Positions 1-64,000 of a DNA stretch of 64,000 nucleotides are shown here, in pieces; positions within the stretch are counted from its first letter, which is position 1; each line of letters opens with the position of its first letter. Origin of the DNA: Nitrospiria bacterium (GTDB lineage: Bacteria > Nitrospirota > Nitrospiria > JACQCE01); the NCBI GenBank assembly GCA_035517195.1, contig DATIZH010000027.1, forward strand, positions 67,581 through 131,580. Reading direction: 5' to 3'. Made by a program: the position numbers and the translations under genes. The notes under the pieces were generated by a model. It worked only from the letters and a program-made list of their open reading frames with translations. It was not told the DNA's origin and did no database searches.

Positions 1-2700
1 GGGATTCGTCCCCCCGCCGCTGCCCAACATCATCGGCGTCAGGGTGGCCGAACCGTACGACAACCCTCCCGAAGCCGCCGTCCCCTTTCCTCCGGCCCCG
101 CCGTATCCTCCGCCGCTTGCGCCGCAGTAACTGGAGCAATCAGCCCCCTGCCCTGGGCCATCCGTGGTGGACGACGTGCAGCCGCTCCCCGTCGTGATAT
201 TGAAGCCCAGACTCGGACCGCAGCCGAGTCCGTTGCCGTTGATCGATCCCCCGGCGTTGATCGTCACGCTCGTCGCGGCGGTCAGATGGCTGTAGACATG
301 ACCCGGCGTGGTCCCTGCGGCAGCCAACAGGACGGCGCCGCTGCCGGCCGTGCCGTTGCCGACGGTCAGCGAGCTGACGATGGAATCGACGTCGCCGTTG
401 ATCCGCAACGAGGGATTGCCCGATCCCGCCACATTCACCAGCGAGGTTGGAGCGATCAGGGGGCCGTTGATCGAGGTCAGGCCGCCGGTCACGGTCACCG
501 CATCATCCGCAGTCATGGTCCCGTTGATGATCAACCCCGCCCCCGCGTTGAACGCGCCGGCGACATGCAGATTCGTGCTCACCGTCCAGGTGCCGAAGGT
601 CCGGCCGTCCGAACCGGCCGCCCCCAGGACGGTCAGCGCCGCGTACGTTTGCGTGCCATCGTTGCTGCCGTCCAACACATCATCGAGCGTCCCGCCGCCG
701 GAGACGATCACCGTCGGAGGAGACGCGCCGGCCACCAGCAGCACGCTGCCCGCCAGGCCCGGGAAGCCCTGGTACAGCGGTGAGCTGTTTGAGAGACCGC
801 CCCAGGACTGGAGATTATCGACCGCCGTCGGGAACGATAGCGATCCAGTCTGAACGTAAATGCGTCCTCCGGCGCCGCCGCCGCCGAAACCGACGAGGAA
901 TTTGCCCGTGTATGGTGCGCCGCCGCTGCCGCCGTTGGCCTGAAGCAGACCGTTGCCGGTCAATGTCCCTGCGGTGATCTTCAGGCCACCCCCGCTGCCG
1001 CCCCCCCCATAGCCGGAACTCGTATTTTTGTTGCCCTGCAATCCATTGGCGCTCAATGTCCCATTCAGAGTCAGCACGCCGCTCCCCGCGCAACCGGTCG
1101 TGAACGTCCCCAGGCACAGATCGACGGCGCCGCCCCCCGACCCGCCCAGAGCCGTTCCCCGGACTGGATCGAGCGAGTTGCCTCCTCCGCTGCCGGGGTA
1201 GGCCGTCGACAGCTCCGGATCGCCATAGGCCGGTCCGCCTCCTCCCGGTTGCAGGTTTCTGTCTCCGCCGGTCCCGCCATAGCCGCCGCCTCCACCGCCC
1301 GAGAAGTTGCCGGTGGTGGTGCTGACCCCCGCTCCAGGCCCCTGCGTGGCGCCGAATCCGCCTCCGTCGGCGCTCATGACGGCGCCGGGCCCGACGGTCA
1401 CATTCCCGCCCACGATAATCCGGACAAAGGTGTTGGCCGAATTGATGACAAATTTCGTGCCCAGACCCTTCGTCACCGTGCAATCGGGCGGATTTGCCGT
1501 GTCATCGCAGACCTTCACATCGCCGTTGACGATCAACGTGCGGGAGGGAGCCGCCGGGTCGGTGACCGCGGGATCGCCGTTCAGCACGACGGTCGCGCCA
1601 TTGGAAATGGTGAGATCTCCCGCGCACGTCAAGTCCCGGCTGATGACCGACGTGCTCGGGAAGGTGAAGGAACAGGCCCCCGCGGGACCGTTGACGGTCA
1701 CACTGCCGACCGCCCCCGGCAGGCCCGGATGGTGGTTGGTGCCGTTTCCGCCGGAGGCGCCCCCGAGAGCCTCCACAGCTCCGATAAAGCTGTTGGTGCC
1801 CGAGAAGTCGATGTTGATCAGCACCCGGCCCCCGCCCCCGCCGCCGCCGTAATTGTCGCCAAAGAGAGGATCGGTCACCGTGTCCGCCGCCCCCCCGTTG
1901 CCGCCGTTGGCCTGGACCTGCCCCTGGCCGGCAATGTTGTGCACGTTCATTTCAACACTGCCGCCGCTCCCGCCGCCGCCGTTATAGATCGGGCCCAGGC
2001 TGGGCGTCCCCGTCCCTTGCGCGCCGTTGGCGCCGTTGGCGCTGATCGTGCCGTTGATCGTCAGGGTGCCTGTCGTATCGATTTCGACCGCGCCGCCTCC
2101 CGCGCCTCCCAGCGCCGTCGGCGAATAGGTGGCGTTGTTCCCGCCCCCGCTGCCCAGCATGATCGTCGTCAGATTATTGTCGCCATAGACGAACCCTCCC
2201 GGGCCGCCCGCGCCGGCAGTGGGTGATCCGCCCTGACCGCCGGCCCCCCCGTACCCGCCTCCGCCGCCGCCGCCGGATGAGGAACTGAAATCGGCCCCTT
2301 CGCCATATCCCGCCGTCGTCCCCGTTCCCTTGTCCGCGCATCCGAAGCCGGATGCCACGTTGAAGCTCTGACTCGACCCGCAGCCAAGACCGTTGGCATG
2401 GACGACGCCTCCAGGGTCGATCGTGAAGTCGGTCGCCACGATGTGGCCGAAGGTGTTCGCGGGATTCAGCACAATCTGCGAAGGCGGGCCGGTGTCGGTG
2501 CCCGTGAGATGAAGCGTGCCGGTAACGGTCAGCGTGATGGACGGCTGGCCGGACGTGGTCACCGAGGGATCGCCGTTCAGAGTCAGGATCGCGCCGCCGG
2601 CGATCGTCAGATCGCCCGAGCAGGTCGTGTCGGCGGAGAGGGTGAAATCACTTGCGATGCTCGCCAGCGGGCCGCCGCCCGTGCAGGTGATCTGCTTCGC
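1..2700 (-). repeat. Three glycine-rich modules of about 300 aa at the visible C-terminal end of the giant protein
   Basis: The modules lie at about 1,700-2,700, about 790-1,700 and 1-790 (truncated). Each has N-G-L-G-C-G-x-S...G-C..., then GGG(GGGG)YGG(A/T)GG...YG(D/S)...(M/Y)(L/P)GSGGG(N/T), then GGxGGGAV(E/D)..., then G-rich runs such as GGGGSGGS and GGGGGGGR. Confidence 0.75.
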
Positions 2701-5700
2701 CCCAGGGATCTGTTGGCTCGTCTGGACGCCCGCGGCATAGTTGCCGTAGGCGTCCTTGCTGAAGATCTTGTAGTAGTAGCCGGTCCCGTTCGTGAGGCCC
2801 GAGTCGGTGAACGTCGTCCCGTTGTTGACATACACGACCGTATCCGTCCCGCCGAACGGATGCTGGCCGGCGGTGTAGGTCGACCCGTCGGCGAGGCTCT
2901 TTCCCGACAGGGATGCGGTGTCCCGGACGATCACCGCCTGACTAAAGTCCGCGTCCGCCGGGTTGGTCCAGTTCAGGACGACCTGGCCGTCCCCCGGCGT
3001 GATCGTTCCCCACACGGCGTCCGCCGGCGCCAGGTTGTCGACGGTGACCGTGGTGCCGGCCGCATCGGCGCCGGCCTGGACATCGGGGCTGCCGGGCGAC
3101 GGGAAATCGGAGGTCGATGCGTAGGTGGTCACCGAACCGGTGACGGGAATCAGATCGTTGCCGAAGGTCGACGTGAGGGCGCTGTCGGGATTGATGGTGA
3201 CCAGCACGCGGAACGCGGCGGGAGTGGTCGTCGGCGGGATGGGCGTCCCGCCGCTGAAGGTCCAGGTGTTGGCAGAGCCCGAATCGGGGGCGGTAAGCGT
3301 GGTGAAATATTGGGTCACCATCGCGTTGTCCGTGATCTTCATGCTGGCGATGGCGGCGGAATTGGTCGTCGTCACCGTCAGGCTCGTCACCTTGGACGTG
3401 GTGGGCACGGTCGCAAAGGTGAATTGATCCAGCATCTGGAAGGTCGAGCAGGGTGATGGGCACGGCCCCACGGTATAAGAGGCGGGATCGGTGCCGTCTC
3501 CCAGCGTGGTCGTGGGGGATTGGGCGCTGAAGGGCAGTGAATTGCTGTCGAAATTGGCGGAGCGGACGAAGACCGGATACGACCCCGCGGCCAGCGACGG
3601 CGCGGTGACAACGATCTGGTAGTTGTTGTTGGAACCCGACGGCGGCACCGTAATGCTTGTCACGGTCCCGTCGTTCCCAACGCCCCAGAGGAGATCATTC
3701 CCATCGTCCGGCGTGTTCCAGTTCGCGGCCACCGTGCAGTCGAATGGGGGGTTCGGCTCGCAGAGGTGGTCGCCGGTGACCGTCACGCTCGATCCGGACG
3801 GACCGGCGTTGGGCGTCAGCGAGACGATCCGGGGCAGAATCCTGAAGCCGGAGAAGGCGGCGATATCCCCACCGGCCCTGGTCACGATGATGTTGCCCGC
3901 GTAGAGGTCGTTCGGAATACCGGTCGGCACCTGCAGCCGGATGCAGGTCGACTGATAGGCCGGACTGCAGGTGGGCGACTGCGCCGATTGCGTGGCGGTG
4001 GAGCCGAGAATCGTGACCGTCCCCGACGCGCCGAAGTGATCGCCGCTCAGCACGATGATGCCGTCGGCGTCGGTCGCGGCATATTCCCTCGCCGCGTTCT
4101 GCACCGGCGGCCCAGAGCCGTTGTACGTGGTGATCGAGGTAATCTGCGGCAGGATGTCGAAACCGGGCGATTGCGCAAAGAGGGAATTATCACCGCCCGT
4201 CCCTTGATAGACGTACAGGGTCACGCTGTTGACCGTATCCAGGATCTCCGACGGCACGGTGACGGTGATGGCGGTGTCGGACCAGCTCGTGACCGCGGCG
4301 GCCCGGTTGGCGGTTCCGTCGTTGAAGTAGACGCCCTGGCTGCCCTGCGCGCTGCCGAATCTGAAGCCATTGATGGTCAGGCTGTCCCCTTCCATCGCGC
4401 CAGTCGTCGTGGCGGGACATAACGAGGTGATGCACAACGACGTGATCTGGGGATAGACCTTGAAGTTGAGCGGGCTGCCGTCCGCAGCTCCGGACGAGAC
4501 AACCGTCAGGGCAGTGCCGTAGACGGAGATCCCCGAGGGGATCGTGAAGACGATCGTATCGGAGGTCCAGGTCGTGATGGAGCCGTCATCGGGGATTGTA
4601 TCGCCGCCGATTTGGATGCAGCCGGTGCCGGCGCCGCCGGCGCAATTGGCCCCGTTTCCGGAACCCAGGGTGACGCTGCCGAAGTTGGCGCCGATCACCC
4701 GGATCTGCTGGCCGGTCCGGCCGCCGAGATTGTTGAGTGCCGACTCGGTCACGTTGGTGTACGAGACGGCATCGGGGCCGGCTCCGCCGGGCGTATGGTA
4801 GAAGACTTGCGCTGTGACATGGTCCACGAACGCGTCGTTGGTGCCGGACGCGAAGCTGTTTTGAATGCGGACCTGGAAGCAGGAGACGACGCCGCATGTC
4901 CCGGTCAATTCCGTCGGCACGAAGGCATGGCTCCAGCCATCCGCCCCGCCGTACGATTCGACCCGATCGGTCGTGTCCTGCTGGAAGGCCGCCTTCGCCG
5001 TCGTCCAGCTTGTTCCCCCGTCCCAGGAAAGCTGGACCGTGTACTGCGCGAGCGCGGCGGTCGAGCTCACATGGGCCTCGGCCTGGACGAGGATGCCGTC
5101 GATGACCTGATTGGTGAGACCGGAAAAGTTAAATGAGCCGTAATCTTCGTGCGCATTGGTCGAATTCGTCGTGGTGGCGTACGCGTCATCCGACGCAAAG
5201 GCGTTGTTGGGATTGGTGTAGCCGCCGGCGACGGAGACGGTCGGCGAGCGCACCGCGTCGGCCGAATCGTTATAAATGATGCTCAACTCCGCAGGGAAGG
5301 TCGAGGTCTTGAAATTAAACGTCGCCACATTTCCGAGTGTCGGACCATGGATCATGAAGTCCATCGCGTTGCCCGTCGCCCAGCCGGGCCGGTTGACGAT
5401 CTCCTGCACAATCGCCGTTACGTCGAAGTAGTAGTAGTTGTTGCTCAGATCGTTGACCGCCTGGGACACCGACGCCGTCGTCCAGGGCCTGTTCGTGCAA
5501 TTCGGCGTGACCGGATCGTTGCACAGGTCGCCGTTCGTCGCCGCGAATGGCGCGGAGTTGTCGCTCGCCTCCCCGTTCAATTGCAGCGTGGTGGTCGTTG
5601 CGTTGATCGCCGACAGGTAGACCTTGAGGTAGGCGTGCTGGATCGTCGCGGCCTGGGGCACCGTGACGTTGGTCCGCCGGTACCCGATGTAGGTGTTATT

Positions 5701-8700
5701 GGCGGCGCCGGTGCCGAACACCGCGGTGGCGGCCGTCGTGGTCACGGCATAGGGCGACGCGCTCCGCTGCGCGGCGTTGTCATCAATAAGCGCGGTGAAT
5801 TTGACGCCGGTGGTCGTGATCGACGGCAGGATGTTATAACTGTCGAGCGGCCGGCCGTCCGATTTGACCACCCGGAAGCAATAGGTGGTGCCGGGCACCG
5901 AGCTCACATCCTCCAAGACTACATCCCATAACCCGTCTTCGCCGGCGGGAATGGCCGCCTGGCTGTTGTTGAAGTCGGCATTCGACTCCAGATAGTTCTC
6001 CGCCACCGTGGGATTGGCCGTCGCTGGCGGGGGCGGGTCCTGCGGATCGATGCCGCTGTTCGGCGTGACGGGATCGCCGTCCGCCGGCCCCGGGTTGCCG
6101 ACAAAGCGGATCGCGCCGGTCGTGGTTGAGACGTCCGTGTAAGTCTCACCGACAAATCCCGCGTCGCAACTGGCGTCCGCGCCCTGCTGGGCGATCTGCA
6201 GCTTGAAGCTCTGGCCGCTGATCGCCAGGGGACCGCCGGACACATAGAGGAGCAGGCGGAGCCTGAAGGGAGTGCCTTGACGGGGCGATGAGACGCCCGC
6301 GGTATCCTGGGGCCCCAGCGGCGTGCTCACATTCGTGCCGTTCGTGTTGGCAAACCAGCGATAGGCGGCCTGGGTCAGGGCTGGCGTCGTCGTGATCTGC
6401 GGGATCTGGGTGTAGAAGGGAAGGAGCGATCCGTCCGCATTGACGACACGGAAGCAGTAGGTGGAGCCGGCGGGCGCCGAGCTGTCGACGACCAGAGCCG
6501 CGTCCCACAATCCGTCTGAGCCGGCGGGAATGGCCGCCTGGTTGTTGCTGAAGTAGGTGTTGGATTGCAGATAGTTCTCCAGCACGTTCGAGCCGTTTGT
6601 CGGATCATTCGGATCCGAGGCAACCGGGTCTCCATCCGACAAGTTCGAATTGGAGTAGAAACGGATCTTGCCGCTCACCGACGTCACATCGGCGTAGCTC
6701 TCACCGACAAACCCCGTGTCGCAACTGTTGTCCGACCCCTGTTGGGCCACCTGCAGCTTGAAGCTCTGGCCGCTGACCGGCAGCGTCGACCCGCCGACGG
6801 TCAGGAGCAGCCTGAGCCGGAACGGCGTGTTAATCGCCGGCGCCACGGCGGGGCCGTTCTGGGCCGCCGGCGCGCCCGATGCAGTCAACAGTAGCGGGCC
6901 AACTGTTGCAGGCGGTGGATTATCTACGTTGCTGAACCAACGGTAGGCCGACTGGGTCTCGGACAGATTGGCGGTGGTGAAGACGTTGACGGACACGGCA
7001 TCGAGGCTCATGGTATACGCGATGGAGGTGGAGCCGTAATTCTTCGTGATGCGCACCTTGAAGCAGGAGCCAGACCCGCCGCAGGTTCCGTTCAACTCAG
7101 ACGGCAGGAAGGTGTGGCCCCAGCCGTCCGCGCCGCCGTAGGAGAAGACGCGGTCGGTGCCGTCGAGCTGGAAGGCCCGCTTGTCCGCCGTCCAGCTGGT
7201 GCCACCGTCCCACGAGAGCGCGACGGTCGCCTCCGATCGGACGGCATTGGAATTGGACTTGGCCTCCACCTGGACCAGGATGCCGGCGATCGCCTTCGCC
7301 GTCATGTCGGGAATGGTGAACGAGTCATAGATCTGCGAGTGGGGCATCCCGGAGGCGGTGGCGTAGAGATTGTCCGACGTCCACCCGTTGTCGGGATTCG
7401 TGAAGTCCCCGGTGCCCGAGTGGGTCGGATTGAACGGCCCGTAGCCGACGTTGTTGAAGAGCAGATCGAAGCCCGGCGGGTTGGCCGATTCCGCCATCGA
7501 GAAGGTGCCGACGGTCGGAAAACCGGGGGCGTGGAAGATGAACGCGATGGCGTTGCCGGAGGCCCAACCCGGCCGGTTGACGATCTCCTGCACGATCGAG
7601 GTGACGTCAAACACGCGATAGCCGTTGGCGAGCAAATAAATCGGAGATGAGACGACGCTGGTGGTCGCGCAGCCGGCGCAGGTGATCCGGCCGCTGATAT
7701 TATTCGCGGTCGCGGCGAACGGCGCGGCGGTGTCGGCGTTCTGTCCGTGCAGTTGATACGTCGCCGATGCGACCGTGCTCAGACTCGACAGATAGACTTT
7801 GAGATAGGCGTGCTGGATCGTCGCCCCCTGTGGCACGTTGACCTGCGCGATTCGATAGCCGATGTAATTCGAATCGCTGCTCGTGCTGCCGAAGACCGCC
7901 GTGGCATTGAACAGTGAAACGGCGCCCGTGCCCGTGATTTGCTGCGCGTCGTCGTTCGGTGACGGGGGATCGACCTGGAACGTGAAGGCGGCGCTTCCTC
8001 CGTCGGAGTTGGTCAGCGTCATCGTCCGGGATCCGACGGGGGCCGTGGAGGCGACGTCGACGGTCATCTGGACGTGGGTGGCGTCGATGAAGGTGGTCGT
8101 CACGGGGTTGGGCGCGATGCCGGCGCCGCTGAAGCCGACCACCGGCCCGGTCGGGCTGACGGTTGAGAGATTCAATCCGGTGACGGTCACGCTCTTGCCC
8201 AGGGCGCCGTCGCCCTGCAGATCGATCCGCACGCGGATGAGATTGTTCGTCAACACCCCGCTGACCTGCACCTGGCTCAAGTCGATCGACGTCAGCCCGG
8301 CCCCGGTGATGGGATAGCAGTTCACGGCGTCGGTCAGCGGCCCGGTGGTGCAGGGCGCGCCGGCCGCGGGCAGGCTGCCGATCGGATCGGTGCCGTCCAT
8401 GCTGGTGGCGTACCGGACGTAGGCGGTGCAGCCGCTGCAGTTGCTCCCGGCCGCCGTGACCTGCAGGCTCGTCCACGACGTCACGCCGTTGGCGGGCTGC
8501 GCCGGTGAGGTGGCGGTCTCGGTCGTGGCGGAGTAGGCGCCGAGCGTTTGATTGTACTGGGAGAGAATCGTCGACGCGTTGAGCGCCGTGTCGGAGACGG
8601 CGGCCTCGTCAATGAGGCCGTTGAAATAGTACGCCTGGCCGTTCCGGCTTCCGAGGTGCAGATTGACGTTGTTGAGGATGGACGCCGAGAGCGTGTTTTT

Positions 8701-11700
8701 CAGGATGGTGATTGAGGGATCCAGCGTCCCGTCCACGTACAATTTCAGGCCGCCGGCCGTGCTGGACCCGTCGTAGGTGACCGCCACGTGATGCCACAAC
8801 CCGTCGTTCACGACGACGCTCCCGAGCACTTCCGCGACGTTGGTCGTCCACGTGCTGATCAGAGCGGCGTGGAGGACGCCGCTGCCGTCGACGTAAAGCT
8901 CGTATCCCGTGTAGGGGGAGGCGTTGCTCATCTTGGAGAAGATCCGGCCGCCGGTCGAAGAGGTCAGAATCCAGGCCTCGAGCGTGAACGGAGCGGTCCG
9001 ATCAAAATCGAACGGCGCGTCCGCCGTGTTCAGATCGTCCGCCACACCGTCGAACGAGAGGGCGGCCGTGCCGACGTGGGCGGCGGTCGTCTGCGACGGG
9101 ACATCAACGGTGTCCTTATAGTAGAGCCCGTAAAACCCGCTGGAGTTGTTGCCGAAATAGAGCCGGTAGGCGCCGCCGGGCAGCTGGTCGCTGTACGGGT
9201 AGAGCGCCTGCGACGCCGCCGCCGTGCCGGTGTTCAGGAAGGTGCCCGGACCCGTGGGGATGTTGGAGGCGTTGGGCGGATTGGTGTCGCTGGTGTCCTT
9301 GTAATAGAGCGCGTTATAGGTCCCATTATTCCGGCTGTAATAGAGCCGGTAGGAGCCGTTGGGGTTTGGGACCACGTCGGGGCCGGTGGCCTGATCATTG
9401 TTCGCGGTGCCGCTGTTTAAGAAGATGCCGACCCCCGCCCCGATGTTGGCGCTGCCCGGAGGATTGGTGTCGCTCGTGTCTTTGTAATACAGGGACCAAT
9501 AGGTCCCGTTGTACCGGCCGTAATAGAGCCGGTAGTTCCCGCCCGGGAGCTGGACGATCCTCGGGACAAAGGCCTGGTCCGCCGCCCCGCTGCCGGTGTT
9601 CAGCGAGGTGCCCGCCCCCGCCGGAATGTTGGTTGCGCTCGGGGGGTTCGTGTCGGTCGTATCCTTATAATAGAGGGCCCAAAACGTGGTATACCGGCTG
9701 TAGTAGAGCCGGTAGGCCCCGCTCGGGAGCGGCACAATCTCGGCCGCCGAAGCCTGGTCGTTCGCCGCCGTCCCGCTGTTCAGGAACGTGCCCGATCCGG
9801 CCGGAACGTTGGACGCGTTCGGCGGATTCGTATCGATCGTATCCTTATAATAGAGCGCCCAATAGGCGCCGTTGCTCTGCTGGGCATAGTAAAGCCGGTA
9901 GGCGCCGCTCGGGAGTTTGACCACCCTCTGGGTCTGGCTCTCGGTGGCGGCCACGCCCCCCGTCATGAATGTGCCCGTGCCGGAGGCGATGTCCGCCGGA
10001 TCGGGCAGGCCGATGCCGTAGACGCCGGTGTTGCCGTTGCCGCTCGAATCGGCCGCCGAGGTCTGGCCGTTCTCATCCAGATGCCAGAGCGCCACGGTGC
10101 TTGAATCGGGCGCCAACGGCACGCCTCCGTACGGAATCAGCCCGACGGTGGATGGGCCGGCCGTGATCTGGGTCGGATCCGACAGCGTGAAGCCGCCGAG
10201 CGTAAGCAGGTTATAGACCGGCGTGGAGAGCTCAAAATTGGCGCCGTAGACATCAACCAGCAGGCCGCCCGATCCCGCTTGCAGGGATGGCGGAGAAATC
10301 GAGGTGATCGTCGGCTTCGGGGTAACCTGCAACAGACCCGTGCCGGACCCGTTCAACCCCCCTGAATTGGTGACCATTACGTCCCATGGGCCGGCTGACG
10401 CGTTGGCCGCCACGGTCACGGTGGCGACCAACCGGGTCGAATTCACATACACCACCGATGTGGCCGTCACGCTGCCTGGCGATCCGGCGTTGATGAAGGT
10501 CACGGCGGGACCGGGGGCGACGTTGCTGAAGTTGGTGCCGTTGACCGTCACCTGATAATTGGTCGCGCCCTGTCCCAATTGGCAGACGGTCGGGCTTGCG
10601 ATCGCGCAGCTGGGGGCGGCGGCGGACGTGGTACTCGTGACCGTCGGGGTGCCGGTGACGCCGAAGACGCTGCTCGTGGTGCCGACTCCGGCGTTTCCGC
10701 CTGGCGGATTGGGATTGGTGACCGTCGCCGACCGGTAGCCCACCTCCGCCGAGGGGTCGATGGTCACGGTGCAGGTGAAGGAGGCCGGCACCCCGGCATA
10801 GGTGCAGCCCGACGCGGTCATGCCCGATCCGCTGAAGGCAAGGGTCGCCCCATTCTGGAAATTGGAGCCGTTCACCGTCATGCTGAAGGTGCCCGGCCCG
10901 CCGGTGCCGGGCGAGACGCCGCTCACGACGGGACCATTGTCCACGATGAAGGCGCCGTCGCCGCTGGCGCCCGAATCGATCTGCCCGCCGCCGTCGGTGA
11001 CCGTAACGTCCCACGTGCCGGCCGTGGCCGGAGAGCCGCCGGCCGACAGCGTCAGATTGACTTTGAGCTGTGACGAGCTGATCAGGGTCGTGGTATTCAG
11101 CGTGATGTTGCTGCCGCCGGTGAAGGTTACAACGCTGGTGTTGTCGAATCCGGCCCCGTTGATAAAGACATCCTGGTTGAGCGCTCCCTGGCCCAGGTGG
11201 CAGGGGGGCGCGCCGCCGGAGGGACACGTCGTGGAGGTGACGGTCGGCGACTGGCTGACCTGGAACAGACTGACAGGGGTCACATACGATTGGTTGCCCG
11301 GATTGGTCAGCTGGATGTTGCGCGAACCGGGCGGCGACGCCGGATCGATTGCAATGTGGACCGTCATCTGGTTCAGGCTATCGACCGTGCCGGACGTGAC
11401 GGCGACCGTCGGATCTGGAGCGAATCCGATCAAGAACTGGACCTGCGTGGAGTTGGACGAGACGGCGCAGGGATAGACGTCACCCGGACAGACGAAGTGG
11501 GTTCCGGTCATGACGAGTGGCAGGTCTGATGCGGTTTGATAGCCGACGCCGGGCGTGACGCTCGAGAGCGAAAGGGGCGGCGGCTGAAGATGCTGGTCAT
11601 ACACCATCGAGAAGGAGGCCGGATAGAGCGTCGCGCTGAGCGGGATGGTTTGAGCGCCCGACGCGCTGCCCGTGAGCGTGACCAGCGGCTGCCACCCGTT

Positions 11701-14700
11701 GACCACCCACAGGGCGCTGGTCACATCGGGGATCTCGCTCAGGCGGCCGAGCAGCACGTCCTGTGAAATGGGATTGGCGGCAAACTGCGCCTGCGCCAAC
11801 GGCGGCTGAACGGCGGCGAGCACGCTCACCTCGTCGATCAGCCCCTGGAAGTAACTGCCGGACGGCCGGGCGCCGATCATCAGGGCGTTCTTCGATCCGC
11901 AGCCGGTCATCGTGCCCGTATAGGTCACCGTCTGTTTCAGCGCGCCGTTGACGTAGAATTTCATCTGGCCCAGCGTGCCGTCGAACGTGACGGCGACGTG
12001 CTGCCACGCGTTGAGCGACAGCGACGTGCTGCCCTGCCAGCTCCAGCTGCAGCTCGTCCCCCTGGTCATGACGGCGGCTTGCAACACGCCCTTGTTGATC
12101 CCCATCTGATAGGCGCTTTCCTTGTTCACGATGATGGCGCTGGACGGGAAGGCCTGCGGATAGACCCAGGCCTCCATGGTCAGCGCGGAACCGCTGAGAT
12201 TGAGGGAGGCGGGATTGGCCGCCGTGGAGGCCGACCCGCCCGTAAACAGCACCCCATTTCCGACAATGCCGGGTTGCCCCGCCGTCGTCCCGTTGGCGGT
12301 GAGCGTCAGATTATTGCCGTTGCCGGAGCTGTCGAGCAGGGGGCCCGTCTCCTCGAGATGCCACTGACCCTTGAGGGCCGTCGTCGGTGGCAACACGGCC
12401 GGGGCCGACCAGCCGGCAATCGGCGTCCAGGTCCGCCATTGGGACACCGCCCCTTCGGCGTCGACAAAGAGAGTGCCGCCGAATCCCTGCCAGGCCAGAT
12501 CGAACGGCCGGGCCTGCGTCGCGTTGAGGGACGGCACCGCGCCGACCACCTGCGGGGCGGCGTTCCCGGTTGTGGCCCAGGCCGAGCCGTCCCAGATCGA
12601 GACGGACAGTTGACCGACGTTCGAGACGACGCCGGCCGCCATGCGATCCGTGGAATGATCGGCCGCCAGCCTCACCGTCCTCACGCCGCCGGCAGCGGCG
12701 GTCAGCCCGATCGGCAGTGACTGCGATGCGCCCCAGGTTGTGCCGTCCCATGTCCGGAAGTCGGGCGTGGACGAGCTCGAATCGGCCCAGACGATCACGG
12801 CCTGGCAGGCCGGCAAGCCCTTGGTGCAGGAATCCTCCGTATAGGCGCCGTCGAAGACCTGGGCCTGGATGCTGGAGCCATTCATCGTCAGGAGCTGCTC
12901 GTGGCCGAAGGTGTTGGTCACGCCATCCCAGACCAGGGCGTTGATGGCACCGGACGCGTCCTCATACAGCAGAACGATCTCATTGCTCCCGGGTCGGGGC
13001 ACCAGGCGCACCCAGAGGATGGGGCTCGTCGTATTCAGAGAGACGGTCGGGACGCTTTCCGCGCTCCACGCCGAGCCGTTCCAGACGCGGTAATGAGGCA
13101 GAGCCGAGCCGGTGAGCCCGTAGACCGCCAGCGCCTCGCCGGACAGTCCCTCGTAGGCGATGTCCACGCTGCGGGGCGAGGGAATGGCGCCGATGGGTCC
13201 GGTGGAGGTCGTCGCCGTCAGCGGGGGGCCCCACGCAGCGCCGTTCCAGACGAGCAGGCTCAACGCTCTGTTGACATCGATCACTCCCAGCGTTTTCTCG
13301 GGCGAGATCGGGCTGGCCCGCAGCACCGTCCAGCGCGGCTCGCCGGAGTTCGCGCCCACGCCCGCCTCAGCCGTCCAAGACCCGTTGGCCTGCAACAGCC
13401 GGTATTTGGGTTCGGACGAGCCGGACACGCCGTAGGCCACCATCGGCGTGGCGACAAGCGAGCCGACGTAGAAATTGGCCGGCAAGCTCGCCCCGCCGTC
13501 CGGGTTGGTCACGATCATCTGCCGGTAGCCGATGGGCGTGCCGGTGGGAATGGAGATCGTGCAATCGATCTCGGTGGTGGGCGTGGTCCCGTTGTTGGCG
13601 CAGGAGCCGGCCCCGGTAATATTCGGATCGTTGACCCACGCGCTGCCGTTATAGGCCAGGATCGCCACTGTCGCCCCGCTCTGGAAGTTGGCACCGGTCA
13701 ACGTGAGCGACAGGGTGGTCGTGCCGGGCAGCGCGCTGGTCGGAGCGACGGACGCCACGACGGGCAGATCGAGCGTAAATTGCCAGTTGGCGTTGTTGGC
13801 ACAGGAATCGGAGGCGGGATCGATCACGGAGTTGACCGCCGTGATCACCTGGCCGCCCCCCGTGACAATCGCCGTCGAGTCGGTCACATTGACATAATCG
13901 ACCGCCTGTGATCCGGTGACTTTGAGAAACCAGGTCTGTGACGGCGCCGTACTCCTGAAAAAAATGCGCGTGGACGCCGACTGTCCGTTCCAGTTGACGT
14001 TGCCAACGTTGTAGGTCGCCCCGGCCAGGTATTGCACCCTCACGTGGCCGGTGATGATGGTATAGTTGCCCGTCACGTCGGCGGGCGACGCGAAGATGAC
14101 CCCGGGCGTGAACGACACGTTGCAGCCCGGATCGTCGGCGCCCGACGCGTTCGTAATGGTCAGGTTGTCAAAGGCCGCCGGCCCTGTCATCGCGCCGGTC
14201 AGGGTTTGGAGCGCGGTCCCATTGAGAATGACCGTGCCCGTCCCCGCGGTGAAGGCGCCGTTGTTGACCCAGCCGCCGCCGACGCTCACGCTGCCGGACC
14301 CGCCGTCGAGCGTGGTGGACGCCGCCACCGACACAGTGCCGCTGATCGTGTGCGCGGCCGGGCCCAGTCCGAAGGTCCCGCCGGTCAGGCTCAACGATCC
14401 CACCGTCATTGCGCCGGACAACTGTACCGCGCCGGCGCCGGCTTTCGTCACGGCGAAGGCTCCGGTGATCGTATTGGAGAAGGCGACGGAGCCGCCGGCC
14501 GCCGCCTGGAGGATGACATCCTTGTTCAACGAGACCGCGCCGGAGAAGGTCGAGGGATCGGCCGTGTTGCCGCCAATGGCCGCGGTCCCGCTGTTGCCCG
14601 CACGCACGGTGATCGGCCGCCCGATTGTGTAGGCGCCGTTGGTCAGCAGCGCGACGTTGGCATTGCCGGCCGCCGTATCACCGACCAGGATTGCTCCGCC

Positions 14701-17700
14701 TGCCGAATTGCCCAACGCGCCATTTCCACTCGAAGGCGCGGCGGCGGCAACGAGCAGGTTCCCCGCCAGCATCGATGTGGCGCCAGCGTAGCTGTTGCCC
14801 GCATTCGACAACGTCACCGTGCCGGCGCCGACTTTGGTCAGCCCTCCGGCCCCGGTCATGACGCCGCTGAGCGTCATGTCGCCCGCCCCACCCGCCGCAG
14901 CGGTGGAGGCCAGCGTGACCGGTCCGCTGTACGTCGCCGCCGTGCCGCTGCCGTTGACGAGCGCGCCGTTGGCGCCCACCCCCGCCCCGTTGAGCGTCAA
15001 GGGCTCGGCCGTCGCCAGCGTCATGCCATTCAGATCCAGCGTCGCGCCGCTGCTCACGACGGTGCCTCCGGCCGTCGTTCCAAGCGGGCTGTTCGGCGGG
15101 CTGCCCGCGGCCCCCAGTTTCAGGGTGCCGGCGCCGACCGTCGTCATGCCGGTGTAGCTGTTGTTGCCGTTCGACAGTGTCAGAGCATTGGCGCCGACTT
15201 TGGTCAGGTTAAAGGCGCCGCCGATCACTCCGGCGACGGTGAGATCCCCCGATCCCCCGAGTGAGCTGTTGCTGCCCAGCGTGACCGGTCCGCCGTAGGT
15301 CGCCGCCGTGCCGCTGCCGTTGACGAGCGCGCCGTTGGCCCCCACCCCCGTCCCGTTGAGCGTCAAGGGCTCGGCCGTCGACAGAGTAACTCCATTCGCA
15401 TCCAACGTCGCGCCGCCGGCCACGGTCGTGTTGCCGGTAATCGTGCCCAGCGGTCCGTCGGTTCCATCCCCCGCCGCACCCAGTTGCAGGGTCCCCTGGT
15501 TGATTGACGTCGCCCCGCTGTAGGTATTGTTCCCCGCCAGCGTCCACGTTCCAGTCCCCGTCTTGGTCACCGTGCCAGTCGTCGTCCCGATCACGCCGCC
15601 GACCACGCCGCCGCCCGCGCCGCCGAGCGTCAGATCCATTCCAGCGCCAGTGATCCCGCCGCCGAGCGTCAGGCTGCCCGCGGACGAGCCGATTGTGCTC
15701 GGAATGGCCAGGACAATCGGCCCGGCAAAGCTGTTCGTCCCACTGCTGTTATTGATGGCTCCCGCGGTGCCCGCCGCCCCCGCCCCATTGATCGTGACGG
15801 TTTCGGCCGTGCTGTAGGTGATCCCTCCGGAAAAACTCAATGAGGCTCCGCTGCTGACCGTCGTGGCGCCAAGATTAGAGCCGAGCGCGTTGTTTGCCGC
15901 AGCGGTCAGAATGCCCTGACTGATCAGCGTGGCGCCCGAGTAGCCGTTGTTTCCCGCCACCGTCCACGTCCCCGTGCCTTGCTTGACCAGCGCGACCGTG
16001 CCGCTGCCGTCGCTGATGACCCCCGAGAACGTCGTTGAGCCGTTATTCCCGCCGGTGGTCAGGGTGATCGCCCCCGCCGCGCCGCTCGTCACGGCGCCGC
16101 CCGCCGGGCTGCCGTCCCCCAACGAGCCGATCGTCTCCGTCCGGCCGTTCAGATCCAGCACACCGGAGCTCGCGATCGTCACCGCCGCCGCGTCCGCAAT
16201 CTGATTGGCATTAATCAGCTTGACCGTGTCGCTCCCCGTCCCATCCCCGATCACCAAGGCGCCGGGGACCGCATTGAGCCCCGCCGTCTTGCTCAGGTCC
16301 AGCTCCCCCCCATTGACCGTCGTGGTCCCGCTATAGGTGTTGGCGGCCGTGCCCGCCAGCGTCAGCGTTCCCACCCCGTTCTTGGTCAGCCCCCCCGCGC
16401 CGCTGATCACGCCGGCCAGGCTCACTGTCTGCCCGTTCGTGTCGATGACCCCCGTGGCCGTCAGGGTCACCCCCCGGGCGGCCGGCGACGTGATCGTGCC
16501 GGCGGCCTGCAACGTCCCGCCGGTAAAGATCAGGGTGTTCGAGGCGGTGCCGCTGCCCAGGGCGCTCGAGCTGTTCGCACTGAGCGTGCCCGCGCTGATC
16601 GTCGTCGTCCCGCTGTACGTGTTGACCGCCGTCAGGCTCAGCGTTCCCGTCCCCTGCTTGATGATCTTCCCGCCCCCGCTGATCACTCCGGAATAGGTGG
16701 TGCTGGTCGCATCACCAACGGTCAGCGTGTTCGCTACCAGTGTGACATTGCCCCCCGTCGCCCCGCCGCCTGACAGCGAGCTGATCGTCTGATTGGCCGT
16801 CAGATTGAGCGCCGCGCCCGCAACATTGGCCATGATCACCGCGCTGCTGCTGGCGATTGCATTGGCCACCCCCAAACGCAGCGTTCCCGCGTTAACCATC
16901 GTCGTTCCAGTGTAAGAGTTCACGCCAGTCAACACTTCTATCGCCGTGGCCGCACCCTTTTTGACCAATCCGCCCGTCCCGCTGATGATCCCGGCATAGG
17001 TGGCGGTGCCCGCTACCACGCCGCCCAGGGTGAGCGTGCCCGCGCCTAAGGAAATGTTCCCCCCGTTTACTCCGCCTCCCGTGAGCGAGCCGATTGTCTC
17101 CGACGTGCCGTTCAAGTCCAGCAGGACGCCCGCCGTGTTGGCCAATGAGACCGTCGCCGTGTCGGTGATCGCATTGCCGCCGGCCAGTCGCAGCGTCCCC
17201 CCGCTGATCGTCGTGGTTCCCGTATAGCTGTTGGTGCCCGACAAAATCAGGATGCCGTTGCCGGCTTTGATGAGATTGCGGGCGCCGCCAGCCTCGCTGA
17301 TTGTTCCGCTGATCGTCAGCGTCTCCGCCGCATTGGTGACGGTGACCGTGCGGTTTGCCGACAAGGTAATCGGAAGGTTGATGGTATTCGATCCCGAGGC
17401 GGTGCTGTCCGTCAGATTACCGCCGAGGGTGACGGCGTTGCCGGATAGCGTATAGCCACTGCCCGAAATGGTGATGATGAACGTCGCGCCCGCAATATCG
17501 TTATTATTGGACAGTTGGGCCGCCCCGCCTGGGAAGACCACGGTGTCGCCGGACACCGGCGCTGTCCCTCCCCAGTTGGCGGCGGTCGACCAATTGTTAT
17601 CCGTTCCGCCGCCGGTCCACGTCCGTGTCGCCGCCCATCCATCGCCGGCCGAACTCAGCAGCAGCGCCAGCACCACGGCTCCGATGAACAGGAAGGGATT

Positions 17701-17787
17701 CCATATCCGAGGGAAACAGACGAAAGAGGAAATGGAGAAAACGCGCTGATTCAAAAATGGAAATGACGATTCCGTCTGTGCAAGCAT
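1..17787 (-). CDS. Giant secreted surface / adhesin-like protein, >5,929 aa; the C-terminus lies beyond the left window edge
   Basis: All 23 minus-strand track ORFs between 1 and 17,700 have end coordinates of 1 or 2 mod 3. None is in the 0 mod 3 frame, and an ORF with no stop in the window would not be listed. Manual translation in that frame stays open at every checkpoint. At 17,700-17,590 it reads FLFIGAVVLALLLSSAGDGWAATRTWTGGGTDNNWSTAANWGG. At about 16,000 it reads FSGVISDGSGTVALVKQGTGTWTVAGNNGY. At about 10,060 it reads VALWHLDENGQTSAADSSGNGNTG. At 240-1 it reads NGNGLGCGPSLGFNITTGSGC...GGGYGGAGGKG...MMLGSGGGTNP. I chose the in-frame ATG at 17,787. Alternatives are ATG 17,850 and TTG 17,754, which would give MNQRVFSISS... 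The frame is closed upstream by TAG at 18,013-18,015. The N-terminus is a long, extended signal peptide. Confidence 0.85.
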   Translation of the reverse strand, partial: MLAQTESSFPFLNQRVFSISSFVCFPRIWNPFLFIGAVVLALLLSSAGDGWAATRTWTGGGTDNNWSTAANWGGTAPVSGDTVVFPGGAAQLSNNNDIAGATFIITISGSGYTLSGNAVTLGGNLTDSTASGSNTINLPITLSANRTVTVTNAAETLTISGTISEAGGARNLIKAGNGILILSGTNSYTGTTTISGGTLRLAGGNAITDTATVSLANTAGVLLDLNGTSETIGSLTGGGVNGGNISLGAGTLTLGGVVAGTATYAGIISGTGGLVKKGAATAIEVLTGVNSYTGTTMVNAGTLRLGVANAIASSSAVIMANVAGAALNLTANQTISSLSGGGATGGNVTLVANTLTVGDATSTTYSGVISGGGKIIKQGTGTLSLTAVNTYSGTTTISAGTLSANSSSALGSGTASNTLIFTGGTLQAAGTITSPAARGVTLTATGVIDTNGQTVSLAGVISGAGGLTKNGVGTLTLAGTAANTYSGTTTVNGGELDLSKTAGLNAVPGALVIGDGTGSDTVKLINANQIADAAAVTIASSGVLDLNGRTETIGSLGDGSPAGGAVTSGAAGAITLTTGGNNGSTTFSGVISDGSGTVALVKQGTGTWTVAGNNGYSGATLISQGILTAAANNALGSNLGATTVSSGASLSFSGGITYSTAETVTINGAGAAGTAGAINNSSGTNSFAGPIVLAIPSTIGSSAGSLTLGGGITGAGMDLTLGGAGGGVVGGVIGTTTGTVTKTGTGTWTLAGNNTYSGATSINQGTLQLGAAGDGTDGPLGTITGNTTVAGGATLDANGVTLSTAEPLTLNGTGVGANGALVNGSGTAATYGGPVTLGSNSSLGGSGDLTVAGVIGGAFNLTKVGANALTLSNGNNSYTGMTTVGAGTLKLGAAGSPPNSPLGTTAGGTVVSSGATLDLNGMTLATAEPLTLNGAGVGANGALVNGSGTAATYSGPVTLASTAAAGGAGDMTLSGVMTGAGGLTKVGAGTVTLSNAGNSYAGATSMLAGNLLVAAAAPSSGNGALGNSAGGAILVGDTAAGNANVALLTNGAYTIGRPITVRAGNSGTAAIGGNTADPSTFSGAVSLNKDVILQAAAGGSVAFSNTITGAFAVTKAGAGAVQLSGAMTVGSLSLTGGTFGLGPAAHTISGTVSVAASTTLDGGSGSVSVGGGWVNNGAFTAGTGTVILNGTALQTLTGAMTGPAAFDNLTITNASGADDPGCNVSFTPGVIFASPADVTGNYTIITGHVRVQYLAGATYNVGNVNWNGQSASTRIFFRSTAPSQTWFLKVTGSQAVDYVNVTDSTAIVTGGGQVITAVNSVIDPASDSCANNANWQFTLDLPVVASVAPTSALPGTTTLSLTLTGANFQSGATVAILAYNGSAWVNDPNITGAGSCANNGTTPTTEIDCTISIPTGTPIGYRQMIVTNPDGGASLPANFYVGSLVATPMVAYGVSGSSEPKYRLLQANGSWTAEAGVGANSGEPRWTVLRASPISPEKTLGVIDVNRALSLLVWNGAAWGPPLTATTSTGPIGAIPSPRSVDIAYEGLSGEALAVYGLTGSALPHYRVWNGSAWSAESVPTVSLNTTSPILWVRLVPRPGSNEIVLLYEDASGAINALVWDGVTNTFGHEQLLTMNGSSIQAQVFDGAYTEDSCTKGLPACQAVIVWADSSSSTPDFRTWDGTTWGASQSLPIGLTAAAGGVRTVRLAADHSTDRMAAGVVSNVGQLSVSIWDGSAWATTGNAAPQVVGAVPSLNATQARPFDLAWQGFGGTLFVDAEGAVSQWRTWTPIAGWSAPAVLPPTTALKGQWHLEETGPLLDSSGNGNNLTLTANGTTAGQPGIVGNGVLFTGGSASTAANPASLNLSGSALTMEAWVYPQAFPSSAIIVNKESAYQMGINKGVLQAAVMTRGTSCSWSWQGSTSLSLNAWQHVAVTFDGTLGQMKFYVNGALKQTVTYTGTMTGCGSKNALMIGARPSGSYFQGLIDEVSVLAAVQPPLAQAQFAANPISQDVLLGRLSEIPDVTSALWVVNGWQPLVTLTGSASGAQTIPLSATLYPASFSMVYDQHLQPPPLSLSSVTPGVGYQTASDLPLVMTGTHFVCPGDVYPCAVSSNSTQVQFLIGFAPDPTVAVTSGTVDSLNQMTVHIAIDPASPPGSRNIQLTNPGNQSYVTPVSLFQVSQSPTVTSTTCPSGGAPPCHLGQGALNQDVFINGAGFDNTSVVTFTGGSNITLNTTTLISSSQLKVNLTLSAGGSPATAGTWDVTVTDGGGQIDSGASGDGAFIVDNGPVVSGVSPGTGGPGTFSMTVNGSNFQNGATLAFSGSGMTASGCTYAGVPASFTCTVTIDPSAEVGYRSATVTNPNPPGGNAGVGTTSSVFGVTGTPTVTSTTSAAAPSCAIASPTVCQLGQGATNYQVTVNGTNFSNVAPGPAVTFINAGSPGSVTATSVVYVNSTRLVATVTVAANASAGPWDVMVTNSGGLNGSGTGLLQVTPKPTITSISPPSLQAGSGGLLVDVYGANFELSTPVYNLLTLGGFTLSDPTQITAGPSTVGLIPYGGVPLAPDSSTVALWHLDENGQTSAADSSGNGNTGVYGIGLPDPADIASGTGTFMTGGVAATESQTQRVVKLPSGAYRLYYAQQSNGAYWALYYKDTIDTNPPNASNVPAGSGTFLNSGTAANDQASAAEIVPLPSGAYRLYYSRYTTFWALYYKDTTDTNPPSATNIPAGAGTSLNTGSGAADQAFVPRIVQLPGGNYRLYYGRYNGTYWSLYYKDTSDTNPPGSANIGAGVGIFLNSGTANNDQATGPDVVPNPNGSYRLYYSRNNGTYNALYYKDTSDTNPPNASNIPTGPGTFLNTGTAAASQALYPYSDQLPGGAYRLYFGNNSSGFYGLYYKDTVDVPSQTTAAHVGTAALSFDGVADDLNTADAPFDFDRTAPFTLEAWILTSSTGGRIFSKMSNASPYTGYELYVDGSGVLHAALISTWTTNVAEVLGSVVVNDGLWHHVAVTYDGSSTAGGLKLYVDGTLDPSITILKNTLSASILNNVNLHLGSRNGQAYYFNGLIDEAAVSDTALNASTILSQYNQTLGAYSATTETATSPAQPANGVTSWTSLQVTAAGSNCSGCTAYVRYATSMDGTDPIGSLPAAGAPCTTGPLTDAVNCYPITGAGLTSIDLSQVQVSGVLTNNLIRVRIDLQGDGALGKSVTVTGLNLSTVSPTGPVVGFSGAGIAPNPVTTTFIDATHVQMTVDVASTAPVGSRTMTLTNSDGGSAAFTFQVDPPSPNDDAQQITGTGAVSLFNATAVFGSTSSDSNYIGYRIAQVNVPQGATIQHAYLKVYLSSLSTVASATYQLHGQNADTAAPFAATANNISGRITCAGCATTSVVSSPIYLLANGYRVFDVTSIVQEIVNRPGWASGNAIAFIFHAPGFPTVGTFSMAESANPPGFDLLFNNVGYGPFNPTHSGTGDFTNPDNGWTSDNLYATASGMPHSQIYDSFTIPDMTAKAIAGILVQVEAKSNSNAVRSEATVALSWDGGTSWTADKRAFQLDGTDRVFSYGGADGWGHTFLPSELNGTCGGSGSCFKVRITKNYGSTSIAYTMSLDAVSVNVFTTANLSETQSAYRWFSNVDNPPPATVGPLLLTASGAPAAQNGPAVAPAINTPFRLRLLLTVGGSTLPVSGQSFKLQVAQQGSDNSCDTGFVGESYADVTSVSGKIRFYSNSNLSDGDPVASDPNDPTNGSNVLENYLQSNTYFSNNQAAIPAGSDGLWDAALVVDSSAPAGSTYCFRVVNADGSLLPFYTQIPQITTTPALTQAAYRWFANTNGTNVSTPLGPQDTAGVSSPRQGTPFRLRLLLYVSGGPLAISGQSFKLQIAQQGADASCDAGFVGETYTDVSTTTGAIRFVGNPGPADGDPVTPNSGIDPQDPPPPATANPTVAENYLESNADFNNSQAAIPAGEDGLWDVVLEDVSSVPGTTYCFRVVKSDGRPLDSYNILPSITTTGVKFTALIDDNAAQRSASPYAVTTTAATAVFGTGAANNTYIGYRRTNVTVPQAATIQHAYLKVYLSAINATTTTLQLNGEASDNSAPFAATNGDLCNDPVTPNCTNRPWTTASVSQAVNDLSNNYYYFDVTAIVQEIVNRPGWATGNAMDFMIHGPTLGNVATFNFKTSTFPAELSIIYNDSADAVRSPTVSVAGGYTNPNNAFASDDAYATTTNSTNAHEDYGSFNFSGLTNQVIDGILVQAEAHVSSTAALAQYTVQLSWDGGTSWTTAKAAFQQDTTDRVESYGGADGWSHAFVPTELTGTCGVVSCFQVRIQNSFASGTNDAFVDHVTAQVFYHTPGGAGPDAVSYTNVTESALNNLGGRTGQQIRVIGANFGSVTLGSGNGANCAGGAGTGCIQIGGDTIPDDGSITTWTSDTIVFTIPSGISVYGTALTVVSSGAADGSPLNFKVYPQITSLCITSLCPATTTGAMEGDSLTINGFRFGSAQGSQGVYFNDGTANRAAAVTSWSDTAITVTVPSEILDTVNSVTLYVYQGTGGDNSLFAQSPGFDILPQITSITTYNGSGPPVQNAAREYAATDADGIIVLSGDHFGASGTVTILGSTATQSAQSPTCSPAYQSTCIRLQVPTGIPNDLYAGNIIVTRAGGDIAAFSGFRILPRIVSLTPNAGPSGSSVTVTGDHLCEPNPPFDCTVAANWNTPDDGNDLLWGVGNDGTVTSITVPPSGSNNNYQIVVTAPSLAAGSYPVFVRSANFDSNSLPFSAQSPTTTLGDGTDPASYTVGPCPSPCSTFQMLDQFTFATVPTTSKVTSLTVTTTNSAAIASMKITDNAMVTQYFTTLTAPDSGSANTWTFSGGTPIPPTTTPAAFRVLVTINPDSALTSTFGNDLIPVTGSVTTYASTSDFPSPGSPDVQAGADAAGTTVTVDNLAPADAVWGTITPGDGQVVLNWTNPADADFSQAVIVRDTASLSGKSLADGSTYTAGQHPFGGTDTVVYVNNGTTFTDSGLTNGTGYYYKIFSKDAYGNYAAGVQTSQQIPGAKQITCTGGGPLASIASDFTLSADTTCSGDLTIAGGAILTLNGDPSVTTSGQPSITLTVTGTLHLTGTDTGPPSQIVLNPANTFGHIVATDFTIDPGGVVHANGLGCGSSQSFNVASGFGCADKGTGTTAGYGEGADFSSSSGGGGGGGYGGAGGQGGSPTAGAGGPGGFVYGDNNLTTIMLGSGGGNNATYSPTALGGAGGGAVEIDTTGTLTINGTISANGANGAQGTGTPSLGPIYNGGGGSGGSVEMNVHNIAGQGQVQANGGNGGAADTVTDPLFGDNYGGGGGGGRVLINIDFSGTNSFIGAVEALGGASGGNGTNHHPGLPGAVGSVTVNGPAGACSFTFPSTSVISRDLTCAGDLTISNGATVVLNGDPAVTDPAAPSRTLIVNGDVKVCDDTANPPDCTVTKGLGTKFVINSANTFVRIIVGGNVTVGPGAVMSADGGGFGATQGPGAGVSTTTGNFSGGGGGGYGGTGGDRNLQPGGGGPAYGDPELSTAYPGSGGGNSLDPVRGTALGGSGGGAVDLCLGTFTTGCAGSGVLTLNGTLSANGLQGNKNTSSGYGGGGSGGGLKITAGTLTGNGLLQANGGSGGAPYTGKFLVGFGGGGAGGRIYVQTGSLSFPTAVDNLQSWGGLSNSSPLYQGFPGLAGSVLLVAGASPPTVIVSGGGTLDDVLDGSNDGTQTYAALTVLGAAGSDGRTFGTWTVSTNLHVAGAFNAGAGLIINGTMTADDAVTVTGGLTSINGPLIAPTSLVNVAGSGNPSLRINGDVDSIVSSLTVGNGTAGSGAVLLAAAGTTPGHVYSHLTAATSVTINAGGSINGNGLGCGPSLGFNITTGSGCTSSTTDGPGQGADCSSYCGASGGGYGGAGGKGTAASGGLSYGSATLTPMMLGSGGGTNP
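2725..3045 (-). other. Fibronectin-III-like domain (giant protein)
   Basis: Translation reads GDGQVVLNWTNPADADFSQAVIVRDT...VVYVNNGTTFTDSGLTNGTGYYYKIFSKDAYGNY, verified at 2,740-2,840. Confidence 0.6.
3540..4790 (-). repeat. Four IPT/TIG-like domains (giant protein)
   Basis: Verified translation at 4,380-4,740 reads GQQIRVIGANFGSVTLGSG...TWTSDTIVFTIPSGISVYGTALTVVSS...FKVYPQITSL. Three further units follow, each ending in (Y/L)P(Q/R)I(T/V)S(L/I). Confidence 0.65.
4800..7910 (-). repeat. Nested internal duplication A1-B1-B2-A2 in the giant gene
   Basis: A1 spans 6,975-7,910 and A2 spans 4,800-5,750. They share ...IQHAYLKVYLS..., FDVT(S/A)IVQEIVNRPGWA(S/T)GNA..., LSWDGGTSWT... and YGGADGW(G/S)H(T/A)F(L/V)P(S/T)EL(N/T)GTCG. 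DNA identity blocks sit about 2.18 kb apart. B1 spans 6,385-6,955 and B2 spans 5,815-6,375. They share AYRWF(S/A)N...PFRLRLLL...SGQSFKLQ(V/I)AQQG...CD(T/A)GFVGE...ENYL(Q/E)SN...NNxQAAIPAGxDGLWD...STYCFRVV. Confidence 0.8.
8600..10100 (-). other. LamG_3 domain no. 2, interrupted by a tandem-repeat insert (giant protein)
   Basis: The LamG head motif WHLDENGQTSAADSSGNGNTG lies at about 10,020-10,085. The LamG body lies at about 8,600-9,090 and reads AALSFDGVADDL...FTLEAWILTS...WHHVAVTYDG...LKLYVDG...YYFNGLIDEAAVS. The two parts are separated by the 9,100-9,960 repeats. Confidence 0.65.
9100..9960 (-). repeat. Five in-frame tandem repeats of about 183 nt (61 aa) inside the giant gene
   Basis: Five copies of (A/S/G)LYYKDT lie at about 9,113, 9,296, 9,478, 9,661 and 9,841, a period of 180-183 nt. 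The unit is LP(S/G)G(A/N/S)YRLYY-x7-9-(Y/F)(W/N/Y)(A/S/G)LYYKDTxDTNPPxAxNxPxGxGTxLNxG. Similarity is obvious at the DNA level, for example tagagccggtaggcgccgc. Confidence 0.85.
10250..11700 (-). repeat. About five IPT/TIG-like Ig-fold domains (giant protein)
   Basis: Units of about 95 aa recur, each starting P-T-(V/I)-T-S. An example is LNTTTLISSSQLKVNLTLSAGGSPATAGTWDVTVTDGGGQ, verified at 10,980-11,100. Confidence 0.6.
11760..12390 (-). other. LamG_3 / concanavalin-A-like lectin domain no. 1 (giant protein)
   Basis: ALKGQWHLEETGPLLDSSGNGNNLTL was verified at 12,300-12,375. It is followed by ...LTMEAWVYP...WQHVAVTFDG...KFYVNG...YFQGLIDEVSV, the canonical LamG_3 signature. Confidence 0.7.
12400..13480 (-). 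repeat. 6-7 beta-propeller-like blades with a W-(N/D)-G-x-x-W signature (giant protein)
   Basis: Translation gives the recurring motifs YRLLQANGSW, LLVWNGAAWG, HYRVWNGSAWS, ALVWDGVTNTFG, FRTWDGTTWG, VSIWDGSAWA and QWRTWTPIAGWS, spaced about 45-55 aa apart. Confidence 0.5.
14300..17625 (-). repeat. Long tract of autotransporter-associated beta-strand (PATR-type) repeats within the giant protein
   Basis: Translated sequence iterates units of about 30 aa of the form G-x-G-x-L-x-K-x-G-x-G-T-L-T-L-x-G-x-N-x-Y-(S/T)-G-x-T-x-(I/V). Examples are LIKAGNGILILSGTNSYTGTTTISGGTLRL and LVKQGTGTWTVAGNNGYSGATLISQG. The tract starts with the typical WTGGGTDNNWSTAANW lead-in. Confidence 0.8.
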
Positions 17788-17890
17788 AGACCTGCCGCGC
17801 AGCGGTGAACGTTGCCCGGGGCGCTCACTCTGTCCGGGGAGCTTCCTCATCGGACTGGTTGTCCAGTCGGTCTTGCGGGAATCGGGGGCT

Positions 17891-17919
17891 ATTGTACGAA
17901 ATTCAGGCCTTTTTTCCAA
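17891..17919 (-). promoter_or_regulatory. Proximal sigma70-like promoter of the giant gene
   Basis: The minus strand reads TTGGAA (17,919-17,914), a 17-nt spacer, then TACAAT (17,896-17,891). It sits in a locally AT-rich stretch about 100 nt upstream of the ATG at 17,787. Confidence 0.5.
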
Positions 17920-17920
17920 C

Positions 17921-17960
17921 AAAAAAACCCATACCATTCCCCCGGGGGGACTGGTACAGG
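17921..17960 (-). terminator. Rho-independent terminator / attenuator upstream of the giant gene
   Basis: The minus-strand RNA reads CCUGUACCAGUCCCC-loop-GGGGAAUGGUAUGGG. That gives a stem of about 15 bp with one mismatch and two G-U pairs. It is followed immediately by UUUUUUU (plus-strand A7 at 17,921-17,927). Confidence 0.7.
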
Positions 17961-18153
17961 CTGGCCCTCGTTGGCCCTGCTCCATTTCGACCACTTCGGC
18001 GGCGGTGCTGCCCTATCCCAGAGCCCATATTCAGGGGGGACGTAGGCCACCCGCTCTGCGACCCGGCCTTTCGACCGGGATTGCTCTTCTCGGTGGTGCG
18101 TCTGGATCCCTGGTCACGGCCACCGACGACCACGGCCGCAACCTTGCCATTGC
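17961..18153 (-). promoter_or_regulatory. About 190 nt of structured, non-coding, GC-rich RNA between a promoter and a terminator; candidate riboswitch or sRNA
   Basis: It lies between the promoter at 18,160-18,187 and the terminator at 17,921-17,960. It contains a 7-bp hairpin capped by a GAAA tetraloop, CCCGGUC-GAAA-GGCCGGG (18,062-18,079). The hairpin is flanked by AGAGCAAUCC and GGGUCGCAGAGC. A long irregular hairpin follows, then UAGGGCAGC. ORFs overlapping this stretch have no coding character. Confidence 0.4.
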
Positions 18154-18159
18154 AGGCTA

Positions 18160-18187
18160 AGAGTAGCACGATGCGCGTGCCTGTCAA
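18160..18187 (-). promoter_or_regulatory. Distal sigma70-like promoter driving the structured leader/sRNA
   Basis: The minus strand reads TTGACA (18,187-18,182), a 16-nt spacer, then TACTCT (18,165-18,160). It is preceded by an AT-rich segment with two tandem 10-mers. Confidence 0.45.
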
Positions 18188-18356
18188 CGCCGATGCCGCC
18201 TGCCAGTTAAGCAAGATTGAGCAAGAATTTCAAATAGTTGAAAAGATTTGGCGGGCCTCTGCCTAATCTTCTATTTGGACTTATTGCATCACTGACAATA
18301 GTGGACGGAAAGCCCCCTCTGGCGGTTTTTTCCGCCTTTTTCCGAACCCCATTGTC

Positions 18357-19136
18357 CTATTCATCTTTGGCGCAGCGAAACCCAAAATGCGGATGATCCC
18401 ACTTTGGGCCGATGCCGTACCGGCTGGCTGCGTGGGTAAAGGGATTGACCGGTGACATCCACGAACCGCCTTTGAGGACTTTGAAATGTTTGCCGAAGGC
18501 CAGCCGCTTCACCGTGCTGCCGGGATAGGCGGCGTACCATGAATCCGTCCACTCCATGGCGTTGCCGGCCATGTCGAAGACGCCATAGGGACTTTTGTCC
18601 GACGGATAGCTGCCCACGGGCGCCGTCCAGTGGCGCCGATCGCCCTGGATATTGGCGTCGCCGCGCTGCCACCGGTCGCCCCAGGGCCAGCGGCGGCCGT
18701 CCGTGCCGCGCGCGGCTTTTTCCCACTCCGCCTCGGTCGGGAGCCGTTTGCCCGCCCAGCGGCAGTAGACGTCGGCGTCGAACCAGTTCACATCCACGAC
18801 CGGGTGATCGTCGGATGGTTTGGGATAGAGCGGGTCGATCCAGATCCTGGGCGGCCGGTGGCCGGTCGCGGTCACAAACGCCCGGTAGGCCCCGACCGTT
18901 ACCTCGTACCGGTCGATGAAATACCCGGGCAGGTCGACCTGATGCTGCGGCAATTCATCGACTCCGATCTCCAACCCGACCGCCCCGTCCGTCGGGTTGC
19001 TGCCCATCAGGAAGCTGCCAGGCGGAATATAGACCATGCCAGGCGGAGCGACCGCCGGACCGGTGAGAGATGAAGCGTGACCCGGCAGCATGGAGCAGGC
19101 TGACAGGAGACTCGCGACCATCATCACGCGACTCAC
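18357..19136 (-). CDS. FGE/SUMF1-fold (formylglycine-generating-enzyme family) lipoprotein lacking the catalytic Cys pair
   Basis: FGE-sulfatase domain signatures are GSFLMGS, YFIDRYEVT, HPVVDVNWFDADVYCRWAGKRLPTEAEWEKAARGTDGRRWPWG, SPYGVFDMAGNAMEWT and LKGGSW...FGFRCA. Lipobox LLSAC is present. The track start at 19,175 is a GTG that overlaps the upstream gene. I prefer GTG 19,136 or ATG 19,124. Confidence 0.8.
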   Translation of the reverse strand: MSRVMMVASLLSACSMLPGHASSLTGPAVAPPGMVYIPPGSFLMGSNPTDGAVGLEIGVDELPQHQVDLPGYFIDRYEVTVGAYRAFVTATGHRPPRIWIDPLYPKPSDDHPVVDVNWFDADVYCRWAGKRLPTEAEWEKAARGTDGRRWPWGDRWQRGDANIQGDRRHWTAPVGSYPSDKSPYGVFDMAGNAMEWTDSWYAAYPGSTVKRLAFGKHFKVLKGGSWMSPVNPFTHAASRYGIGPKWDHPHFGFRCAKDE

Positions 19137-19164
19137 GCGCCACCCGGCTTGTGTTCCCTTGACC

Positions 19165-20982
19165 CTATGGCTCACGAATCACCACCCGCTGATTGGCGAC
19201 CACGTTCCCCAGGGTTTGGACCCGGCCGCTGGGCCAATGGATCTCAATTCGCTCAATGGTGTCGATCGTTCCCAGTCCGAAGGTGAGGATGGATTCGCTC
19301 TGCGACAAATAACTCGATCCGCTCCTGACCATGCGGGTTTGAGTGACGCCGCCGGCCGTCACGGCGACGACCGCGCCGATCGCGTCCCGGTTGCTGACGG
19401 TGCCGCGCAGGTCAAGCCGGAGCCAGTGGCCTTTCGGGGCGCCTTCATTGCGGTATAGACGCGCCGGCCCGCCGTTGTCGGTGAAGACCAGGTCAAGATC
19501 CCCGTCCCCGTCGTAATCGAAATAAACGACGCCCCGGCCCACCATCGGCGTTGAGAGGCCCGCCGCCTCCCCGATCTCTTTCAACGGAGGCCGGCCATTC
19601 CCCGCCACGAACAACAGCGGCCGCTCGCGGTAGGTGACATGCCGTTCCAAACTCTTCACCAGGTCGGCATCCACATGGCCGTTGGCGGTCACGATATCCA
19701 GCCGGCCGTCCAGATCGGCGTCGAAAAACGCCACGCCGAACGTCAGGAAGGGGAGGCTCGGCGCGGTCAGGCCGAGCCGCGGCGCCTGATCCTTGAAGAG
19801 AGCGGCGGCCGCCATCGGCGCCGGCGGAGCGGAGTGCGCTGGCGCGGCGGACCGTTCCCGCAGGTGGAGCGTCAACCCTTCCCCGGCGAAGTTGCCCACC
19901 AGGATGGCCACGCCGCCGTCGTTGAACAGATCCGCGGCGTCGACGCCCATGCCGGCCTTGGCCACGCCGAACCGGCCGACCGACAGGCCCAACAACAGAC
20001 TGTCGTCCGTGAACGTGCCGTCACCGTTGTTCCGATAGAGAAAATTCGGCACTTGATCGTTCGCCACAATCAGATCGAGCTTTCCATCGTCGTTATAGTC
20101 GATCAGCGTGGCGCCCAGCGTTTTGCCCCTCGGGTTGAGCAGGCCGGCCGCCTGGGTGACATCGGTGAAGATCCGCCGGCCGTTCACCATGTCGTTCCGG
20201 TAGAGCCGGTCAGACTCGCCTCGATAGGGATCGGGTCCGCAGAAGAGCTTCACCGAGCCGCTCAACCGGCAGGCCAGATCCGTCTGCGGCGACCATTGCA
20301 CATAATGGCAGACGAAGAGATCCAGATCCCCATCGCCGTCATAGTCGAACCAGACGGCGCAGGTGCTCCAGCCCGTGTCGGCCAACCGGCTTGCCGCCGT
20401 GACATCGACAAAGGAACCCTTGCCAGTGTTCCGGAACAGGCGGACGGCGCCGTAGCCGGTCACCGCCAGGTCCGGAAATCCGTCGTTGTCATAATCCCCG
20501 ACGGCACAGCCCATGCCGTAGGTGTCGAAGACGAGGCCGGCCGGCGCGGTGACGTCGGTGAAGGTGCCGTTGCGGTTGTTGTGATAGAGGGCCGGCGAGG
20601 ATGGTGGCGCGTGGGATTGCCGCGCCGGCGGCGGAGTCGCGGCCGAGCGCGCTTCGTCCGGGGTCCAGGCGCGTCCGTTCACAAAGAAGAGATCCGGCCA
20701 GCCGTCACGATCGTAGTCGATCACGCAGACGCCCGATCCAAACGTTTCGGGATAGAACTTCTGCCCGGCCGCGCCATTCGTATGGATGAATCCGATCCCC
20801 GCCTTCTTGGTCACATCGGCAAACCGGATCCCATCGGCCGCAGACGCGCGGGCCCCGCCTGACACGACCGCCAGACACAGGACCACCGCGCACGCCGACA
20901 GCCCGCCCCACACACTCCGCCGGACGGGGCGGTTCGGAGGAAGTATCGTCAGGGGGGCGGAAATACTGTCCTTGCTCTTCAT
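19165..20982 (-). CDS. CRTAC1-family protein: FG-GAP/VCBS repeats plus a C-terminal ASPIC/UnbV domain
   Basis: D-x-D-x-DG-x-x-DL motifs recur, for example DYDRDGWPDLF, DYDNDGFPDL, DYDGDGDLDLF, DYNDDGKLDL, DADLDGRLDI and DYDGDGDLDL. The C-terminus reads NRDAIGAVVAVTAGGVTQTRMVRSGSSYLSQSESILTFGLG...IEIHWPSGRVQ. The likely start is MKSKDS at 20,982, followed by a signal peptide. Confidence 0.8.
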   Translation of the reverse strand: MKSKDSISAPLTILPPNRPVRRSVWGGLSACAVVLCLAVVSGGARASAADGIRFADVTKKAGIGFIHTNGAAGQKFYPETFGSGVCVIDYDRDGWPDLFFVNGRAWTPDEARSAATPPPARQSHAPPSSPALYHNNRNGTFTDVTAPAGLVFDTYGMGCAVGDYDNDGFPDLAVTGYGAVRLFRNTGKGSFVDVTAASRLADTGWSTCAVWFDYDGDGDLDLFVCHYVQWSPQTDLACRLSGSVKLFCGPDPYRGESDRLYRNDMVNGRRIFTDVTQAAGLLNPRGKTLGATLIDYNDDGKLDLIVANDQVPNFLYRNNGDGTFTDDSLLLGLSVGRFGVAKAGMGVDAADLFNDGGVAILVGNFAGEGLTLHLRERSAAPAHSAPPAPMAAAALFKDQAPRLGLTAPSLPFLTFGVAFFDADLDGRLDIVTANGHVDADLVKSLERHVTYRERPLLFVAGNGRPPLKEIGEAAGLSTPMVGRGVVYFDYDGDGDLDLVFTDNGGPARLYRNEGAPKGHWLRLDLRGTVSNRDAIGAVVAVTAGGVTQTRMVRSGSSYLSQSESILTFGLGTIDTIERIEIHWPSGRVQTLGNVVANQRVVIREP

Positions 20983-21064
20983 GACCGGACTCCAGCCCTC
21001 ATAGCACAGCATGGATCGCCAATGCAACACAAACCAGGGCCGGCGGGCAACGTCCGGCGCCGTG

Positions 21065-21094
21065 TTGACTTGTCCCCGCGAATTCCATTACACT
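21065..21094 (+). promoter_or_regulatory. Sigma70-like promoter of the PD40 lipoprotein pair
   Basis: It reads TTGACT (21,065-21,070), an 18-nt spacer, then TACACT (21,089-21,094). The -10 ends 11 nt before the ATG at 21,106, so the leader would be very short. Confidence 0.45.
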
Positions 21095-21105
21095 TTTTCG
21101 CGTCC

Positions 21106-22068
21106 ATGGTGCTCCGCCGATTCCACTTCGCGGTTGTCGTGCTCGGCCTCCTCGTCGCCGGTTGTCAGTGGACCGAGGGCATGCATTTTGACTTTGTCGG
21201 GCAAGAGAGCCGCGTGACCTACCTGACGCATGATCAATCCGACCACCTGACGCCCACCTGGAGTCCCGACGGGTCCAGAATCGTCTTCGTGTCCAACCAA
21301 TCGGGGAGCTACAAGCTCTGGCTGATGAACCGGGACGGGACGGGGCTCACGCAATTGACGGCGGGGAAGGGCGAGGAACGCTATCCCGCGTGGAGCCCGG
21401 ACGGCGCTACGCTTGCCTTTGCGTCGGATCGCTCGGGCAATTGGGATATCTGGGCTTTGGCGGTGGGGGACCCGCAGGCTCCGGCCCGGCAATTAACGAC
21501 GCATCCGCGCGCCGATCTGGCCCCTGCCTGGAGCCGGGACGGCCGAAAAATCGCCTTCGTCTCTTATCGGGATTTCGAATACAGCATTTATACGATGAAC
21601 GCCGACGGCAGCGACCAACGCAAGCTCACCACCGGCGGGAACGGCGACTGGGGGCCGACCTGGAGTCCGGATGATCACGCCGTGGTCTTTGTCTCCACCC
21701 GTTCCGGCAACGGCGACCTCTATGAGATCAACGCCGAGGCGACACCCATGGGCCCCTACCGTCGCCTGACCTCAACGCCCCAGCGGGACATGATTCCCGC
21801 CTGGAGCCCGGATGGGAGCAAAATCGCCTTTGTGTCGCAACGGAGCGGCACCCGCGACATCTGGGTCATGAATGCCGACGGGACGAATCAGATCCAGCTC
21901 ACGCGGGACTTGTCCGGTCACTGGGAGCCGCGGTACAACATCGACAGCCATTTTATCGAAGGCATCGGCTATTTCTATCTCGCCTGGAGCCCCGACGGGA
22001 ACAGTCTCGCCTATACAGCCGTCAATCATGATGGGCGGGGTGAGATCGCGGTTCTGCGCCTGCAGTAG
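21106..22068 (+). CDS. TolB-like PD40 (WD40-like) beta-propeller lipoprotein
   Basis: The internal ATG at 21,106 gives MVLRRFHFAVVVLGLLVAGC, with a lipobox. The (P/A)WSPDG...(I/L)(A/V)F(V/A)S.RSG...(I/L)W motif repeats seven times. Confidence 0.8.
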   Translation: MVLRRFHFAVVVLGLLVAGCQWTEGMHFDFVGQESRVTYLTHDQSDHLTPTWSPDGSRIVFVSNQSGSYKLWLMNRDGTGLTQLTAGKGEERYPAWSPDGATLAFASDRSGNWDIWALAVGDPQAPARQLTTHPRADLAPAWSRDGRKIAFVSYRDFEYSIYTMNADGSDQRKLTTGGNGDWGPTWSPDDHAVVFVSTRSGNGDLYEINAEATPMGPYRRLTSTPQRDMIPAWSPDGSKIAFVSQRSGTRDIWVMNADGTNQIQLTRDLSGHWEPRYNIDSHFIEGIGYFYLAWSPDGNSLAYTAVNHDGRGEIAVLRLQ

Positions 22069-22069
22069 G

Positions 22070-23020
22070 GTGCGCCGGCGCCCTGCACAACGACCGCCAT
22101 GGCAACGTTTCGTGGCGTGGGGACTCATCCTGACCGCCGCGGCGGGTTGCACCTACCTCCGTCCGTCGCACCTCCTCTTCAGGACGGTCAGCCTCCAGTC
22201 CATTCCCGGCCTGAGCGGCGATCAACGCTTTGCCTCCTGGAGTCCCGACGGAACCAGCCTGGCGGTGATGTCAAACGCTTCGGGCAACTGGGACATCTGG
22301 ACCGTGCGTCCGGATGGGACGCAACTCCGGCAGCTGACGCACGAGCCCTCGAGCGAATATACCGCGGCCTGGAGCCCGGACGGCCGCTGGCTGATCTTCT
22401 CCTCCGACAGGGTCCACCGGATCTGGCCGAACCTGTGGCGGCTCAATCCCCAACAGCCCGAACCGGCTGAGCCGTTCAGCCAGGCCAACGGCAAATACTT
22501 TTTCCCCGCCTGGAGTCCTGACGGCACCCAGCTCGCTTTTCTCTATCTGCCCACCGGCCCGCCTTCGTTTGAGCTCAGGACAATGGCCGTCCCCGGCCGG
22601 AAGAGTCGCATGCTGTCCAATAACGGCATCGTCTTTTCCCCGCCCGCCTGGAGTCCTGACGGGACGCGGATCGCGTTTGCCTCGAACCGTTCGGGCACGT
22701 CGAAGCTGTGGATCTTGACCCTCGACACCGGGGCGTTGCGTCAACTCCTGCGCGGTCCGTCCCAGGAGATGCAGCCGAGCTGGAGTCCCGACGGACGGTT
22801 TCTCGCGTTCACGTCGGACCGGTCCGGCAACTCCGACATCTGGGTCATGGATCTCTCCGCGACCGGCGCGGGCGACGGAGCCGAACCGCCCCTCCAGCAG
22901 CTGACCCGCTCTCCCTCGACCGATCATTATCCTCAATGGAGCCCTGACGGGCGTCGCCTCGTCTTCGTGTCCACACGCTCCGGCCACGAAGCGCTCTGGC
23001 TGATCGATCTGGCCCCATAA
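22070..23020 (+). CDS. Second TolB-like PD40 beta-propeller lipoprotein (paralogue)
   Basis: An in-frame GTG at 22,070, 1 nt after the upstream TAG, gives VRRRPAQRPPWQRFVAWGLILTAAAGC, with a lipobox. WSPDG repeats follow. The longer track ORF starting at 21,872 overlaps the preceding gene. Confidence 0.75.
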   Translation: MRRRPAQRPPWQRFVAWGLILTAAAGCTYLRPSHLLFRTVSLQSIPGLSGDQRFASWSPDGTSLAVMSNASGNWDIWTVRPDGTQLRQLTHEPSSEYTAAWSPDGRWLIFSSDRVHRIWPNLWRLNPQQPEPAEPFSQANGKYFFPAWSPDGTQLAFLYLPTGPPSFELRTMAVPGRKSRMLSNNGIVFSPPAWSPDGTRIAFASNRSGTSKLWILTLDTGALRQLLRGPSQEMQPSWSPDGRFLAFTSDRSGNSDIWVMDLSATGAGDGAEPPLQQLTRSPSTDHYPQWSPDGRRLVFVSTRSGHEALWLIDLAP

Positions 23021-23153
23021 GCGCGCGTCTGGATCACGGCGCACGGGGCGACCGTCCGCGGGCGACCCTGCACGCCGGAGTTGATTTCAACCCGGTGTGA
23101 TGATAGCATCACCGGGAATTGATTCACCGTTTACAGGTGGAAGGAATCGGCTG

Positions 23154-23624
23154 ATGGTCGATCCAACGCGTCCGATTGCCACGCGGATGACGCGGTCTGT
23201 GATCGGATTGGGATTCGCGACCTTCCTGCTGGTCCACTCGGGTCCGGCCTACGGCGTGGACTCGCCCGCCCTTCACTCCCCGCCGTCCGGCTATCATCAG
23301 CTCGACGGGTGCAATCGCCATCTTGGACGGCCCTATCAGCAGAACAATCTGACGCCGGGCGGCCCGATTGAACTGTTATTTTACACTCCGGGCGGATTGA
23401 CGGCCGTTCTCTATTTGCTGGGGGAGGAAGCCATCAGAAACGGACAATCCCTGACCCTGCTGGCCGATTTGGGACCTCTTCCTGTCAACTTCGTCTCATT
23501 TCGATACTCTCAGGGAAGTCCCTTCCCTAGAAATTCGCCATTGAACGGCCAATTTCAGGGTCCCTATTACCAGCTCTGGGTCTATCTGAATGTTGGGTCG
23601 ACGGGAACGATCAAGCCATGCTAG
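23154..23624 (+). CDS. Small secreted hypothetical protein
   Basis: The ATG at 23,154 is preceded by GGAAGGA at a spacing of 9 nt. The signal peptide reads ...MTRSVIGLGFATFLLVHSGPAYG. I recognise no domain. Confidence 0.55.
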   Translation: MVDPTRPIATRMTRSVIGLGFATFLLVHSGPAYGVDSPALHSPPSGYHQLDGCNRHLGRPYQQNNLTPGGPIELLFYTPGGLTAVLYLLGEEAIRNGQSLTLLADLGPLPVNFVSFRYSQGSPFPRNSPLNGQFQGPYYQLWVYLNVGSTGTIKPC

Positions 23625-24190
23625 TCCGTCGCTTCTCTCCTCGACGCCTTGTGGCTCTCCATCTGATGGCGGCCGTGGCGATCTTGATTGGACTGGGCCT
23701 GCCGGCGAGGGAGGGCATGACAGGGGTTCTTCCTCAGCGGGCGCCCACCGCACCGCCCAAGCGATATTTTCCGATCAATCCGTGCCAGAGCCAGTTGGGT
23801 CAGGTCTGGGCGCCGCCCAGCGCCTCGGAGGCTCCGACCGGGAATGTGCCCCCCCTGCTGGGGTTCTATCAAGGTCAACTGACCGGCATGGTCTACTACC
23901 TCAGCGAGAAACATCTCTATCAGCTGCTCCCGAACAGAGGCCAGTGGGGCTTCACGGGTGTGGTCAACTCAACGGTCGATTCCATCACGCTGAGCCCCGC
24001 GCAGCTCAGGCCCAATCGGGACAAGCGCGCCTATGAAATGACCATCATGGTGCACCACGATCAGCCGGTCACGGTGACTTGCGCGGCGCCGACTGCCCCG
24101 GCCCTGAATCAGGGCCAAGGCCAATCCGGCGGAGGCAGCGCCGGTCAGAGCGGTGGAAGCGCAGGCGGGGGATTTAAAAAGCCGAAATAA
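23618..24190 (+). CDS. Small secreted hypothetical protein with a Gly/Ser/Gln-rich basic tail; distant paralogue of the preceding gene
   Basis: It overlaps the upstream gene by 7 nt (ATGCTAG). The signal peptide reads LVALHLMAAVAILIGLGLPA. LLGFYQGQLTGMVYYLSE resembles LLFYTPGGLTAVLYLLGE of the upstream protein. The tail reads GQGQSGGGSAGQSGGSAGGGFKKPK. Confidence 0.55.
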   Translation: MLVRRFSPRRLVALHLMAAVAILIGLGLPAREGMTGVLPQRAPTAPPKRYFPINPCQSQLGQVWAPPSASEAPTGNVPPLLGFYQGQLTGMVYYLSEKHLYQLLPNRGQWGFTGVVNSTVDSITLSPAQLRPNRDKRAYEMTIMVHHDQPVTVTCAAPTAPALNQGQGQSGGGSAGQSGGSAGGGFKKPK

Positions 24191-24194
24191 TGAT

Positions 24195-24216
24195 GGGGCT
24201 CGAAGTCTCGAGCCCC
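24195..24216. terminator. Perfect 9-bp hairpin between convergent genes
   Basis: GGGGCTCGA-agtc-TCGAGCCCC starts 5 nt after the TAA at 24,188-24,190. It is followed by GGTTCTTCTC. The T-tract is weak. Confidence 0.45.
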
Positions 24217-24370
24217 GGTTCTTCTCGCCCGTGTCCTGCGCGTGCTCGGCAAGGGAGGTCCTGGCTCAACTCCCCTTCTCCCCTGTTGCCGTTCGCTCAC
24301 TCGAGTTGCGTTAGTCGACCCCAATCCAGCCGGCTGCAATCCCGTCTGTTTCTGTCTCCTCCGCATCGAT

Positions 24371-25279
24371 TCACCTGGCATCTCTCGCACACCGGAATCC
24401 TTTATCAAACCCGGTATGCCAGTGATCGTTGCGAGACTTGGGCGGCAGTTGCTCAAAGGGGAGTCTCGCGGCAACGCGGGCAAAGGGATAGATCGGCGTC
24501 GCCCAGGAGCCCCCGCGCAGAACCGGATAGTGGCCGAAGGCTCCCCGGTTGAGTCTGCTGCCGGGATAGGGATGGTACCAGTCGTCCACCCATTCGGCGA
24601 CATTGCCGATCATGTCGTAGACGCCGTAGGGACTGACATCCTCCGGATAGCTGCCGACGGCCCGGGCCCATCGCACGCCTGATTCCAGCGTATTGGCCTT
24701 TCGGGGATCGGCATCGTTCCCCCAGGGGAACCGCCGTCCGTCTGTCCCGCGTGCCGCCTTCTCCCATTCGGCCTCGGTGGGCAACCGCTTGCCCGCCCAC
24801 GCGCAATACGCTCTGGCGTCATACCAGTCGGTGTCGGTGACGGGATAATGTTCCTCGCCCGGCGGAGGCGTGCCGATCGGCCACCGCTTGCCGAGCCTTC
24901 CCGACGGATGCTGCGTATAGTTCCAGGTGGCGGGGGAGTAACCCCGGCCGGACTTTACGTACTCGTAATAGTGCGCGTTCGTGACTTCGTATTTATCGAT
25001 GAAAAACGCCATCACGTAGACCCGTTGCTGCGGGAGCTCGTCGACGCCGATCTGAATGCCGACCGAGCCGTCGGACGGCTTGCTGCCCATGAGGAAGTCG
25101 CCAGCGGGGATGAAGACCATGCCCGGCGGAGGGTCGTGGGTCAAGGGGCTCGGGTCAAGGTGAAAAAATGAACACGATGACAACACGCCGCATGCCATGA
25201 CGAGCAGAGCCGCGGGCCGGAGCGTCGGTCTTCTCTCCCGCCTCCTTGCCCCTTGCCCCATGCCATCTGCCCCGTTCAT
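24371..25279 (-). CDS. FGE/SUMF1-fold lipoprotein lacking the catalytic Cys pair (paralogue 2)
   Basis: Signatures are GDFLMGS, FFIDKYEVTN, YPVTDTDWYDARAYCAWAGKRLPTEAEWEKAARGTDGRRFPWG, SPYGVYDMIGNVAEWV and LRGGSW...GFRCARD. The start MNGADG... at 25,279 forms an ATGA overlap with the upstream stop. Lipobox VLSSC is present. Confidence 0.8.
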   Translation of the reverse strand: MNGADGMGQGARRRERRPTLRPAALLVMACGVLSSCSFFHLDPSPLTHDPPPGMVFIPAGDFLMGSKPSDGSVGIQIGVDELPQQRVYVMAFFIDKYEVTNAHYYEYVKSGRGYSPATWNYTQHPSGRLGKRWPIGTPPPGEEHYPVTDTDWYDARAYCAWAGKRLPTEAEWEKAARGTDGRRFPWGNDADPRKANTLESGVRWARAVGSYPEDVSPYGVYDMIGNVAEWVDDWYHPYPGSRLNRGAFGHYPVLRGGSWATPIYPFARVAARLPFEQLPPKSRNDHWHTGFDKGFRCARDAR

Positions 25280-26154
25280 TGTTTCGCATCCTTCGCGCAC
25301 CGAAATCCCAATGAGCGGTGCTTGTAGGCCGGGGGCTGGGCCAGATTGCGATTGGTCGCCCGGGACCACGGCTCGGCCGGCAGCGCCCATGCGCCGCCTC
25401 GGGCGACCTTGTAATGCTCACCGTACGCTGACCGTTTGATCGTATTGCCCGGATAGGGCTCGTACCACGACGACGTCCATTCGGCCACGTTGCCGCACAT
25501 GTCATGAATGCCGTAGGGGCTGTCCCCTTGCGGGAAACTGCCGACCGGCGCCGACCATTTCAACCCGGCCTCGTAGCTGTTGCACTTGGCGGGGTCGAAC
25601 GTGTTGCCCCACGGCCACTGCCGCTGATCGGCCCCCCGCGCGGCCTTCTCCCATTCCTCTTCGGTGGGCAGCCGCTTGCCCGCCCATTCGCAATAGGCCT
25701 GCGCGTCGTACCAGCTGACGTACATCACCGGATAATTCTCCTGTCCGGCCGGCGGCGCGGGGCCCTGCCACCGATAGTAATCGGGATCCTTCGGATCCGC
25801 CGGCAGCGGCCGTCCCGACACTTGTAAGAACTTCGCGTATTCCGCGTTGGTCACTTCATTCCGATCGAGATAAAACGCCGGCAGGACCACCTCGTGCCGG
25901 GGCAGCTCGTCCACCCCGACGTGAAAGCCGATATGTGACGCCTCCGGCGCGCTCCCCATCGTGAAGGGACCAGCCGGGATCAGGACCATGCCGTCCGGAG
26001 CCGGATAGCCCGGCCGGTCGGCGGACGCCGTTCCTTCGCTCGCGGCCCACGATGCGACAATCGCCGGGCCCGCGGCCAGAATGACCGCGGTGAGCGCGGT
26101 CATCCGCCACCGCGCGTGCCATCGATTCCCGGTGCGCCGCCTTCGAAACAACAC
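25276..26154 (-). CDS. FGE/SUMF1-fold protein lacking the catalytic Cys pair (paralogue 3)
   Basis: Signatures are GPFTMGS, FYLDRNEVTN, YPVMYVSWYDAQAYCEWAGKRLPTEEEWEKAARGADQRQWPWG, SPYGIHDMCGNVAEWT and ARGGAW...LGFRCAKD. GTG 26,154 lies 11 nt after the cytochrome stop, directly behind CGGGGGAAGGC (SD-like). An alternative start is ATG 26,103. Confidence 0.8.
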   Translation of the reverse strand: MLFRRRRTGNRWHARWRMTALTAVILAAGPAIVASWAASEGTASADRPGYPAPDGMVLIPAGPFTMGSAPEASHIGFHVGVDELPRHEVVLPAFYLDRNEVTNAEYAKFLQVSGRPLPADPKDPDYYRWQGPAPPAGQENYPVMYVSWYDAQAYCEWAGKRLPTEEEWEKAARGADQRQWPWGNTFDPAKCNSYEAGLKWSAPVGSFPQGDSPYGIHDMCGNVAEWTSSWYEPYPGNTIKRSAYGEHYKVARGGAWALPAEPWSRATNRNLAQPPAYKHRSLGFRCAKDAKQ

Positions 26155-26165
26155 GCCTTCCCCCG

Positions 26166-29100
26166 CTATAATGCGCCGGAGTCTTGTGACGCCCGCTGGG
26201 CTTGACCACCGGCGCACCAGAAATCTCCGGGGCTGACGTCTTCCTGAGTGCCGTTGCTGATGGACAGCGGACGGTAAAAACAGGTCGCCATCACCACCCC
26301 GTGGCAACGGAGATTGCACCGAAACGCGTTCAGGCCATTATTCTGGAACACGCTCGAATCGCCGTCGTAATACCAGACCGGATAGGGCGCCGTCACCCCC
26401 TCGATCGATTGCTGGTACCAATCGAAACAGGCGCTGGGATCATTCACCGTGCCGTTTCCACTGAAGGACTCCTGCAAACAGGGGATGTTTCCAGAGTTGA
26501 CAGGGTATTGAACCGGTTGATGGCCGGTGTGCGTGGTGGGGCCTCCGACGGAGAAGTTGAGCAGATGGGTGTCGCTGATCCCATCCGTAATCCCGTCCTC
26601 ATCATCAGGCGGCAGGCCGGCGTTCCCGTTGCAATTGGGCATTACACAATCGGTCCCGTCCCCGTAGATGGTGTTTCTCGCCTGGGCATTGCTGTGGACG
26701 TTGTAATGGCATTCGTGGCAATAGGCGCCGGTCCGGACCAGATGATACATGTGCAGGTTCAAGTCCCACGGCGTCGTCCCCGGCTGATTCGAAGTATCCG
26801 TAATGGCGTTGGCCGTCCCGCCGCCAGCCAGCGGCTGCACAGGATTCCCGAAGAAGTTGGTCATGGAGTTGTCGGCGGCGTTGGCCCCCGTCCAGTTGGG
26901 GTCAAACGCCCTTCGGTCGTGGCACTGGAAGCAGAGCAGAAAATTATTAAAGTGATCGGGGCTGAACCCATCGTTGAAGAAACTCCGGCTGGGATTGGCG
27001 ATGTCGGTGTTGTAGCGGGCCCTGAGGAGCCGGATGTATTGCGAGCCATGCGGGCCGATCGGCTGGGCGACCCGGTCGGTTTGTCCGTTCGAGAAGTAGG
27101 GAATGCTGAAGTGCGGCGCGCGGTCCGTCGAACGGAGGCTCGACTCGGTCAGCGGGCCGGAGAAGAGCGATCCTTCCGGCGGGGAAGGCGCGTTGCCCGT
27201 CGCGCTGGGGCCGAACGCACTGGGATTGGTAAACCGGTCATAGTAATTGTTGTTATGGCAGTCGGTGCATTGGATCGTGAGGGATTGCAGGTCTGATTGG
27301 GCCGTCAACCCAAACGCTTCCTTGAGCTGGTTGAAGAGCTGCAGCGAGCCGTTGCGACCCGGCCCCACGATGGGATGGAAGGCCTTGTTGATCCCGGGAC
27401 CGAGGTAGCGTATGGTCGTCAGATCCTCAGGCGGCGTCCATCTGGGCCTGCTGATATTGCCCTCATAGCTGCCGGCGCGCGAATCCACGTCGGTCGACAC
27501 CTCATTCGACGCAGTCCCGTATCGGGAGAATTCCAGCCGCTTGTTGCTGAAGCCCTGGTAGCTCAGATTCGGATCGCTCGCCTGCGCGCCCGGCCGCGGG
27601 TTCGACCGATAGACCGTGCTGCCCGGATTGTCATCGCCATGAAACAGCGTCGGGACGGCGTTGCCGTGGCAGCGGAAACAGACCTCGTAGACATACGGTT
27701 CCCGCCCGCAGGGGCCCGGCGCGCAGCCCGTCTCCGTGGTTTCAATCCCCACCACTTTGTCATTGAAGCTGATCCCCTTCATCCCCTTGAGCCGCCCCGC
27801 CGGGTTGACCGACGGATTCGTGACTTGATGGGGATTATGACAGTCGACGCACTCGATGTGGCGGTGGGTCAGGTCATCGGGCTGGTTGATGCCCGGGCCG
27901 GCCGGATTCTCGTTGCCGATGATGGGCGGCGGGGGGTCATTGAACTCCACCCCTTCCTGAGGAAGCTTGATGAAGAAGGGCTGATGAGCCCGGAGCTGGC
28001 CGAGGTTGTCGTCTAGCTTGAGATTCATCGCGCTGCCGCAGTCGGTCTGGGCCGATGCCGCAATGGCCGCCGGCTTCGGCGGCGCGCCGGCCGGCGTCTG
28101 GTCGCAGGGCGAGTTGACACCCAGGTTATGATCCTTCGCAAACTGTGAATAGATATCGGGCGCGATCCGCTCACCGTTGGCGACAAACCCGGTGTTGGTG
28201 CCGGCCGGCAGCGCCGGCTGCAGGAATGGCGTCGGCTGGATCACGCCGGCGGTATTGCCGGGCGAGTGGCAGAGATAGCAGGTGTTTTCGATCGCATCGC
28301 CGCCACCGGGCGTATCGACCCCCTCACGGTGGATGCGGATGGCCCCCTGCGCCGTATGAGGATCGTGGCAATTCCGGCAGGAGGCCTGACCGACGTTGTG
28401 CGCGCCGTCGTAGTCATAACCCGGGTTGGCCGGATAGTTCGCCCCCGACGGATAGGTGTTGTGGAGCGCCTTGGAGACCGCATGGGTGCTGGTCGAATAC
28501 GAGTTGCCGCTTGGCAGATCCTTGTTGTGGCAGAAGAGGCAGATGAGCATCTGGCCCTGGCTGTTGGCGGACAGTCCGGTGCCCGGGCAGGGATTCGCGG
28601 CGTTCGAGCAATTCTCAATCGGCGCCCGCAGGAATTTGGGATAGGTGACCGCATGGGGATTGTGGCAGGAGACGCATTGCACCGAATCGTTGATGGCAGG
28701 GTTGTCCCCTCCGTACCGGCGCAGCGGCCCGATGCCGGCCGGATAGAGCGGCTCCTGTGACGGCCGGGGCGGAGGCGGCCCGGGGTTGTTGAATTCCGGA
28801 TCCTTCGTCGTCACCAGCGTGCTGTCAAACACGATGGAGATGGGATGGTCGTTACGCAGATTGGTGCCCAGCCGCCGCGTGTCGCCGGTCAGCTCCCCGC
28901 CGGGGCCCAACGCCATCGTCCCGCCCGGTCCGGCGCCGTTCGTGATCGGGATCTGCCCCAGGTATCCCCCCGAGCCCGGCGCGTTGAGCACCGAGCCGAT
29001 CGCGATCGTGCCGTCGTGACAGGAGAGGCAGAGCCGTGAATAGCCCGTCGGCGCGTTCGCGTTGACCTGCGCGTCGAGCGAAAAGCTCCAGGTATTGTCG

Positions 29101-29387
29101 TAGAGGGTGTAACTGGCCGTCGAAAGGTGCCGATTCCATATTGGCGCGCCGAAGCCGATTCCAGCCGTTGATGCCCCGTGCGGCGTGTGACAGAACACGC
29201 AAATCTCGCTCGTGGAGGTGGTGAAGACGTTCCGGTTGGCGGCGCTGGGAGTGGAGGAGAGATTGTGCTTGGTATTTCTCACGTCCTCCGTGATGGTCGG
29301 CAACGGAGGAGGCGGGGGGGCGGCATGAGCGCTGCTGACCCAACTTATGAGGGCAAGCGCCACGCCAACCGTCACCCGTATGACCAT
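26166..29387 (-). CDS. Large multihaem c-type cytochrome, paired-CXXCH type; 11 CXXCH sites plus one CX3CH site
   Basis: The sites are CVFCH, CLSCH, CVSCH, CLFCH, CRNCH, CYLCH, CVDCH, CFRCH, CTDCH, CFQCH and CHECH, plus CNLRCH. The N-terminal signature is TKHNLS...EICVFCHTPHG...WNR...LCLSCHDGTIA...LRNDHPIS. The signal peptide MVIRVTVGVALALISWVSSAHA starts at 29,387. The track start at 29,483 would form an ATGA overlap with the NHL gene but adds 32 non-signal residues. Confidence 0.85.
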   Translation of the reverse strand: MVIRVTVGVALALISWVSSAHAAPPPPPLPTITEDVRNTKHNLSSTPSAANRNVFTTSTSEICVFCHTPHGASTAGIGFGAPIWNRHLSTASYTLYDNTWSFSLDAQVNANAPTGYSRLCLSCHDGTIAIGSVLNAPGSGGYLGQIPITNGAGPGGTMALGPGGELTGDTRRLGTNLRNDHPISIVFDSTLVTTKDPEFNNPGPPPPRPSQEPLYPAGIGPLRRYGGDNPAINDSVQCVSCHNPHAVTYPKFLRAPIENCSNAANPCPGTGLSANSQGQMLICLFCHNKDLPSGNSYSTSTHAVSKALHNTYPSGANYPANPGYDYDGAHNVGQASCRNCHDPHTAQGAIRIHREGVDTPGGGDAIENTCYLCHSPGNTAGVIQPTPFLQPALPAGTNTGFVANGERIAPDIYSQFAKDHNLGVNSPCDQTPAGAPPKPAAIAASAQTDCGSAMNLKLDDNLGQLRAHQPFFIKLPQEGVEFNDPPPPIIGNENPAGPGINQPDDLTHRHIECVDCHNPHQVTNPSVNPAGRLKGMKGISFNDKVVGIETTETGCAPGPCGREPYVYEVCFRCHGNAVPTLFHGDDNPGSTVYRSNPRPGAQASDPNLSYQGFSNKRLEFSRYGTASNEVSTDVDSRAGSYEGNISRPRWTPPEDLTTIRYLGPGINKAFHPIVGPGRNGSLQLFNQLKEAFGLTAQSDLQSLTIQCTDCHNNNYYDRFTNPSAFGPSATGNAPSPPEGSLFSGPLTESSLRSTDRAPHFSIPYFSNGQTDRVAQPIGPHGSQYIRLLRARYNTDIANPSRSFFNDGFSPDHFNNFLLCFQCHDRRAFDPNWTGANAADNSMTNFFGNPVQPLAGGGTANAITDTSNQPGTTPWDLNLHMYHLVRTGAYCHECHYNVHSNAQARNTIYGDGTDCVMPNCNGNAGLPPDDEDGITDGISDTHLLNFSVGGPTTHTGHQPVQYPVNSGNIPCLQESFSGNGTVNDPSACFDWYQQSIEGVTAPYPVWYYDGDSSVFQNNGLNAFRCNLRCHGVVMATCFYRPLSISNGTQEDVSPGDFWCAGGQAQRASQDSGAL

Positions 29388-29479
29388 CAATGAAGACCCG
29401 CCCCGTCGAGACAGACCGTCCCGTGATTGCGTCGACGAATCATAACCAACTTGCCCTCCGCTGTCAATCAGAATCCCCG

Positions 29480-30559
29480 TCATTGCTCAGCCGATACCGA
29501 GAGGAGTTGAAAGATTTGCACCCGTTGATTGTAGGTGTCCGCCACATAAATGCGGTTGTGTTGATCGATGGCGATCCCGGTCGGCAGCCAGAAACGGCCA
29601 GCGACCGATCCCCCGCCGCCCACATGCAGGAGCAGCTGCCCTTGTTGATCGAAGATCTGGACCACGTCGTAGAGGCCGTCAACCACGTAAATGTCGCCCT
29701 CCGTGTCCACGGCCACGCCCTTCGGTTTGGAGAAGGTGCCGATGGTGGTCCCCAACCGGCCGAACATCCGGAGAAACTTCCCCTGCCGGTCGAACAATTG
29801 GATGCGAAAATTCAATGAATCGGTGACATAGATCGTTCCGTTGCGGTCGACCGCCACCTGGCTGGGGAAGTTAAATTCACCCGGACCGCCGCCGCGCTTG
29901 CCGATGGTCATCACCTTACCGCCGTCGGGTCCATACACGACGATTTTGTGGCCGCCGACGTCCGCGGCATAGAGCCGGCCGTCGGGACCAACGGCGATGC
30001 CGGCCACCCGCGTATAATCCCCCGGCTGACCGATCCGGCCGAGCAATCGTCCATTCGCGTCAAAGAGGAAGATGTCATTCAACGTCGAATCGGACACGTA
30101 GATACGGCCCCGGTCGTCGGCAGCGACACCGACCGGCGCGATCAGTCGGGCCGTGCCGATCAGGTGGAAGATCTGATGATAGTCCTTCTTGTTCAGGTCA
30201 AACACGTGCACAACCTGCTGGCCGGTGTCCGTGACGAGGATCCGGCCACGGCCGTCGGAAAACACGGCACTGGGCCGCACCAAGGGGATCGGCGCCTTGC
30301 CGATGATCCGTCTGAACAACCGGCCGAACAGGGAGGATTTTTCCCCCGCATCCGCCGAGGTGGCCAGTTGTCCCACCAATTCGATCCGGGGCGGATCGGG
30401 CGGCTTCGGCCAGACCAGCGGGGGCGACGCGGATGAAGCCGCGCCAGAGGCGCACCCGCCTAACAAGACGATCGACAGCACGATCCCCCCCGCCCTGACG
30501 GACCACGCGCCGTCGCTCATCGCGCGGATCCCATGCCGAGGGCTCCCCATCCGAATCAC
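29480..30559 (-). CDS. NHL-repeat six-bladed beta-propeller lipoprotein
   Basis: Lipobox LLGGC is present. The N-terminal motif is WPKPPDPPRIELVG. NHL-type blades recur, for example GRILVTDTGQQVVHVFD, GRIYVSDSTLNDIFLFD, GRLYAADVGGHKIVVY, GTIYVTDSLNFRIQLFD, GDIYVVDGLYDVVQIFD and NRIYVADTYNQRVQIF. The GTG start forms a GTGA overlap with the upstream stop. Confidence 0.85.
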   Translation of the reverse strand: MIRMGSPRHGIRAMSDGAWSVRAGGIVLSIVLLGGCASGAASSASPPLVWPKPPDPPRIELVGQLATSADAGEKSSLFGRLFRRIIGKAPIPLVRPSAVFSDGRGRILVTDTGQQVVHVFDLNKKDYHQIFHLIGTARLIAPVGVAADDRGRIYVSDSTLNDIFLFDANGRLLGRIGQPGDYTRVAGIAVGPDGRLYAADVGGHKIVVYGPDGGKVMTIGKRGGGPGEFNFPSQVAVDRNGTIYVTDSLNFRIQLFDRQGKFLRMFGRLGTTIGTFSKPKGVAVDTEGDIYVVDGLYDVVQIFDQQGQLLLHVGGGGSVAGRFWLPTGIAIDQHNRIYVADTYNQRVQIFQLLSVSAEQ

Positions 30560-32457
30560 AGTGAAAACTGCCTCGTCAGCCGGAAATAGAGATTGTGAGA
30601 CACGGTCGAGCTCAGTTCGTTGAAGTAGTTAAATTCATACTGGAGGTTGAACATGACCAGTCCGATCTGGTACGTCCCGTTCACATTGGCGGTCGCAATG
30701 GTCATGTCGGGCCGGCCAGGATCCGTCATCAGGCGATCCTCATACCGGCCGTCGACAGTAATCTGCAGATCCGGCAGCATCGGCGGCACGGTCCAGTTCA
30801 CGCTGGTAAAGAAGGAGTTGTAATCATCGCCCTGGGCCGTGGTGATATGCGACGAGAGGCCCCCGCCGACCCCCCACCCCCGCCATCCATAGAGGAGATC
30901 CGCGCCCACGTCAATCGTTTGGATATTATCGACGCCTCCTGAAATCGCCGTGTCCCCCGCGCCCGCGTGCACCGTGAGCGTATCCCCGCGTAACAGCAGT
31001 TCACGGAAATAAGAGCTCGTCGCATCCGTCCGGATCATGTTGGTGAATTCAGTCGTCCCATCGCCGCTGAGTTGGTCGTTATAGTAGCCGCTATAGGTGC
31101 CCGTGACCGTGATGTATTGCGTCTTGGTGTTGGTCGCTTGCATCATCCAGAAGGTGTTGACATTGCTCTGGTTGGAGCCCGACGCGATGGTGTTGTTCAT
31201 CGCGACCCCCCCGCTCACGTTGATCCGGACCAGCTCATAGAGTTGAAAATAGGTGACGGACGACGCGAAATTATGATAGAGCGAGGTGGATTTCGTGTGC
31301 GGTCCCGACGTCGTGGCATCGGTGGTGGTGTTGGTCAGACCCGCCGTATCGCTGAAGGCGGCGTTCAGGTTCAGGGTCGGGCGGTAGAGGACGAGGACGC
31401 TGCCGTACCCCGAGGCGACCTGGGAGTAGTCAAGATCGAGGTACGAACCGCGACCCGACACCGTGATGTCGAACTGCGGCGTCGGGCGATAGAAGACGTC
31501 GAACCCGCCGATATGCCGGTCATTCGTATCCCTGGTAAAGTCGTACGTGAAGTTGCTGTTCAGCTTCAACGACGGGCGGTAGAACACGGTAAACCCCGCC
31601 GTCGACACATTGGCCACGATGCCCGGGACGACCGGCGTCTGACTGGAGAGGCCGGTGGTGTAGGAGGCGCGCACATTGCTGCTGATTTCGGGCGTCCACT
31701 GGCTGTCCGCCGTCATCCGCCCCCCCACGCTCATGTCGGTCCCCGAATTGTTAAATTGCTGCACGCCCGACATCGAAAGGTTCCAGGTCAGGACGGTGTT
31801 CTTAATGATGTATCGGTAGGGATATTGGTCCGTGGCGGTCAGGCTGCCGCCGAATGTCCGTGACGTGTTGTCGCACGAGGGCGGGGACAAGGGGGTGCAG
31901 CTGTTGGTTTCCACGGTCGAATAATAGACGTTCAGGTGAAGCTGCGGCAGTTTCCAGACGCGTGGCAGGTCCCACACGAGATTGTAGATCGACACGGTGA
32001 CCTTGCCGCTGGGCACCGGCGCGGATAAGGTATTGGATTCCATCTCCTGGGTCGTCCGTTGCGCGCTCAGGGCCAACGGCATCACTCGAGGGAAGAAGGT
32101 CAGCGATCCGAAGTAGTTGTAGACCTGGGTGTTCGACTCCAGGTCACCATAGCGATCGTCGTTGCTGAACGTGAAATTCAGTTGGTAGAAGCCCAGCGCT
32201 TCACGGAAGATCGCCCCATTGGAGCCCACCGTCACGAGCTCACGCAAATCGTTGTACTGGGAGTCCGTGCCGCCGGTGGTGCTGACCTCGATTAGCCGAT
32301 ACTCCAGCGTCGCCTCGCCGGTCAGATCGATCAGTCTGGCTTCGGCGCGGGACGCCGGCCAGAGCAGCCCCATGAGCCCCATGACAACGACCCACCCCCA
32401 GGGGCCGTTTCCGTTCCCTCGCACTGTTGGACCCCGTCTCTGTCCCGTCGCCCGCAT
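30556..32457 (-). CDS. Predicted large outer-membrane beta-barrel protein (633 aa)
   Basis: The signal peptide reads ...WVVVMGLMGLLWPASRAEA. Composition is Tyr/Thr/Ser/Asn/Gly-rich throughout, with alternating hydrophobic patterns. The aromatic-rich C-terminus reads NLYFRLTRQFSL. I did not recognise a named family. Confidence 0.55.
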   Translation of the reverse strand: MRATGQRRGPTVRGNGNGPWGWVVVMGLMGLLWPASRAEARLIDLTGEATLEYRLIEVSTTGGTDSQYNDLRELVTVGSNGAIFREALGFYQLNFTFSNDDRYGDLESNTQVYNYFGSLTFFPRVMPLALSAQRTTQEMESNTLSAPVPSGKVTVSIYNLVWDLPRVWKLPQLHLNVYYSTVETNSCTPLSPPSCDNTSRTFGGSLTATDQYPYRYIIKNTVLTWNLSMSGVQQFNNSGTDMSVGGRMTADSQWTPEISSNVRASYTTGLSSQTPVVPGIVANVSTAGFTVFYRPSLKLNSNFTYDFTRDTNDRHIGGFDVFYRPTPQFDITVSGRGSYLDLDYSQVASGYGSVLVLYRPTLNLNAAFSDTAGLTNTTTDATTSGPHTKSTSLYHNFASSVTYFQLYELVRINVSGGVAMNNTIASGSNQSNVNTFWMMQATNTKTQYITVTGTYSGYYNDQLSGDGTTEFTNMIRTDATSSYFRELLLRGDTLTVHAGAGDTAISGGVDNIQTIDVGADLLYGWRGWGVGGGLSSHITTAQGDDYNSFFTSVNWTVPPMLPDLQITVDGRYEDRLMTDPGRPDMTIATANVNGTYQIGLVMFNLQYEFNYFNELSSTVSHNLYFRLTRQFSL

Positions 32458-32543
32458 GGGATGGTCATCAGACGATCGCGCCCTCTCATGCCTCCGTCAC
32501 TCCCCGATGAGAGGTCGATTACCACTTGTTCAACAGACAGCCC

Positions 32544-33638
32544 TTACGGCGTCGCGGACGAGGGGGACACCATGGTGATCCTGGCCCGCGACCGAAGCGT
32601 CGTGATCCACTCCCGGTACCGCTCACGGCGCCGGGCCTCCAACAACTCCTGGCGGAACAGCGCCTTGTTCAATTCGTCATAGGTTTGTTGCCTGGCAGGC
32701 CGCGTCTCTTCGACCTTGGCGATGTAGTAGCCGTACAGCGTCCGGACCGGCTCGGTGATCTGCCCCGGATGGAGGTGCTCCACTGCGTGTTCCACATCGG
32801 ACAATCCTAATTGTCCGTGGTGAACCATTCCCGTGTCGCCGCCCTTATTCTTGGTATCGGCATCGCCGGAGTATTGCCGCGCCAGCGCGGCGAAGTCTTC
32901 CCCCCCGAGCGCCCGGCTCCGGTACGCCTCGGCCCGCTGTTTCGCCTGTTCCCACTCGTCGGGTGTCGCCGACGGATCGACCGACACCAACAGAAGGCGG
33001 AGGCGGTATTGCAGGGGAATTTTGAATTTGTCCAGGTGCTCGCGATAGTAGGCGGCCAGATCGTCATCCGTCACCGTCACCTTCTCGTTGACCTCGCGGT
33101 CGATCACCTGCTGGATCAACACGGCCCGCTCCATCCGCCGCCGGAACTGCTGCTCCGTCAACTGTCGCTGTGCCAGCGCGTTCCGGTAGTCCTCCTCCGT
33201 CGAAAACCGGCTCCGCTGCTTCGCCAGCTCGGCCTCAACCTGTTTCTGATCCGCGGCCATCTGCAACCGCGCCGCCTCTTGCAGGATTAATTCATCGGTG
33301 ACCATCTGGTCCAGCAACTCAAACGCGCGCTGTCGCAGCCGGCCGGGCGAAATCGTCCCGTGGCCGGTGACATTCGGAATCTGCTCCCGTACCATCCGAT
33401 CCAGTTGTCCGAAGGTGATCTTGACCCCGTTGACGTCGGCCATCGTCGTATCCGCCGTCACGGTCTCCGGCGTCACACTATGGGGATGACCGGGGGATTG
33501 ACCGGGACCCGAAGGGGCTTGAGCGGGTGGCTCAGATGGCGGGGGGTCGACTGCGGAGGCGGGTCTCGCCCCCGCCACCACTCCGTCGATTAGAAGCAGC
33601 ACTGCCAGGATCACGCGGAGTTCGTGTCGTCCCGTCAT
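32544..33638 (-). CDS. SurA/PpiC-type (parvulin) peptidyl-prolyl isomerase, periplasmic chaperone-like
   Basis: A signal peptide is present. A SurA_N-like helical region reads VNGVKITFGQLDRMV... The C-terminal rotamase domain reads FAALARQYSGDADTKNKGGDTGMVHHGQL...HLHPGQITEPVRTLYGYYIAKV. Confidence 0.75.
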   Translation of the reverse strand: MTGRHELRVILAVLLLIDGVVAGARPASAVDPPPSEPPAQAPSGPGQSPGHPHSVTPETVTADTTMADVNGVKITFGQLDRMVREQIPNVTGHGTISPGRLRQRAFELLDQMVTDELILQEAARLQMAADQKQVEAELAKQRSRFSTEEDYRNALAQRQLTEQQFRRRMERAVLIQQVIDREVNEKVTVTDDDLAAYYREHLDKFKIPLQYRLRLLLVSVDPSATPDEWEQAKQRAEAYRSRALGGEDFAALARQYSGDADTKNKGGDTGMVHHGQLGLSDVEHAVEHLHPGQITEPVRTLYGYYIAKVEETRPARQQTYDELNKALFRQELLEARRRERYREWITTLRSRARITMVSPSSATP

Positions 33639-33732
33639 GCTTCAGTCCCACGACGACTGAGTGGCGGGGCCGGATGACCTCATCGCAACACAGGGATCTG
33701 TCCGATCATCCGGAAAATGCGTGGCTGTGATG

Positions 33733-35727
33733 TTATGCACCGGCATCCCTCAACTGCACGGCCTGCCGTCGGTAACGGCGCGCCTCATCCGGCCGACCCA
33801 TCTGGTCGGCGACGAGGGCCAACGCCGATGCCGCCTGGGCCAGGGTCGGTTTATAGCGGAGCGCCTCCCGAAAATAGCGTTCCGCTTGCTCCAATCGTCG
33901 TTGTCTGACGGCAATTAGCCCAAGATTATACAGAGTTTGAAAATCACTGTAAAGCAATTGGTAGCGTTCATAGGCAGCCCGGCTGCCTTCCAGATTGCCC
34001 TGCTGATACTCGGCCACACCCAGATAGAGGGTCAGGTCCGGCTGGAAGGGCTCCCAACGGAGACCGTCCTTGATGATGGGTATCGCTTCCGCCCAATGCC
34101 GATCAGTCATCAACAGCCACGCCTCCCGCTGATAGGCGCCGGCAATCACTGGCCGGACAGCCTGGAAGATCAGCAGTCCGATGCCGATCAGTGCCGCTCC
34201 CCCCAGACTCCGTCGCGAGACCTTCGATGCCAGCCAAGCGGGAAGCGGAGCGATCCTTTGCCTCCCTCCGGCGGCCACAATCGTTGCCAATCCCAGCCAG
34301 AAAAGCAGGAGGGCCGCCGGCTGATGCAAAGGGAAATCGACCGCTGCGTGGGTCAGCAAGGCGGCCATGCCTGCCAATAGGCCGCAGAGCAAAGAAGGAG
34401 AAACTGGCTGGACACTATCGAACACGGACTTCTGGGCTGATGTTGTCGGTCCCACACCAATAGAGTTTATTCTGCGTAGCATCCCTAAGCCTCCCACAAA
34501 AAAATAAATTATGATTGCTACAAATAGAGATAATCCCACAATCCCGTTTTCAGCAGCCAGCTGGAGCCAGTCATTATGGGCATGCCCGGCCTCGTCATAA
34601 CTATGCTCGCTGGCCGGATAGACCGTTGCGGGATTCGGAAGCCGATCAAACACCAAGGCACGGTAGGGTTGATATTGCGCCCCAAATGTTCCTGTCCCGA
34701 TTCCAATGAATGGATGCGCGGCCACCATCTCCGCCGTCGTCTCCCACATCAACACCCGGCCCTTGACGCTGGGATCATCCCAAGAACGGCTGACGAGCTT
34801 ATGCCAATCCGCCCCCAGTGTCGGCACACGCCAGAACAGCAGGACAAGGAAGAGCACAATGAGACCTGCTCCTCCGGCACCGGCCAGGAAGATCTTTTTC
34901 TTTGACCATCGAAACGAGATCCCCCAGATCACCCATAGCGCCAGTACCCCGACAACGGCCGCCGCCAACCCACCTTTGCTGCGGGTCAGAAGCAACGCGG
35001 CGATCGAAAAGGCGACCGAGACCCAGAGCAGAATGGCTTCAGACCTATACAAGGAAACGGAGAGGCCTTTGAGCGCCGTCTCGCCGGCGGAATCGGTCGA
35101 CCGGCGGCGCCGGTTGACGGCCAGCGCGATCGTGACGGGGAGAAAAAACGCCAGGACCGCCGCCAGGTAATTGGCGTTCCCGATCGTTGAATAAATCTCG
35201 ACTTTGGACAGCAACGTCCGGCCGGGAAGGAATCGCACACCGTGTTCAAAATCCAGACCGAACCACTGCGCGACAGCCACCAATGCCACGACGCCGCTGA
35301 TGAACGACACGCCCAGCCAGAACCGCTCAAGATCATGTCGTCGTTCTGCGCAAAGGGGCACCAATACCAGCAGAAAGAGCAGATGAAGCGCAAACAACTG
35401 GGCGCGAACGGTCAACAGACTGTAGGGCGAGACCAGCAGCGACACCCACCCCCAACCCCAGAATGCCCATGCCATCCCCGCCAGCGGATGCCAGACGATC
35501 CGGATGGTCCGCTCGTTCAGCCAGCGCATCAGAACGACCCCGCCGAGCACGGCGATGCCGATCTTGATGAGGGCTTCCTTGGGGGTGTCAAACGACTCGT
35601 AGCTGGACCAGGTAAATCCGAGCAGCACGCTGCCGACCCATCCGGTCAGCAGCCAGAGCGGCGTCATGCGCGTAGCTTCACCCACCATCAGCCCCTGAGA
35701 CAAAAAGCAAGGGGGCCAATCCGCCAC
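33733..35727 (-). CDS. Wzy_C (O-antigen-ligase / O-oligosaccharyltransferase-like) polytopic membrane protein with C-terminal TPR repeats
   Basis: There are about 10-12 hydrophobic segments. The Wzy_C loop motif is EHSYDEAGHAHNDWLQLAAENGIVG. The C-terminal TPR-like region reads YLGVAEYQQGNLEGSRAAYERY...YNLGLIAVRQRRLEQAERYFREALRYKP. The start is GTG at 35,727; alternatives are ATG 35,688 and ATG 35,667. Confidence 0.75.
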   Translation of the reverse strand: MADWPPCFLSQGLMVGEATRMTPLWLLTGWVGSVLLGFTWSSYESFDTPKEALIKIGIAVLGGVVLMRWLNERTIRIVWHPLAGMAWAFWGWGWVSLLVSPYSLLTVRAQLFALHLLFLLVLVPLCAERRHDLERFWLGVSFISGVVALVAVAQWFGLDFEHGVRFLPGRTLLSKVEIYSTIGNANYLAAVLAFFLPVTIALAVNRRRRSTDSAGETALKGLSVSLYRSEAILLWVSVAFSIAALLLTRSKGGLAAAVVGVLALWVIWGISFRWSKKKIFLAGAGGAGLIVLFLVLLFWRVPTLGADWHKLVSRSWDDPSVKGRVLMWETTAEMVAAHPFIGIGTGTFGAQYQPYRALVFDRLPNPATVYPASEHSYDEAGHAHNDWLQLAAENGIVGLSLFVAIIIYFFVGGLGMLRRINSIGVGPTTSAQKSVFDSVQPVSPSLLCGLLAGMAALLTHAAVDFPLHQPAALLLFWLGLATIVAAGGRQRIAPLPAWLASKVSRRSLGGAALIGIGLLIFQAVRPVIAGAYQREAWLLMTDRHWAEAIPIIKDGLRWEPFQPDLTLYLGVAEYQQGNLEGSRAAYERYQLLYSDFQTLYNLGLIAVRQRRLEQAERYFREALRYKPTLAQAASALALVADQMGRPDEARRYRRQAVQLRDAGA

Positions 35728-35760
35728 TGCGGATCGGCCCCCTGCGTCCTTGACACCCTC

Positions 35761-37017
35761 TTACTTTTGGTGACAGCTAAGGCAGATCGCGCTCGCCTGG
35801 TTCGGGGCATGCGACCAGTAGGTCCCATTCACGATCCCGGCCGACAAGGCCGTTTGGTTGCCTCCGCCGGAGGGAAGCCCGACGCCGTTGTCAGCGAACA
35901 CGCCTGCATTATTCACATCGCTCGGAAGACGAAGGAAGAGCGTTCTCGGGGTGTGAGGATTGTGGCAGGAGGCGCATTCGATATACGCGCTGGTATTGCT
36001 TCCCGTTGCCACCGTTCCCCCGTCTGAGGCGTACGCCCGGATTCGGTCCCGCTTATCCTGGGGATAGATGCCGCCTCCGCCCTGATCCCGTTTCAAATAG
36101 AGCAGCTTCCCGTTCGGATCCGCCTCGGCGCCGGCGATCACCTGGCCAAATTGCGGATCACACCCGACCGCCACTGTTCCGCAAGGAATCTGGAAGCTGA
36201 TCGGATGGTCGTCGCGCAGATCGGTGCCGAGATTGGGGAATGGCTGGGCGCCAAAACCTCCAGTCAGGTCCTCCAATGTATCATTGGTATAGGTGGCACC
36301 GGCAAAGGGTCCTTGTCCCTGTATCGTGGTCGCCCCGGGACGGTTGCCTTCCTTAAAGGTCCGATTTCCATCCACGGCCCCGCCTGGCGTCGCACCGCCA
36401 TAGGCTCCAAACATCGCATTGGACAGCGTCGTGTCACCAGGGACCGGAGTGCCCAATGGCCCCGCTTGCGAATTCCCCGGCACATACCCGCCCGAACCTT
36501 GAAGGTTGATCAACGCATCAAAGGCGATCGTTCCATCATGGCAGGAGAGACAGGCCAAGGAGACCCCCTTGACTTTGCCGTTCAACGTCGTTGCCGAGGA
36601 AGCTTCAAACGACGGGGAGCCCGCTTGGTCGTAGGTTTGATAAGCCGTATCAGTGTTGATTTTGCGGTTCCACAACGGAGGGAATCCGGTATTCAGCAAT
36701 CCGGCATACCCCGCCCCGTGGGGCGTGTGGCAGTAGACGCACACTTCACTGCCGCCCTTGAGCGTGCTGGCGCTGCCGAAAAGGATATTGGGATTTTGAG
36801 CCAGATTGTGCTTGGTGGTGGAGACCGCCTCTGCGGGAAAGTGATCGGCATAGGCCAGGCTGCCCGCCACCACCCACATCAGCAGCCCACCCAACAGACC
36901 AACTCCGAACCGGATGGCACAGTGTCTGAGCCTCTGTATCACGTCACCCCTCCCTCCACGCACGTGCATGCGCCCTTGAATCATCCCACGAGAAAAGTGC
37001 AACCCAACTTTGTTCAT
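35761..37017 (-). CDS. Tetrahaem c-type cytochrome, paired-CXXCH type (418 aa)
   Basis: The sites are CVYCH, CLSCH, CASCH and CLSCH. The shared signature is TTKHNLAQ...VCVYCHTPHG...WNR...CLSCHDGTIAF...LRDDHPISF...CASCHNPH. The protein ends in CLSCHQK followed by the stop. Its signal peptide ends AGSLAYA. Confidence 0.85.
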   Translation of the reverse strand: MNKVGLHFSRGMIQGRMHVRGGRGDVIQRLRHCAIRFGVGLLGGLLMWVVAGSLAYADHFPAEAVSTTKHNLAQNPNILFGSASTLKGGSEVCVYCHTPHGAGYAGLLNTGFPPLWNRKINTDTAYQTYDQAGSPSFEASSATTLNGKVKGVSLACLSCHDGTIAFDALINLQGSGGYVPGNSQAGPLGTPVPGDTTLSNAMFGAYGGATPGGAVDGNRTFKEGNRPGATTIQGQGPFAGATYTNDTLEDLTGGFGAQPFPNLGTDLRDDHPISFQIPCGTVAVGCDPQFGQVIAGAEADPNGKLLYLKRDQGGGGIYPQDKRDRIRAYASDGGTVATGSNTSAYIECASCHNPHTPRTLFLRLPSDVNNAGVFADNGVGLPSGGGNQTALSAGIVNGTYWSHAPNQASAICLSCHQK

Positions 37018-37157
37018 TCGACCGATATTGCCGCTCTCAACGCTCCTTCATCCCCTCAACACGCGGATCTCATTCTCTGACTTGATAAGAATAGGTAACT
37101 GGGCCGGCAGCGTAGCACAATCAACCGGCCGTGTCCAGCGTTTTTTCCACGAACGGT

Positions 37158-38369
37158 TTACCCAAAATAGGGGATTGTCCTGTACAGGAGGCTAGATTTG
37201 TGTCCGTCAGGCGCCGCGTTGTGATCAACCGGTGGTTGAGGCGGTGCTGGGGCCGGACTGGTCACGGATTCTTTCACGGCATCAGGTTGTTGAATATATT
37301 GGAAGATCTGAACCTTTCTATTGTACTGATCCGCCACATAAATTTTGTCTTTTCCATCCACGGCCAATCCCGCCGGCAGCCAAAATTCACCTGGGCCCGT
37401 CCCCAGTCGGCCAAAGTAGAGCAACAGCCGGCCTTCAAGATCAAACAGTTGCACATTATTGAATGCCGCATCCACGACGTAGATATGATCCGCGCTGTCA
37501 AACCCGATCCCCTTGGGTTTGGAGAAATGGCCCAACGCCGTGCCGACGCCGCCAAATTTCCTGACGAATTTTCCATCCGGATCAAAGAGCTGGACTCTGA
37601 AGTTAAAACTGTCCATGACCGCCACGGTTCCCGACAGTCGGGAGACGGCGATGTTGGTGGGATAATTGAACTGTCCGTCCTCCGCTCCGCGGCCTCCGAA
37701 CTCGAACAGAAAATTGCCCTCCATGTCAAACACCGAGACCTTGTGTTTTTGAGTGTCGACGATATAGATGCGACCCAGCTTTTCGTTGACCGCGATGCCG
37801 ATCGGCCGCTCAAACCGCCCCCGTTCGCCGATGCCGAGCAAAAAATTTCCCTGCCGGTCATAGACGACAGCGCGTTTCTGGTAGCTGTCGGTGACGTAAA
37901 TTCTTCCCTGCGAATCGGTGGTCACGCCCAACGGCTTGCTGAGCACGCCCGGGCCTGACAACCCCAGGAGCGAGAATTTTCCCTGCGCCGGGTCAAACAC
38001 CATGATTTTTCCCCAGGCACTGTCCGCGACCAGCAACCGGCCCGACGGATCGACCGCAACGCCGTAGGGTTTTCCCATTCTTGCCGGCGGTTCCATCCCA
38101 ACGAGCTGATCCCAGATCCAATGCAGAAGCGAGAACTTCTGGACATCGGACTCCGAGGCGATGCTGCCGACATACCTGATTCTCGGCAAATCCGGAGGCG
38201 GAGGCCAGACCACATCTTCCTTCTGCTTCTTGGTGGTGGCGCAGCCCGCGACCGCACCCATCACCATGGCCAGCGTGATGACGACCACCACGGGCGCAGG
38301 CCACCGCGCGGGAACAGACCGGCAGCGCTCCGCGCGCCCCCCTTGCATCCCTCTCTGGCAATCGGACAT
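37158..38369 (-). CDS. NHL-repeat six-bladed beta-propeller lipoprotein (paralogue)
   Basis: Lipobox AVAGC is present. The N-terminal motif is WPPPPDLPRIRYVG. NHL blades include GRLLVADSAWGKIMVFD, GRIYVTDSYQKRAVVYD, GRIYIVDTQKHKVSVFD, VAVMDSFNFRVQLFD, HIYVVDAAFNNVQLFD and KIYVADQYNRKVQIF. ATG 38,369 begins 8 nt after the upstream TAA. The track start at 38,402 would overlap by 25 nt. Confidence 0.85.
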   Translation of the reverse strand: MSDCQRGMQGGRAERCRSVPARWPAPVVVVITLAMVMGAVAGCATTKKQKEDVVWPPPPDLPRIRYVGSIASESDVQKFSLLHWIWDQLVGMEPPARMGKPYGVAVDPSGRLLVADSAWGKIMVFDPAQGKFSLLGLSGPGVLSKPLGVTTDSQGRIYVTDSYQKRAVVYDRQGNFLLGIGERGRFERPIGIAVNEKLGRIYIVDTQKHKVSVFDMEGNFLFEFGGRGAEDGQFNYPTNIAVSRLSGTVAVMDSFNFRVQLFDPDGKFVRKFGGVGTALGHFSKPKGIGFDSADHIYVVDAAFNNVQLFDLEGRLLLYFGRLGTGPGEFWLPAGLAVDGKDKIYVADQYNRKVQIFQYIQQPDAVKESVTSPAPAPPQPPVDHNAAPDGHKSSLLYRTIPYFG

Positions 38370-38377
38370 CGGCGGTG

Positions 38378-39256
38378 TTACTTCTGATGGCAGGTCAGGC
38401 ATAATGCGCTGTTGCGATTGGAGGCGCGGAGAAAGGGATCGCGCCCTTCGATATTGCCTTCGTCAGGATTGTGCGGGTCATGGCACGAGGCGCATTGCAC
38501 TTTGTCCCCCGCAAAGGTTTGCACGCCGTTGGGGAACTCTCGACCGCCGTCTGATTTCATGATCATCGGCTGGTTAAAACCGGGGTCCTGGGCGTACGTC
38601 GGAAACGGCATGGAGATGGGGTGATCGTCCCGCAGATCGCGCGTCAGATACCGGATGGTCGCATCATGCGCGCCGCCGATGCCGCCATAGGCGCCTGAGA
38701 TCCGGTTGTGACATTTCCCGCACGTGTCGCTGCCGATGGAACCTTCGGCGTCCAACCGGTAATGCGTTCCAGAATCGCTCCAATCGTGGAATTTCGGCTT
38801 GTTCGCCACCGCATCCACCGCGACCGTGCCGTCGTGGCAGGACAGGCAGGCCAATGACACACCGTCGGGCCCGTTGGACAACGCATTGGGCGTGGCTTTT
38901 GAATCCAGGCTCACGCTGTTGAAGACCTGGTATTCTGCCGGACCGCCGCCGCCCCCTGCCGCACCGTCCGTCGGATTCTGCCGATTCCACATCGGGGCCA
39001 GGTTACTGCCATTGTGCGGCGTATGGCAGTAAATGCACGCCTCGCGATAATCGTTGAAGGTGGCGCCGGTCATGGGACCTGTTTCAGTCCCGTATCCACG
39101 CATATTGAAAAAGCTCAGGTCGTGGCGGGAGCCGAGGATGGAATTGCCCCTGGCCGTCACGGCCATCATGACGACCGACGCGCAGATGGCGACGGCGACA
39201 AAAACCGCCGATCGCCTTGCGCGACGGGGATGCTGTGCCCCCCACCCCATGGGCAT
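38378..39256 (-). CDS. Pentahaem c-type cytochrome, paired-CXXCH type (292 aa)
   Basis: The sites are CIYCH, CLSCH, CGKCH, CASCH and CLTCH. The shared signature is RHDLS...CIYCHTPHN...WNR...CLSCHDGTVAV...LRDDHPISM...CASCHDPH. The protein ends in CLTCHQK followed by the stop. A signal peptide is present, and GGGAGGTGG precedes the start. Confidence 0.85.
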   Translation of the reverse strand: MPMGWGAQHPRRARRSAVFVAVAICASVVMMAVTARGNSILGSRHDLSFFNMRGYGTETGPMTGATFNDYREACIYCHTPHNGSNLAPMWNRQNPTDGAAGGGGGPAEYQVFNSVSLDSKATPNALSNGPDGVSLACLSCHDGTVAVDAVANKPKFHDWSDSGTHYRLDAEGSIGSDTCGKCHNRISGAYGGIGGAHDATIRYLTRDLRDDHPISMPFPTYAQDPGFNQPMIMKSDGGREFPNGVQTFAGDKVQCASCHDPHNPDEGNIEGRDPFLRASNRNSALCLTCHQK

Positions 39257-39361
39257 GCCACCTCCCGGTTACGCCGGGTTGGACCACAACCCGGCGTGCT
39301 CCAAACTATAGAAAAACCAGGGCTCTGTCAGGACAAACATGCCTGTTTCTACAAGTGGTTA

Positions 39362-39390
39362 TAGATAACAACTCGGCAAAAAAAAGTCAA
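39362..39390 (-). promoter_or_regulatory. Sigma70-like promoter of the cytochrome/NHL operon
   Basis: The minus strand reads TTGACT (39,390-39,385), a 17-nt spacer, then TATCTA (39,367-39,362). It lies in an AT-rich gap about 100 nt upstream of the start at 39,256. Confidence 0.45.
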
Positions 39391-39431
39391 GGAAAATCGC
39401 CCCATAGAGCGCGTGTTGTGACTGGCAAAGA

Positions 39432-39450
39432 ATTCCGCGGCGCGCGGAAT
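39432..39450 (-). terminator. Hairpin terminator candidate after the Reg_prop gene
   Basis: ATTCCGCG-gcg-CGCGGAAT has a perfect 8-bp stem. It lies 12 nt after the stop at 39,463 and is followed on the minus strand by UCUUUG. The U-tract is weak. Confidence 0.4.
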
Positions 39451-39462
39451 CAGAAGCGTGGC

Positions 39463-40776
39463 TCAGCCCTCAAACTGCTGAGCCCCCTGGACGGGTCTCA
39501 ATTCGACCACCCCTCCCTTCTGGCCCAGCCAGATGGTGCCGGTCGGCGCCGGTGCGATCGCGTAGACGTCATCGCCCAGCAGACCGTCGGCTGTTGTCCA
39601 ACTCTTCCACTGCGATGAGGCAGGAGCCGCCGGATCAAAACGAGAGAGGCCATGGTTGGTCCCAAGCCAGAACACTCCGTGCTGATCGATTTCAATCGCG
39701 TAGACGATATTGCCGGCCAGGCCGTCCCGTGTGGCATAATTTCTCCATGTGCCGGCGCCGCCCGCGCCGTTCAACTCAAACCGGGAGAGCCCGCCGCCCC
39801 ACGTCCCGATCCATTTCACTCCATCACGGTCGATGGCGATGCAGAAGACATAATTCTCATTGTAGGTCTCCTTCCCCTTCTCATCCAGCACGCTCAAGTC
39901 ATGCCGCGTCGAGTATCCACCGGTCATGGTGCCCATTCCGGTGTTCTTGCTCCGATTCAATGCCAGGAGGTTGGACGCGCCCAGGCCGTCCACATGACGC
40001 CAGGTCCGCCATTGCCGCCCGGGCGGTGACGAGAGATCGAATCGACTGACGCCCGATTCCGTGCCGAACCAGACCGACTGATCATGATCAACCGCCACCG
40101 CATAGACCCACCGGTTGGCCAATCCATCCTTTTCGTTGTAGGTGGTGAACTGCTTCCCCTCGGCGGCGCGGGGGTTGTACCGGCTTACTCCGTCCCAGGT
40201 GCCCACCCACATGGAGCCGTCGGCGGCAAAATCCATGTCGTAGACCCAGAAATCCGACAGACCGTTGGCGGGAAGAAAATTGACCCATTGTCGGCCGGCG
40301 GTCACGGACGGGTCATAACGAACGAGCCCCCCGTTGTTCGTGCCGAACCATTTCGCCCCGTCGCGGGGATCGACATTGATCGTGAAGATATAATCACTCG
40401 CCATGCGATTGCCCACGCTGGCGCGCGTATAGGTCCGGATCAGATCGCCCGTCTTGTGGTTGACGGCCAGGATGCCGCGTGACGTGCCCACCCACAACGT
40501 GTCCCCCTCGACTTTCAACGCTCTGACGTAGCTTCCCTGACCCGTATCAAACGAGGAATAGGCGACATAGTCACCCGATGGCGGGGTGATCCGATGCAGG
40601 TGCAGCGTCGGGGCAGGTGTCGATGAGGCGCCCGGTCCGCACCCTCCGGCCGTGAATCCCAACAGGAATGCGGCCGCGCCTACCGCCACCCCTTTCCAGG
40701 CGCCGCCAACCCGGCGAACGGAACGTCTCAAACGTCTCATATGTGCCTGTCGAGAATCGTCCTGTAATGCGCGCAT
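39463..40776 (-). CDS. Reg_prop (two-component-regulator propeller) repeat lipoprotein with no kinase or other output domain
   Basis: Blades recur with W(V/F)GT..GG(L/V)(S/V)R(Y/F)(D/E), for example LWVGTSRGILAV, KWFGTNNGGLVRYD, MWVGTWDGVSRYN, VWFGTESGVSRFD, KWIGTWGGGLSRFE, FWLGTNHGLSRFD and IWLGQKGGVVEL. Lipobox FTAGGC is present. ATG 40,776 sits 10 nt after a TACAAT -10. An alternative start is ATG 40,740. The 521-aa track ORF overlaps the divergent gene. Confidence 0.8.
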   Translation of the reverse strand: MRALQDDSRQAHMRRLRRSVRRVGGAWKGVAVGAAAFLLGFTAGGCGPGASSTPAPTLHLHRITPPSGDYVAYSSFDTGQGSYVRALKVEGDTLWVGTSRGILAVNHKTGDLIRTYTRASVGNRMASDYIFTINVDPRDGAKWFGTNNGGLVRYDPSVTAGRQWVNFLPANGLSDFWVYDMDFAADGSMWVGTWDGVSRYNPRAAEGKQFTTYNEKDGLANRWVYAVAVDHDQSVWFGTESGVSRFDLSSPPGRQWRTWRHVDGLGASNLLALNRSKNTGMGTMTGGYSTRHDLSVLDEKGKETYNENYVFCIAIDRDGVKWIGTWGGGLSRFELNGAGGAGTWRNYATRDGLAGNIVYAIEIDQHGVFWLGTNHGLSRFDPAAPASSQWKSWTTADGLLGDDVYAIAPAPTGTIWLGQKGGVVELRPVQGAQQFEG

Positions 40777-40786
40777 GGCTGACCCG

Positions 40787-40815
40787 ATTGTAAAAATTCC
40801 CCCCTTGCAAGTCAA
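40787..40815 (-). promoter_or_regulatory. Near-consensus sigma70 promoter of the Reg_prop gene
   Basis: The minus strand reads TTGACT (40,815-40,810), a 17-nt spacer, then TACAAT (40,792-40,787). Confidence 0.55.
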
Positions 40816-40863
40816 TGAGCCGATACGGCCCGGACAACCCCGGCCACCCCCCCGTCCAACCCA

Positions 40864-40892
40864 TTGACAATTGACTCCTGCTGTGTTACGAA
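40864..40892 (+). promoter_or_regulatory. Possible promoter of the c7-cytochrome operon (weak -10)
   Basis: It reads TTGACA (40,864-40,869), a 17-nt spacer, then TACGAA (40,887-40,892). It lies back-to-back with the Reg_prop promoter. Confidence 0.3.
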
Positions 40893-40960
40893 CGTGGGGT
40901 TTCGCGGTTGCTTCCCCATGAAGAGGGGCGGGGGACAGCAGGAGACTGGGGCGGCGATTG

Positions 40961-41323
40961 ATGAGAAAGTTCTGGTTACCATTGGGCTTCATCATCGGAT
41001 TTGGTCTCTTGTTTTCCTCCGGGTCCACTCTCGCGGGATTTTACGGCGATATGGTGCTGAACAGCAAGGCCGAAAAGCGGGGGATGCCGCCCGTCATTTT
41101 TCCCCATTGGTATCACCGCATTGAGTTCAAATGCAAGGTCTGCCATCCCGCCATCTTTGAAATGCGCTCCGGTTCGAACGACATTGACATGAACAAGATC
41201 ATCAGCGGCCAGTTTTGCGGCAAGTGCCACAATGGCACGATCGCGTGGAAGCCGGTGCAGTGCGCGCGCTGCCATTCCGGCCAACCCGGCCTGACCACCG
41301 GACCGCTGATGGGAGTCAAATAG
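40961..41323 (+). CDS. Periplasmic c7-type trihaem cytochrome
   Basis: The signal peptide is MRKFWLPLGFIIGFGLLFSSGSTLA. The domain reads PPVIFPHWYHRIEFKCKVCHPAIFEM...MNKIISGQFCGKCHNGTIAW...CARCH. That gives three CXXCH sites in the c7/nanowire-trihaem arrangement. The track start at 40,958 is a TTG, and the ATG follows at 40,961. Confidence 0.8.
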   Translation: MRKFWLPLGFIIGFGLLFSSGSTLAGFYGDMVLNSKAEKRGMPPVIFPHWYHRIEFKCKVCHPAIFEMRSGSNDIDMNKIISGQFCGKCHNGTIAWKPVQCARCHSGQPGLTTGPLMGVK

Positions 41324-41940
41324 TGCGAGGGTCACACGTTCGGCGTGTTGCCGGGGTCCTTACGGTCGGCGTGATCTGCGCCGTGTCGATCTATGCCTGC
41401 ACCTTTTTCGAGAAAACGTCAGCCTCGCCCAAGGCCCCCGAAGCCGCCGCCACCCCTCCCGCCCCTCCTCCAAGAATCGTGGCATCGGTCAATCAGGGAC
41501 AAACCGAGGAATATGAAGACCCGACCGACATTCCCACACCCGGACCTCCCTACGGCAAGGAAAACCGGGATCCGAACGTGGTGATGAGAAACTTTCCCGT
41601 CGATTCCGAGGGCAACATCGACTGGGTCAAGGCCTTTAAGGAGAACATCATTCATCCCCATGAGTCCCTGGATTTGAACAAGCCCCCGATGCCGCCGTTC
41701 AATTTCGACATTGAAATTCCTGCGGTGGGAGCCATGCCAAACGTCATTTATCCTCACTATCCCCACACGTTCTGGCTCGATTGCGGCAACTGCCATCCCA
41801 GCATCTTTGTGATGAAGCGGGGGGCCAATCCGATTTCCATGGTCAAAATCGTCAACGGCGAGTTCTGCGGCCGCTGTCATGGCCGTGTGGCCTTCCCGAT
41901 CTCCAACTGCACCCGCTGCCACGTCAAGCCAAAGCAATAA
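41323..41940 (+). CDS. Lipoprotein with a Pro/Ala-rich linker and a C-terminal c7-type trihaem domain
   Basis: GTG 41,323 overlaps the upstream TAG by 1 nt and gives VRGSHVRRVAGVLTVGVICAVSIYAC, with a lipobox. The linker reads PKAPEAAATPPAPPP. The domain reads VIYPHYPHTFWLDCGNCHPSIFVM...IVNGEFCGRCHGRVAF...CTRCH. Confidence 0.75.
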   Translation: MRGSHVRRVAGVLTVGVICAVSIYACTFFEKTSASPKAPEAAATPPAPPPRIVASVNQGQTEEYEDPTDIPTPGPPYGKENRDPNVVMRNFPVDSEGNIDWVKAFKENIIHPHESLDLNKPPMPPFNFDIEIPAVGAMPNVIYPHYPHTFWLDCGNCHPSIFVMKRGANPISMVKIVNGEFCGRCHGRVAFPISNCTRCHVKPKQ

Positions 41941-41957
41941 TTGCTTCATCCGAGGTT

Positions 41958-43121
41958 ATGACGCGCACTCCCCTGAGTCTGCTGGTTATACTCACGGCCG
42001 TTTCACTGCTCTCCTGCTACCGAAACACCCGGTCCACGGGGCCTGAAATCGTCGCGCCGACCGCGCAGGGCGGTCCGATCATCTGGCGCCACTTCTCCAC
42101 CGCCAATGATCCGGTCAAAACCATGACCATGGACGGGCCCAACCTCTGGATGGGCACGTCACGGGGCCTGATCCGTTTCAACACGCGAACCGGCGACTAC
42201 CAGACCTACAGTCCACGGAGCACCGGCGGCGGGATCGTCAGCCGGGGTATTTATGTGATCCGAGTCGATTCGAAGGGCAACAAATGGGTGGGAACCTACG
42301 GCGGCGGCCTGTCCAAATTCGACGGCACGACCTGGACGCACTACACGAGCGCGGATGGGTTGGGAGATAACTGGATCTACGACCTGCTCTTCGACAAACA
42401 CGGCGCCATGTGGGTCGCCACCTGGGACGGGGTGAGCGTGTTTGACGGCACGACGTTCAACACCTACCGGGTCAAGGACGGCCTGCCGGACAAGTGGGTC
42501 TACACGCTGTCACTGGACCAGGACAACGTCCTCTGGTTTGGCACGGAATCGGGCGTCAGTCGGTTTGACGGAACCACCTGGACCACCTTCACCCACAAGG
42601 ACGGGATCGGCGCCGACGTGGCCTCCGATTCTGGCGGCGGAACCGCCCAGTTCCCCGTCGGCACCACTCCGCCGGCGTCGAGCGGGGGCGCGGAGGGTGG
42701 CGACTACAATTACGGCTCCTCCTCATCCGCCCACCACCACATGAACCTTGAAAAGCAAAACACGGGCCCCAATCCCAACTTCATCATCTCATCGTTGGTG
42801 GACAATGAGAATCATAAATGGTTCGGAACATGGGGCGCCGGCGTGTCCCGTTACGACGGCAAAACCTGGACGACCTTCACCAAGGAGCAGGGGCTGGGGG
42901 GCAATTTCGCGCTCAGGCTCGCCCTCGATCCCCAGGGCCATGTCTGGGTCGGCACCGATGGCGGCGCCAGCTGGTTCGATGGCACACGCTGGCACACCAT
43001 TTCAACCGCCCAGGGTTTGCCGAGCAATTATGTGTTCTCTATCCTCTTTGACGATCGCGGTCACCGCTGGTTCGGCACGCTCAACGGCTTGAGCGTCTTC
43101 CGGGGCGCGCTGCCGGGCTAG
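41958..43121 (+). CDS. Reg_prop repeat lipoprotein (paralogue) with no output domain
   Basis: ATG 41,958 gives MTRTPLSLLVILTAVSLLSC, with a lipobox. Blades include LWMGTSRGLIRFN, KWVGTYGGGLSKFDG, MWVATWDGVSVFDG, LWFGTESGVSRFDG, KWFGTWGAGVSRYDG, VWVGTDGGASWFDG and RWFGTLNGLSVF. An insert carries SSSSAHHHMN. Confidence 0.8.
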   Translation: MTRTPLSLLVILTAVSLLSCYRNTRSTGPEIVAPTAQGGPIIWRHFSTANDPVKTMTMDGPNLWMGTSRGLIRFNTRTGDYQTYSPRSTGGGIVSRGIYVIRVDSKGNKWVGTYGGGLSKFDGTTWTHYTSADGLGDNWIYDLLFDKHGAMWVATWDGVSVFDGTTFNTYRVKDGLPDKWVYTLSLDQDNVLWFGTESGVSRFDGTTWTTFTHKDGIGADVASDSGGGTAQFPVGTTPPASSGGAEGGDYNYGSSSSAHHHMNLEKQNTGPNPNFIISSLVDNENHKWFGTWGAGVSRYDGKTWTTFTKEQGLGGNFALRLALDPQGHVWVGTDGGASWFDGTRWHTISTAQGLPSNYVFSILFDDRGHRWFGTLNGLSVFRGALPG

Positions 43122-44446
43122 CCAGCGTCCCGCTTGCGTCCTCCCCGGCCGACTCCCACATACCGAAAACCCAGCGCGACCAAACGGTCGGGATCGTAGA
43201 CATTCCGGAGATCGACAAAGTTGGGCTGCCGCATCGTCTCCTTCAACCGTTCCAACTCCAGGTTTCTGAACTGATTCCATTCGGTGGCCAGCACGACCGC
43301 GTCGCTGCCGCGGGCCGCGTCATAGGCATCCTGCGTGTAATGGATCGACGAGCCGGTCAAGACCGCCCTGGCGTCGGTCATCGCCTCGGGATCGTACACG
43401 CGCACCTGAGCTCCCTCCTTGACCAGTCGATCGACGATCCAGAGCGCCGGTGATTCGCGCAGATCATTGGTGTTGGGCTTGAACGAGAGCCCCAGCACGG
43501 CGATCGTTTTTCCCTTCAGGGGGCCGACGAGCGACCGGATCTTCCCCATCATCAGTTCCCGCTGCGCCTGATTGGCCGTCACGACGGCCGACAGGACGCG
43601 GAGCTCCACCTGCTGGGCCTCCGCCATTTTGACCAGCGCCTGACTGTCCTTGGGCAGGCAGGAGCCGCCGAACCCAGGCCCGGGGTGAAGGAACTTGGAG
43701 CCGATCCGGCCGTCCAGGCCCATCCCCTTCGCCACCAGGTGGATGTCCACACCGAGCGGCTCGCACAGATTGGCCAGTTCGTTGATGAAACTGATTTTGG
43801 TCGCCAGAAATGCGTTGGAGGCATACTTGATCATCTCCGCCGTGGCGATGTTCGTCAGCAAAATCGGCGTCTCGATCAAATAGAGCGGCCGGTAGAGGTC
43901 CTTCAGAATGGCGATCGCCTGCGGGCTCTCGGCGCCGATCACCACGCGGTTGGGACGAAAAAAATCCTCCACCGCGGATCCTTCTCGCAGGAACTCCGGA
44001 TTGGAGGCAATGTCAAACGATGCCCCCCCGGGCTTGTGTGCGCCGATGATCTGCCGCAACCGCTCGCCCGTCCCCACCGGCACGGTACTCTTCGTCACGA
44101 TCACCTTGTAGCCGTTCAGATGGGCGGCGATCTCCTTCCCCACCGCCTCGACCGCGGACAGGTCGGCGCTGCCGTCGCCGCGCGGCGGCGTGCCGACCGC
44201 GATAAAGACGGCCAGCGACGTTTCCACCGCCTTGCCCAGATCCGTCGTAAAGACCAGCCGGCCGTCCCGCAGGTTTTTCTGCACCAATTCGCCCAGTCCG
44301 GGCTCGTACAGATGCAGCTTGCCCCGTGTGAGCGCTTCGATGCGGTCGGCTTCCTTGTCCACGCAGGTCACCTGGTGGCCGAATTCCGCGAAACAGGCGC
44401 CGCTGACCAGTCCCACGTAACCGGCGCCGATCATAGAAAGATGCAT
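43118..44446 (-). CDS. ugd: UDP-glucose 6-dehydrogenase
   Basis: The sequence reads MHLSMIGAGYVGLVSGACFAEFGHQVTCVD..., GGSCLPKD and NPEFLREGSAV. It has the full-length UDP-glucose/GDP-mannose dehydrogenase family architecture. Confidence 0.85.
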   Translation of the reverse strand: MHLSMIGAGYVGLVSGACFAEFGHQVTCVDKEADRIEALTRGKLHLYEPGLGELVQKNLRDGRLVFTTDLGKAVETSLAVFIAVGTPPRGDGSADLSAVEAVGKEIAAHLNGYKVIVTKSTVPVGTGERLRQIIGAHKPGGASFDIASNPEFLREGSAVEDFFRPNRVVIGAESPQAIAILKDLYRPLYLIETPILLTNIATAEMIKYASNAFLATKISFINELANLCEPLGVDIHLVAKGMGLDGRIGSKFLHPGPGFGGSCLPKDSQALVKMAEAQQVELRVLSAVVTANQAQRELMMGKIRSLVGPLKGKTIAVLGLSFKPNTNDLRESPALWIVDRLVKEGAQVRVYDPEAMTDARAVLTGSSIHYTQDAYDAARGSDAVVLATEWNQFRNLELERLKETMRQPNFVDLRNVYDPDRLVALGFRYVGVGRGGRKRDAG

Positions 44447-44566
44447 CGAGTCCTCGTCATATCGTCAGCATTGGCGCAAACGGCACTCAGTATAACATAA
44501 ACATTCCGTCCCAACACGCACACGGCCCCGGCAGCATGACGCGCCCCGTATGCTAAGATACGCCCC

Positions 44567-45253
44567 GTGATTTCTTCCACGTCAGGCACCCTCTATCTGG
44601 TCAGCACGCCGATCGGCAATCTGGAGGATCTCACCCTTCGGGCCAAGCGGGTGCTGGCCGAAGTGGGGGTGATCGCCGCCGAGGACACCCGCCACACCCA
44701 GCAGTTGCTGGCCCGCTACGACATCCACACTCCCCTGACCAGTTATCACGACCATAACAAGGAGGAGAAGGCTCCCGTGCTGATCGAACGGCTGCGGCAG
44801 GGGCAGTCCATCGCCCTCGTCTCTGATGCCGGCACGCCGACCATCTCCGACCCTGGCTATCTGTTGATCACCGGCTGCATCGCCGCCAACATACCCGTCA
44901 GCCCCCTCCCCGGCCCCTCCGCGCCTCTGGCCGCGCTGGCCGCTTCGGGCCTGCCCACGGACGCCTTTCTCTTTGCCGGGTTTCTGCCGAGAAAGCCCGG
45001 CGCACGACTGAAGCGACTCGAGGCGCTGGCCCCGCTGCGCGAGACGCTGATTCTGTTCGAATCCCCGCACCGGCTCGTGCGGTTGCTGGAGGAGGTGCAG
45101 GCGCGCCTGGGCGACCGGCGCGTGGCCGTCTGCCGGGAGCTGACCAAGCTGCACGAAGAAATCATCCGGGGGCGAGTAAGCGAGGCGGTGGAGCGATTGA
45201 AGGGGAAAACCGTGAAGGGCGAGATTACGATCGTGATCGAGGGAAACAGGTAA
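44567..45253 (+). CDS. rsmI: 16S rRNA (cytidine1402-2'-O)-methyltransferase RsmI
   Basis: The sequence reads GTLYLVSTPIGNLEDLTLRAKRVLAEVGVIAAEDTRHTQQLL...LTSYHDHN...SDAGTPTISDPG. The start is GTG, 7 nt after TAAGAT. Confidence 0.85.
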   Translation: MISSTSGTLYLVSTPIGNLEDLTLRAKRVLAEVGVIAAEDTRHTQQLLARYDIHTPLTSYHDHNKEEKAPVLIERLRQGQSIALVSDAGTPTISDPGYLLITGCIAANIPVSPLPGPSAPLAALAASGLPTDAFLFAGFLPRKPGARLKRLEALAPLRETLILFESPHRLVRLLEEVQARLGDRRVAVCRELTKLHEEIIRGRVSEAVERLKGKTVKGEITIVIEGNR

Positions 45254-45257
45254 CCTC

Positions 45258-45328
45258 GTTCACCGTTCACGGTTCATGGTTCGCGGCAAAAGCGGCCATA
45301 TTCTTGACATGAACTGAGAATGGTGAAC
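45258..45328. repeat. Imperfect 21-nt inverted repeat built from GTTCA(C/T) units between convergent rsmI and the tusA-like gene
   Basis: The left arm GTTCACCGTTCACGGTTCATG spans 45,258-45,278. The right arm CATGAACTGAGAATGGTGAAC spans 45,308-45,328. 18 of 21 positions are complementary. This is a probable bidirectional terminator-like structure. Confidence 0.4.
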
Positions 45329-45583
45329 TCAATTGCCACACTTGCGGATCGTGACCCGGTAGTGGCGGCCCTGGTACGGTTCGATTTTCAACACTTGATG
45401 GCCTTCATCCGTCACACTCCGAGGCACGTTCTTGACCGGTTCGCCGTCATCGATTGTCACGCGCAGAACCTGCCCCTCCGCCATCTCTTCGAGCTTGAGC
45501 TTGGTCTTGACGTAGTTGTAGGGGCAGACCACGCCCTTGAGGTCGAGTTCCTCGTCAATCGTGATGTCGGCGTCGTGGGTCAT
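45329..45583 (-). CDS. TusA/SirA-family sulfur-carrier protein
   Basis: MTHDADITIDEELDLKGVVCPYNYVKTKLKLEEMAEGQVLRVTIDD contains the CP-x-P/Y active-site context of the TusA family. The track start at 45,607 is a TTG, so I prefer ATG 45,583. Confidence 0.7.
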   Translation of the reverse strand: MTHDADITIDEELDLKGVVCPYNYVKTKLKLEEMAEGQVLRVTIDDGEPVKNVPRSVTDEGHQVLKIEPYQGRHYRVTIRKCGN

Positions 45584-45634
45584 GACATGCTGTCCTGATG
45601 AAAACAAAAATCATAGCCCCTCGCTTACGCTCGG

Positions 45635-45672
45635 GGCACATTTTCATGGCCACAGAGCCATGAAAATGTGCC
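45635..45672 (-). terminator. Perfect 16-bp stem-loop abutting the tRNA-Leu 3' end
   Basis: GGCACATTTTCATGGC-cacaga-GCCATGAAAATGTGCC. One arm includes the last 4 nt of the tRNA. A U-rich stretch (UGAUUUUUGUUUU) follows about 25 nt further downstream on the minus strand. Confidence 0.45.
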
Positions 45673-45753
45673 GGGAGGGGGAGTCGAACCCCCACGGAGC
45701 CAGGCCCCACGAGATTTTGAGTCTCGCGCGTCTGCCAGTTCCGCCATCCCGGC
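45669..45753 (-). tRNA. tRNA-Leu (anticodon CAA), 85 nt, CCA not encoded
   Basis: The reverse complement reads GCCGGGA-TG-GCG-GAACTGGCAGA-CGC-G-CGAGA-CTCAAAA-TCTCG-(17-nt variable arm)-GGGGG-TTCGACT-CCCCC-TCCCGGC-A. It has a full cloverleaf, a long variable arm and a T-loop TTCGA. Confidence 0.9.
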
Positions 45754-45754
45754 G

Positions 45755-46618
45755 TCAGACGACAATTTCCGTTCCGATTCCTTTGTCGGTAAAGAGTTCC
45801 AACAGTAAGGCATGGGGCGTCCGTCCGTCAATGATGTGGGCCTTGGCCACGCCGCCGTCCAGCGCGTCCAGACAGGCCTGCACCTTGGGAATCATCCCGC
45901 TGCTGATCGTTCCCCTGCGGATCAATTGCTGCGTCTCTTTTTTGGAGATCGTCGGGATCAGCAGCCCCTTGGCGTCCAGAATCCCCGGCACGTCGGTCAG
46001 CAGCAGCAGTTTCTCCGCGTGCAATGCGGCCGCAATCGCTCCCGCCGCGCTGTCGGCATTGACATTGTAGGTCCTGCCATCGACGCCGCCCGCCACCGGA
46101 GCGATCACGGGGATGAACCGCGCCTCCTCCAACCCCCGCAGCACGCCCGGATCGACGCCGTCGATCTCGCCCACCAGCCCCAGATCGATCTCCTGCCGTT
46201 TCCCCGACGCCTTCAAGGGCCTGGCAATCAGCAGCGGGCCGTCCTTCCCCGTCAGCCCCACCGCGCGGCCGCCGTGCCGGTTGATCAAGGCGACGATCTC
46301 CGGGTTGATGACGCCCCCCAGCACCATCTCGACGATGCCGGCGGTTTCGGCGTCGGTCACGCGGACGCCCCTGACAAAGGTCGGCTCCTTGCCCAGCCGC
46401 TTCATCATCTCGCTGATCTGCGGGCCGCCCCCGTGCACGATGACGGGGCGCATGCCGACGAATTTCATCAGCGCGATGTCCTCGGCGAAGCGCGACTTGA
46501 GCGACTCCTCCACCATCGCCTTCCCGCCGTATTTGACGACGATCGTCTTGCCGGCGAAGGCCCGGATATAGGGCAGGGCCTCCACGAGGACGTCCGCCGT
46601 CTTGATCGCTTTCTCCAT
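45755..46618 (-). CDS. argB: Acetylglutamate kinase
   Basis: The sequence reads [11 protein letters not shown]..., [33 protein letters not shown] and [16 protein letters not shown]. Confidence 0.9.
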
Positions 46619-46634
46619 GATGACCCGTCCCTCG

Positions 46635-48020
46635 TTACAGGATGTACCGGCTCAAATCCTCGCTCTTCACAATGTCGGCCAGCCGGCGGCGCACCTCTTC
46701 GGTCGTGATGGTGACCCGCATGCCCCTCCGCTCCGGCGCCTCAAATGACAGCTCCTCCAACAGCCGCTCCATCACGGTGAAGAGGCGGCGGGCGCCGATG
46801 TTCTCGGTTCGCTCGTTCACCTGCACCGCAATCTCGGCGATCGTCCGGATCGCATCCGGCTGGAACTCCAGCGTGACGCCCTCGGTCTGGAGCAGCGCCA
46901 CGTACTGTCGGATCAGCGAATTCTGCGGCTCGGTCAGAATCCGCACGAAATCGTCCGTCGCCAGCGGTTCCAGCTCGACCCGGATCGGGAACCGCCCTTG
47001 AAACTCCGGAATCAGGTCGGACGGCTTGGCGACATGAAACGCCCCCGCCGCGATGAACAGCACGTGATCGGTCCTGACGACCCCGTACTTCGTGTTGACC
47101 GTGGAGCCCTCGACGATGGGCAGCAGGTCCCGCTGCACCCCCTCCCGCGACACGTCCGGCCCGGCCACCCGTTCCCGGCCGGCGATTTTATCAATTTCAT
47201 CGAGAAAAATAATCCCCGCCCGTTCCGCCCGCTGGATCGCCTCGCGCACCACCTCATCCATGTCAATGAGCCGCTGCGCCTCCTCCTGCTCCAGCGCCGC
47301 CAGCGCCTCCGGCACCTTGAACCGCCGTTTCTTTTTCCGCCCCGGCATGAGATTGCTCAGCATGTCCCTCAGCCCGATCTCCATCTCTTCCATGCCGCCG
47401 ACGTTGGAAATGATGCCGACGGGGGCGGACTTTTCGCTCGTTTCCAGTTCGACCGTCCGGTCGTTGAGCTTGCCCTCGGCCAGCTGCCGCCGGAGCGCGT
47501 CCCGCGCGCGGTCGTAACTTTCCGACGGCGGGGGGGCCATGTGCTCCGCACGCGATTCGTCGTAAATGCCCGTCGGGGGCTTGAAGCTCGGCGGCGGCAG
47601 CAACAGATCGAGCAGCCGGTCCTCCGCCTGCTTGGCCGCCTTCGCCTTGACCTGGTCCTGGTGCTCGCCCTTGACCATCGTCACCGCCAGCTCGATAAGA
47701 TCACGCACCATCGACTCGACGTCCCGACCCACGTAGCCGACCTCGGTGAACTTGGAAGCCTCCACCTTCAGAAAGGGCGCGCCGGCCAGCTTGGCTAAAC
47801 GCCTGGCGATCTCCGTTTTTCCGACGCCGGTGGGCCCGATCATGATGATGTTCTTGGGCATCACCTCGTCGCGCAATTCCGCGGGCAGCTGCTGCTGACG
47901 CCAGCGGTTGCGCAACGCGATCGCCACCATCCGCTTGGCCTGCCGTTGGCCGACAATATACCGATCCAGCTCCTTGACGATCTGGCCGGGCGTCAATGTT
48001 TCCAGCTTCACCTCGCTCAT
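46635..48020 (-). CDS. hslU: ATP-dependent protease ATPase subunit HslU
   Basis: The sequence reads [35 protein letters not shown]..., [47 protein letters not shown] and [11 protein letters not shown]. Confidence 0.95.
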
Positions 48021-48550
48021 GCCGTCAGCTCCTCGATCATGATCTCCTGATTGGTGTAGATATCGATGTCGGCTGCGATCCGCATCGCCGCGCCGACGAT
48101 CTCGCGCGGCGGCAGCGAGGTGTGGACCAGCAACCCCCGGGCCGCGGCCAGCGCATACGGACCGCCGGAACCGATCGCCAGCGCCCCCTCCTCCGGCTCG
48201 ATCACGTCGCCGGTGCCTGAGAGGAGCAGCGAATGCTCCAGATCGGCGACGATCATCAACGCCTCGAGCCGGCGCAATACCCTATCCATCCGCCACTCCT
48301 TGGCCAGCTCCACCGCCGAACGGGTCAAATTGCCCCTGAATTCATCGAGCTTCGCCTCGAATTTCTCAAACAGCGTGATCGCGTCGGCCGTCGAACCGGC
48401 AAACCCCGCCAGCACCCGGTTCTCATGGAGCCGGCGCAATTTTTTCGCCTGGCGCTTCATCACCGTGGTGCCGACGGTCACCTGGCCGTCGGCGCCCATC
48501 GCCACCAGGCCGTCGCGTCGAACGCAGAGAATGGTGGTATGGCGGATCAC
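48017..48550 (-). CDS. hslV: ATP-dependent protease subunit HslV
   Basis: The sequence reads [22 protein letters not shown]...[12 protein letters not shown]...[22 protein letters not shown]. It overlaps hslU by 4 nt. Confidence 0.95.
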
Positions 48551-49509
48551 GTCGACCCTCCGGCGGGCCGCTTGGCCCGCGGGTGCGCCCGGTCATAGAC
48601 CGCCAGCAGTCGGTCGGCGTTTAGATGCGTGTAGCGTTCCGTGGTCGCCAGCGACGCGTGGCCGAGCAACTCCTGGATGGCGCGGAGATCTGCGCCGCTT
48701 TCCAATAGGTGCGTGGCGCAACTGTGGCGAAGCGCATGGGGGCCGACCGGTCCGTTGGCGCTGACCGCCCGGCTGTAGCGGGCGACCAGTCGTTCGACGC
48801 TGCGCGTGCTCAAGCGTCCCCCGCGATGATTGACGAACAGCGGCGCAGTCGCCCCGCTGCTCATGGCGGGCCGCTCGGCCCGTAATGCCGTGCGGTATCG
48901 CTCGATGGCGTCCAGCGCCGCTCGGCCGACCGGCACGAGCCGTTCCCGCTTGCCTTTGCCGCGCACCAGAAGGAATCCGGCGTCCGGCTGCAGATCCCCG
49001 CCGTTGATCCCGACCAGTTCGCTGACGCGGATGCCGGTCGAATAGGCCAGCTCCAACATCGCCTGGTCGCGCAAGGCCGACACGGCCGAGCGCTTCGGCC
49101 GCGCGGCCGGGACCGCGGCCTGCCGGGACGGTTCGTCCATTAATGCGAGTGCTTCATCGACGCTCAGGACGCGCGGCAGGCGGCGATCGACCTTCGGCAT
49201 CGGCACCAATCTGGCCGGGTTGGAGGTCAGCCAGCCCATCCTGACGCCGTAGTCGCACCATGCCCTGATGACGGCCAGCTTGCGGGCCATCGTGCTTTTG
49301 CGCGCCCCGCGCAGCGCCAGCCAGGCCAGATACCCTCGGATATGGACCCGCTCGATCTGCGGCCCCTGCCGCCCCGCTGTCAGCGAGGCGGCGTCCCGCA
49401 AATAGCCGGAGAACTGGGTCAGGTCCTGTCGATAGCCGCGCAGGGTATGGGCCGAGGCTCCCCGTTCGCCCGACAGATAGCTTAGAAAATCTTCGATTCG
49501 CCGATCCAT
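48547..49509 (-). CDS. xerC: Tyrosine recombinase XerC (CodV-like)
   Basis: The N-terminal SAM-like domain reads [23 protein letters not shown]. The catalytic region reads ...[10 protein letters not shown]...[38 protein letters not shown]. It sits in the conserved trmFO-xerC-hslVU context. Confidence 0.85.
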
Positions 49510-50798
49510 CGGGTCAGATCATCCAGCGCCCGCTCGGCGATCTTGTGCCGACGGACTGCCCGGTCACGGACGCGCATCGGCAGATCGGGATAGAGGCCGA
49601 AATTCGCGTTCATCGGTTGAAAATGGCGAGGGTCGCTCGTCGTGATGTACGTCAGGAGCGTCCCGTAGGTCGTGGTCGCCGGCGGCACGACCGGCGTCTC
49701 TCCTCGGACCAGCCGCGCTCCGTTCAGCCCGGCGAGCAACCCCATCGCGGCCGCTTCCGCGTAGCCTTCCACGCCGACCAACTGCCCTGCAAAGAGGAGG
49801 GAGGGACGGGCGCGGCATTGGAGCGTGGGGTGCAACACCCGCGGCGCGTTGAGAAATGTATTCCGGTGCAGGCTGCCCAGCCGCAAAAACTCCGCCTTGT
49901 CCAGGCCCGGAATCATCCGGAAGATCCGCCGCTGCTCCGGCCAGGTGAGCTTCGTTTGAAATCCCACCATGTTGTAACAGCTCGCGAAGCGGTTCTCCTG
50001 GCGCAACTGTACGACGGCGTAGGGGCGCGCGCCTGTGCGGGGGTCGATCAGCCCCACCGGCTTCATCGGACCGAACAGCAGCGTCTGCCGGCCCCGGTCC
50101 GCCTGGACTTCGATCGGGACACAGCCCTCGAAATAGGGCGCCTGCTCAAACGGCCTGGTCACCACCCGTTCCGCCACGGCCAATTCGTCATAAAATCGGT
50201 TGTATTCAATCTGGTTCATGGGACAGTTCATATAATCGTCCCCCCCCTTGGCGTAGCGGGAGGCGCGAAACGCGATCGATGTGTCGATCGTCTCCGCGTC
50301 AACGATCGGCGCGATGGCATCGTAAAAGGCCAGGTAGTCGGCCCGGACCACCGATTGGATCGACTTCGCCAGCCTATCGGAGGTCAACGGGCCGGTCGCC
50401 ACGATGACGGGGCGGTCCTCCGGTAGGTCGATCACCTCCTCACGGATCAGTCGAATCCGTGGGTGGCCCTCGATCGCCTCGGTGACGGCGGCGGCGAAGA
50501 GCTCTCGGTCGACCGCCAGGGCCGATCCGGCCGGCACCGTCATATCATCGGCCACGCGCAGTATGAACGACGACAACCGCCGCATCTCGGCCTTGAGAAT
50601 TCCGGCCGCATGAATCGGATCATTCGAGCCGAGTGAATTGCTGCAGACCAGCTCGCTCAACCGGTCGGTCCGGTGCGCCGCCGTCGGCACGGCCGGCCGC
50701 ATTTCATACAGATCGACCGTGACGCCCCGCTCGGCCGCCTGCCAGGCCGCCTCGCAGCCGGCGAGCCCCCCGCCGAGGACGATGAGGTCAGAAGTCAT
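49482..50798 (-). CDS. trmFO: Methylenetetrahydrofolate--tRNA-(uracil54-C5)-methyltransferase TrmFO
   Basis: The sequence reads [31 protein letters not shown]...[18 protein letters not shown] and [22 protein letters not shown]. Confidence 0.9.
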
Positions 50799-50830
50799 GG
50801 CATAGTCCCTTCAAATGTGAATGGAAGCTT

Positions 50831-50859
50831 ATTGTAACGGATTGCCGACAGGCATTCAA
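50831..50859 (-). promoter_or_regulatory. Near-consensus sigma70 promoter upstream of trmFO
   Basis: The minus strand reads TTGAAT (50,859-50,854), a 17-nt spacer, then TACAAT (50,836-50,831). GAAGGGA lies ahead of the ATG at 50,798. Confidence 0.55.
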
Positions 50860-50953
50860 GAAATCACGGGGAGAGTCGCGGAGGCCGGATCAGACCGAAT
50901 ACACGGCGCGATCAGTGTCAGTCCACCGTCCACGCTGTATGCGAACGATCAGC

Positions 50954-53473
50954 TCAGACCGCGGTCTCCTGCTGCTGCACGGGCTCTTCTTTATACCCGC
51001 ACTCGGGCTGGCGGCAGACGACCTCGGCCCCGCGGGCCTTGGTGAACTTTTCGACCAGGAACGGCGCCCGGCATTGCGGACAGGGGCGCGCCACCGGCCG
51101 GTCCCAGAGGGCGAAGGTGCACTTGGGATAGCGGCTGCAGGCGTAGAACCGTTTGCCCCTCCGGCTCTGCTTTTCGACCAGCTTGCCATCGCATCCCTCC
51201 TGGGGACAGGCGACGCCGGTGGTCATCGACTGGGTGGTTTTGCAGTCGGGATAGCGGCTGCAGGCCAGAAACCGGCCGAACCGGCCCCGTTTGACGATCA
51301 TGGGAGAACCGCATTGCGGACATTGCTCGCTCGTGGTTTCGGCCGCCCGCTCGACAATTTTGATGACGCCGCCGGCCTCCTTGACGAATTCCTTGGTATT
51401 CCGGCAGTCGGGGTACCCGGAGCAGGCAAGGAAACTGCCGTGGCGGCCCCATTTGATGATCATCGGCTTGCCGCACTTCTCGCACTGATGCTCGGTCGGA
51501 ATCTCCCGCCGTTTGACATCCTGCATTTCGACCTGGGCCTTGGAGAGCCGTTTTTCAAACGGCTTGTAAAAATCTTCCATGACCTGCACCCAGCGAAGAT
51601 GTCCTTCCTCGATCTCGTCCAGTTCCTCCTCCATCTTCGCCGTGAAACGGACGGTGAAAATGTCGGGGAAATGCGTGATCAGCAGCTCGTTGACGACCTG
51701 CCCGAGCTCGGTCGGATGGAAGCGCCCCTCGATCTTGTCCACGTACTTGCGCTCCTGGATCGTGGAGATGATCGTCGCGTAGGTGCTGGGGCGGCCGATG
51801 CCGAGTTCCTCCAGCTCCTTGACCAGCAGCGCTTCGTTATAGCGGGGCGGCGGCTGGGTGAAATGCTGCTTTGGCTCGACCCCCAACAAGCGCAACCGGT
51901 CGCCCTGCTGAAGCGGCGGCAGGGCCATGCCTCCTTCAGCACGCTCTGCTTCATCCGTCTCGGACGCGGAGACGCCGGGTTTGGCGGCGGCGTCTGGAGA
52001 CGTTTCTTCCCTCGCCTCGGTATACAGCGTGGTAAAGCCGGGAAACTTCATCACCGTGCCGGTCGCCGTGAGCAGCGCGTGCCCCTGCGCGGCCTGGGCG
52101 GAGATCTCCGCCCGCGTTACATCGTACTGGGCCGGCGTCATCTGGCTGGCGACGAAACGCTGCCAGATCAGCTTGTAGAGTGCATAGGCGTCGCGCTCGA
52201 GCACCGTCCGGAGCTGGTCTGGGTGGCGATCGACCGCCGTAGGCCGGATCGCTTCATGGGCGTCCTGGGCCCCCTTCTTGTTCTTATAGACGTTGGGCCG
52301 CTCTGGCAGATAGGCGGCGCCGTGCTCTGTTTCGATGTAGCGGCGCGCCTCCGCCAGCGCCTCGTTGGAGATACGGGTCGAATCGGTCCGCATGTAGGTG
52401 ATCAGACCGACCGGCCCTTCTTTGCCCAACTCGACGCCTTCGTACAGCCGCTGGGCGATGGTCATGGTTTTTTTGGCCGTGAATCTGAGCTTGCGCACCG
52501 CCTCCTGCTGCAGTTTGCTGGTGGTAAAGGGCGGCAACGGATGACGGCGTTTTTCCTTCTTCTCGACTGACGTCACGGTCAGCGCCGCGCTCCGGATCAG
52601 CGCCGCGGCCTCCTCGGCCTGCGCCTGCGCCGTGAGGTTGATCGGTTCGCCGTTCAGCCTGGCCAGCTTGGCGGCGAAAGGGGGCGGGTCGGCTCCCTGC
52701 ACCGTGGCCGTCACCGACCAAAACTCTTCTTTGACGAAGGCGGTGATTTCCTTCTCACGCTCGCAGATCAGGCGCACCGTGACCGATTGCACCCGTCCCG
52801 CGCTCAGGCCGCGGCGGACTTTTTCCCACAACAACGGGCTCACCGTGTAACCGACGATCCGGTCCAGCACCCGCCGGGCCTGTTGCGCCTGGACCTTGTT
52901 CATGTCGATCCGCCCGGGGTTCGCGATCGCTTCCCGGACCGCCCGTTCGGTGATCTCGTGGATCAACACCCGGTACAGTTCGGGGCGTCTGCCGTTGAGC
53001 TCTTCGGCGATGTGCCACGCGATCGCCTCTCCCTCCCGGTCGGGGTCGGGAGCGAGATAGATCCTGGCGGCCTGCGCGGCCGCCGCCTTGATCTCATCCA
53101 CCACCTTCTGTTTGCCCTGGATCACGACATAATCGGGCCGGAATTCGTGTTTCACATCGATGCCGAGCTTGCTCTTGGGCAGGTCCTTGATGTGGCCCAC
53201 GGACGTTTTGACCATGAACTGCCGCCCCAGATACTTGCCCAGGGTCTTCGCCTTGGAGGGCGATTCGACGATGAGCAGGGACCGGCCCTTCATGGACGGC
53301 GGGGCACCCTGATTGGCGCGGTCGGCCGCTTTGGCGGATCGGGCGGGCCCCTTCCCCGCCCGGCCGCCCGCAGCCGTCCCCGTGCGGCCCCCGGTTCGAG
53401 GTCGCGCGGGGCCCCCTGGCCGGGTTGTGCGGCGGGGCCGATGAGCCGCGGACTGTTTCGCTCGTGGTGTCAT
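50954..53473 (-). CDS. topA: DNA topoisomerase I
   Basis: The TOPRIM region reads LLIVESPSKAKTLGKYLG... It is followed by the type IA core, with four C-terminal Cys4 zinc-ribbon motifs (CEKCGKPM...C, CPQCGSPM...C, CPQEGC...C and CPQCRAP...C). The track ORF includes a 60-aa Arg/Gly/Pro-rich N-terminal extension. An alternative start is ATG 53,293. Confidence 0.9.
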   Translation of the reverse strand: MTPRAKQSAAHRPRRTTRPGGPARPRTGGRTGTAAGGRAGKGPARSAKAADRANQGAPPSMKGRSLLIVESPSKAKTLGKYLGRQFMVKTSVGHIKDLPKSKLGIDVKHEFRPDYVVIQGKQKVVDEIKAAAAQAARIYLAPDPDREGEAIAWHIAEELNGRRPELYRVLIHEITERAVREAIANPGRIDMNKVQAQQARRVLDRIVGYTVSPLLWEKVRRGLSAGRVQSVTVRLICEREKEITAFVKEEFWSVTATVQGADPPPFAAKLARLNGEPINLTAQAQAEEAAALIRSAALTVTSVEKKEKRRHPLPPFTTSKLQQEAVRKLRFTAKKTMTIAQRLYEGVELGKEGPVGLITYMRTDSTRISNEALAEARRYIETEHGAAYLPERPNVYKNKKGAQDAHEAIRPTAVDRHPDQLRTVLERDAYALYKLIWQRFVASQMTPAQYDVTRAEISAQAAQGHALLTATGTVMKFPGFTTLYTEAREETSPDAAAKPGVSASETDEAERAEGGMALPPLQQGDRLRLLGVEPKQHFTQPPPRYNEALLVKELEELGIGRPSTYATIISTIQERKYVDKIEGRFHPTELGQVVNELLITHFPDIFTVRFTAKMEEELDEIEEGHLRWVQVMEDFYKPFEKRLSKAQVEMQDVKRREIPTEHQCEKCGKPMIIKWGRHGSFLACSGYPDCRNTKEFVKEAGGVIKIVERAAETTSEQCPQCGSPMIVKRGRFGRFLACSRYPDCKTTQSMTTGVACPQEGCDGKLVEKQSRRGKRFYACSRYPKCTFALWDRPVARPCPQCRAPFLVEKFTKARGAEVVCRQPECGYKEEPVQQQETAV

Positions 53474-53570
53474 ATCGGTTGAGCCGGATGAGCCGTAGGC
53501 TGATCCGTGTGCTTCCCTATTATAGCGTAAGATTAATTTTCGGCCAGTGGACCGGCGGCGCCCTCGAGCG

Positions 53571-54719
53571 CTACAGCGTCGACCGGCAATAAAACTGGCC
53601 CGGCAGTTGACGAACGGCCCCCTTCAGTTCCAGGGACACCAGCAGGGCGGCCACATGCTGGACCGGCCGGCCCGCCCTCGCGGCCAGTTCATCCATGTGA
53701 CGCGGCTCGTCCGTGACATGTCCCGCCAGCGCGCGTTCCTCCGTCGTCAACGCGGCGTCGGCGGCCGGCTGGGCGGCGGAGGTCGACCGTCGAAGAGGAC
53801 GCACGGCCGACGGGTCGATCTGCGCCGCCACCGCCTCAAGCATGTCCTCGACCCGTTCGACCAGCGTGGCGCCCGACTTGATCAAGCGGTTGGTGCCGAT
53901 GCTGCCGCCGACGCCCAGATTGCCCGGCACGGCAAACACTTCACGCCCCTGCTCCAGGGCGAGGCGCGCGGTGATCAATGAACCGCTCCGTTCGCCCGCT
54001 TCCACCACGAGCACGCCGAGCGCCAGGCCGCTGATCAGACGATTGCGCCGAGGGAAGTGATGCGCAAGCGGCGGGGCATTGGGGGGGAACTCCGTCAGCA
54101 AAACGCCGTCCCGCCCGATCGCCTCCTGCAACGTCCGATGTTCCAGCGGATAGATCTGATTCAGGCCGCAGCCCAGCACGGCGATCGTGTCGCCGCCGAC
54201 GTCCAACACCGCCTGTTGGGCCGCGCCATCGATGCCGCGGGCCAGCCCGCTGACCACCGTCATCCCCGCCAGCGCCAGCTCGCGGGCGAACCGTTCGGCC
54301 ACCAGTCTTCCGTAAGGGGAGGGTCGGCGGCTGCCGACGACTGCGATCGCGGCGGAGGCGATCTCGTTCCTGCCCCGGCGCCAGAGCGCAGGTGGTGGAT
54401 CGGGCATGTTCCTCAACCGGGCCGGGTAGGCGGCGTCCTCCGGCGTCAGGACCGCCATCGTTGATCGTTCCGACTCGAGGAGCCATCGCTCGGCCCATCG
54501 CACGCTCTCACCGTCGGCCAGCGCCCGCGCCGCAGGCCCGGACACGCCGGTCACCGACCCTAGTTCGTCAGCCGAGGTTCCCAGAATGGCCTCAGGCGCG
54601 CGGTAACGGGCCAGGAGCGCGGCGCAGCCGCGGGGCGTCAAACCCGTCGTCGAAGCAAGGGCCACCCAGGCCCTTCGCCGAATGGCGGCGTCTCCGCTGG
54701 CTGCCGGTGGCGGATTCAT
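53571..54719 (-). CDS. dprA: DNA-processing protein DprA (Smf)
   Basis: The sequence reads VVSGLARGIDGAAQQAVLDVGGDTIAVLGCGLNQIYPLEH..., FPRRNRLISGLALGVLVVEAGERSGSLITARLALEQGREVFAVPG. A C-terminal winged-helix region follows. Confidence 0.9.
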   Translation of the reverse strand: MNPPPAASGDAAIRRRAWVALASTTGLTPRGCAALLARYRAPEAILGTSADELGSVTGVSGPAARALADGESVRWAERWLLESERSTMAVLTPEDAAYPARLRNMPDPPPALWRRGRNEIASAAIAVVGSRRPSPYGRLVAERFARELALAGMTVVSGLARGIDGAAQQAVLDVGGDTIAVLGCGLNQIYPLEHRTLQEAIGRDGVLLTEFPPNAPPLAHHFPRRNRLISGLALGVLVVEAGERSGSLITARLALEQGREVFAVPGNLGVGGSIGTNRLIKSGATLVERVEDMLEAVAAQIDPSAVRPLRRSTSAAQPAADAALTTEERALAGHVTDEPRHMDELAARAGRPVQHVAALLVSLELKGAVRQLPGQFYCRSTL

Positions 54720-54742
54720 GAACGGATCGGACGGGCGGGAGA

Positions 54743-56296
54743 TCAGTCCGGGATGATTTCGAACTGCTCCATGTGCAGGGCGGGATCGTTTTTGACGATG
54801 ATCTTTTTCAGCAGTTCCTTTTCCAGCTCGTCCACAGACTTCCGCTCTTCATCGTAGAGCAGATTCGCCACCGTGGGGTGGACCGTCACCACGACCTTCT
54901 TTTCACGGGACGAAAAATCGAGCCGGCGCAGTTCCCTGAATATCTCGTAGCAGACCGTCTCGGGCGACTTGGTGTAACCCCGTCCCTCGCAATAGCTGCA
55001 CGGCTCGCTCAGGACCCGCAGCAGATCCTCACGCGTGCGCTCGCGGGACAATTCCACCAGGCCGAGTTCGGAGATTCTCAGGATATGGGTGCGCGCCTTG
55101 TCCTTGCTCATCGCCTCCTTAAAGGCGCCGAAGACCTTGTCGCGGTTCCTCCCCACCTCCATGTCGATGAAGTCGATGATGATCAACCCGCCGATGTTGC
55201 GCAGCCGCAACTGGTAGGCGATCTCCTTGGCCGCTTCCATGTTGGTCTTCAAAATCGTCTCTTCGAGGTTCCGTTTGCCCACGTACCGGCCGGTGTTCAC
55301 ATCGATCACCGTCAGCGCCTCGGTGTGGTCGATGACGATGTAGCCCCCCGACTTCAGCCAGACGCGCCGGCCCAGCGCCTTGGAGATCTCCAGCTCGATG
55401 CCGTAGGCGTCAAAAATCGGTTCGTCCCGGCTGTACAGCTCAATTTTGTGGCCGAGGTGGGGCAGATAGGTCTGCACGAACGTCTGAATCCGCTCGAATT
55501 CCGGCTTGGAGTCGATGACGAGCCGGTCCATCTTGTTGGTGAACAGGTCCCGCACGATGCGGAAGCTCAGATCGAGATCGGAGTGCAGCAGAGATGGCGC
55601 GGCCTGCCGCTCGCGTTTTTCCTGAAGCGTCTGCCAGACCCGGTCGAGAAATTCGATATCAGCGCGGATTTCTTCATCACTGACCCCCTCGCTGACCGTT
55701 CGAATGATGTAGCCCGCGCCGCTGCGGCGCTGTTGCTGGACCAGATCCCGCAGCCGACGCCGCTCCTCATCCCGGGCGATCCGCCTCGACACGCCGAGAT
55801 GATTGACCGTCGGCATGTAGACGAGGTAGCGGCCCGGGAATGACAGGTGGCCGGTGACGCGGGCGCCCTTCGTTCCAATCGGCTCCTTGCTGACCTGGAC
55901 CACGACCTCCTGTCCTTCCTGCAGCAGCTCCTCAATCGAGACGTTCTGGCGCCGCCGTGCTCGGGTTCTGGGACGCCGTTCTTCGGCTTCTTCGTCTTCT
56001 TCTTGCTGGCCACCGCCCTCCAGCTCCTCCTCCCCGGCCACCTCAAGTTGGGCCGCTTCCCCCTCCGGAAAGGCGGCAATATCGGAGACGTGAAGAAAGG
56101 CCGCCCGCTCCAAACCGATGTCGACGAACGCCGCCTGCATGCCGGGTAGCACCTTCGCCACCCGGCCCTTGTAGACGTTGCCGACAATCCCCTGGTCCCG
56201 TTTCCGGTCGATATAGAGCTCCGTCAGCACGCCGTTTTCCAACAGCGCGACGCGGGTCTCCTCTGGCACCGCATTGATGATGATTTCCATCGCCAT
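54743..56296 (-). CDS. rng: Rne/Rng-family ribonuclease (RNase G-like)
   Basis: The S1 region reads GNVYKGRVAKVLPGMQAAFVDIGLERAAFLHVSD. The catalytic core reads ...GGYIVIDHTEALTVIDVNTG... It sits downstream of mreBCD-mrdA-rodA, as in many bacteria. Confidence 0.85.
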   Translation of the reverse strand: MAMEIIINAVPEETRVALLENGVLTELYIDRKRDQGIVGNVYKGRVAKVLPGMQAAFVDIGLERAAFLHVSDIAAFPEGEAAQLEVAGEEELEGGGQQEEDEEAEERRPRTRARRRQNVSIEELLQEGQEVVVQVSKEPIGTKGARVTGHLSFPGRYLVYMPTVNHLGVSRRIARDEERRRLRDLVQQQRRSGAGYIIRTVSEGVSDEEIRADIEFLDRVWQTLQEKRERQAAPSLLHSDLDLSFRIVRDLFTNKMDRLVIDSKPEFERIQTFVQTYLPHLGHKIELYSRDEPIFDAYGIELEISKALGRRVWLKSGGYIVIDHTEALTVIDVNTGRYVGKRNLEETILKTNMEAAKEIAYQLRLRNIGGLIIIDFIDMEVGRNRDKVFGAFKEAMSKDKARTHILRISELGLVELSRERTREDLLRVLSEPCSYCEGRGYTKSPETVCYEIFRELRRLDFSSREKKVVVTVHPTVANLLYDEERKSVDELEKELLKKIIVKNDPALHMEQFEIIPD

Positions 56297-56324
56297 GGTC
56301 GTTGGACTCCTTACACTTGGGTTC

Positions 56325-57455
56325 TCAATGGAATAACAATAACCGCCTCATCCGCACATTCATGATCACCCCGAGCCCCGTCATCGTCACCACCATCGCG
56401 GTGCCGCCGTAACTCATCAAGGGCAGCGGGATGCCGACAACGGGCAGCAGGCCGGAGGTCATCGCCACATTGATGATCAGATTAAAGCCGATCATGGCCA
56501 CGACCCCGATCGCCAGGAGGCTGCCCAGCATGTCACGGGCCCGCATCGCGGCGTCCATGCCCAGCAGCAGAACGACCAGGTAGAGGCCGATGACGACGAT
56601 CGCACCGACAAACCCCCACTCCTCGGCCAGGACCGAGAAGACAAAATCGGTGTGTGCCTCGGGGAGAAACTTCAGCTGACTCTGCGTGCCCTCCTGAAAT
56701 CCTTTGCCGAACCATCCGCCGGAGCCGATGGCGATCTTGGACTGCATCAGGTGGTAGCTCTTGCCTTGCGGATCGGCCGATGGGTCCAGAAAGGTGACCA
56801 ACCGGTCGCGCTGATACCCCTTCAATGAATGCCAGACTCCCTGCCACAGGAAAGGGAAGAGCATGAAGAACAGCAGCGTTCCCACGACCAGCGTCCGCGA
56901 CCGGATGCCCACCACTGCCACCATCGCCAGAAAAAGAAACAACAGCGTGAGCGCCGTGCCCAGATCAGGCTGCTTCATCACCAGCGCCAGCGGCGCCAGC
57001 ATCAGCAACGCGGGCACCGTCAACTGCGCGATGCGATAGCCGCCCACAACCCGCCGCTCGGCAAAATAGGAGGCCAACACGAACAACACGGCCAGCTTGG
57101 CCAGCTCGGACGGCTGGATGGACAATCCGCCCACGTTGAGCCACCGTTGCGCGCCCTGACTGGACCGCCCCGCGACCAGCACCAGCAGGAGCAGGAGCAT
57201 GACCAGGCCGTAGCCAATATACGCATAGCGGGCCAGGACCCGGTAATCGACCACGGTCATCAGACCGAACGCCGCCCAGCCGAGCAACATCCAGTAAAAT
57301 TGCCGCTGATAGATCGGGGTCGTGCCGCCCCCAGCGACGCTGTAGAGACTGACCAGTCCGATCAGCAGAATCGCCGACGTGGCCGCCACCAGTCTCCAAT
57401 CGAAATTCGTCGGCACCCGACGGTCGCTGATGGCGCGCAGTCTCGACATGGTCAC
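56325..57455 (-). CDS. rodA: Peptidoglycan glycosyltransferase RodA (SEDS family)
   Basis: It is a polytopic FtsW/RodA/SpoVE-family sequence. It reads LQPSELAKL..., PDLGTAL..., KFLPEAHTDFVFSVLAEEWGFVGA... and GLLPVVGIPLPLMSYGGTAM. It overlaps mrdA by 4 nt. Confidence 0.9.
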   Translation of the reverse strand: MTMSRLRAISDRRVPTNFDWRLVAATSAILLIGLVSLYSVAGGGTTPIYQRQFYWMLLGWAAFGLMTVVDYRVLARYAYIGYGLVMLLLLLVLVAGRSSQGAQRWLNVGGLSIQPSELAKLAVLFVLASYFAERRVVGGYRIAQLTVPALLMLAPLALVMKQPDLGTALTLLFLFLAMVAVVGIRSRTLVVGTLLFFMLFPFLWQGVWHSLKGYQRDRLVTFLDPSADPQGKSYHLMQSKIAIGSGGWFGKGFQEGTQSQLKFLPEAHTDFVFSVLAEEWGFVGAIVVIGLYLVVLLLGMDAAMRARDMLGSLLAIGVVAMIGFNLIINVAMTSGLLPVVGIPLPLMSYGGTAMVVTMTGLGVIMNVRMRRLLLFH

Positions 57456-59335
57456 CCTCTCGTCGACCGTTTGACCGGCTTGGATTCGGTCACTTCGCCG
57501 GGCGGCGTCGTCCCTGGGGATGACGGCAGGGGCCGCAGATAGGATTCGATCATTTGCTTCGCGACCGGCGCCGCCGCCGATCCGCCGTGGCCCCCGTGCT
57601 CCACCAACACGGCGATGGCGATTTCGGGAGATTCGACCGGGGCGAACGCCACGAACCAGGCGTGGTCTTCAAATCCGCTGGGCGCCTTGACGCGACCGGC
57701 GCCGGCGGCCCCGACCACCTGCGCCGTCCCCGTTTTGCCGGCGATCGAAACCAGCTTCGAGCGGGCCGGGCCGCCGGTTCCATGCTCGCTCTCCACCACC
57801 GCGGTCAGGGCCCGGCGAAGGATTTGAAATGTCTTCGCGCCCACCGCCGCATCGGCCAGCCGCGTCGGCGGAAGCGTCTCCAACCGGCCGCTGTCTCGAT
57901 CCTGTATCGACTTGACCAGGTGGGGCTGGTAACGACGGCCGCCGCTGGCCACCGTCGCAATGAGATCGGCCATCTGCAACGGCGTGACGCCCACGTAACC
58001 CTGGCCGATGGCGACCGACAGCGTCTCACCCGGATACCAGGGTTCGCCCATCGCCTTCGCCTTCCAGTCGGTGGAGGGCACAATGCCGTGCCGTTCCGAG
58101 GCCAGGGCGATACCCGTGGGCTGTCCCAACCCGAACTCGGTCGCGTATTTGGCGATCGTGTCGACGCCCATCTCCGATCCCACCCGATAGAAATAGACAT
58201 CGCACGACTGGGCGATGGCATCATTCAAGTCGACGTCGCCGTGCCCGCCCGCTTTCCAGTCACGGAAAAAGCGCCGACCGAACTGCAGGCCACCCTGACA
58301 GAAGATGTGGTCTCCGGGACGGATCTGGCGCGATTCCAACGCGGCGGCCGCGACCGGGATTTTAAAGACCGATCCAGGCGGATACACCCCCTGGATGACG
58401 CGGTTGGTCAGCGGGTGCTCGGCATCATTCACCAGTTTCGTCCACTCGGCCGTGCTCATATTGCCGGAGAGAAGATTGGGGTCGACGGACGGATGGCTGA
58501 CCATGGCCAGCACATCGCCGGAATTCGGATCGACCGCCACCACCGCGCCGGCCCGCTCCCCCAACGCCGCTTCCGCCACGTGTTGCAGCTCCATATCGAT
58601 GGTCAGGTAGAGGTCGTCGCCCCTGACCGGTTCCACGGCATCAACCACCCGCCGCTCGTGACCCAAGGCATCCACCTCCACCCGCTTCATTCCGTCGCGG
58701 CCGCGAAGCCAGTGATCATAGCTCGCTTCCAGACCCGATTGCCCCACGATGGACCCCGGCGACAACGAGCTGTCCTTGGAGTTTTCGAGCTGTTCGGCCG
58801 TCACCTCGCCGACGTATCCCAGCAGGTGGGAAGCCATCGGACCGTACAGATAGCGGCGTCTGGCCTCCACTTCGATTTTCAGCCCCGACAGGCTCAATCG
58901 GTGGGCCTCGATCCGCGCCGCTTCGCTCAACGTGAGCCCTTGTTTGATCAGGACGGGCGCATACGCCGACCGGCGACGGCTGTTGATCCGGTCCCGGACC
59001 TCCTCCTCGGTCCACCCCAGGATGCGGCTGATCTCCGCGATCGTGGCGCCCGGGTCGGACATATCTTCCTCGACCACATAGAGATTGAGGCTGGGCACAT
59101 TCGTCACGAGGAGCCGGCCGGTCCGGTCATAGATCAGCCCGCGCGGCGCCTGGATCGGGACATGGCGGAGCCGGTTCTGCTCCGAGAGCTGGAGGTAGTA
59201 GTCGCCGTACCACACCTGCAGCCCCCAGAGCCGGACAACCAGCAGGGCCACAATGCCGCACATGACGACCGCCATCCAGAGCAGGCGGTCATGAAGCGCC
59301 TTGACCTGGTCCTGGGGGGACGAAATATAACTCAT
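57452..59335 (-). CDS. mrdA: Penicillin-binding protein 2 (elongasome transpeptidase)
   Basis: It has an N-terminal membrane anchor and a PBP dimerisation domain. The transpeptidase motifs are PPGSVFK, ..SxN-like and KTGTAQ. Confidence 0.9.
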   Translation of the reverse strand: MSYISSPQDQVKALHDRLLWMAVVMCGIVALLVVRLWGLQVWYGDYYLQLSEQNRLRHVPIQAPRGLIYDRTGRLLVTNVPSLNLYVVEEDMSDPGATIAEISRILGWTEEEVRDRINSRRRSAYAPVLIKQGLTLSEAARIEAHRLSLSGLKIEVEARRRYLYGPMASHLLGYVGEVTAEQLENSKDSSLSPGSIVGQSGLEASYDHWLRGRDGMKRVEVDALGHERRVVDAVEPVRGDDLYLTIDMELQHVAEAALGERAGAVVAVDPNSGDVLAMVSHPSVDPNLLSGNMSTAEWTKLVNDAEHPLTNRVIQGVYPPGSVFKIPVAAAALESRQIRPGDHIFCQGGLQFGRRFFRDWKAGGHGDVDLNDAIAQSCDVYFYRVGSEMGVDTIAKYATEFGLGQPTGIALASERHGIVPSTDWKAKAMGEPWYPGETLSVAIGQGYVGVTPLQMADLIATVASGGRRYQPHLVKSIQDRDSGRLETLPPTRLADAAVGAKTFQILRRALTAVVESEHGTGGPARSKLVSIAGKTGTAQVVGAAGAGRVKAPSGFEDHAWFVAFAPVESPEIAIAVLVEHGGHGGSAAAPVAKQMIESYLRPLPSSPGTTPPGEVTESKPVKRSTRG

Positions 59336-59835
59336 CGATCAACCAGCAGCGAGAGCTGTTCAGAACGCTCGTCCAGCCGCCCCCGCATCAGCCAGAGGCC
59401 GAGTGTGACGATCACGGCAGTATAGCACGCCTCCGGAGCGGCTGTCAGATAGAGCTCCCGCCAGCCCTCACCCGTGCGCCACCAGATTGTGAAGGTCATC
59501 CAGACGCCCTGCAGGAGGAATAACGCGAAGGCGAGTCCGCCGTGCGTGGTCGCATCGGCCAGCAGGAGTCGCCGGCCCAGCACCCCGCCGACCAGGCCAA
59601 TGCAGAGTTTTGCGGCCAACTGAGGACCGACCAGACCCCCGCTGAACCGGTCAATCAGCAATCCGACTATCATCCCTGCGGCACCGCCCGCCCATGGTCC
59701 CCCCAACAACCCGATGCCGTACACGATCGCGCCGGGCAGATCGGGACGGATACCCGCCACGGCGATCAGGCCGGCCACCTGCATTTGCAACGGCACGACG
59801 AGCAGGCACACACCGATCACCGTCAGCGCGTTCAC
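59332..59835 (-). CDS. mreD: Rod shape-determining protein MreD
   Basis: It is a small polytopic membrane protein between mreC and mrdA, with 4-nt overlaps on both sides. Confidence 0.75.
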   Translation of the reverse strand: MNALTVIGVCLLVVPLQMQVAGLIAVAGIRPDLPGAIVYGIGLLGGPWAGGAAGMIVGLLIDRFSGGLVGPQLAAKLCIGLVGGVLGRRLLLADATTHGGLAFALFLLQGVWMTFTIWWRTGEGWRELYLTAAPEACYTAVIVTLGLWLMRGRLDERSEQLSLLVDR

Positions 59836-60668
59836 CGGGAGCCCCCCGCGTCCACATCCATCAGGGGAAGCACCAGCACCTCCTCCAACCGGTTGAGATC
59901 GACGGCCGGCGCGAGCATCAATTGCTGACTGATGGCGTCCGGCATCCGTTCGATCGCCGTGACGGTGCCGATCCGCAGTTCCTTCGGAAACATGCCGGCC
60001 AAACCTGAAGTAATGACCAAGTCCCCGACCTGGACCGACGCCAATGTGGACACATACTTCATCCGAAGTTGCTTGCCGCCGGTCCCCTGGATCAGCCCTT
60101 CGTCCCGCCCGCGCTGGATCATGCCGGGCACGACGCTGTCCCGATCGGACACCAACAGCACCACGGCAGTCTTGGGCATCACCTTGATGACCCGTCCGAC
60201 CACGCCCTCTTGCACGGCGACCCCCATGTCCACCTTCACCCCGTCCCGCTGTCCACGATTGATCACCACGCTCTGGTACCAGTTGGTGGGATCGCGCCCG
60301 ATGACGTCGGCCACCATCGCCTGATCCGCGAGCGTCTTCCCGAACGCGGTCAGGGCGTCGCGCCGTCCGGAGGCGCTGAGTTGCTCTTGGAGATGGGTGA
60401 CTTCCTGCTCCAGACGGGCGACTTGATCCCGCAAACGGTGGTTTTCATCGCCGAGATTCCACAAATCGACGTATCGGTCCGTCCAATCGCCCGCGGCCGT
60501 CCGTATCCCGCCGATGGCGCGCTGGAGCCACGACTCGATCAGCAACAGCGGCTGTTCGATGATCAACAGGGGACGGCGCTGAATCTGAGGGGAGAAGAGG
60601 ACCAACAGGAAGGCCACGCCCGCCAGGATCGCCAACCCCCGCGTTCGGGTGAGCCACGACCAGCGCAT
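59832..60668 (-). CDS. mreC: Rod shape-determining protein MreC
   Basis: It has an N-terminal anchor, a coiled-coil region (ENHRLRDQVARLEQEVTHLQEQL) and a C-terminal beta-domain (GDLVITSGLAGMFPKELRIGTV). Confidence 0.85.
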   Translation of the reverse strand: MRWSWLTRTRGLAILAGVAFLLVLFSPQIQRRPLLIIEQPLLLIESWLQRAIGGIRTAAGDWTDRYVDLWNLGDENHRLRDQVARLEQEVTHLQEQLSASGRRDALTAFGKTLADQAMVADVIGRDPTNWYQSVVINRGQRDGVKVDMGVAVQEGVVGRVIKVMPKTAVVLLVSDRDSVVPGMIQRGRDEGLIQGTGGKQLRMKYVSTLASVQVGDLVITSGLAGMFPKELRIGTVTAIERMPDAISQQLMLAPAVDLNRLEEVLVLPLMDVDAGGSR

Positions 60669-60671
60669 GCG

Positions 60672-61727
<1,056 letters not shown>

Positions 61728-61960
61728 TTAAAGAACCTCGTCTGTTCGCCTCGTGCGAACGTGAGCGGCCACGTCCGATGCTCGATCCATCCAGTCACGG
61801 ATTCCCCGTCACTCTCCTGTCCGTTGAACGGGCAGGAACAGTGAGATGGGACGCGATCGGAAAGAAGCCTCATCGGGGTTCGCCGGCGCACGCCGCCTTG
61901 ACGCGAACTTGAATCCGACTGAGACCTCAAGGACCAGTCGACACTCGGTCCCCTCACCGG

Positions 61961-62518
61961 TCACCAGCCCGTACTGCGCACACTGCGCGCGTTCATGACC
62001 TGCGTCTGGGCGGCCTCGTCGCCAAGGCGTCGGCCCCGTTCGTTTCCCACCACCAGCAATCCCTCCAGCACGACCACCGCGCCGGCCAACAACCATCCGA
62101 TCCACGGGATGGCGGCCAGCACCATCGCCACGCCGAACGGCAGATTCCGCAGGATCGATTCGCGCAGGCCGACCGGCCGGCCGTCGACGGTGACCACCCG
62201 GATCCCGATCACAGCCTTCCCCATGCTGCGGCCCGGCATCACCCCGTCAGCGATCAGCAGGTAGGTGAGACCGGCGAAAAACCCCACCGGCTTGGCCACG
62301 TGGGCCAGCGCCGCCGCAGCCAGCAGATCGATGATGCGCGCAACCAAGCGCGGAAGATAGTCGGCTTTCAGGTCGAGGAGCCCGGCCCGGCCGCCGAGCT
62401 CTGCGGCCGGGAAAGGAGCCGTGTCGGGCCGTTCAGCCGTCTCTGGCGACCGTTGCCCGCCCCCCGGCGGCGCGTCATTGATCGACGCGGTACTGGATGT
62501 CGCTCCGCCGACACTCAC
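61961..62518 (-). CDS. RDD-family membrane protein
   Basis: The sequence reads RLVARIIDLLAAAAL..., GRSMGKAVIGIRVVTVDGRPVGLRESILRNLP... and two or three hydrophobic segments. Confidence 0.6.
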   Translation of the reverse strand: MSVGGATSSTASINDAPPGGGQRSPETAERPDTAPFPAAELGGRAGLLDLKADYLPRLVARIIDLLAAAALAHVAKPVGFFAGLTYLLIADGVMPGRSMGKAVIGIRVVTVDGRPVGLRESILRNLPFGVAMVLAAIPWIGWLLAGAVVVLEGLLVVGNERGRRLGDEAAQTQVMNARSVRSTGW

Positions 62519-62662
62519 GGAACATCATTATAATACAGCGCCCGGAAGCACGCAAGCAAAGAGGATCCGCCGTGTCGCACCGTCACGTCATCGTCACCCG
62601 ATCACCGCTCTATTCGGCGCCGGTTGCATCCATCTCCCGGTGTGCCGTATGATTATTGTATC

Positions 62663-63376
62663 ATGATTCGATTTATCCGCCAGCGCGCCGTGGAAAATCC
62701 CTGGGTGCTGCGCACCATTTTCGGCGTCATTATCGTCATCTTCATCATCTCGATGGGCTGGATCGGCTTTAAACCGTCGTCCAACCGTGTGGTGGCCACG
62801 GTTGCAGGCGTGCCCATTTCACTGCAGGAGTACGAAGACGCCTACCGTCGGACGTACGAGCAATACCAGAACATCTTCAAGGACCAGTTTACGCCCGAGC
62901 TGATCAAACAGCTCGATCTGAAGCACGCGGTGATCAACCAGTTGATCGACGAGCAACTCTGGCGGCTCACGGCCAGGCGACTCGGTCTGTCGGTGACCGA
63001 TGAGGAACTGACCGCCCAATTGGTCACCATCCCGGCCTTTCAACGGGCTGGGCAGTTTGATCCGACCGTATATGAACAGACCCTGATCAGAAATCACTGG
63101 ACCCCTCAGCGCTTTGAAGACGCCCAGCGGATGGACCTGCTTATCAACAAGGCCCGGGCTGCCGTTCGGGCCTCCACTGCTCTGTTGCCGCAGGAACAAC
63201 CGACGTCTTCGCCTTCACCGCCGGCTCCGCCATCCGCCGGGAAGTCCGCTCCGACGCCACCACCCGCCCAATCCCCCGAAGCGGTTCAGCAGCAGAAGGA
63301 AGAGCGGGCGGTCATGGCCTTCGTCGCCAACCTCAGGGCCCAGACCCCCATCACCATCAATGAGCATTTGCTCTGA
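62663..63376 (+). CDS. SurA_N / PpiD-N-like periplasmic chaperone domain protein with a membrane anchor and no rotamase domain
   Basis: ATG 62,663 gives MIRFIRQRAVENPWVLRTIFGVIIVIFIISMGW... The sequence continues VVATVAGVPISLQEYEDAYRRTYEQY... and ends in a Pro/Ser-rich C-terminal region. Confidence 0.6.
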   Translation: MIRFIRQRAVENPWVLRTIFGVIIVIFIISMGWIGFKPSSNRVVATVAGVPISLQEYEDAYRRTYEQYQNIFKDQFTPELIKQLDLKHAVINQLIDEQLWRLTARRLGLSVTDEELTAQLVTIPAFQRAGQFDPTVYEQTLIRNHWTPQRFEDAQRMDLLINKARAAVRASTALLPQEQPTSSPSPPAPPSAGKSAPTPPPAQSPEAVQQQKEERAVMAFVANLRAQTPITINEHLL

Positions 63377-63471
63377 TCCGCCGTAATTCGGCGGCATGAA
63401 TGGCCCAAGACCGTCCGGTCAGGGGTCGGTCGCGGACACGAGAGTCCCGCACCCCCTGCTCTCTCTTCGAT

Positions 63472-64000
63472 TTAGTTTGGCGACAGCCGGCGGAGACGCG
63501 GATCATGCGACGTCCCCAACTCGTCGAGTTCCTGCTTGATATACCCGAGTCCCCGGACGCAGATTTCAAACTTCGTGGAAAGTTGTCGGAAGAGCGAGAC
63601 CAAGGACCGCTGTGCGGCCGGATCAGCCGCGGACTCATCGGTCGTTTCCGCCGCCAGCCTGTAGGCCCGTTTCCCCACCTTGACGTAATCCAGCAGGGCG
63701 TCCGGCCGGCCGATGACGAGGGTCTTCACCCCCCTGACTCCCTCGGGGAACAACCCCGTCATCACCAGCGTGTAATCACCGATCTGGCGATGCACGTCCC
63801 GTTCCCGTTCCTGCAGATGGTGGAGGGCGCACACCTCGGCCTCACGCAGCATCTCGGTCAGATTATGTAATCGGCGCCCCGTCGTCCGCTGCATCGGAAA
63901 GATATGGTCCGCCTGCACGCAGTCCGTCAGCAGGTCACTGACGTAGCCGACGATGCCCCAGTCGGGCCAGCCCAGTCGCTCGAGAAAGCTGCGCTCCGTC
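63472..64000 (-). CDS. Hypothetical protein, N-terminus beyond the right window edge
   Basis: The frame stays open from the stop at 63,472 to position 64,000. The track M at 63,918 is merely the first GTG after the edge. I recognise no domain. Confidence 0.5.
   Translation of the reverse strand, partial: TERSFLERLGWPDWGIVGYVSDLLTDCVQADHIFPMQRTTGRRLHNLTEMLREAEVCALHHLQERERDVHRQIGDYTLVMTGLFPEGVRGVKTLVIGRPDALLDYVKVGKRAYRLAAETTDESAADPAAQRSLVSLFRQLSTKFEICVRGLGYIKQELDELGTSHDPRLRRLSPN

Follow-up and report, generated by a model that had tools for sequence, protein, structure and literature searches.

A Nitrospirota gene cluster related to the OmcE, Uet, and Occ extracellular cytochrome systems

What kind of system do closely spaced multihaem cytochrome, beta-propeller, and beta-barrel genes encode in an uncultured Nitrospiria bacterium? 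We analyzed a 64,000-nucleotide stretch of its DNA (the window), in which a first-pass annotation had described ten minus-strand open reading frames (ORFs) as a candidate new envelope electron transfer or cytochrome assembly system unlike the MtrCAB and OmaB/OmbB/OmcB layouts, offering as a lead that they could be a remote, differently wired relative of the genes that export and assemble omcS/omcE filaments. Our analysis indicates that the region from 24.2 to 43.1 kb probably encodes an extracellular cytochrome system of the OmcE/Uet/Occ type in a Nitrospirota form, with filament and export steps that we infer.

Extent and gene content of the cluster

All ten ORFs (10/10) lay where the annotation had placed them, and its domain calls agreed with Pfam and NCBIfam searches (NHL twice, SurA_N plus Rotamase, Wzy_C plus TPR, FGE-sulfatase twice, and Paired_CXXCH). 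The conserved module exceeds this set, running from ~24195 to 43121, and also includes a Reg_prop lipoprotein gene (39463-40776) and a divergent unit (40958-43121) of two trihaem c7 cytochromes and a second Reg_prop lipoprotein. Gene order is kept in six more independent loci (L001 and L085-L089), down to ~45-50% protein identity, which is far above chance expectation. Five Sec-exported c-type cytochromes are encoded by the region, i.e., the two c7 trihaem proteins and the pentahaem (c5), tetrahaem (c4), and undecahaem (c11) OmcE-family proteins. Signal peptides and lipoboxes were read at the N termini of the cluster proteins. The features are as follows.

24195..24216, minus: terminator-like hairpin at the cluster end (9-bp stem, 7 GC pairs; folded)
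24371..25279, minus: FGE-fold lipoprotein 2, lipobox LSSC (Pfam FGE-sulfatase, E 2e-53)
25276..26154, minus: FGE-fold protein 1 (Pfam FGE-sulfatase, E 1e-57)
26166..29387, minus: undecahaem (possibly dodecahaem) cytochrome c11, 1073 aa from ATG 29387 (11 CXXCH plus CxxxCH)
29439..29467, minus: sigma-70-type promoter TTGACA-17-TATGAT of the undecahaem/FGE unit (11/12 consensus match)
29480..30559, minus: NHL six-bladed propeller lipoprotein 2 (NHL2), lipobox LGGC (Pfam NHL, E 2.5e-34)
30556..32457, minus: predicted 633-aa outer-membrane beta-barrel, putative UetC equivalent and member of the omcE-cluster barrel family (AF2, profile)
32544..33638, minus: periplasmic SurA_N plus parvulin PPIase chaperone, UetB equivalent (Rotamase, E 9e-20; SurA_N_3, E 1e-14)
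33733..35688, minus: polytopic membrane protein of the Wzy_C (O-antigen-ligase) family, 651 aa, with TPR at the C terminus (Pfam Wzy_C, E 5e-21; TPR also called)
35710..35743, minus: intrinsic terminator or attenuator directly 3' of the tetrahaem gene (15-bp GC-rich stem plus T-tract)
35761..36942, minus: tetrahaem OmcE-family cytochrome c4, 393 aa from GTG 36942 (4 CXXCH)
~37070..37110, minus: promoter-like TGGACA-17-TACGCT upstream of the tetrahaem gene (sequence read; conserved block)
37158..38369, minus: NHL six-bladed propeller lipoprotein 1 (NHL1), lipobox VAGC, then VWPPPPDLPRIRYVG (Pfam NHL, E 5e-31)
38378..39256, minus: pentahaem OmcE-family cytochrome c5, 292 aa (5 CXXCH)
39463..40776, minus: Reg_prop beta-propeller lipoprotein A, lipobox-like TAGGC (Pfam Reg_prop, E 4e-18); start uncertain
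40958..41323, plus: trihaem c7-type cytochrome a, 121 aa (3 CXXCH)
41326..41940, plus: trihaem c7-type cytochrome b, ~205 aa (3 CXXCH; Cytochrome_C7, E 4e-10); start uncertain, ORF opening at 41215
41958..43121, plus: Reg_prop beta-propeller lipoprotein B, lipobox LLSC (Pfam Reg_prop, E 2e-23)

A Cytochrome_C7 gene (120-125 aa) occupies the cytochrome a position in L001 and L085-L089, and these loci also share the position of Reg_prop lipoprotein B as the final gene of the divergent unit. Cytochrome b has homologues at 105-123 bits in both Uet-type and Occ-type loci. In every related locus, the gene for Reg_prop lipoprotein A precedes the pentahaem gene.

OmcE-family cytochromes and transcription signals

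As judged by alignment, c5, c4, and c11 are all homologous to OmcE, the filament subunit of PDB 7TFS and 9YUQ, whose four CXXCH motifs and four distal histidines are invariant in all three. The sequences bear out the omcS/omcE lead, as they do the haem counts of 5, 4, and 11 CXXCH motifs, to which one CxxxCH in the large cytochrome is added. The c5 protein (7TFS, E 3.6e-19; 9YUQ, E 9e-18) aligns as an OmcE core with one extra haem site, CGKCH, inserted; it fits the five-haem OmcE-like class predicted as a possible new nanowire family (bioRxiv 10.1101/2025.10.22.684050). The c4 protein (7TFS, E 7e-10) has an OmcE-like C terminus, CxxCHxK; its 393-aa length is also that of the ENA gene call, and its ribosome-binding site and start are conserved among related loci. 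Loop insertions in the alignment make c4 nearly twice the size of OmcE and could block OmcE-type packing. We consider c4 a candidate main secreted or polymerising subunit, equivalent to UetA.

An OmcE-like four-haem module (7TFS, E 3.8e-17, residues 67-289 in the numbering of the full ORF from ATG 29483) forms the N terminus of c11, followed by seven CXXCH motifs and an invariant C-terminal CxxxCH. All 12 motifs are invariant across 81 relatives; relatives number >2146, and among the best 120, all those that are organism-named belong to Nitrospirota. The protein is colinear with the UetJ-like protein of L011 (39% identity, E 8e-52) and the OccP-like protein of L075 (29% over ~640 aa, E 2e-43), and by these similarities it is the equivalent of UetJ and OccP. 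AF2 gave no usable model of c11.

The five junction sequences in the annotation were all as claimed: an 8-nt gap from the c5 stop to the NHL1 ATG at 38369, a GTGA overlap of the barrel stop and NHL2 start (30556-30559), an ATGA at 29480-29483 between the NHL2 end and the full c11 ORF, an 11-nt gap from the c11 stop to the GTG of FGE-fold protein 1 at 26154, and an ATGA overlap of the two FGE-fold genes (25276-25279). The ATGA at 29480-29483 is probably not the real c11 start, because a conserved promoter, TTGACA-17-TA(T/C)(G/A/C)AT in 6/6 loci examined, sits between the NHL2 stop and ATG 29387, which is probably the true start. The TGGACA-17-TACGCT block is kept in the window, L001, L087, L088, and L089 and partly in L086; the ~155-nt leader between this element and the tetrahaem gene matched no Rfam family. 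The strong terminator hairpin 3' of the tetrahaem gene (fold, -42 kcal/mol; z, -4.9) occurs in 7/7 related loci, with one pair altered on both sides. The conserved internal terminator and promoters contradict the proposed single transcription unit with stoichiometric co-expression, and on these signals the cluster is more than a single simple transcription unit. In seven loci the tetrahaem gene keeps its monocistronic layout, which suits a subunit required in surplus better than a conduit part at a 1:1 ratio.

Outer-membrane proteins and accessory genes

The two NHL proteins had been proposed as paralogues, and indeed are 42% identical (E 2e-83) with WPxPPDxPRI in both. The OmcE-like fold occurs in at least 568 loci; we retrieved 80 genome loci, a set outside which the G. 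sulfurreducens PCA locus falls, and an NHL homologue adjoins the OmcE-like genes in 74 to 76 of these 80, in many phyla. Homologues of the PPIase, which carries a signal peptide at its N terminus, were found in L011, L020, L073, L075, and L082 (92-168 bits).

The 633-aa protein matched no Pfam or NCBIfam family. Its earlier designation as a transmembrane barrel agrees with the AF2 model, a 30-strand, all-beta barrel (pLDDT 75), and with its Foldseek neighbors, which were outer-membrane barrels only; the best TM-scores among the listed PDB matches were 0.39 for MtrB and 0.37 for the FimD usher. A profile built solely from database representatives matched the large ORF adjacent to an OmcE-like gene in 22 of 80 genome loci before iteration and 49 of 80 after, as well as the close relatives L001/L002, with zero matches among ~240 other large ORFs without CXXCH. 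Profile E values were 1.5e-12 (L011), 8e-14 (L075), 1e-10 (L012), and 5.7e-5 (L003), the last being the value on which homology with the Geobacter barrel rests. Homology with the UetC-like barrel is likewise profile based, pairwise comparison of the two giving no similarity.

The Wzy_C-TPR protein has ~21 close relatives, several of them on contigs equal in length to those of barrel hits, and its gene lies within the cluster at every related locus examined; it was not found in the other 80 OmcE-type loci, and a search of solved structures found no match to its membrane part. Aligned with human SUMF1, FGE-fold protein 1 lacks Cys at both catalytic positions, and FGE-fold lipoprotein 2 shows sub-threshold similarity to PorK/GldK in NCBIfam; by sequence, both are without the catalytic cysteines of FGE. 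Three sets of accessory proteins (Wzy_C-TPR, the two FGE-fold proteins, and the Reg_prop lipoproteins) are specific to a small Nitrospirota subclade and do not belong to the uet, occ, or minimal omcE clusters as described.

Function and comparison with known systems

The cluster most likely serves to export and anchor extracellular OmcE-like cytochromes and to exchange electrons across the outer membrane; the flow could be uptake, with Fe(II), Mn(II), or minerals as the source, or reduction. In the proposed mechanism, (i) haem would be inserted into the cytochromes in the periplasm; (ii) the PPIase would keep the loop-rich OmcE-like subunits export competent; (iii) the barrel and two NHL lipoproteins would form an outer-membrane secretion/anchoring platform; (iv) c4 would be made in surplus from its own promoter-terminator unit, would form the bulk of the exported material, and would probably polymerise head-to-tail via the conserved histidine-to-haem link of OmcE filaments; and (v) the periplasmic-type c7 trihaems would act as shuttles, and c11, starting with its OmcE-like module, would link them to the outside as a cell-proximal or terminal conduit. 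Going by family name only, the Wzy_C-TPR protein would most likely glycosylate the exported subunit or what surrounds it, in line with the glycosylation of G. sulfurreducens OmcE. The FGE-fold pair and Reg_prop lipoproteins may be scaffolds.

A possible but distinctly less probable explanation is a porin-cytochrome conduit without a filament, in which c11 (or c4) would lie in or on the 30-strand barrel, like MtrA/MtrC with MtrB, the NHL lipoproteins would stabilise the complex, and the OmcE-like proteins would be monomeric surface or periplasmic cytochromes. Eddie et al. put forward such a model for Uet, with UetC as a 28-strand pore with a cytochrome inside and UetJ as an extracellular haem wire (bioRxiv 10.1101/2022.05.06.490989), and the top TM-score of MtrB and the large c4 insertions are consistent with it; however, MtrCAB and Pcc have an MtrA-like decahaem, and none was found in the cluster by CXXCH count, Pfam, or NCBIfam. 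The annotation was therefore correct on the minor point that this is not MtrCAB; nor is it Pcc. The OmcE-like fold is very common, and the omcE-cluster study itself allows that many tetrahaems of this kind may form no nanowires (bioRxiv 10.1101/2025.10.22.684050), but the histidine set for OmcE inter-subunit haem ligation is wholly conserved here, and the tetrahaem gene's own promoter and terminator also speak against a conduit. The same study takes a nearby barrel and propeller lipoprotein as the criterion for nanowire-capable homologues, and the window has both.

A periplasmic multihaem redox enzyme (e.g., a nitrite or sulfur-compound oxidoreductase), with c11 catalytic and the barrel moving substrate in or out, is very unlikely: c11 resembles NrfA only weakly and locally (c11 residues 350-409, E 0.003), over no more than ~60 residues surrounding two haem motifs, motif counts revealed no CXXCK or other catalytic-haem signature in the cluster cytochromes, and, although the unusual CxxxCH site is invariant in the c11 family, c11 is similar most strongly, and over the longest stretches, to the subunit of OmcE filaments and to UetJ/OccP-type extracellular cytochromes. 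Least probable of all is a categorically new envelope electron transfer or cytochrome assembly system unrelated to known ones, which the subclade-specific genes and the barrel's lack of a family match would favor but which homology and synteny refute for the core, because every core component has same-order homologues in Uet-type/Occ-type loci and the cytochromes are OmcE homologues; it survives for the accessory genes only.

The preferred reading, an OmcE/Uet/Occ-type system, has several described counterparts. The minimal omcE cluster comprises OmcE with two other multihaem cytochromes, a pair of beta-propeller lipoproteins, and one large beta-barrel, with glycosylation genes and a porin model also reported, and Nitrospirota are already named among the phyla with such clusters (bioRxiv 10.1101/2025.10.22.684050). 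The parts list and backbone order, taken by the annotation as candidate new, have been published twice, for uetABCDEFGHIJ of Tenderiales, differentially expressed on cathodes (bioRxiv 10.1101/2022.05.06.490989), and for occA-S of 'Ca. Dechloromonas occultata', whose proteins were detected during Mn(III) reduction (bioRxiv 10.1101/695007). Common to uet, occ, and the window is the order tetrahaem, PPIase, barrel, NHL, and undecahaem, plus c7 trihaems; the NHL, PPIase, barrel, c7, and 11-haem proteins have same-order homologues in clusters of the Uet type (Thiohalomonadaceae) and the Occ type (Rhodocyclaceae). The published uetA-J order recurs in L011; L073 and L075, each with a duplicated cytochrome-NHL pair, are intermediates; and the cluster's barrel and NHL proteins match those adjoining omcE in Geobacter. 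By homology and gene order, the cluster is a Nitrospirota variant of the system already known as the omcE cluster, Uet, and Occ.

Gene order and transcription architecture of the conserved module

An ORF check confirmed all ten minus-strand ORFs called in the first-pass annotation, together with their coordinates, and gene order was found to be kept in six further independent metagenomic or MAG loci (L001, L084/L085, L086, L087, L088, and L089) down to ~45 to 50% protein identity. One strand of this conserved module (~24195-43121) carries two trihaem c7-type cytochrome genes and a Reg_prop gene. The opposite strand carries genes for a Reg_prop protein, a pentahaem cytochrome, an NHL propeller lipoprotein (NHL1), a tetrahaem cytochrome, a Wzy_C-TPR protein, a PPIase, a barrel (30556-32457, minus strand), a second NHL lipoprotein (NHL2), and a large (undecahaem) cytochrome; both Reg_prop proteins, which are propeller lipoproteins, belong to the module. 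FGE-fold genes (FGE1 and FGE2 in the window) follow the large cytochrome gene where the contig continues (two in L001 and at least one in L084). The named relatives are Nitrospirota, Nitrospiria or Leptospirillia MAGs. The right flank is composed of housekeeping genes (hslVU, xerC, a GIDA-family gene, topA, dprA, the RNase G gene, rodA, the PBP2 gene, mreBC, and, as presumed from its position, mreD), and the module is therefore seated in the core chromosome. The other flank encodes PD40, FG-GAP, and FGE-fold proteins. The surrounding features are as follows.

~17850 to window base 1, minus strand: giant open frame of at least 5,900 codons, without a stop, running past the window edge
17995-18095, minus strand: c-di-GMP-I riboswitch aptamer (49.9 bits against a gathering score of 35), preceding the giant frame
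18357-19175: third FGE-fold protein, between the giant gene and the cluster
19165-21030: FG-GAP/ASPIC-UnbV protein, between the giant gene and the cluster
21022-23020, opposite strand: two PD40 beta-propeller proteins, between the giant gene and the cluster
45669-45753: tRNA gene, beyond the divergent unit that holds the c7 genes

The giant frame, which encodes eight PATR autotransporter-passenger repeats and two Laminin_G_3 domains, looks like a c-di-GMP-controlled giant surface adhesin gene ~6 kb from the cytochrome cluster, and the plus-strand ORFs listed in 1-18000 are probably its shadows. In L001, PD40/Tricorn-type propellers likewise lie downstream of the cluster.

The cluster had originally been read as a single operon. 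The junction sequences agreed with the gaps and overlaps on which that annotation reported:

pentahaem stop codon to ATG 38369: 8-nt gap
30556-30559: GTGA overlap of the barrel and NHL2 genes
29480-29483: ATGA at the NHL2 stop codon
large cytochrome gene to FGE1 GTG 26154: 11-nt gap
25276-25279: ATGA at the FGE1/FGE2 junction

The same sequences show that the FGE1/FGE2 pair is translationally coupled to the large cytochrome gene. The single-operon reading itself did not hold, as a conserved terminator and internal promoters lie within the cluster. A canonical intrinsic terminator (-42 kcal/mol; z -4.9), with 11 GC pairs in its 15-bp stem and TGCTTTTTGT after it, is located 18 nt past the tetrahaem stop codon. 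Its hairpin and T-tract are present in all seven loci (7/7), and its stem is almost constant, with one pair altered on both sides, while the adjoining proteins diverge to ~50%. Upstream of the tetrahaem gene there is a conserved AAAAAAnGCTGGACAC...TGCTACGCT block (TGGACA-17-TACGCT), followed by a poorly conserved leader of ~155 nt and then by a conserved RBS and start; the cytochrome gene leaders gave no Rfam match. A sigma-54 interpretation of this upstream element was dropped because its GG-N10-GC spacing does not fit. A second promoter-like element (TTGACA-17-TATGAT) lies between the NHL2 stop codon and ATG 29387, in the same place in 6/6 loci examined, and ATG 29387, which gives a normal signal peptide, is the probable true start of the large cytochrome. 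The 206 nt upstream of the pentahaem gene (39257-39462) contain two conserved promoter-like blocks, CTTGACTT...TATCTAT and (T/C)TGACA-16-TAT(A/G)(C/G)T, and a conserved hairpin-forming stretch ahead of the RBS; these elements hint at regulated expression. Tight coupling is real only within three sub-blocks, namely, pentahaem-NHL1, barrel-NHL2, and large cytochrome-FGE1-FGE2. For the tetrahaem gene, a promoter and terminator of its own inside an assembly cluster would fit a major structural subunit produced in excess.

OmcE-family cytochromes, barrel, propellers, and accessory proteins

Translation confirmed the predicted haem counts (five, four, and eleven CXXCH motifs in the 292-, 418-, and 1,105-aa ORFs, respectively) and revealed one extra CxxxCH close to the C terminus of the 1,105-aa ORF. 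Apart from these three genes, haem-rich ORFs in the window are confined to the two c7-type trihaem genes just upstream. In phmmer searches of the PDB, the pentahaem, tetrahaem, and large cytochromes matched the G. sulfurreducens OmcE filament subunit (7TFS) with E values of 3.6e-19, 7e-10, and 3.8e-17, respectively. All three also matched 9YUQ, which we regard as the structure of the D. soudanensis OmcE bundles from a 2025 preprint (bioRxiv 10.1101/2025.10.22.684050), and no OmcS (hexahaem subunit) entry appeared among their PDB matches at E values up to 10. In the alignment with both solved OmcE subunits, the four CXXCH motifs are invariant in every Cys and His, as are four further His residues, located in TKH(D/N)L, TPH, (D/N)DHP, and three residues past motif 3; OmcE H29, H56, H147, and H206 are among the invariant columns. 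The pentahaem and tetrahaem proteins (27% identity; E 1e-22) end in CxxCHxK, as does OmcE, and the pentahaem protein corresponds to the OmcE core with one inserted CGKCH.

The large cytochrome consists of an N-terminal OmcE-like module followed by seven additional CXXCH motifs. Its eleven CXXCH motifs and the C-terminal CxxxCH are all invariant across 81 aligned relatives, which makes a twelfth haem plausible, and members of this "undecahaem" family may therefore bind twelve haems. The CxxxCH site reads FRCNLRCHG (C1024/C1028/H1029 in the 1,073-aa form). An AF2 model from the 81-sequence alignment had a mean pLDDT of 53.7, with values of <50 in the OmcE-like module, and was set aside.

Pfam and NCBIfam searches agreed with the first-pass assignments of two NHL propellers, a SurA_N plus parvulin PPIase, a Wzy_C plus TPR membrane protein, and two FGE-sulfatase-fold proteins; the 633-aa barrel had no match in either database. 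The earlier prediction that this protein is a transmembrane barrel was borne out by its AF2 model, which was built from an 18-sequence alignment of the only homologues recovered by a word-index search. The model is all-beta, with 30 antiparallel strands and a mean pLDDT of 75, and the PDB matches listed by Foldseek were solely outer-membrane barrels (LptD, TonB-dependent receptors, the FimD usher, and MtrB), the top TM-scores among them being 0.39 (MtrB) and 0.37 (FimD). The strand content and these neighbours speak against the alternative that the protein is not a transmembrane barrel. By a simple geometric estimate, a 30-strand barrel would be ~53 to 60 Å wide (Cα to Cα), which would in principle be roomy enough for a folded small cytochrome.

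NHL1 and NHL2 are 42% identical (E 2e-83), and both carry lipoboxes. Both also contain an N-terminal WPxPPxxPRI, as first noted; its reading as a sign of paralogy was not sustained, as the motif is a signature of the whole family. In cytochrome-linked NHL lipoproteins of several phyla, (L/V)VWPxPPxxPRIxY(V/I) occurs just past the lipobox Cys. The strict pattern was detected in 48 of 137 NHL ORFs (e.g., in loci L009, L020, L034, L050, L052, L063, and L073), and this motif could serve in docking to the barrel or the cytochrome.

Several accessory genes are particular to this cluster. The Wzy_C-TPR protein has only ~21 close relatives, several of them encoded on contigs equal in length to those of barrel matches, and its gene occupies an identical cluster position in every related locus fetched; no homologue was found in the 80 other OmcE-type loci described below, and a search of solved structures matched the TPR part alone. 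A UDP-glucose/GDP-mannose dehydrogenase gene (43118-44446) lies directly past the divergent unit and is a possible supplier of sugar precursors for the Wzy_C-TPR protein. FGE1, aligned to human SUMF1 (2AFY), has no Cys at either catalytic position (which we take to be C336/C341), and both catalytic cysteines are likewise absent from the C-terminal region of FGE2, as read from its sequence. One member of the pair is a lipoprotein. Their nearest nonenzymatic analogues appear to be the PorK/GldK ring lipoproteins, through a subthreshold NCBIfam match. No cupredoxin domain was found by Pfam in any ORF of the cluster.

OmcE-like loci across genomes and possible modes of assembly

Scanning species-representative genomes with the OmcE alignment yielded at least 568 OmcE-like loci in many phyla, of which 80 were kept; these exclude the G. 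sulfurreducens PCA omcE locus, and the best Geobacter locus listed is 52% identical to OmcE. Searching the window proteins against all ORFs of the 80 loci identified NHL homologues (at least 100 bits) in 74, c7 homologues in 10, and PPIase homologues in 7. Four loci are informative for gene order:

L011 (Thiohalomonadaceae): order exactly that published for uet
L075 (Rhodocyclaceae): tetrahaem, NHL, tetrahaem, PPIase, 799-aa ORF, c7 genes, NHL, large cytochrome
L073 (Nitrospirae): pentahaem, three c7, NHL, tetrahaem, PPIase, barrel, NHL, 10-haem protein
L003 (Geobacter): 10-haem protein, 8-haem protein, NHL, OmcE, 809-aa ORF, glycosyltransferase

Because its gene order matches the published one, L011 was used as a Uet-type proxy for the Tenderia Uet proteins. 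The gene map of L073 is intermediate. In L003, from Geobacter sp. H2geo, a family-2 glycosyltransferase gene (13364-14569) lies directly 3' of the omcE-cluster barrel gene, in agreement with the statement that freshwater Geobacter omcE clusters continue into glycosylation genes (bioRxiv 10.1101/2025.10.22.684050).

The large cytochrome is colinear with the UetJ-position protein of L011 (39% identity over 365 residues; E 8e-52) and with the OccP-position protein of L075 (29% over ~640 residues; E 2e-43), and a window NHL protein matched the OmcE-adjacent NHL gene product of L003 with 227 bits. The window barrel has diverged too far from the UetC-position barrel of L011 to be linked to it by pairwise BLASTP, which gave no significant match. 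A barrel profile built solely from 71 long representatives out of a full-database search matched, without iteration, the UetC-position ORF of L011 (E 1.5e-12), the Occ-type ORF of L075 (E 8e-14), and the OmcE-adjacent barrels of L012 (Geobacteraceae; E 1.2e-10) and L003 (E 5.7e-5), and it matched none of ~240 other large ORFs without CXXCH. After iteration, a barrel of the same profile family was present in 49 of the 80 loci. The barrel's tie to Geobacter is weak but position specific. By these locus maps, large-cytochrome alignments, and barrel-profile matches, the window cluster is a member of the Uet/Occ branch of a broad family of clusters in which an OmcE-like cytochrome is combined with an NHL lipoprotein and a barrel. 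A "Thermoplasmata archaeon" MAG locus (L063; JBHHWA010000004.1) also contains an OmcE-like gene, two NHL lipoprotein genes, and a same-family barrel gene. Outside Nitrospirota, its match to the C-terminal part of the large cytochrome was the best (126 bits). Since the bin is labelled archaeal, the presence of an outer-membrane barrel points to misbinning.

Export signals and lipoboxes are present in the cluster proteins. In the mechanism that we propose, the PPIase would chaperone loop-rich OmcE-like subunits, and the barrel and NHL lipoproteins would form an outer-membrane secretion and anchoring platform. The tetrahaem protein would be the abundant exported subunit and may polymerise like OmcE, the large cytochrome would connect periplasmic c7 shuttles to the cell exterior, and the Wzy_C-TPR protein would put on a glycan. 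Of what a putative extracellular filament joined by intersubunit His-haem ligation would need, the ligand set is conserved. The chief alternative, still plausible, is a porin-cytochrome conduit that forms no filament, as put forward for Uet, which has been linked to electron uptake on cathodes (bioRxiv 10.1101/2022.05.06.490989); Occ has been linked to Mn(III) reduction (bioRxiv 10.1101/695007).

A more elaborate form of the proposed filament, which we consider improbable, is a chaperone-usher-like heteropolymeric cytochrome fibre with the tetrahaem protein as the major subunit, the pentahaem protein as a minor subunit, the large cytochrome as cap or root, and the Wzy_C-TPR protein as the glycosylating enzyme. 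In such a fibre, the minor subunit, with a solvent-exposed haem, would be a tip or contact point; the OmcE-like N-terminal module of the large cytochrome would cap the fibre or root it in the 30-strand barrel, and the other seven to eight haems would carry electrons across the outer membrane to the c7 shuttles. If this were true, the cluster would contain subunits for initiation, termination, and anchoring, for which no evident candidates are said to exist in Geobacter operons (bioRxiv 10.1101/2025.10.22.684050).

Comparison with known cytochrome clusters

The window cluster resembles MtrCAB/Pcc systems in that a large outer-membrane barrel is encoded with multihaem cytochromes. It differs from them in having neither an MtrA-like periplasmic decahaem protein nor an MtrC-like cytochrome, in the 30 rather than 26 strands of the barrel, and in the presence of propeller lipoproteins and a PPIase. 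Within the cluster, the earlier exclusion of MtrCAB was upheld: no MtrA/OmaB-like periplasmic decahaem (or octahaem) protein is encoded there, and NCBIfam decahaem models scored only 21 to 31 bits against cutoffs of at least 192 bits.

Shen et al. are said to have described, in 2025, osc protein types that include a PPIase-type chaperone (OscH), channel-like secretion proteins (OscEFG), and a propeller-like protein (OscD). Compared by description only, the two clusters are alike in logic, a filament cytochrome gene being flanked by genes for chaperone, channel-like, and propeller-like proteins, and they differ in that the window cytochromes belong to the OmcE family and not to the OmcS family. 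The roles of OscD to OscH in the G. sulfurreducens osc (omcS-companion) cluster are those quoted in PMC13194489. The clusters treated in a 2026 peat preprint on "conserved EET machinery" are from Acidobacteriota and Verrucomicrobiota, and the present one is not described there.

Five phyla, Nitrospirota among them, have been reported to encode OmcE homologues close to a porin and a propeller (bioRxiv 10.1101/2025.10.22.684050). The window shares with the omcE cluster of Geobacter/Desulfuromonas the OmcE-family cytochromes with an identical haem-ligand pattern and C terminus, an NHL propeller lipoprotein gene adjoining the subunit gene, a large barrel of the same profile family directly downstream, further multihaem cytochromes, and a glycan-related gene beside the subunit gene (glycosyltransferases in Geobacter and Wzy_C-TPR here). 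In contrast, the window subunit candidates are 393 and 292 aa long, compared with ~210 mature residues in OmcE, and one of them carries five haems; as additional cytochromes, the window encodes OmcE paralogues and c7 trihaems, and L003 encodes 10- and 8-haem Paired_CXXCH proteins; the PPIase is absent from the Geobacter loci examined; and the barrel has 633 aa and 30 strands here, compared with ~755 to 809 aa in Geobacter.

The occA-S cluster of "Ca. Dechloromonas occultata" (19 genes, 10 of them for cytochromes), whose products have been detected under Mn(III)-reducing conditions, encodes the undecahaem OccP, which is extracellular, along with 6-NHL proteins and a PPIase (bioRxiv 10.1101/695007). 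Both clusters bring together an undecahaem cytochrome of ~900 to 1,100 aa, 6-NHL proteins, a PPIase, and numerous small cytochromes, and the doubled cytochrome-NHL arrangement of the window recurs in the Rhodocyclaceae locus L075, whereas the accessory sets differ.

The uetABCDEFGHIJ cluster of Tenderiales encodes a tetrahaem cytochrome, a PPIase, a 28-strand barrel, three c7 trihaems, a cupredoxin, two NHL proteins, and an undecahaem cytochrome (bioRxiv 10.1101/2022.05.06.490989); it has also been reported from some Gallionella, and "Ca. Tenderia electrophaga" is a Uet host (bioRxiv 10.1101/2022.05.06.490989; PMC9900912). In the window, the backbone follows the same order (tetrahaem, PPIase, barrel, NHL, undecahaem) and c7 trihaems are likewise encoded, and its proteins match those of L011 (PPIase, 119 bits; NHL, 194 to 216 bits; c7, 105 to 110 bits). 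The UetA-UetB-UetC block is colinear except for the Wzy_C-TPR gene between the tetrahaem and PPIase genes, and a UetJ-type undecahaem with 11 CXXCH motifs (39% identity to the UetJ-position protein of L011) is present. Unlike Uet, the window has no run of three c7 genes and the cupredoxin gene uetF between the barrel and NHL genes, its c7 genes being two and located in the divergent unit (40958-41940). At the cluster head, one of its NHL genes forms a pair with an additional pentahaem OmcE-like gene; genes for Wzy_C-TPR, the FGE-fold pair, and the Reg_prop proteins come on top; in place of adjacent ccsAB, nrfG, and batABD, the flanks hold genes for PD40, FG-GAP, and FGE-fold proteins, UDP-glucose dehydrogenase, and housekeeping functions; and the host belongs to Nitrospirota rather than Pseudomonadota.

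The first-pass suggestion of a distant omcS/omcE-type filament export set was right for omcE, as the cytochromes are of the OmcE family and the NHL and barrel families are common to the omcE cluster. Its claim of a new system was wrong: the parts list has already been described for the omcE, Uet, and Occ clusters, and the locus alone does not amount to a system of a new kind. The secretion, initiation, termination, and anchoring of cytochrome nanowires have been studied almost solely in Geobacter. To this field, the present variant contributes three OmcE paralogues with differing haem numbers in one compact cluster, a putative major-subunit gene with its own promoter and terminator, and candidates for the major, minor, and anchoring subunits and for a glycosylation enzyme. 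At the level of sequence homology, the comparison shows that Uet and Occ have a homologous core in common, that their NHL lipoprotein and barrel families are also those of the omcE nanowire cluster, and that the Uet/Occ core reaches into Nitrospirota, a phylum with an important part in the groundwater cycles of nitrogen, iron, and manganese. The locus links the Uet, Occ, and omcE clusters across phyla.

Follow-up and report, generated by a model that had tools for sequence, protein, structure and literature searches.

Genes at the locus

The window, a stretch of 64,000 nucleotides from an uncultured Nitrospiria genome, harbors between positions 39463 and 43121 four genes in the order RegP1 (minus strand), c7_1, c7_2 and RegP2 (all plus strand), the two propeller genes flanking a pair of trihaem cytochrome genes. 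An earlier note on this DNA had read the four genes at these positions, and profile searches for Reg_prop and nanowire_3heme returned all of them above cut-off. The features referred to below are the following.

38378-39256, minus strand: cyt292, a five-haem OmcE homologue outside 39463-43121 (PDB 7TFS (OmcE), E 3.6e-19; 9YUQ, E 8.9e-18)
39398-39411, minus strand: weak terminator-like hairpin with a T-rich tail past the RegP1 stop (pattern match only)
39463-40776, minus strand: RegP1, stand-alone Reg_prop beta-propeller, probable lipoprotein (Pfam Reg_prop 65.5 bits, cut-off 20.4)
39889-39906, minus strand: RHDLSV, core of the insert motif common to the RegP1 lineage (from alignments)
40787-40815, minus strand: promoter-like TTGACT-17-TACAAT just 5′ of RegP1 (consensus scan, 10/12 matches; pattern match only)
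40961-41323, plus strand: c7_1, predicted soluble periplasmic c7-type trihaem cytochrome of the UetD/E/G type, 120 aa (TIGR04257 nanowire_3heme 67.3 bits, cut-off 40)
41323-41940, plus strand: c7_2, predicted lipid-anchored c7-type trihaem cytochrome, 205 aa (TIGR04257 57 bits, cut-off 40)
41958-43121, plus strand: RegP2, stand-alone seven-bladed Reg_prop lipoprotein (predicted), 387 aa (Pfam Reg_prop 81.4 bits, cut-off 20.4)
42591-42770, plus strand: insert between blades 4 and 5 of RegP2, residues 212-271, mostly disordered in the AlphaFold2 model
42729-42746, plus strand: AHHHMN run, residues 258-263 of RegP2, within this insert

The genes c7_1, c7_2 and RegP2 are spaced like a single operon (-1 and +17 nt): the GTG start of c7_2 overlaps the TAG stop of c7_1 by 1 nt, and RegP2 starts 17 nt past c7_2 and runs at its 3′ end 4 nt into the convergent ugd. 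The locus is embedded in conserved housekeeping synteny (ugd, rsmI, tusA, argB, hslUV). For c7_1 a TTG at 40958 is a possible alternative start; RegP1 has 437 aa when read from the ATG at 40776; in the public protein collection it begins at the ATG at 40740 and has 425 aa.

RegP1 lies directly upstream of cyt292 on the same strand. The hairpin and T-rich tail between them suggest that RegP1 is a separate transcription unit here. Such an apparent promoter and terminator of its own count against reading RegP1 as an accessory to the cluster.

The trihaem cytochromes

Both cytochromes contain three CxxCH motifs. Judged by eye, as were all signal peptides and lipoboxes, the signal peptide of c7_1 has no Cys and that of c7_2 ends in ...SIYAC, a plausible lipobox, which agrees with the earlier reading of one soluble and one lipid-anchored protein with overlapping start and stop codons. 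In c7_2 a Pro/Ala linker and the conserved segments EDPT..PGPP..ENR and IDWVKAFK..IHP.ESL precede the trihaem domain, in which H145, H148 and M173 are invariant together with all three CxxCH motifs. Copies of c7_1 are retained in 80 species with 54-98% identity.

The best PDB match of both c7 domains is GSU1996 (3OV0; E 6e-39 for c7_1 and 1e-24 for c7_2). The dodecahaem GSU1996 and the PpcA-family c7 cytochromes of Geobacter share with them the trihaem c7-type domain, whose distal ligands, two His and one Met, are conserved here. GSU1996, however, has four such domains where the proteins at this locus have one each, and c7_2, unlike the Geobacter c7, has a predicted lipid anchor and some 110 residues of additional, conserved N-terminal sequence. 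Assignment to the Geobacter PpcA type (NF043011, cut-off 120 bits) was rejected, c7_1 scoring 21.1 bits and c7_2 giving no match. By their sequences c7_1 and c7_2 are best classified as c7 trihaem proteins of the GSU1996 type and as counterparts of UetD/E/G.

Comparison with the uet and omcE clusters

The uet cluster (uetABCDEFGHIJ) was described from Ca. Tenderia electrophaga and Tenderiales and is reported also from Gallionella (bioRxiv 10.1101/2022.05.06.490989; PMC9900912). Its parts are a tetra- or pentahaem UetA/OmcE-like cytochrome, a PPIase, a large barrel, NHL propellers, a large multihaem cytochrome and several c(7)-type trihaem cytochromes, UetD/E/G, for whose c7 domains GSU1996 was reported as best match (10.1101/2022.05.06.490989). 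Here the c7 genes are linked to an OmcE-like cytochrome, a PPIase, NHL propellers, a large multihaem cytochrome and a candidate barrel of 633 aa, which gave no match in Pfam, and c7_1 and c7_2 fit the slot of the trihaem cytochromes. In several Nitrospiria families the c7 pair faces this cluster in the order cyt292-NHL-cyt418-PPIase-barrel-NHL-cyt1105. Conversely, proteobacterial uet loci have c7_1-like and c7_2-like genes at the UetD/E/G positions, four other Uet-bearing proteobacterial genomes standing in for the UetD/E/G and ALP54649/ALP54650 proteins of Ca. Tenderia electrophaga. Since the pair is of the UetD/E/G type and faces a cluster of OmcE homologue, NHL propellers and barrel, the cytochrome part of the locus has already been described, and the pair is not a new pairing.

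The locus differs from uet in several respects. Its c7 genes number just two, with no cupredoxin at the site; relatives have the complete array, cupredoxin included, as a second operon. The two c7 genes diverge from the cluster instead of lying within it, and they are flanked by Reg_prop genes, one of which is from a Tol-Pal-linked lineage. A sigma-54 two-component pair is not found nearby. Tenderiales also have two genes annotated as 'periplasmic ligand-binding sensor domain' in a nearby cytochrome cluster (bioRxiv 10.1101/2022.05.06.490989; PMC9900912).

The make-up of the window also matches the minimal omcE nanowire cluster published for Desulfuromonadia, which consists of two multihaem cytochromes, two beta-propeller lipoproteins, OmcE and a large barrel (mBio 2026, PMC13712944), cyt292 being the sequence homologue of OmcE (filament structure 7TFS; 9YUQ from D. 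soudanensis). cyt292, however, has five CxxCH motifs and OmcE four. The two corresponding propellers in the window are of the NHL type, the published pair being described as beta-propeller lipoproteins. The Reg_prop propellers and the c7 pair are extras that are not mentioned in PMC13712944.

The Reg_prop propellers

In the AlphaFold2 model (pLDDT 87.7, pTM 0.85) RegP2 folds into seven four-stranded blades, and the top Foldseek matches of the model are BT4663, BT3049, BT4673, Vgb lyase and PorZ (entries 4A2L/4A2M, 3V9F, 3OTT). RegP1 has as its best solved relatives in sequence the sensor propellers BT4663 and BT3049 (E 6e-36) and is predicted to be a single seven-bladed Reg_prop propeller. The signal peptide of RegP2 ends in ...LLSC, a plausible lipobox, and that of RegP1 in ...TAGGC, an atypical one kept as xGC in orthologues (both by eye).

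BT4663, BT3049, BT4673 and PorZ of type IX secretion, the best sequence and fold matches, have the Reg_prop repeat and the seven-bladed fold in common with RegP1 and RegP2. PorZ differs by its secretion C-terminal domain, which RegP1 and RegP2 do not have, and identity with it (NF052228, cut-off 260 bits) was rejected at 58.8 and 40.7 bits. The hybrid two-component sensors of Bacteroides combine two propellers with Y_Y_Y, a membrane span, kinase, receiver and DNA-binding modules, in contrast to the one propeller, predicted to be lipid-anchored, that each protein has here. A sensor of the BT4663 type was rejected, because the proteins (387-437 aa) consist of Reg_prop without output modules.

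Pfam found no domain other than Reg_prop in either protein. The neighbors, a cytochrome gene on the RegP1 side and the overlapping ugd on the RegP2 side, leave no space for a concealed kinase, which bears out the earlier description of bare propellers. Nor was a kinase or regulator found in the scanned parts of the window, which comprise the genes surrounding the locus and long open reading frames at 49-62 kb but not 1-19 kb and 23-26 kb.

The kinship with sensor propellers raises the question whether RegP1 and RegP2 could sense ligands in the periplasm as one part of a split two-component system and signal substrate or redox state to a separate kinase controlling the cytochrome genes. In the Tenderiales paper the two genes with a 'periplasmic ligand-binding sensor domain' were proposed to act in regulation. 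Thiohalobacter has a HAMP histidine kinase gene followed by one of 474 aa (response-regulator-like N-terminus, by eye), a monohaem cytochrome gene and two successive RegP genes, and a Tol-linked paralogue of Manganitrophus SB1 has an OmpR/HisKA pair at a distance of about 1 kb. Besides the lack of a kinase in the scanned parts of the window, however, a search of the intergenic regions gave no sigma-54 promoter, the proteins are predicted lipoproteins with a single propeller and no Y_Y_Y, and paralogues sit within hemA-hemC and sucC-sucD operons, which does not fit sensing. We consider such detached sensors unlikely.

Co-occurrence in Nitrospirota

Among the Nitrospirota loci in which the c7 pair faces an OmcE homologue, 24 of 27 species loci contain at least one Reg_prop gene, as compared with none of the six stand-alone c7 pairs and none of the type-B c7 arrays. 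Five genomes from other phyla that have c7 arrays are devoid of Reg_prop altogether, which counts against an accessory role. The slot upstream of cyt292 is occupied by Reg_prop in 19 of 19 genomes from four families, and in two species inspected for their junction the Reg_prop reading frame runs into the start of cyt292 (4 nt in L125). cyt292 is thus the gene most consistently accompanied by Reg_prop genes, and co-conservation of Reg_prop follows the OmcE/Uet cluster, not c7. Of the design proposed earlier, propeller plus cytochrome, the association stands, but the cytochrome that is tracked is not c7.

The earlier note went further and took each propeller as the ligand-binding mate of one c7 shuttle in a four-gene unit, with a His run in RegP2 that could bind metal. 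The arrangement does recur across the family of the source genome, save in one genome (G006) without RegP2; the 17 nt between c7_2 and RegP2 are suggestive; and about 16 species of Manganitrophaceae and relatives have an operon c7_1-c7_2-X-Reg_prop. Several families, however, keep the c7 pair without any Reg_prop gene, RegP1 goes with the OmcE homologue, and the downstream Reg_props of the Manganitrophaceae group are not orthologous to those of RegP2's family. As to the His run, AHHHMN is present, but an insert is not peculiar to the second propeller, every family member having one. H260, H261, K266 and N272 are conserved family-wide, but H260 is the only invariant His, and the three consecutive His are specific to the genus and lie in a loop predicted to be disordered. 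A strict pairing of c7 and propeller is not supported, and we regard dedicated partnership as very improbable.

Reg_prop lineages

Four non-orthologous Reg_prop lineages fill the slots of the cluster, and their monophyly is rejected by AU tests (p 1e-5 and 2e-67). The source genome holds five Reg_prop paralogues, three of them nowhere near cytochromes. These and many paralogues in relatives are neighbors of tol-pal, ppnK, rimO, sucCD or tldD, from which it follows that the Reg_prop family is not cytochrome-specific.

The closest relatives of RegP2 in other families, which are not cytochrome-linked, lie beside rimO and trxB or divergent from tolQRA, and trees nest RegP2 in the Tol-linked lineage. 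RegP2 is thus a recent recruit of one family from the Tol-Pal-linked lineage. RegP1 forms one clade (100/100 support) with the lipoprotein Reg_props beside proteobacterial Uet clusters and shares with them an insert motif; none of its best 120 homologues is named Tenderia. A tandem pair of stand-alone Reg_props lies beside Uet or cytochrome genes in four of the five proteobacterial genomes with Uet.

These findings bear on whether the propellers, RegP2 above all, are merely general envelope lipoproteins for Tol-Pal or outer-membrane upkeep, brought next to the cytochromes by gene shuffling at a rearrangement-prone site. The five paralogues in varied contexts, the descent of RegP2, its absence from G006 and the housekeeping synteny around the locus speak for unrelated neighbors. 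Chance can hardly account, however, for four independent lineages in the same two slots, for the contrast of 24/27 with 0/6, or for the overlap of Reg_prop with cyt292 and the linkage to Uet across phyla. We hold such a coincidence to be quite unlikely.

Proposed function

We therefore favor, with confidence a little better than even, the view that the locus encodes the periplasmic part of a gene set for extracellular electron transfer of the Uet/OmcE type, with the Reg_props as binding or docking accessories. The soluble c7_1 and c7_2, tethered by its lipid anchor and Pro/Ala linker, would most probably carry electrons through the periplasm, in either direction, between the inner membrane and the machinery of outer-membrane barrel and OmcE homologue encoded on the opposite strand. 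RegP1 and RegP2 would be non-catalytic propeller lipoproteins that most likely bind or dock cytochrome, haem or an envelope glycan, a role parallel to that of the NHL propeller lipoproteins, which are counted as core genes of such clusters. By their distribution and descent the Reg_prop propellers appear to be a recurring accessory to this known type of cluster.

For RegP1 the comparison points to an ancient lineage with links to haem and to Uet clusters. In Ca. Manganitrophus a member of this lineage lies between hemA and hemC, co-operonic with both and with a cytochrome c assembly-family gene, and RegP1 is the best match to it (55%) in the source genome. Tentatively, and with rather low confidence, the lineage may be an unrecognised periplasmic factor that deals with haem or c-type cytochromes; help with docking or assembly in Uet/OmcE conduits or filaments would be one example. 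Handling of haem or cytochrome would explain why its members are found in the hemA-hemC operon, beside proteobacterial monohaem cytochromes and Uet genes, and upstream of the OmcE homologue. The working site would be the invariant His of the insert between blades 4 and 5: the insert motif of the lineage reads NTG[MLF]G..[RH]HDL..YN[EP]NYVF, and alignments show that its core in RegP1, RHDLSV, contains a His shared by all members of the family.

The four genes and the neighbouring cluster

The DNA studied here stems from a metagenome-assembled genome (1.72 Mb, 71% complete), and groundwater is the origin of many of its close relatives (Nitrospiria or Nitrospirota). An earlier note had described two stand-alone Reg_prop propeller genes, RegP1 and RegP2, that bracket two c7-type trihaem cytochrome genes, c7_1 and c7_2. 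All four were confirmed by their coordinates and by matches to Pfam and TIGR04257.

Genes and sites at 39.4-43.2 kb of the window
39463-40776, minus, RegP1, propeller, 437 aa
40961-41323, plus, c7_1, trihaem cytochrome, 120 aa
41323-41940, plus, c7_2, trihaem cytochrome, 205 aa
41958-43121, plus, RegP2, propeller, 387 aa
40787-40815, promoter-like site of RegP1 (pattern match)
39398-39411, weak terminator-like site of RegP1 (pattern match)

The GTG start of c7_2 overlaps the TAG stop of c7_1 by 1 base and RegP2 begins after a gap of 17 nt, c7_1, c7_2 and RegP2 being spaced as in one operon. RegP1 is apparently transcribed on its own in this genome, with a promoter-like site before it and a weak terminator-like site behind it. 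The start of RegP1 is ambiguous (40740-40776): the earlier reader chose the ATG at 40776, which would leave the gene nearly leaderless behind the promoter-like site, whereas public calls use the ATG at 40740 (425 aa; public protein P0121). For the sigma-54 promoter pattern TGGCAC-N5-TTGCW the intergenic regions gave no match, and its matches overall were fewer than expected by chance.

Both cytochromes exceed the cut-off of TIGR04257 (nanowire_3heme; 40 bits) with 67.3 bits (c7_1) and 57 bits (c7_2), and their best match is to the four c7-type domains of GSU1996 (PDB 3OV0; E 6e-39 and 1e-24, respectively). Across 16 relatives there is no change in the three CxxCH motifs, in two distal His or in one Met. 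Judged by eye, the signal peptide of c7_1 is a plain one with no lipobox Cys, and that of c7_2 ends in a lipobox Cys. The AlphaFold2 model of c7_2 (pLDDT 51.7) was not usable.

On the 3' side of RegP1 lies a cluster of eight genes, all on the minus strand.

Cluster 3' of RegP1
gene 1, 38378-39256, minus, five-haem cytochrome
gene 2, minus, NHL propeller
gene 3, minus, four-haem cytochrome
gene 4, minus, Wzy_C-TPR protein
gene 5, minus, SurA-like PPIase
gene 6, 30556-32457, minus, 633-aa protein without Pfam match, candidate barrel
gene 7, minus, second NHL propeller
gene 8, minus, 1,105-aa multihaem cytochrome

By sequence, the five-haem cytochrome is homologous to the filament subunit OmcE (7TFS, E 3.6e-19; 9YUQ, E 8.9e-18). 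The uet electron-transfer cluster of Ca. Tenderia encodes the tetrahaem cytochrome UetA, the PPIase UetB, the barrel UetC, the c(7) trihaem cytochromes UetD, UetE and UetG, the cupredoxin UetF, the NHL proteins UetH and UetI and the undecahaem UetJ (10.1101/2022.05.06.490989), and the minimal omcE cluster combines OmcE and a large barrel with a pair each of multihaem cytochromes and propeller lipoproteins (PMC13712944). Since the cluster matches these published gene sets, c7_1 and c7_2 are, judged by sequence, its expected periplasmic trihaem members, and the cytochromes belong to the usual make-up of a known system, in which the c7 pair would form the periplasmic relay. PMC13712944 names the assembly and anchoring of such conduits and nanowires as an unanswered question. 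Also on the minus strand, at 1-17994, there is an open reading frame that extends past the start of the window and codes for at least 5,998 aa.

The c7 pair is widespread among the 40 relatives compared. In several families (f1, f4, f8 and f9) it faces the OmcE-homologue cluster; in others it lies apart from it, for example adjoining two PD40 propeller genes and ugd/rsmI. The window has two adjacent PD40 propeller genes at 21022-23020; in one related family these genes directly abut the c7 pair, and the whole OmcE-type cluster is missing at the site. Most genomes have a second, longer c7 operon, in which one c7_1-like gene is joined by two to four c7_2-like genes, a cupredoxin and a 430-aa repeat protein; this mirrors the order UetD-E-F-G. 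In two loci from relatives (L047:8233-13718; L050:4152-8271) the order is small soluble c7, c7 lipoprotein with Big_2 domains, cupredoxin, c7_2-like protein, 430-aa protein, c7_2-like protein; the 430-aa protein consists of about seven 50-aa repeats and has no Pfam match.

Reg_prop follows the OmcE-homologue cluster

The earlier note had proposed a pairing of propeller and c7 shuttle. A scan with a c7_1 profile, using one genome per species, yielded 80 loci.

Reg_prop genes at c7 loci (related genomes are non-independent samples)
c7 pair facing OmcE homologue (Nitrospirota), 27 loci, at least one Reg_prop in 24
c7 pair without OmcE-homologue cluster, 6 loci, Reg_prop in 0
long (type-B) c7 arrays, many loci, Reg_prop in 0

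A general c7-Reg_prop rule was therefore rejected: the propellers track the OmcE-homologue cluster, not c7 as such. Reg_prop was also absent altogether from five genomes of other phyla that have c7 arrays. Among the 24 loci, Reg_prop stands on both sides in 5, only upstream in 8 and only downstream in 11. The slot directly upstream of the OmcE homologue, on the same strand, holds a Reg_prop in 19 of 19 genomes of four families, the window's included, and is without one in five other families. In the two species examined, the upstream Reg_prop and the first bases of the OmcE homologue overlap, by 4 nt in one of them (L125).

Between c7_2 and the downstream Reg_prop, Manganitrophaceae and relatives encode a 280-aa secreted protein with a weak RHS-repeat match (L031:11050-11892; L104:11155-11997); in L031 there is a 4-nt overlap between its stop and the start of Reg_prop.

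The propellers as proteins

Reg_prop is the sole Pfam match of both propellers (RegP1 65.5 bits, RegP2 81.4 bits; cut-off 20.4). The signal peptide of RegP2, read by eye, ends in a lipobox Cys, and so does that of RegP1, in a less typical form. AlphaFold2, given an alignment of 54 sequences, predicted with confidence that RegP2 is a seven-bladed propeller (pLDDT 87.7, pTM 0.85) with blade 7 closed by the N-terminal strand. Foldseek placed first BT4663, BT3049 and BT4673, the sensor propellers of Bacteroides hybrid two-component systems, and then Virginiamycin B lyase and PorZ.

These fold matches suit the main rival to an accessory function, namely that the propellers are detached sensors. On the other side, no kinase or output domain was found next to the propellers or among the other window genes scanned, which are cluster or housekeeping genes. 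Nor is one hidden in the flanks, because a cytochrome gene follows RegP1 and the 3' ends of RegP2 and the convergent ugd overlap. We favour for RegP1 and RegP2 a role as binding or docking accessory, comparable to that of the NHL lipoproteins. The earlier interpretation is supported in part: the domain identities and the missing output domain hold, and a strict c7-propeller partnership is not supported.

It had also been suggested that a His run of RegP2 could bind metal. The run, AHHHMN, is present in an insert between blades 4 and 5 (residues 212-271), which is mostly disordered in the model; the triple His is confined to the genus. The insert itself occurs in every family member, variable in length and conserved at its C-terminal end; H260 and N272 are invariant, and H213, H261 and K266 nearly so.

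Four lineages in two slots

Trees showed that the two slots are occupied by four different Reg_prop lineages. AU tests reject a single origin of the upstream genes (p 1e-5) and of the downstream genes (p 2e-67), the groups being defined by position, but after the first tree had been seen; one ancestral Reg_prop per slot is thereby rejected.

RegP2 lies within a lineage (100/98 support) of which the other members are divergent from tolQ-tolR-tolA-tolB-pal (Ca. Manganitrophus SB1 and two other families) or adjoin rimO and trxB. The window's genome has five Reg_prop paralogues, of which the other three adjoin a tolQ/tolR-like pair, ppnK and tldD/pmbA, respectively (neighbours identified from N-terminal sequences), with no cytochrome nearby. 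Placements of this kind would suit a chance adjacency of propeller and cytochrome genes, which is possible, for RegP2 in particular. We argue for a shared function because paralogues were recruited repeatedly to the same two slots, reading frames overlap and the linkage crosses phyla.

The conserved Tol-diverging lineage lies divergent from tolQ-tolR-tolA-tolB-pal-cpoB in SB1 (L087:526-9116), in L042, L043 and L083 and in the window's own genome (C50:4436-5656); within the next 3 kb SB1 has an OmpR/HisKA pair and a DegP-like protease. A further lineage has a conserved place directly downstream of putative ppnK, assigned by N-terminal sequence (own genome, C14:29778-31897; L077, L079, L082).

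Proteobacterial pairs and the link to haem biosynthesis

Four of five Uet-bearing proteobacterial genomes contain a tandem Reg_prop pair, whose lipoprotein member falls with RegP1 into one clade (100/100 support). RegP1 and the proteobacterial Reg_props have the insert motif NTG[MLF]G..[RH]HDL..YN[EP]NYVF in common. In UBA6492 an NHL gene and UetA to UetJ follow immediately downstream of the pair. In Thiohalobacter the pair is preceded by UetJ, two genes that by position were taken for ccsBA, a HAMP kinase, a response-regulator-like gene and a monohaem cytochrome. Two 'periplasmic ligand-binding sensor domain' genes are noted briefly as possible regulators in the Tenderiales paper (10.1101/2022.05.06.490989). 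The proteobacterial pairs fit this description. Among the best 120 homologues of RegP1 every named source was a member of Nitrospirota, and Tenderia did not appear by name.

The RegP1 clade also holds Nitrospiria genes that separate hemA from hemC or sucC from sucD, or that have rimO as a neighbour. In Ca. Manganitrophus (CP114555.1; L179:4756-11755) such a gene shares a base with the hemA stop, in the order cytochrome c assembly-family gene, hemA, Reg_prop, hemC, cobA/hemD, hemB. RegP1 is the best match to this Reg_prop in the window's genome (55%), where hemA and hemC are adjacent with no Reg_prop between them.

Within the literature library searched, we found no paper linking 'regulator propeller' with multihaem cytochromes; the papers on aquifer Nitrospirota and Manganitrophaceae leave these genes unmentioned, and a search on the neighbours of GSU0616-0619 gave nothing useful. 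To our knowledge, the role of the accessory propeller lipoproteins of Uet/OmcE clusters is not known. What is new here is not a kind of system but the Reg_prop accessory, its recruitment from four lineages and the RegP1 lineage with its links to Uet and haem. Reg_prop joins NHL as a second propeller family that is a recurrent companion of such clusters (24 of 27 loci from related Nitrospirota and four proteobacterial Uet genomes); one lineage, with a conserved His-containing insert, occurs in more than one phylum and is oddly tied to a haem biosynthesis operon in manganese-oxidising Nitrospirota. The proteins are concrete candidates for pull-down, haem-binding and deletion work.

A Reg_prop within the haem biosynthesis operon was also seen in a second genome (G013:C30; L076). 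The Thiohalobacter run (L178:8809-14425) is transcribed in one direction, ends with the lipoprotein and then a signal-anchored Reg_prop, and is flanked on its other side by a cluster encoding an NHL protein and cytochromes with 3, 7 and 18 haems. The member between sucC and sucD, an odd place for a secreted propeller, shares 1 base with the upstream stop (L180:5838-9232; L074, G007:C9).
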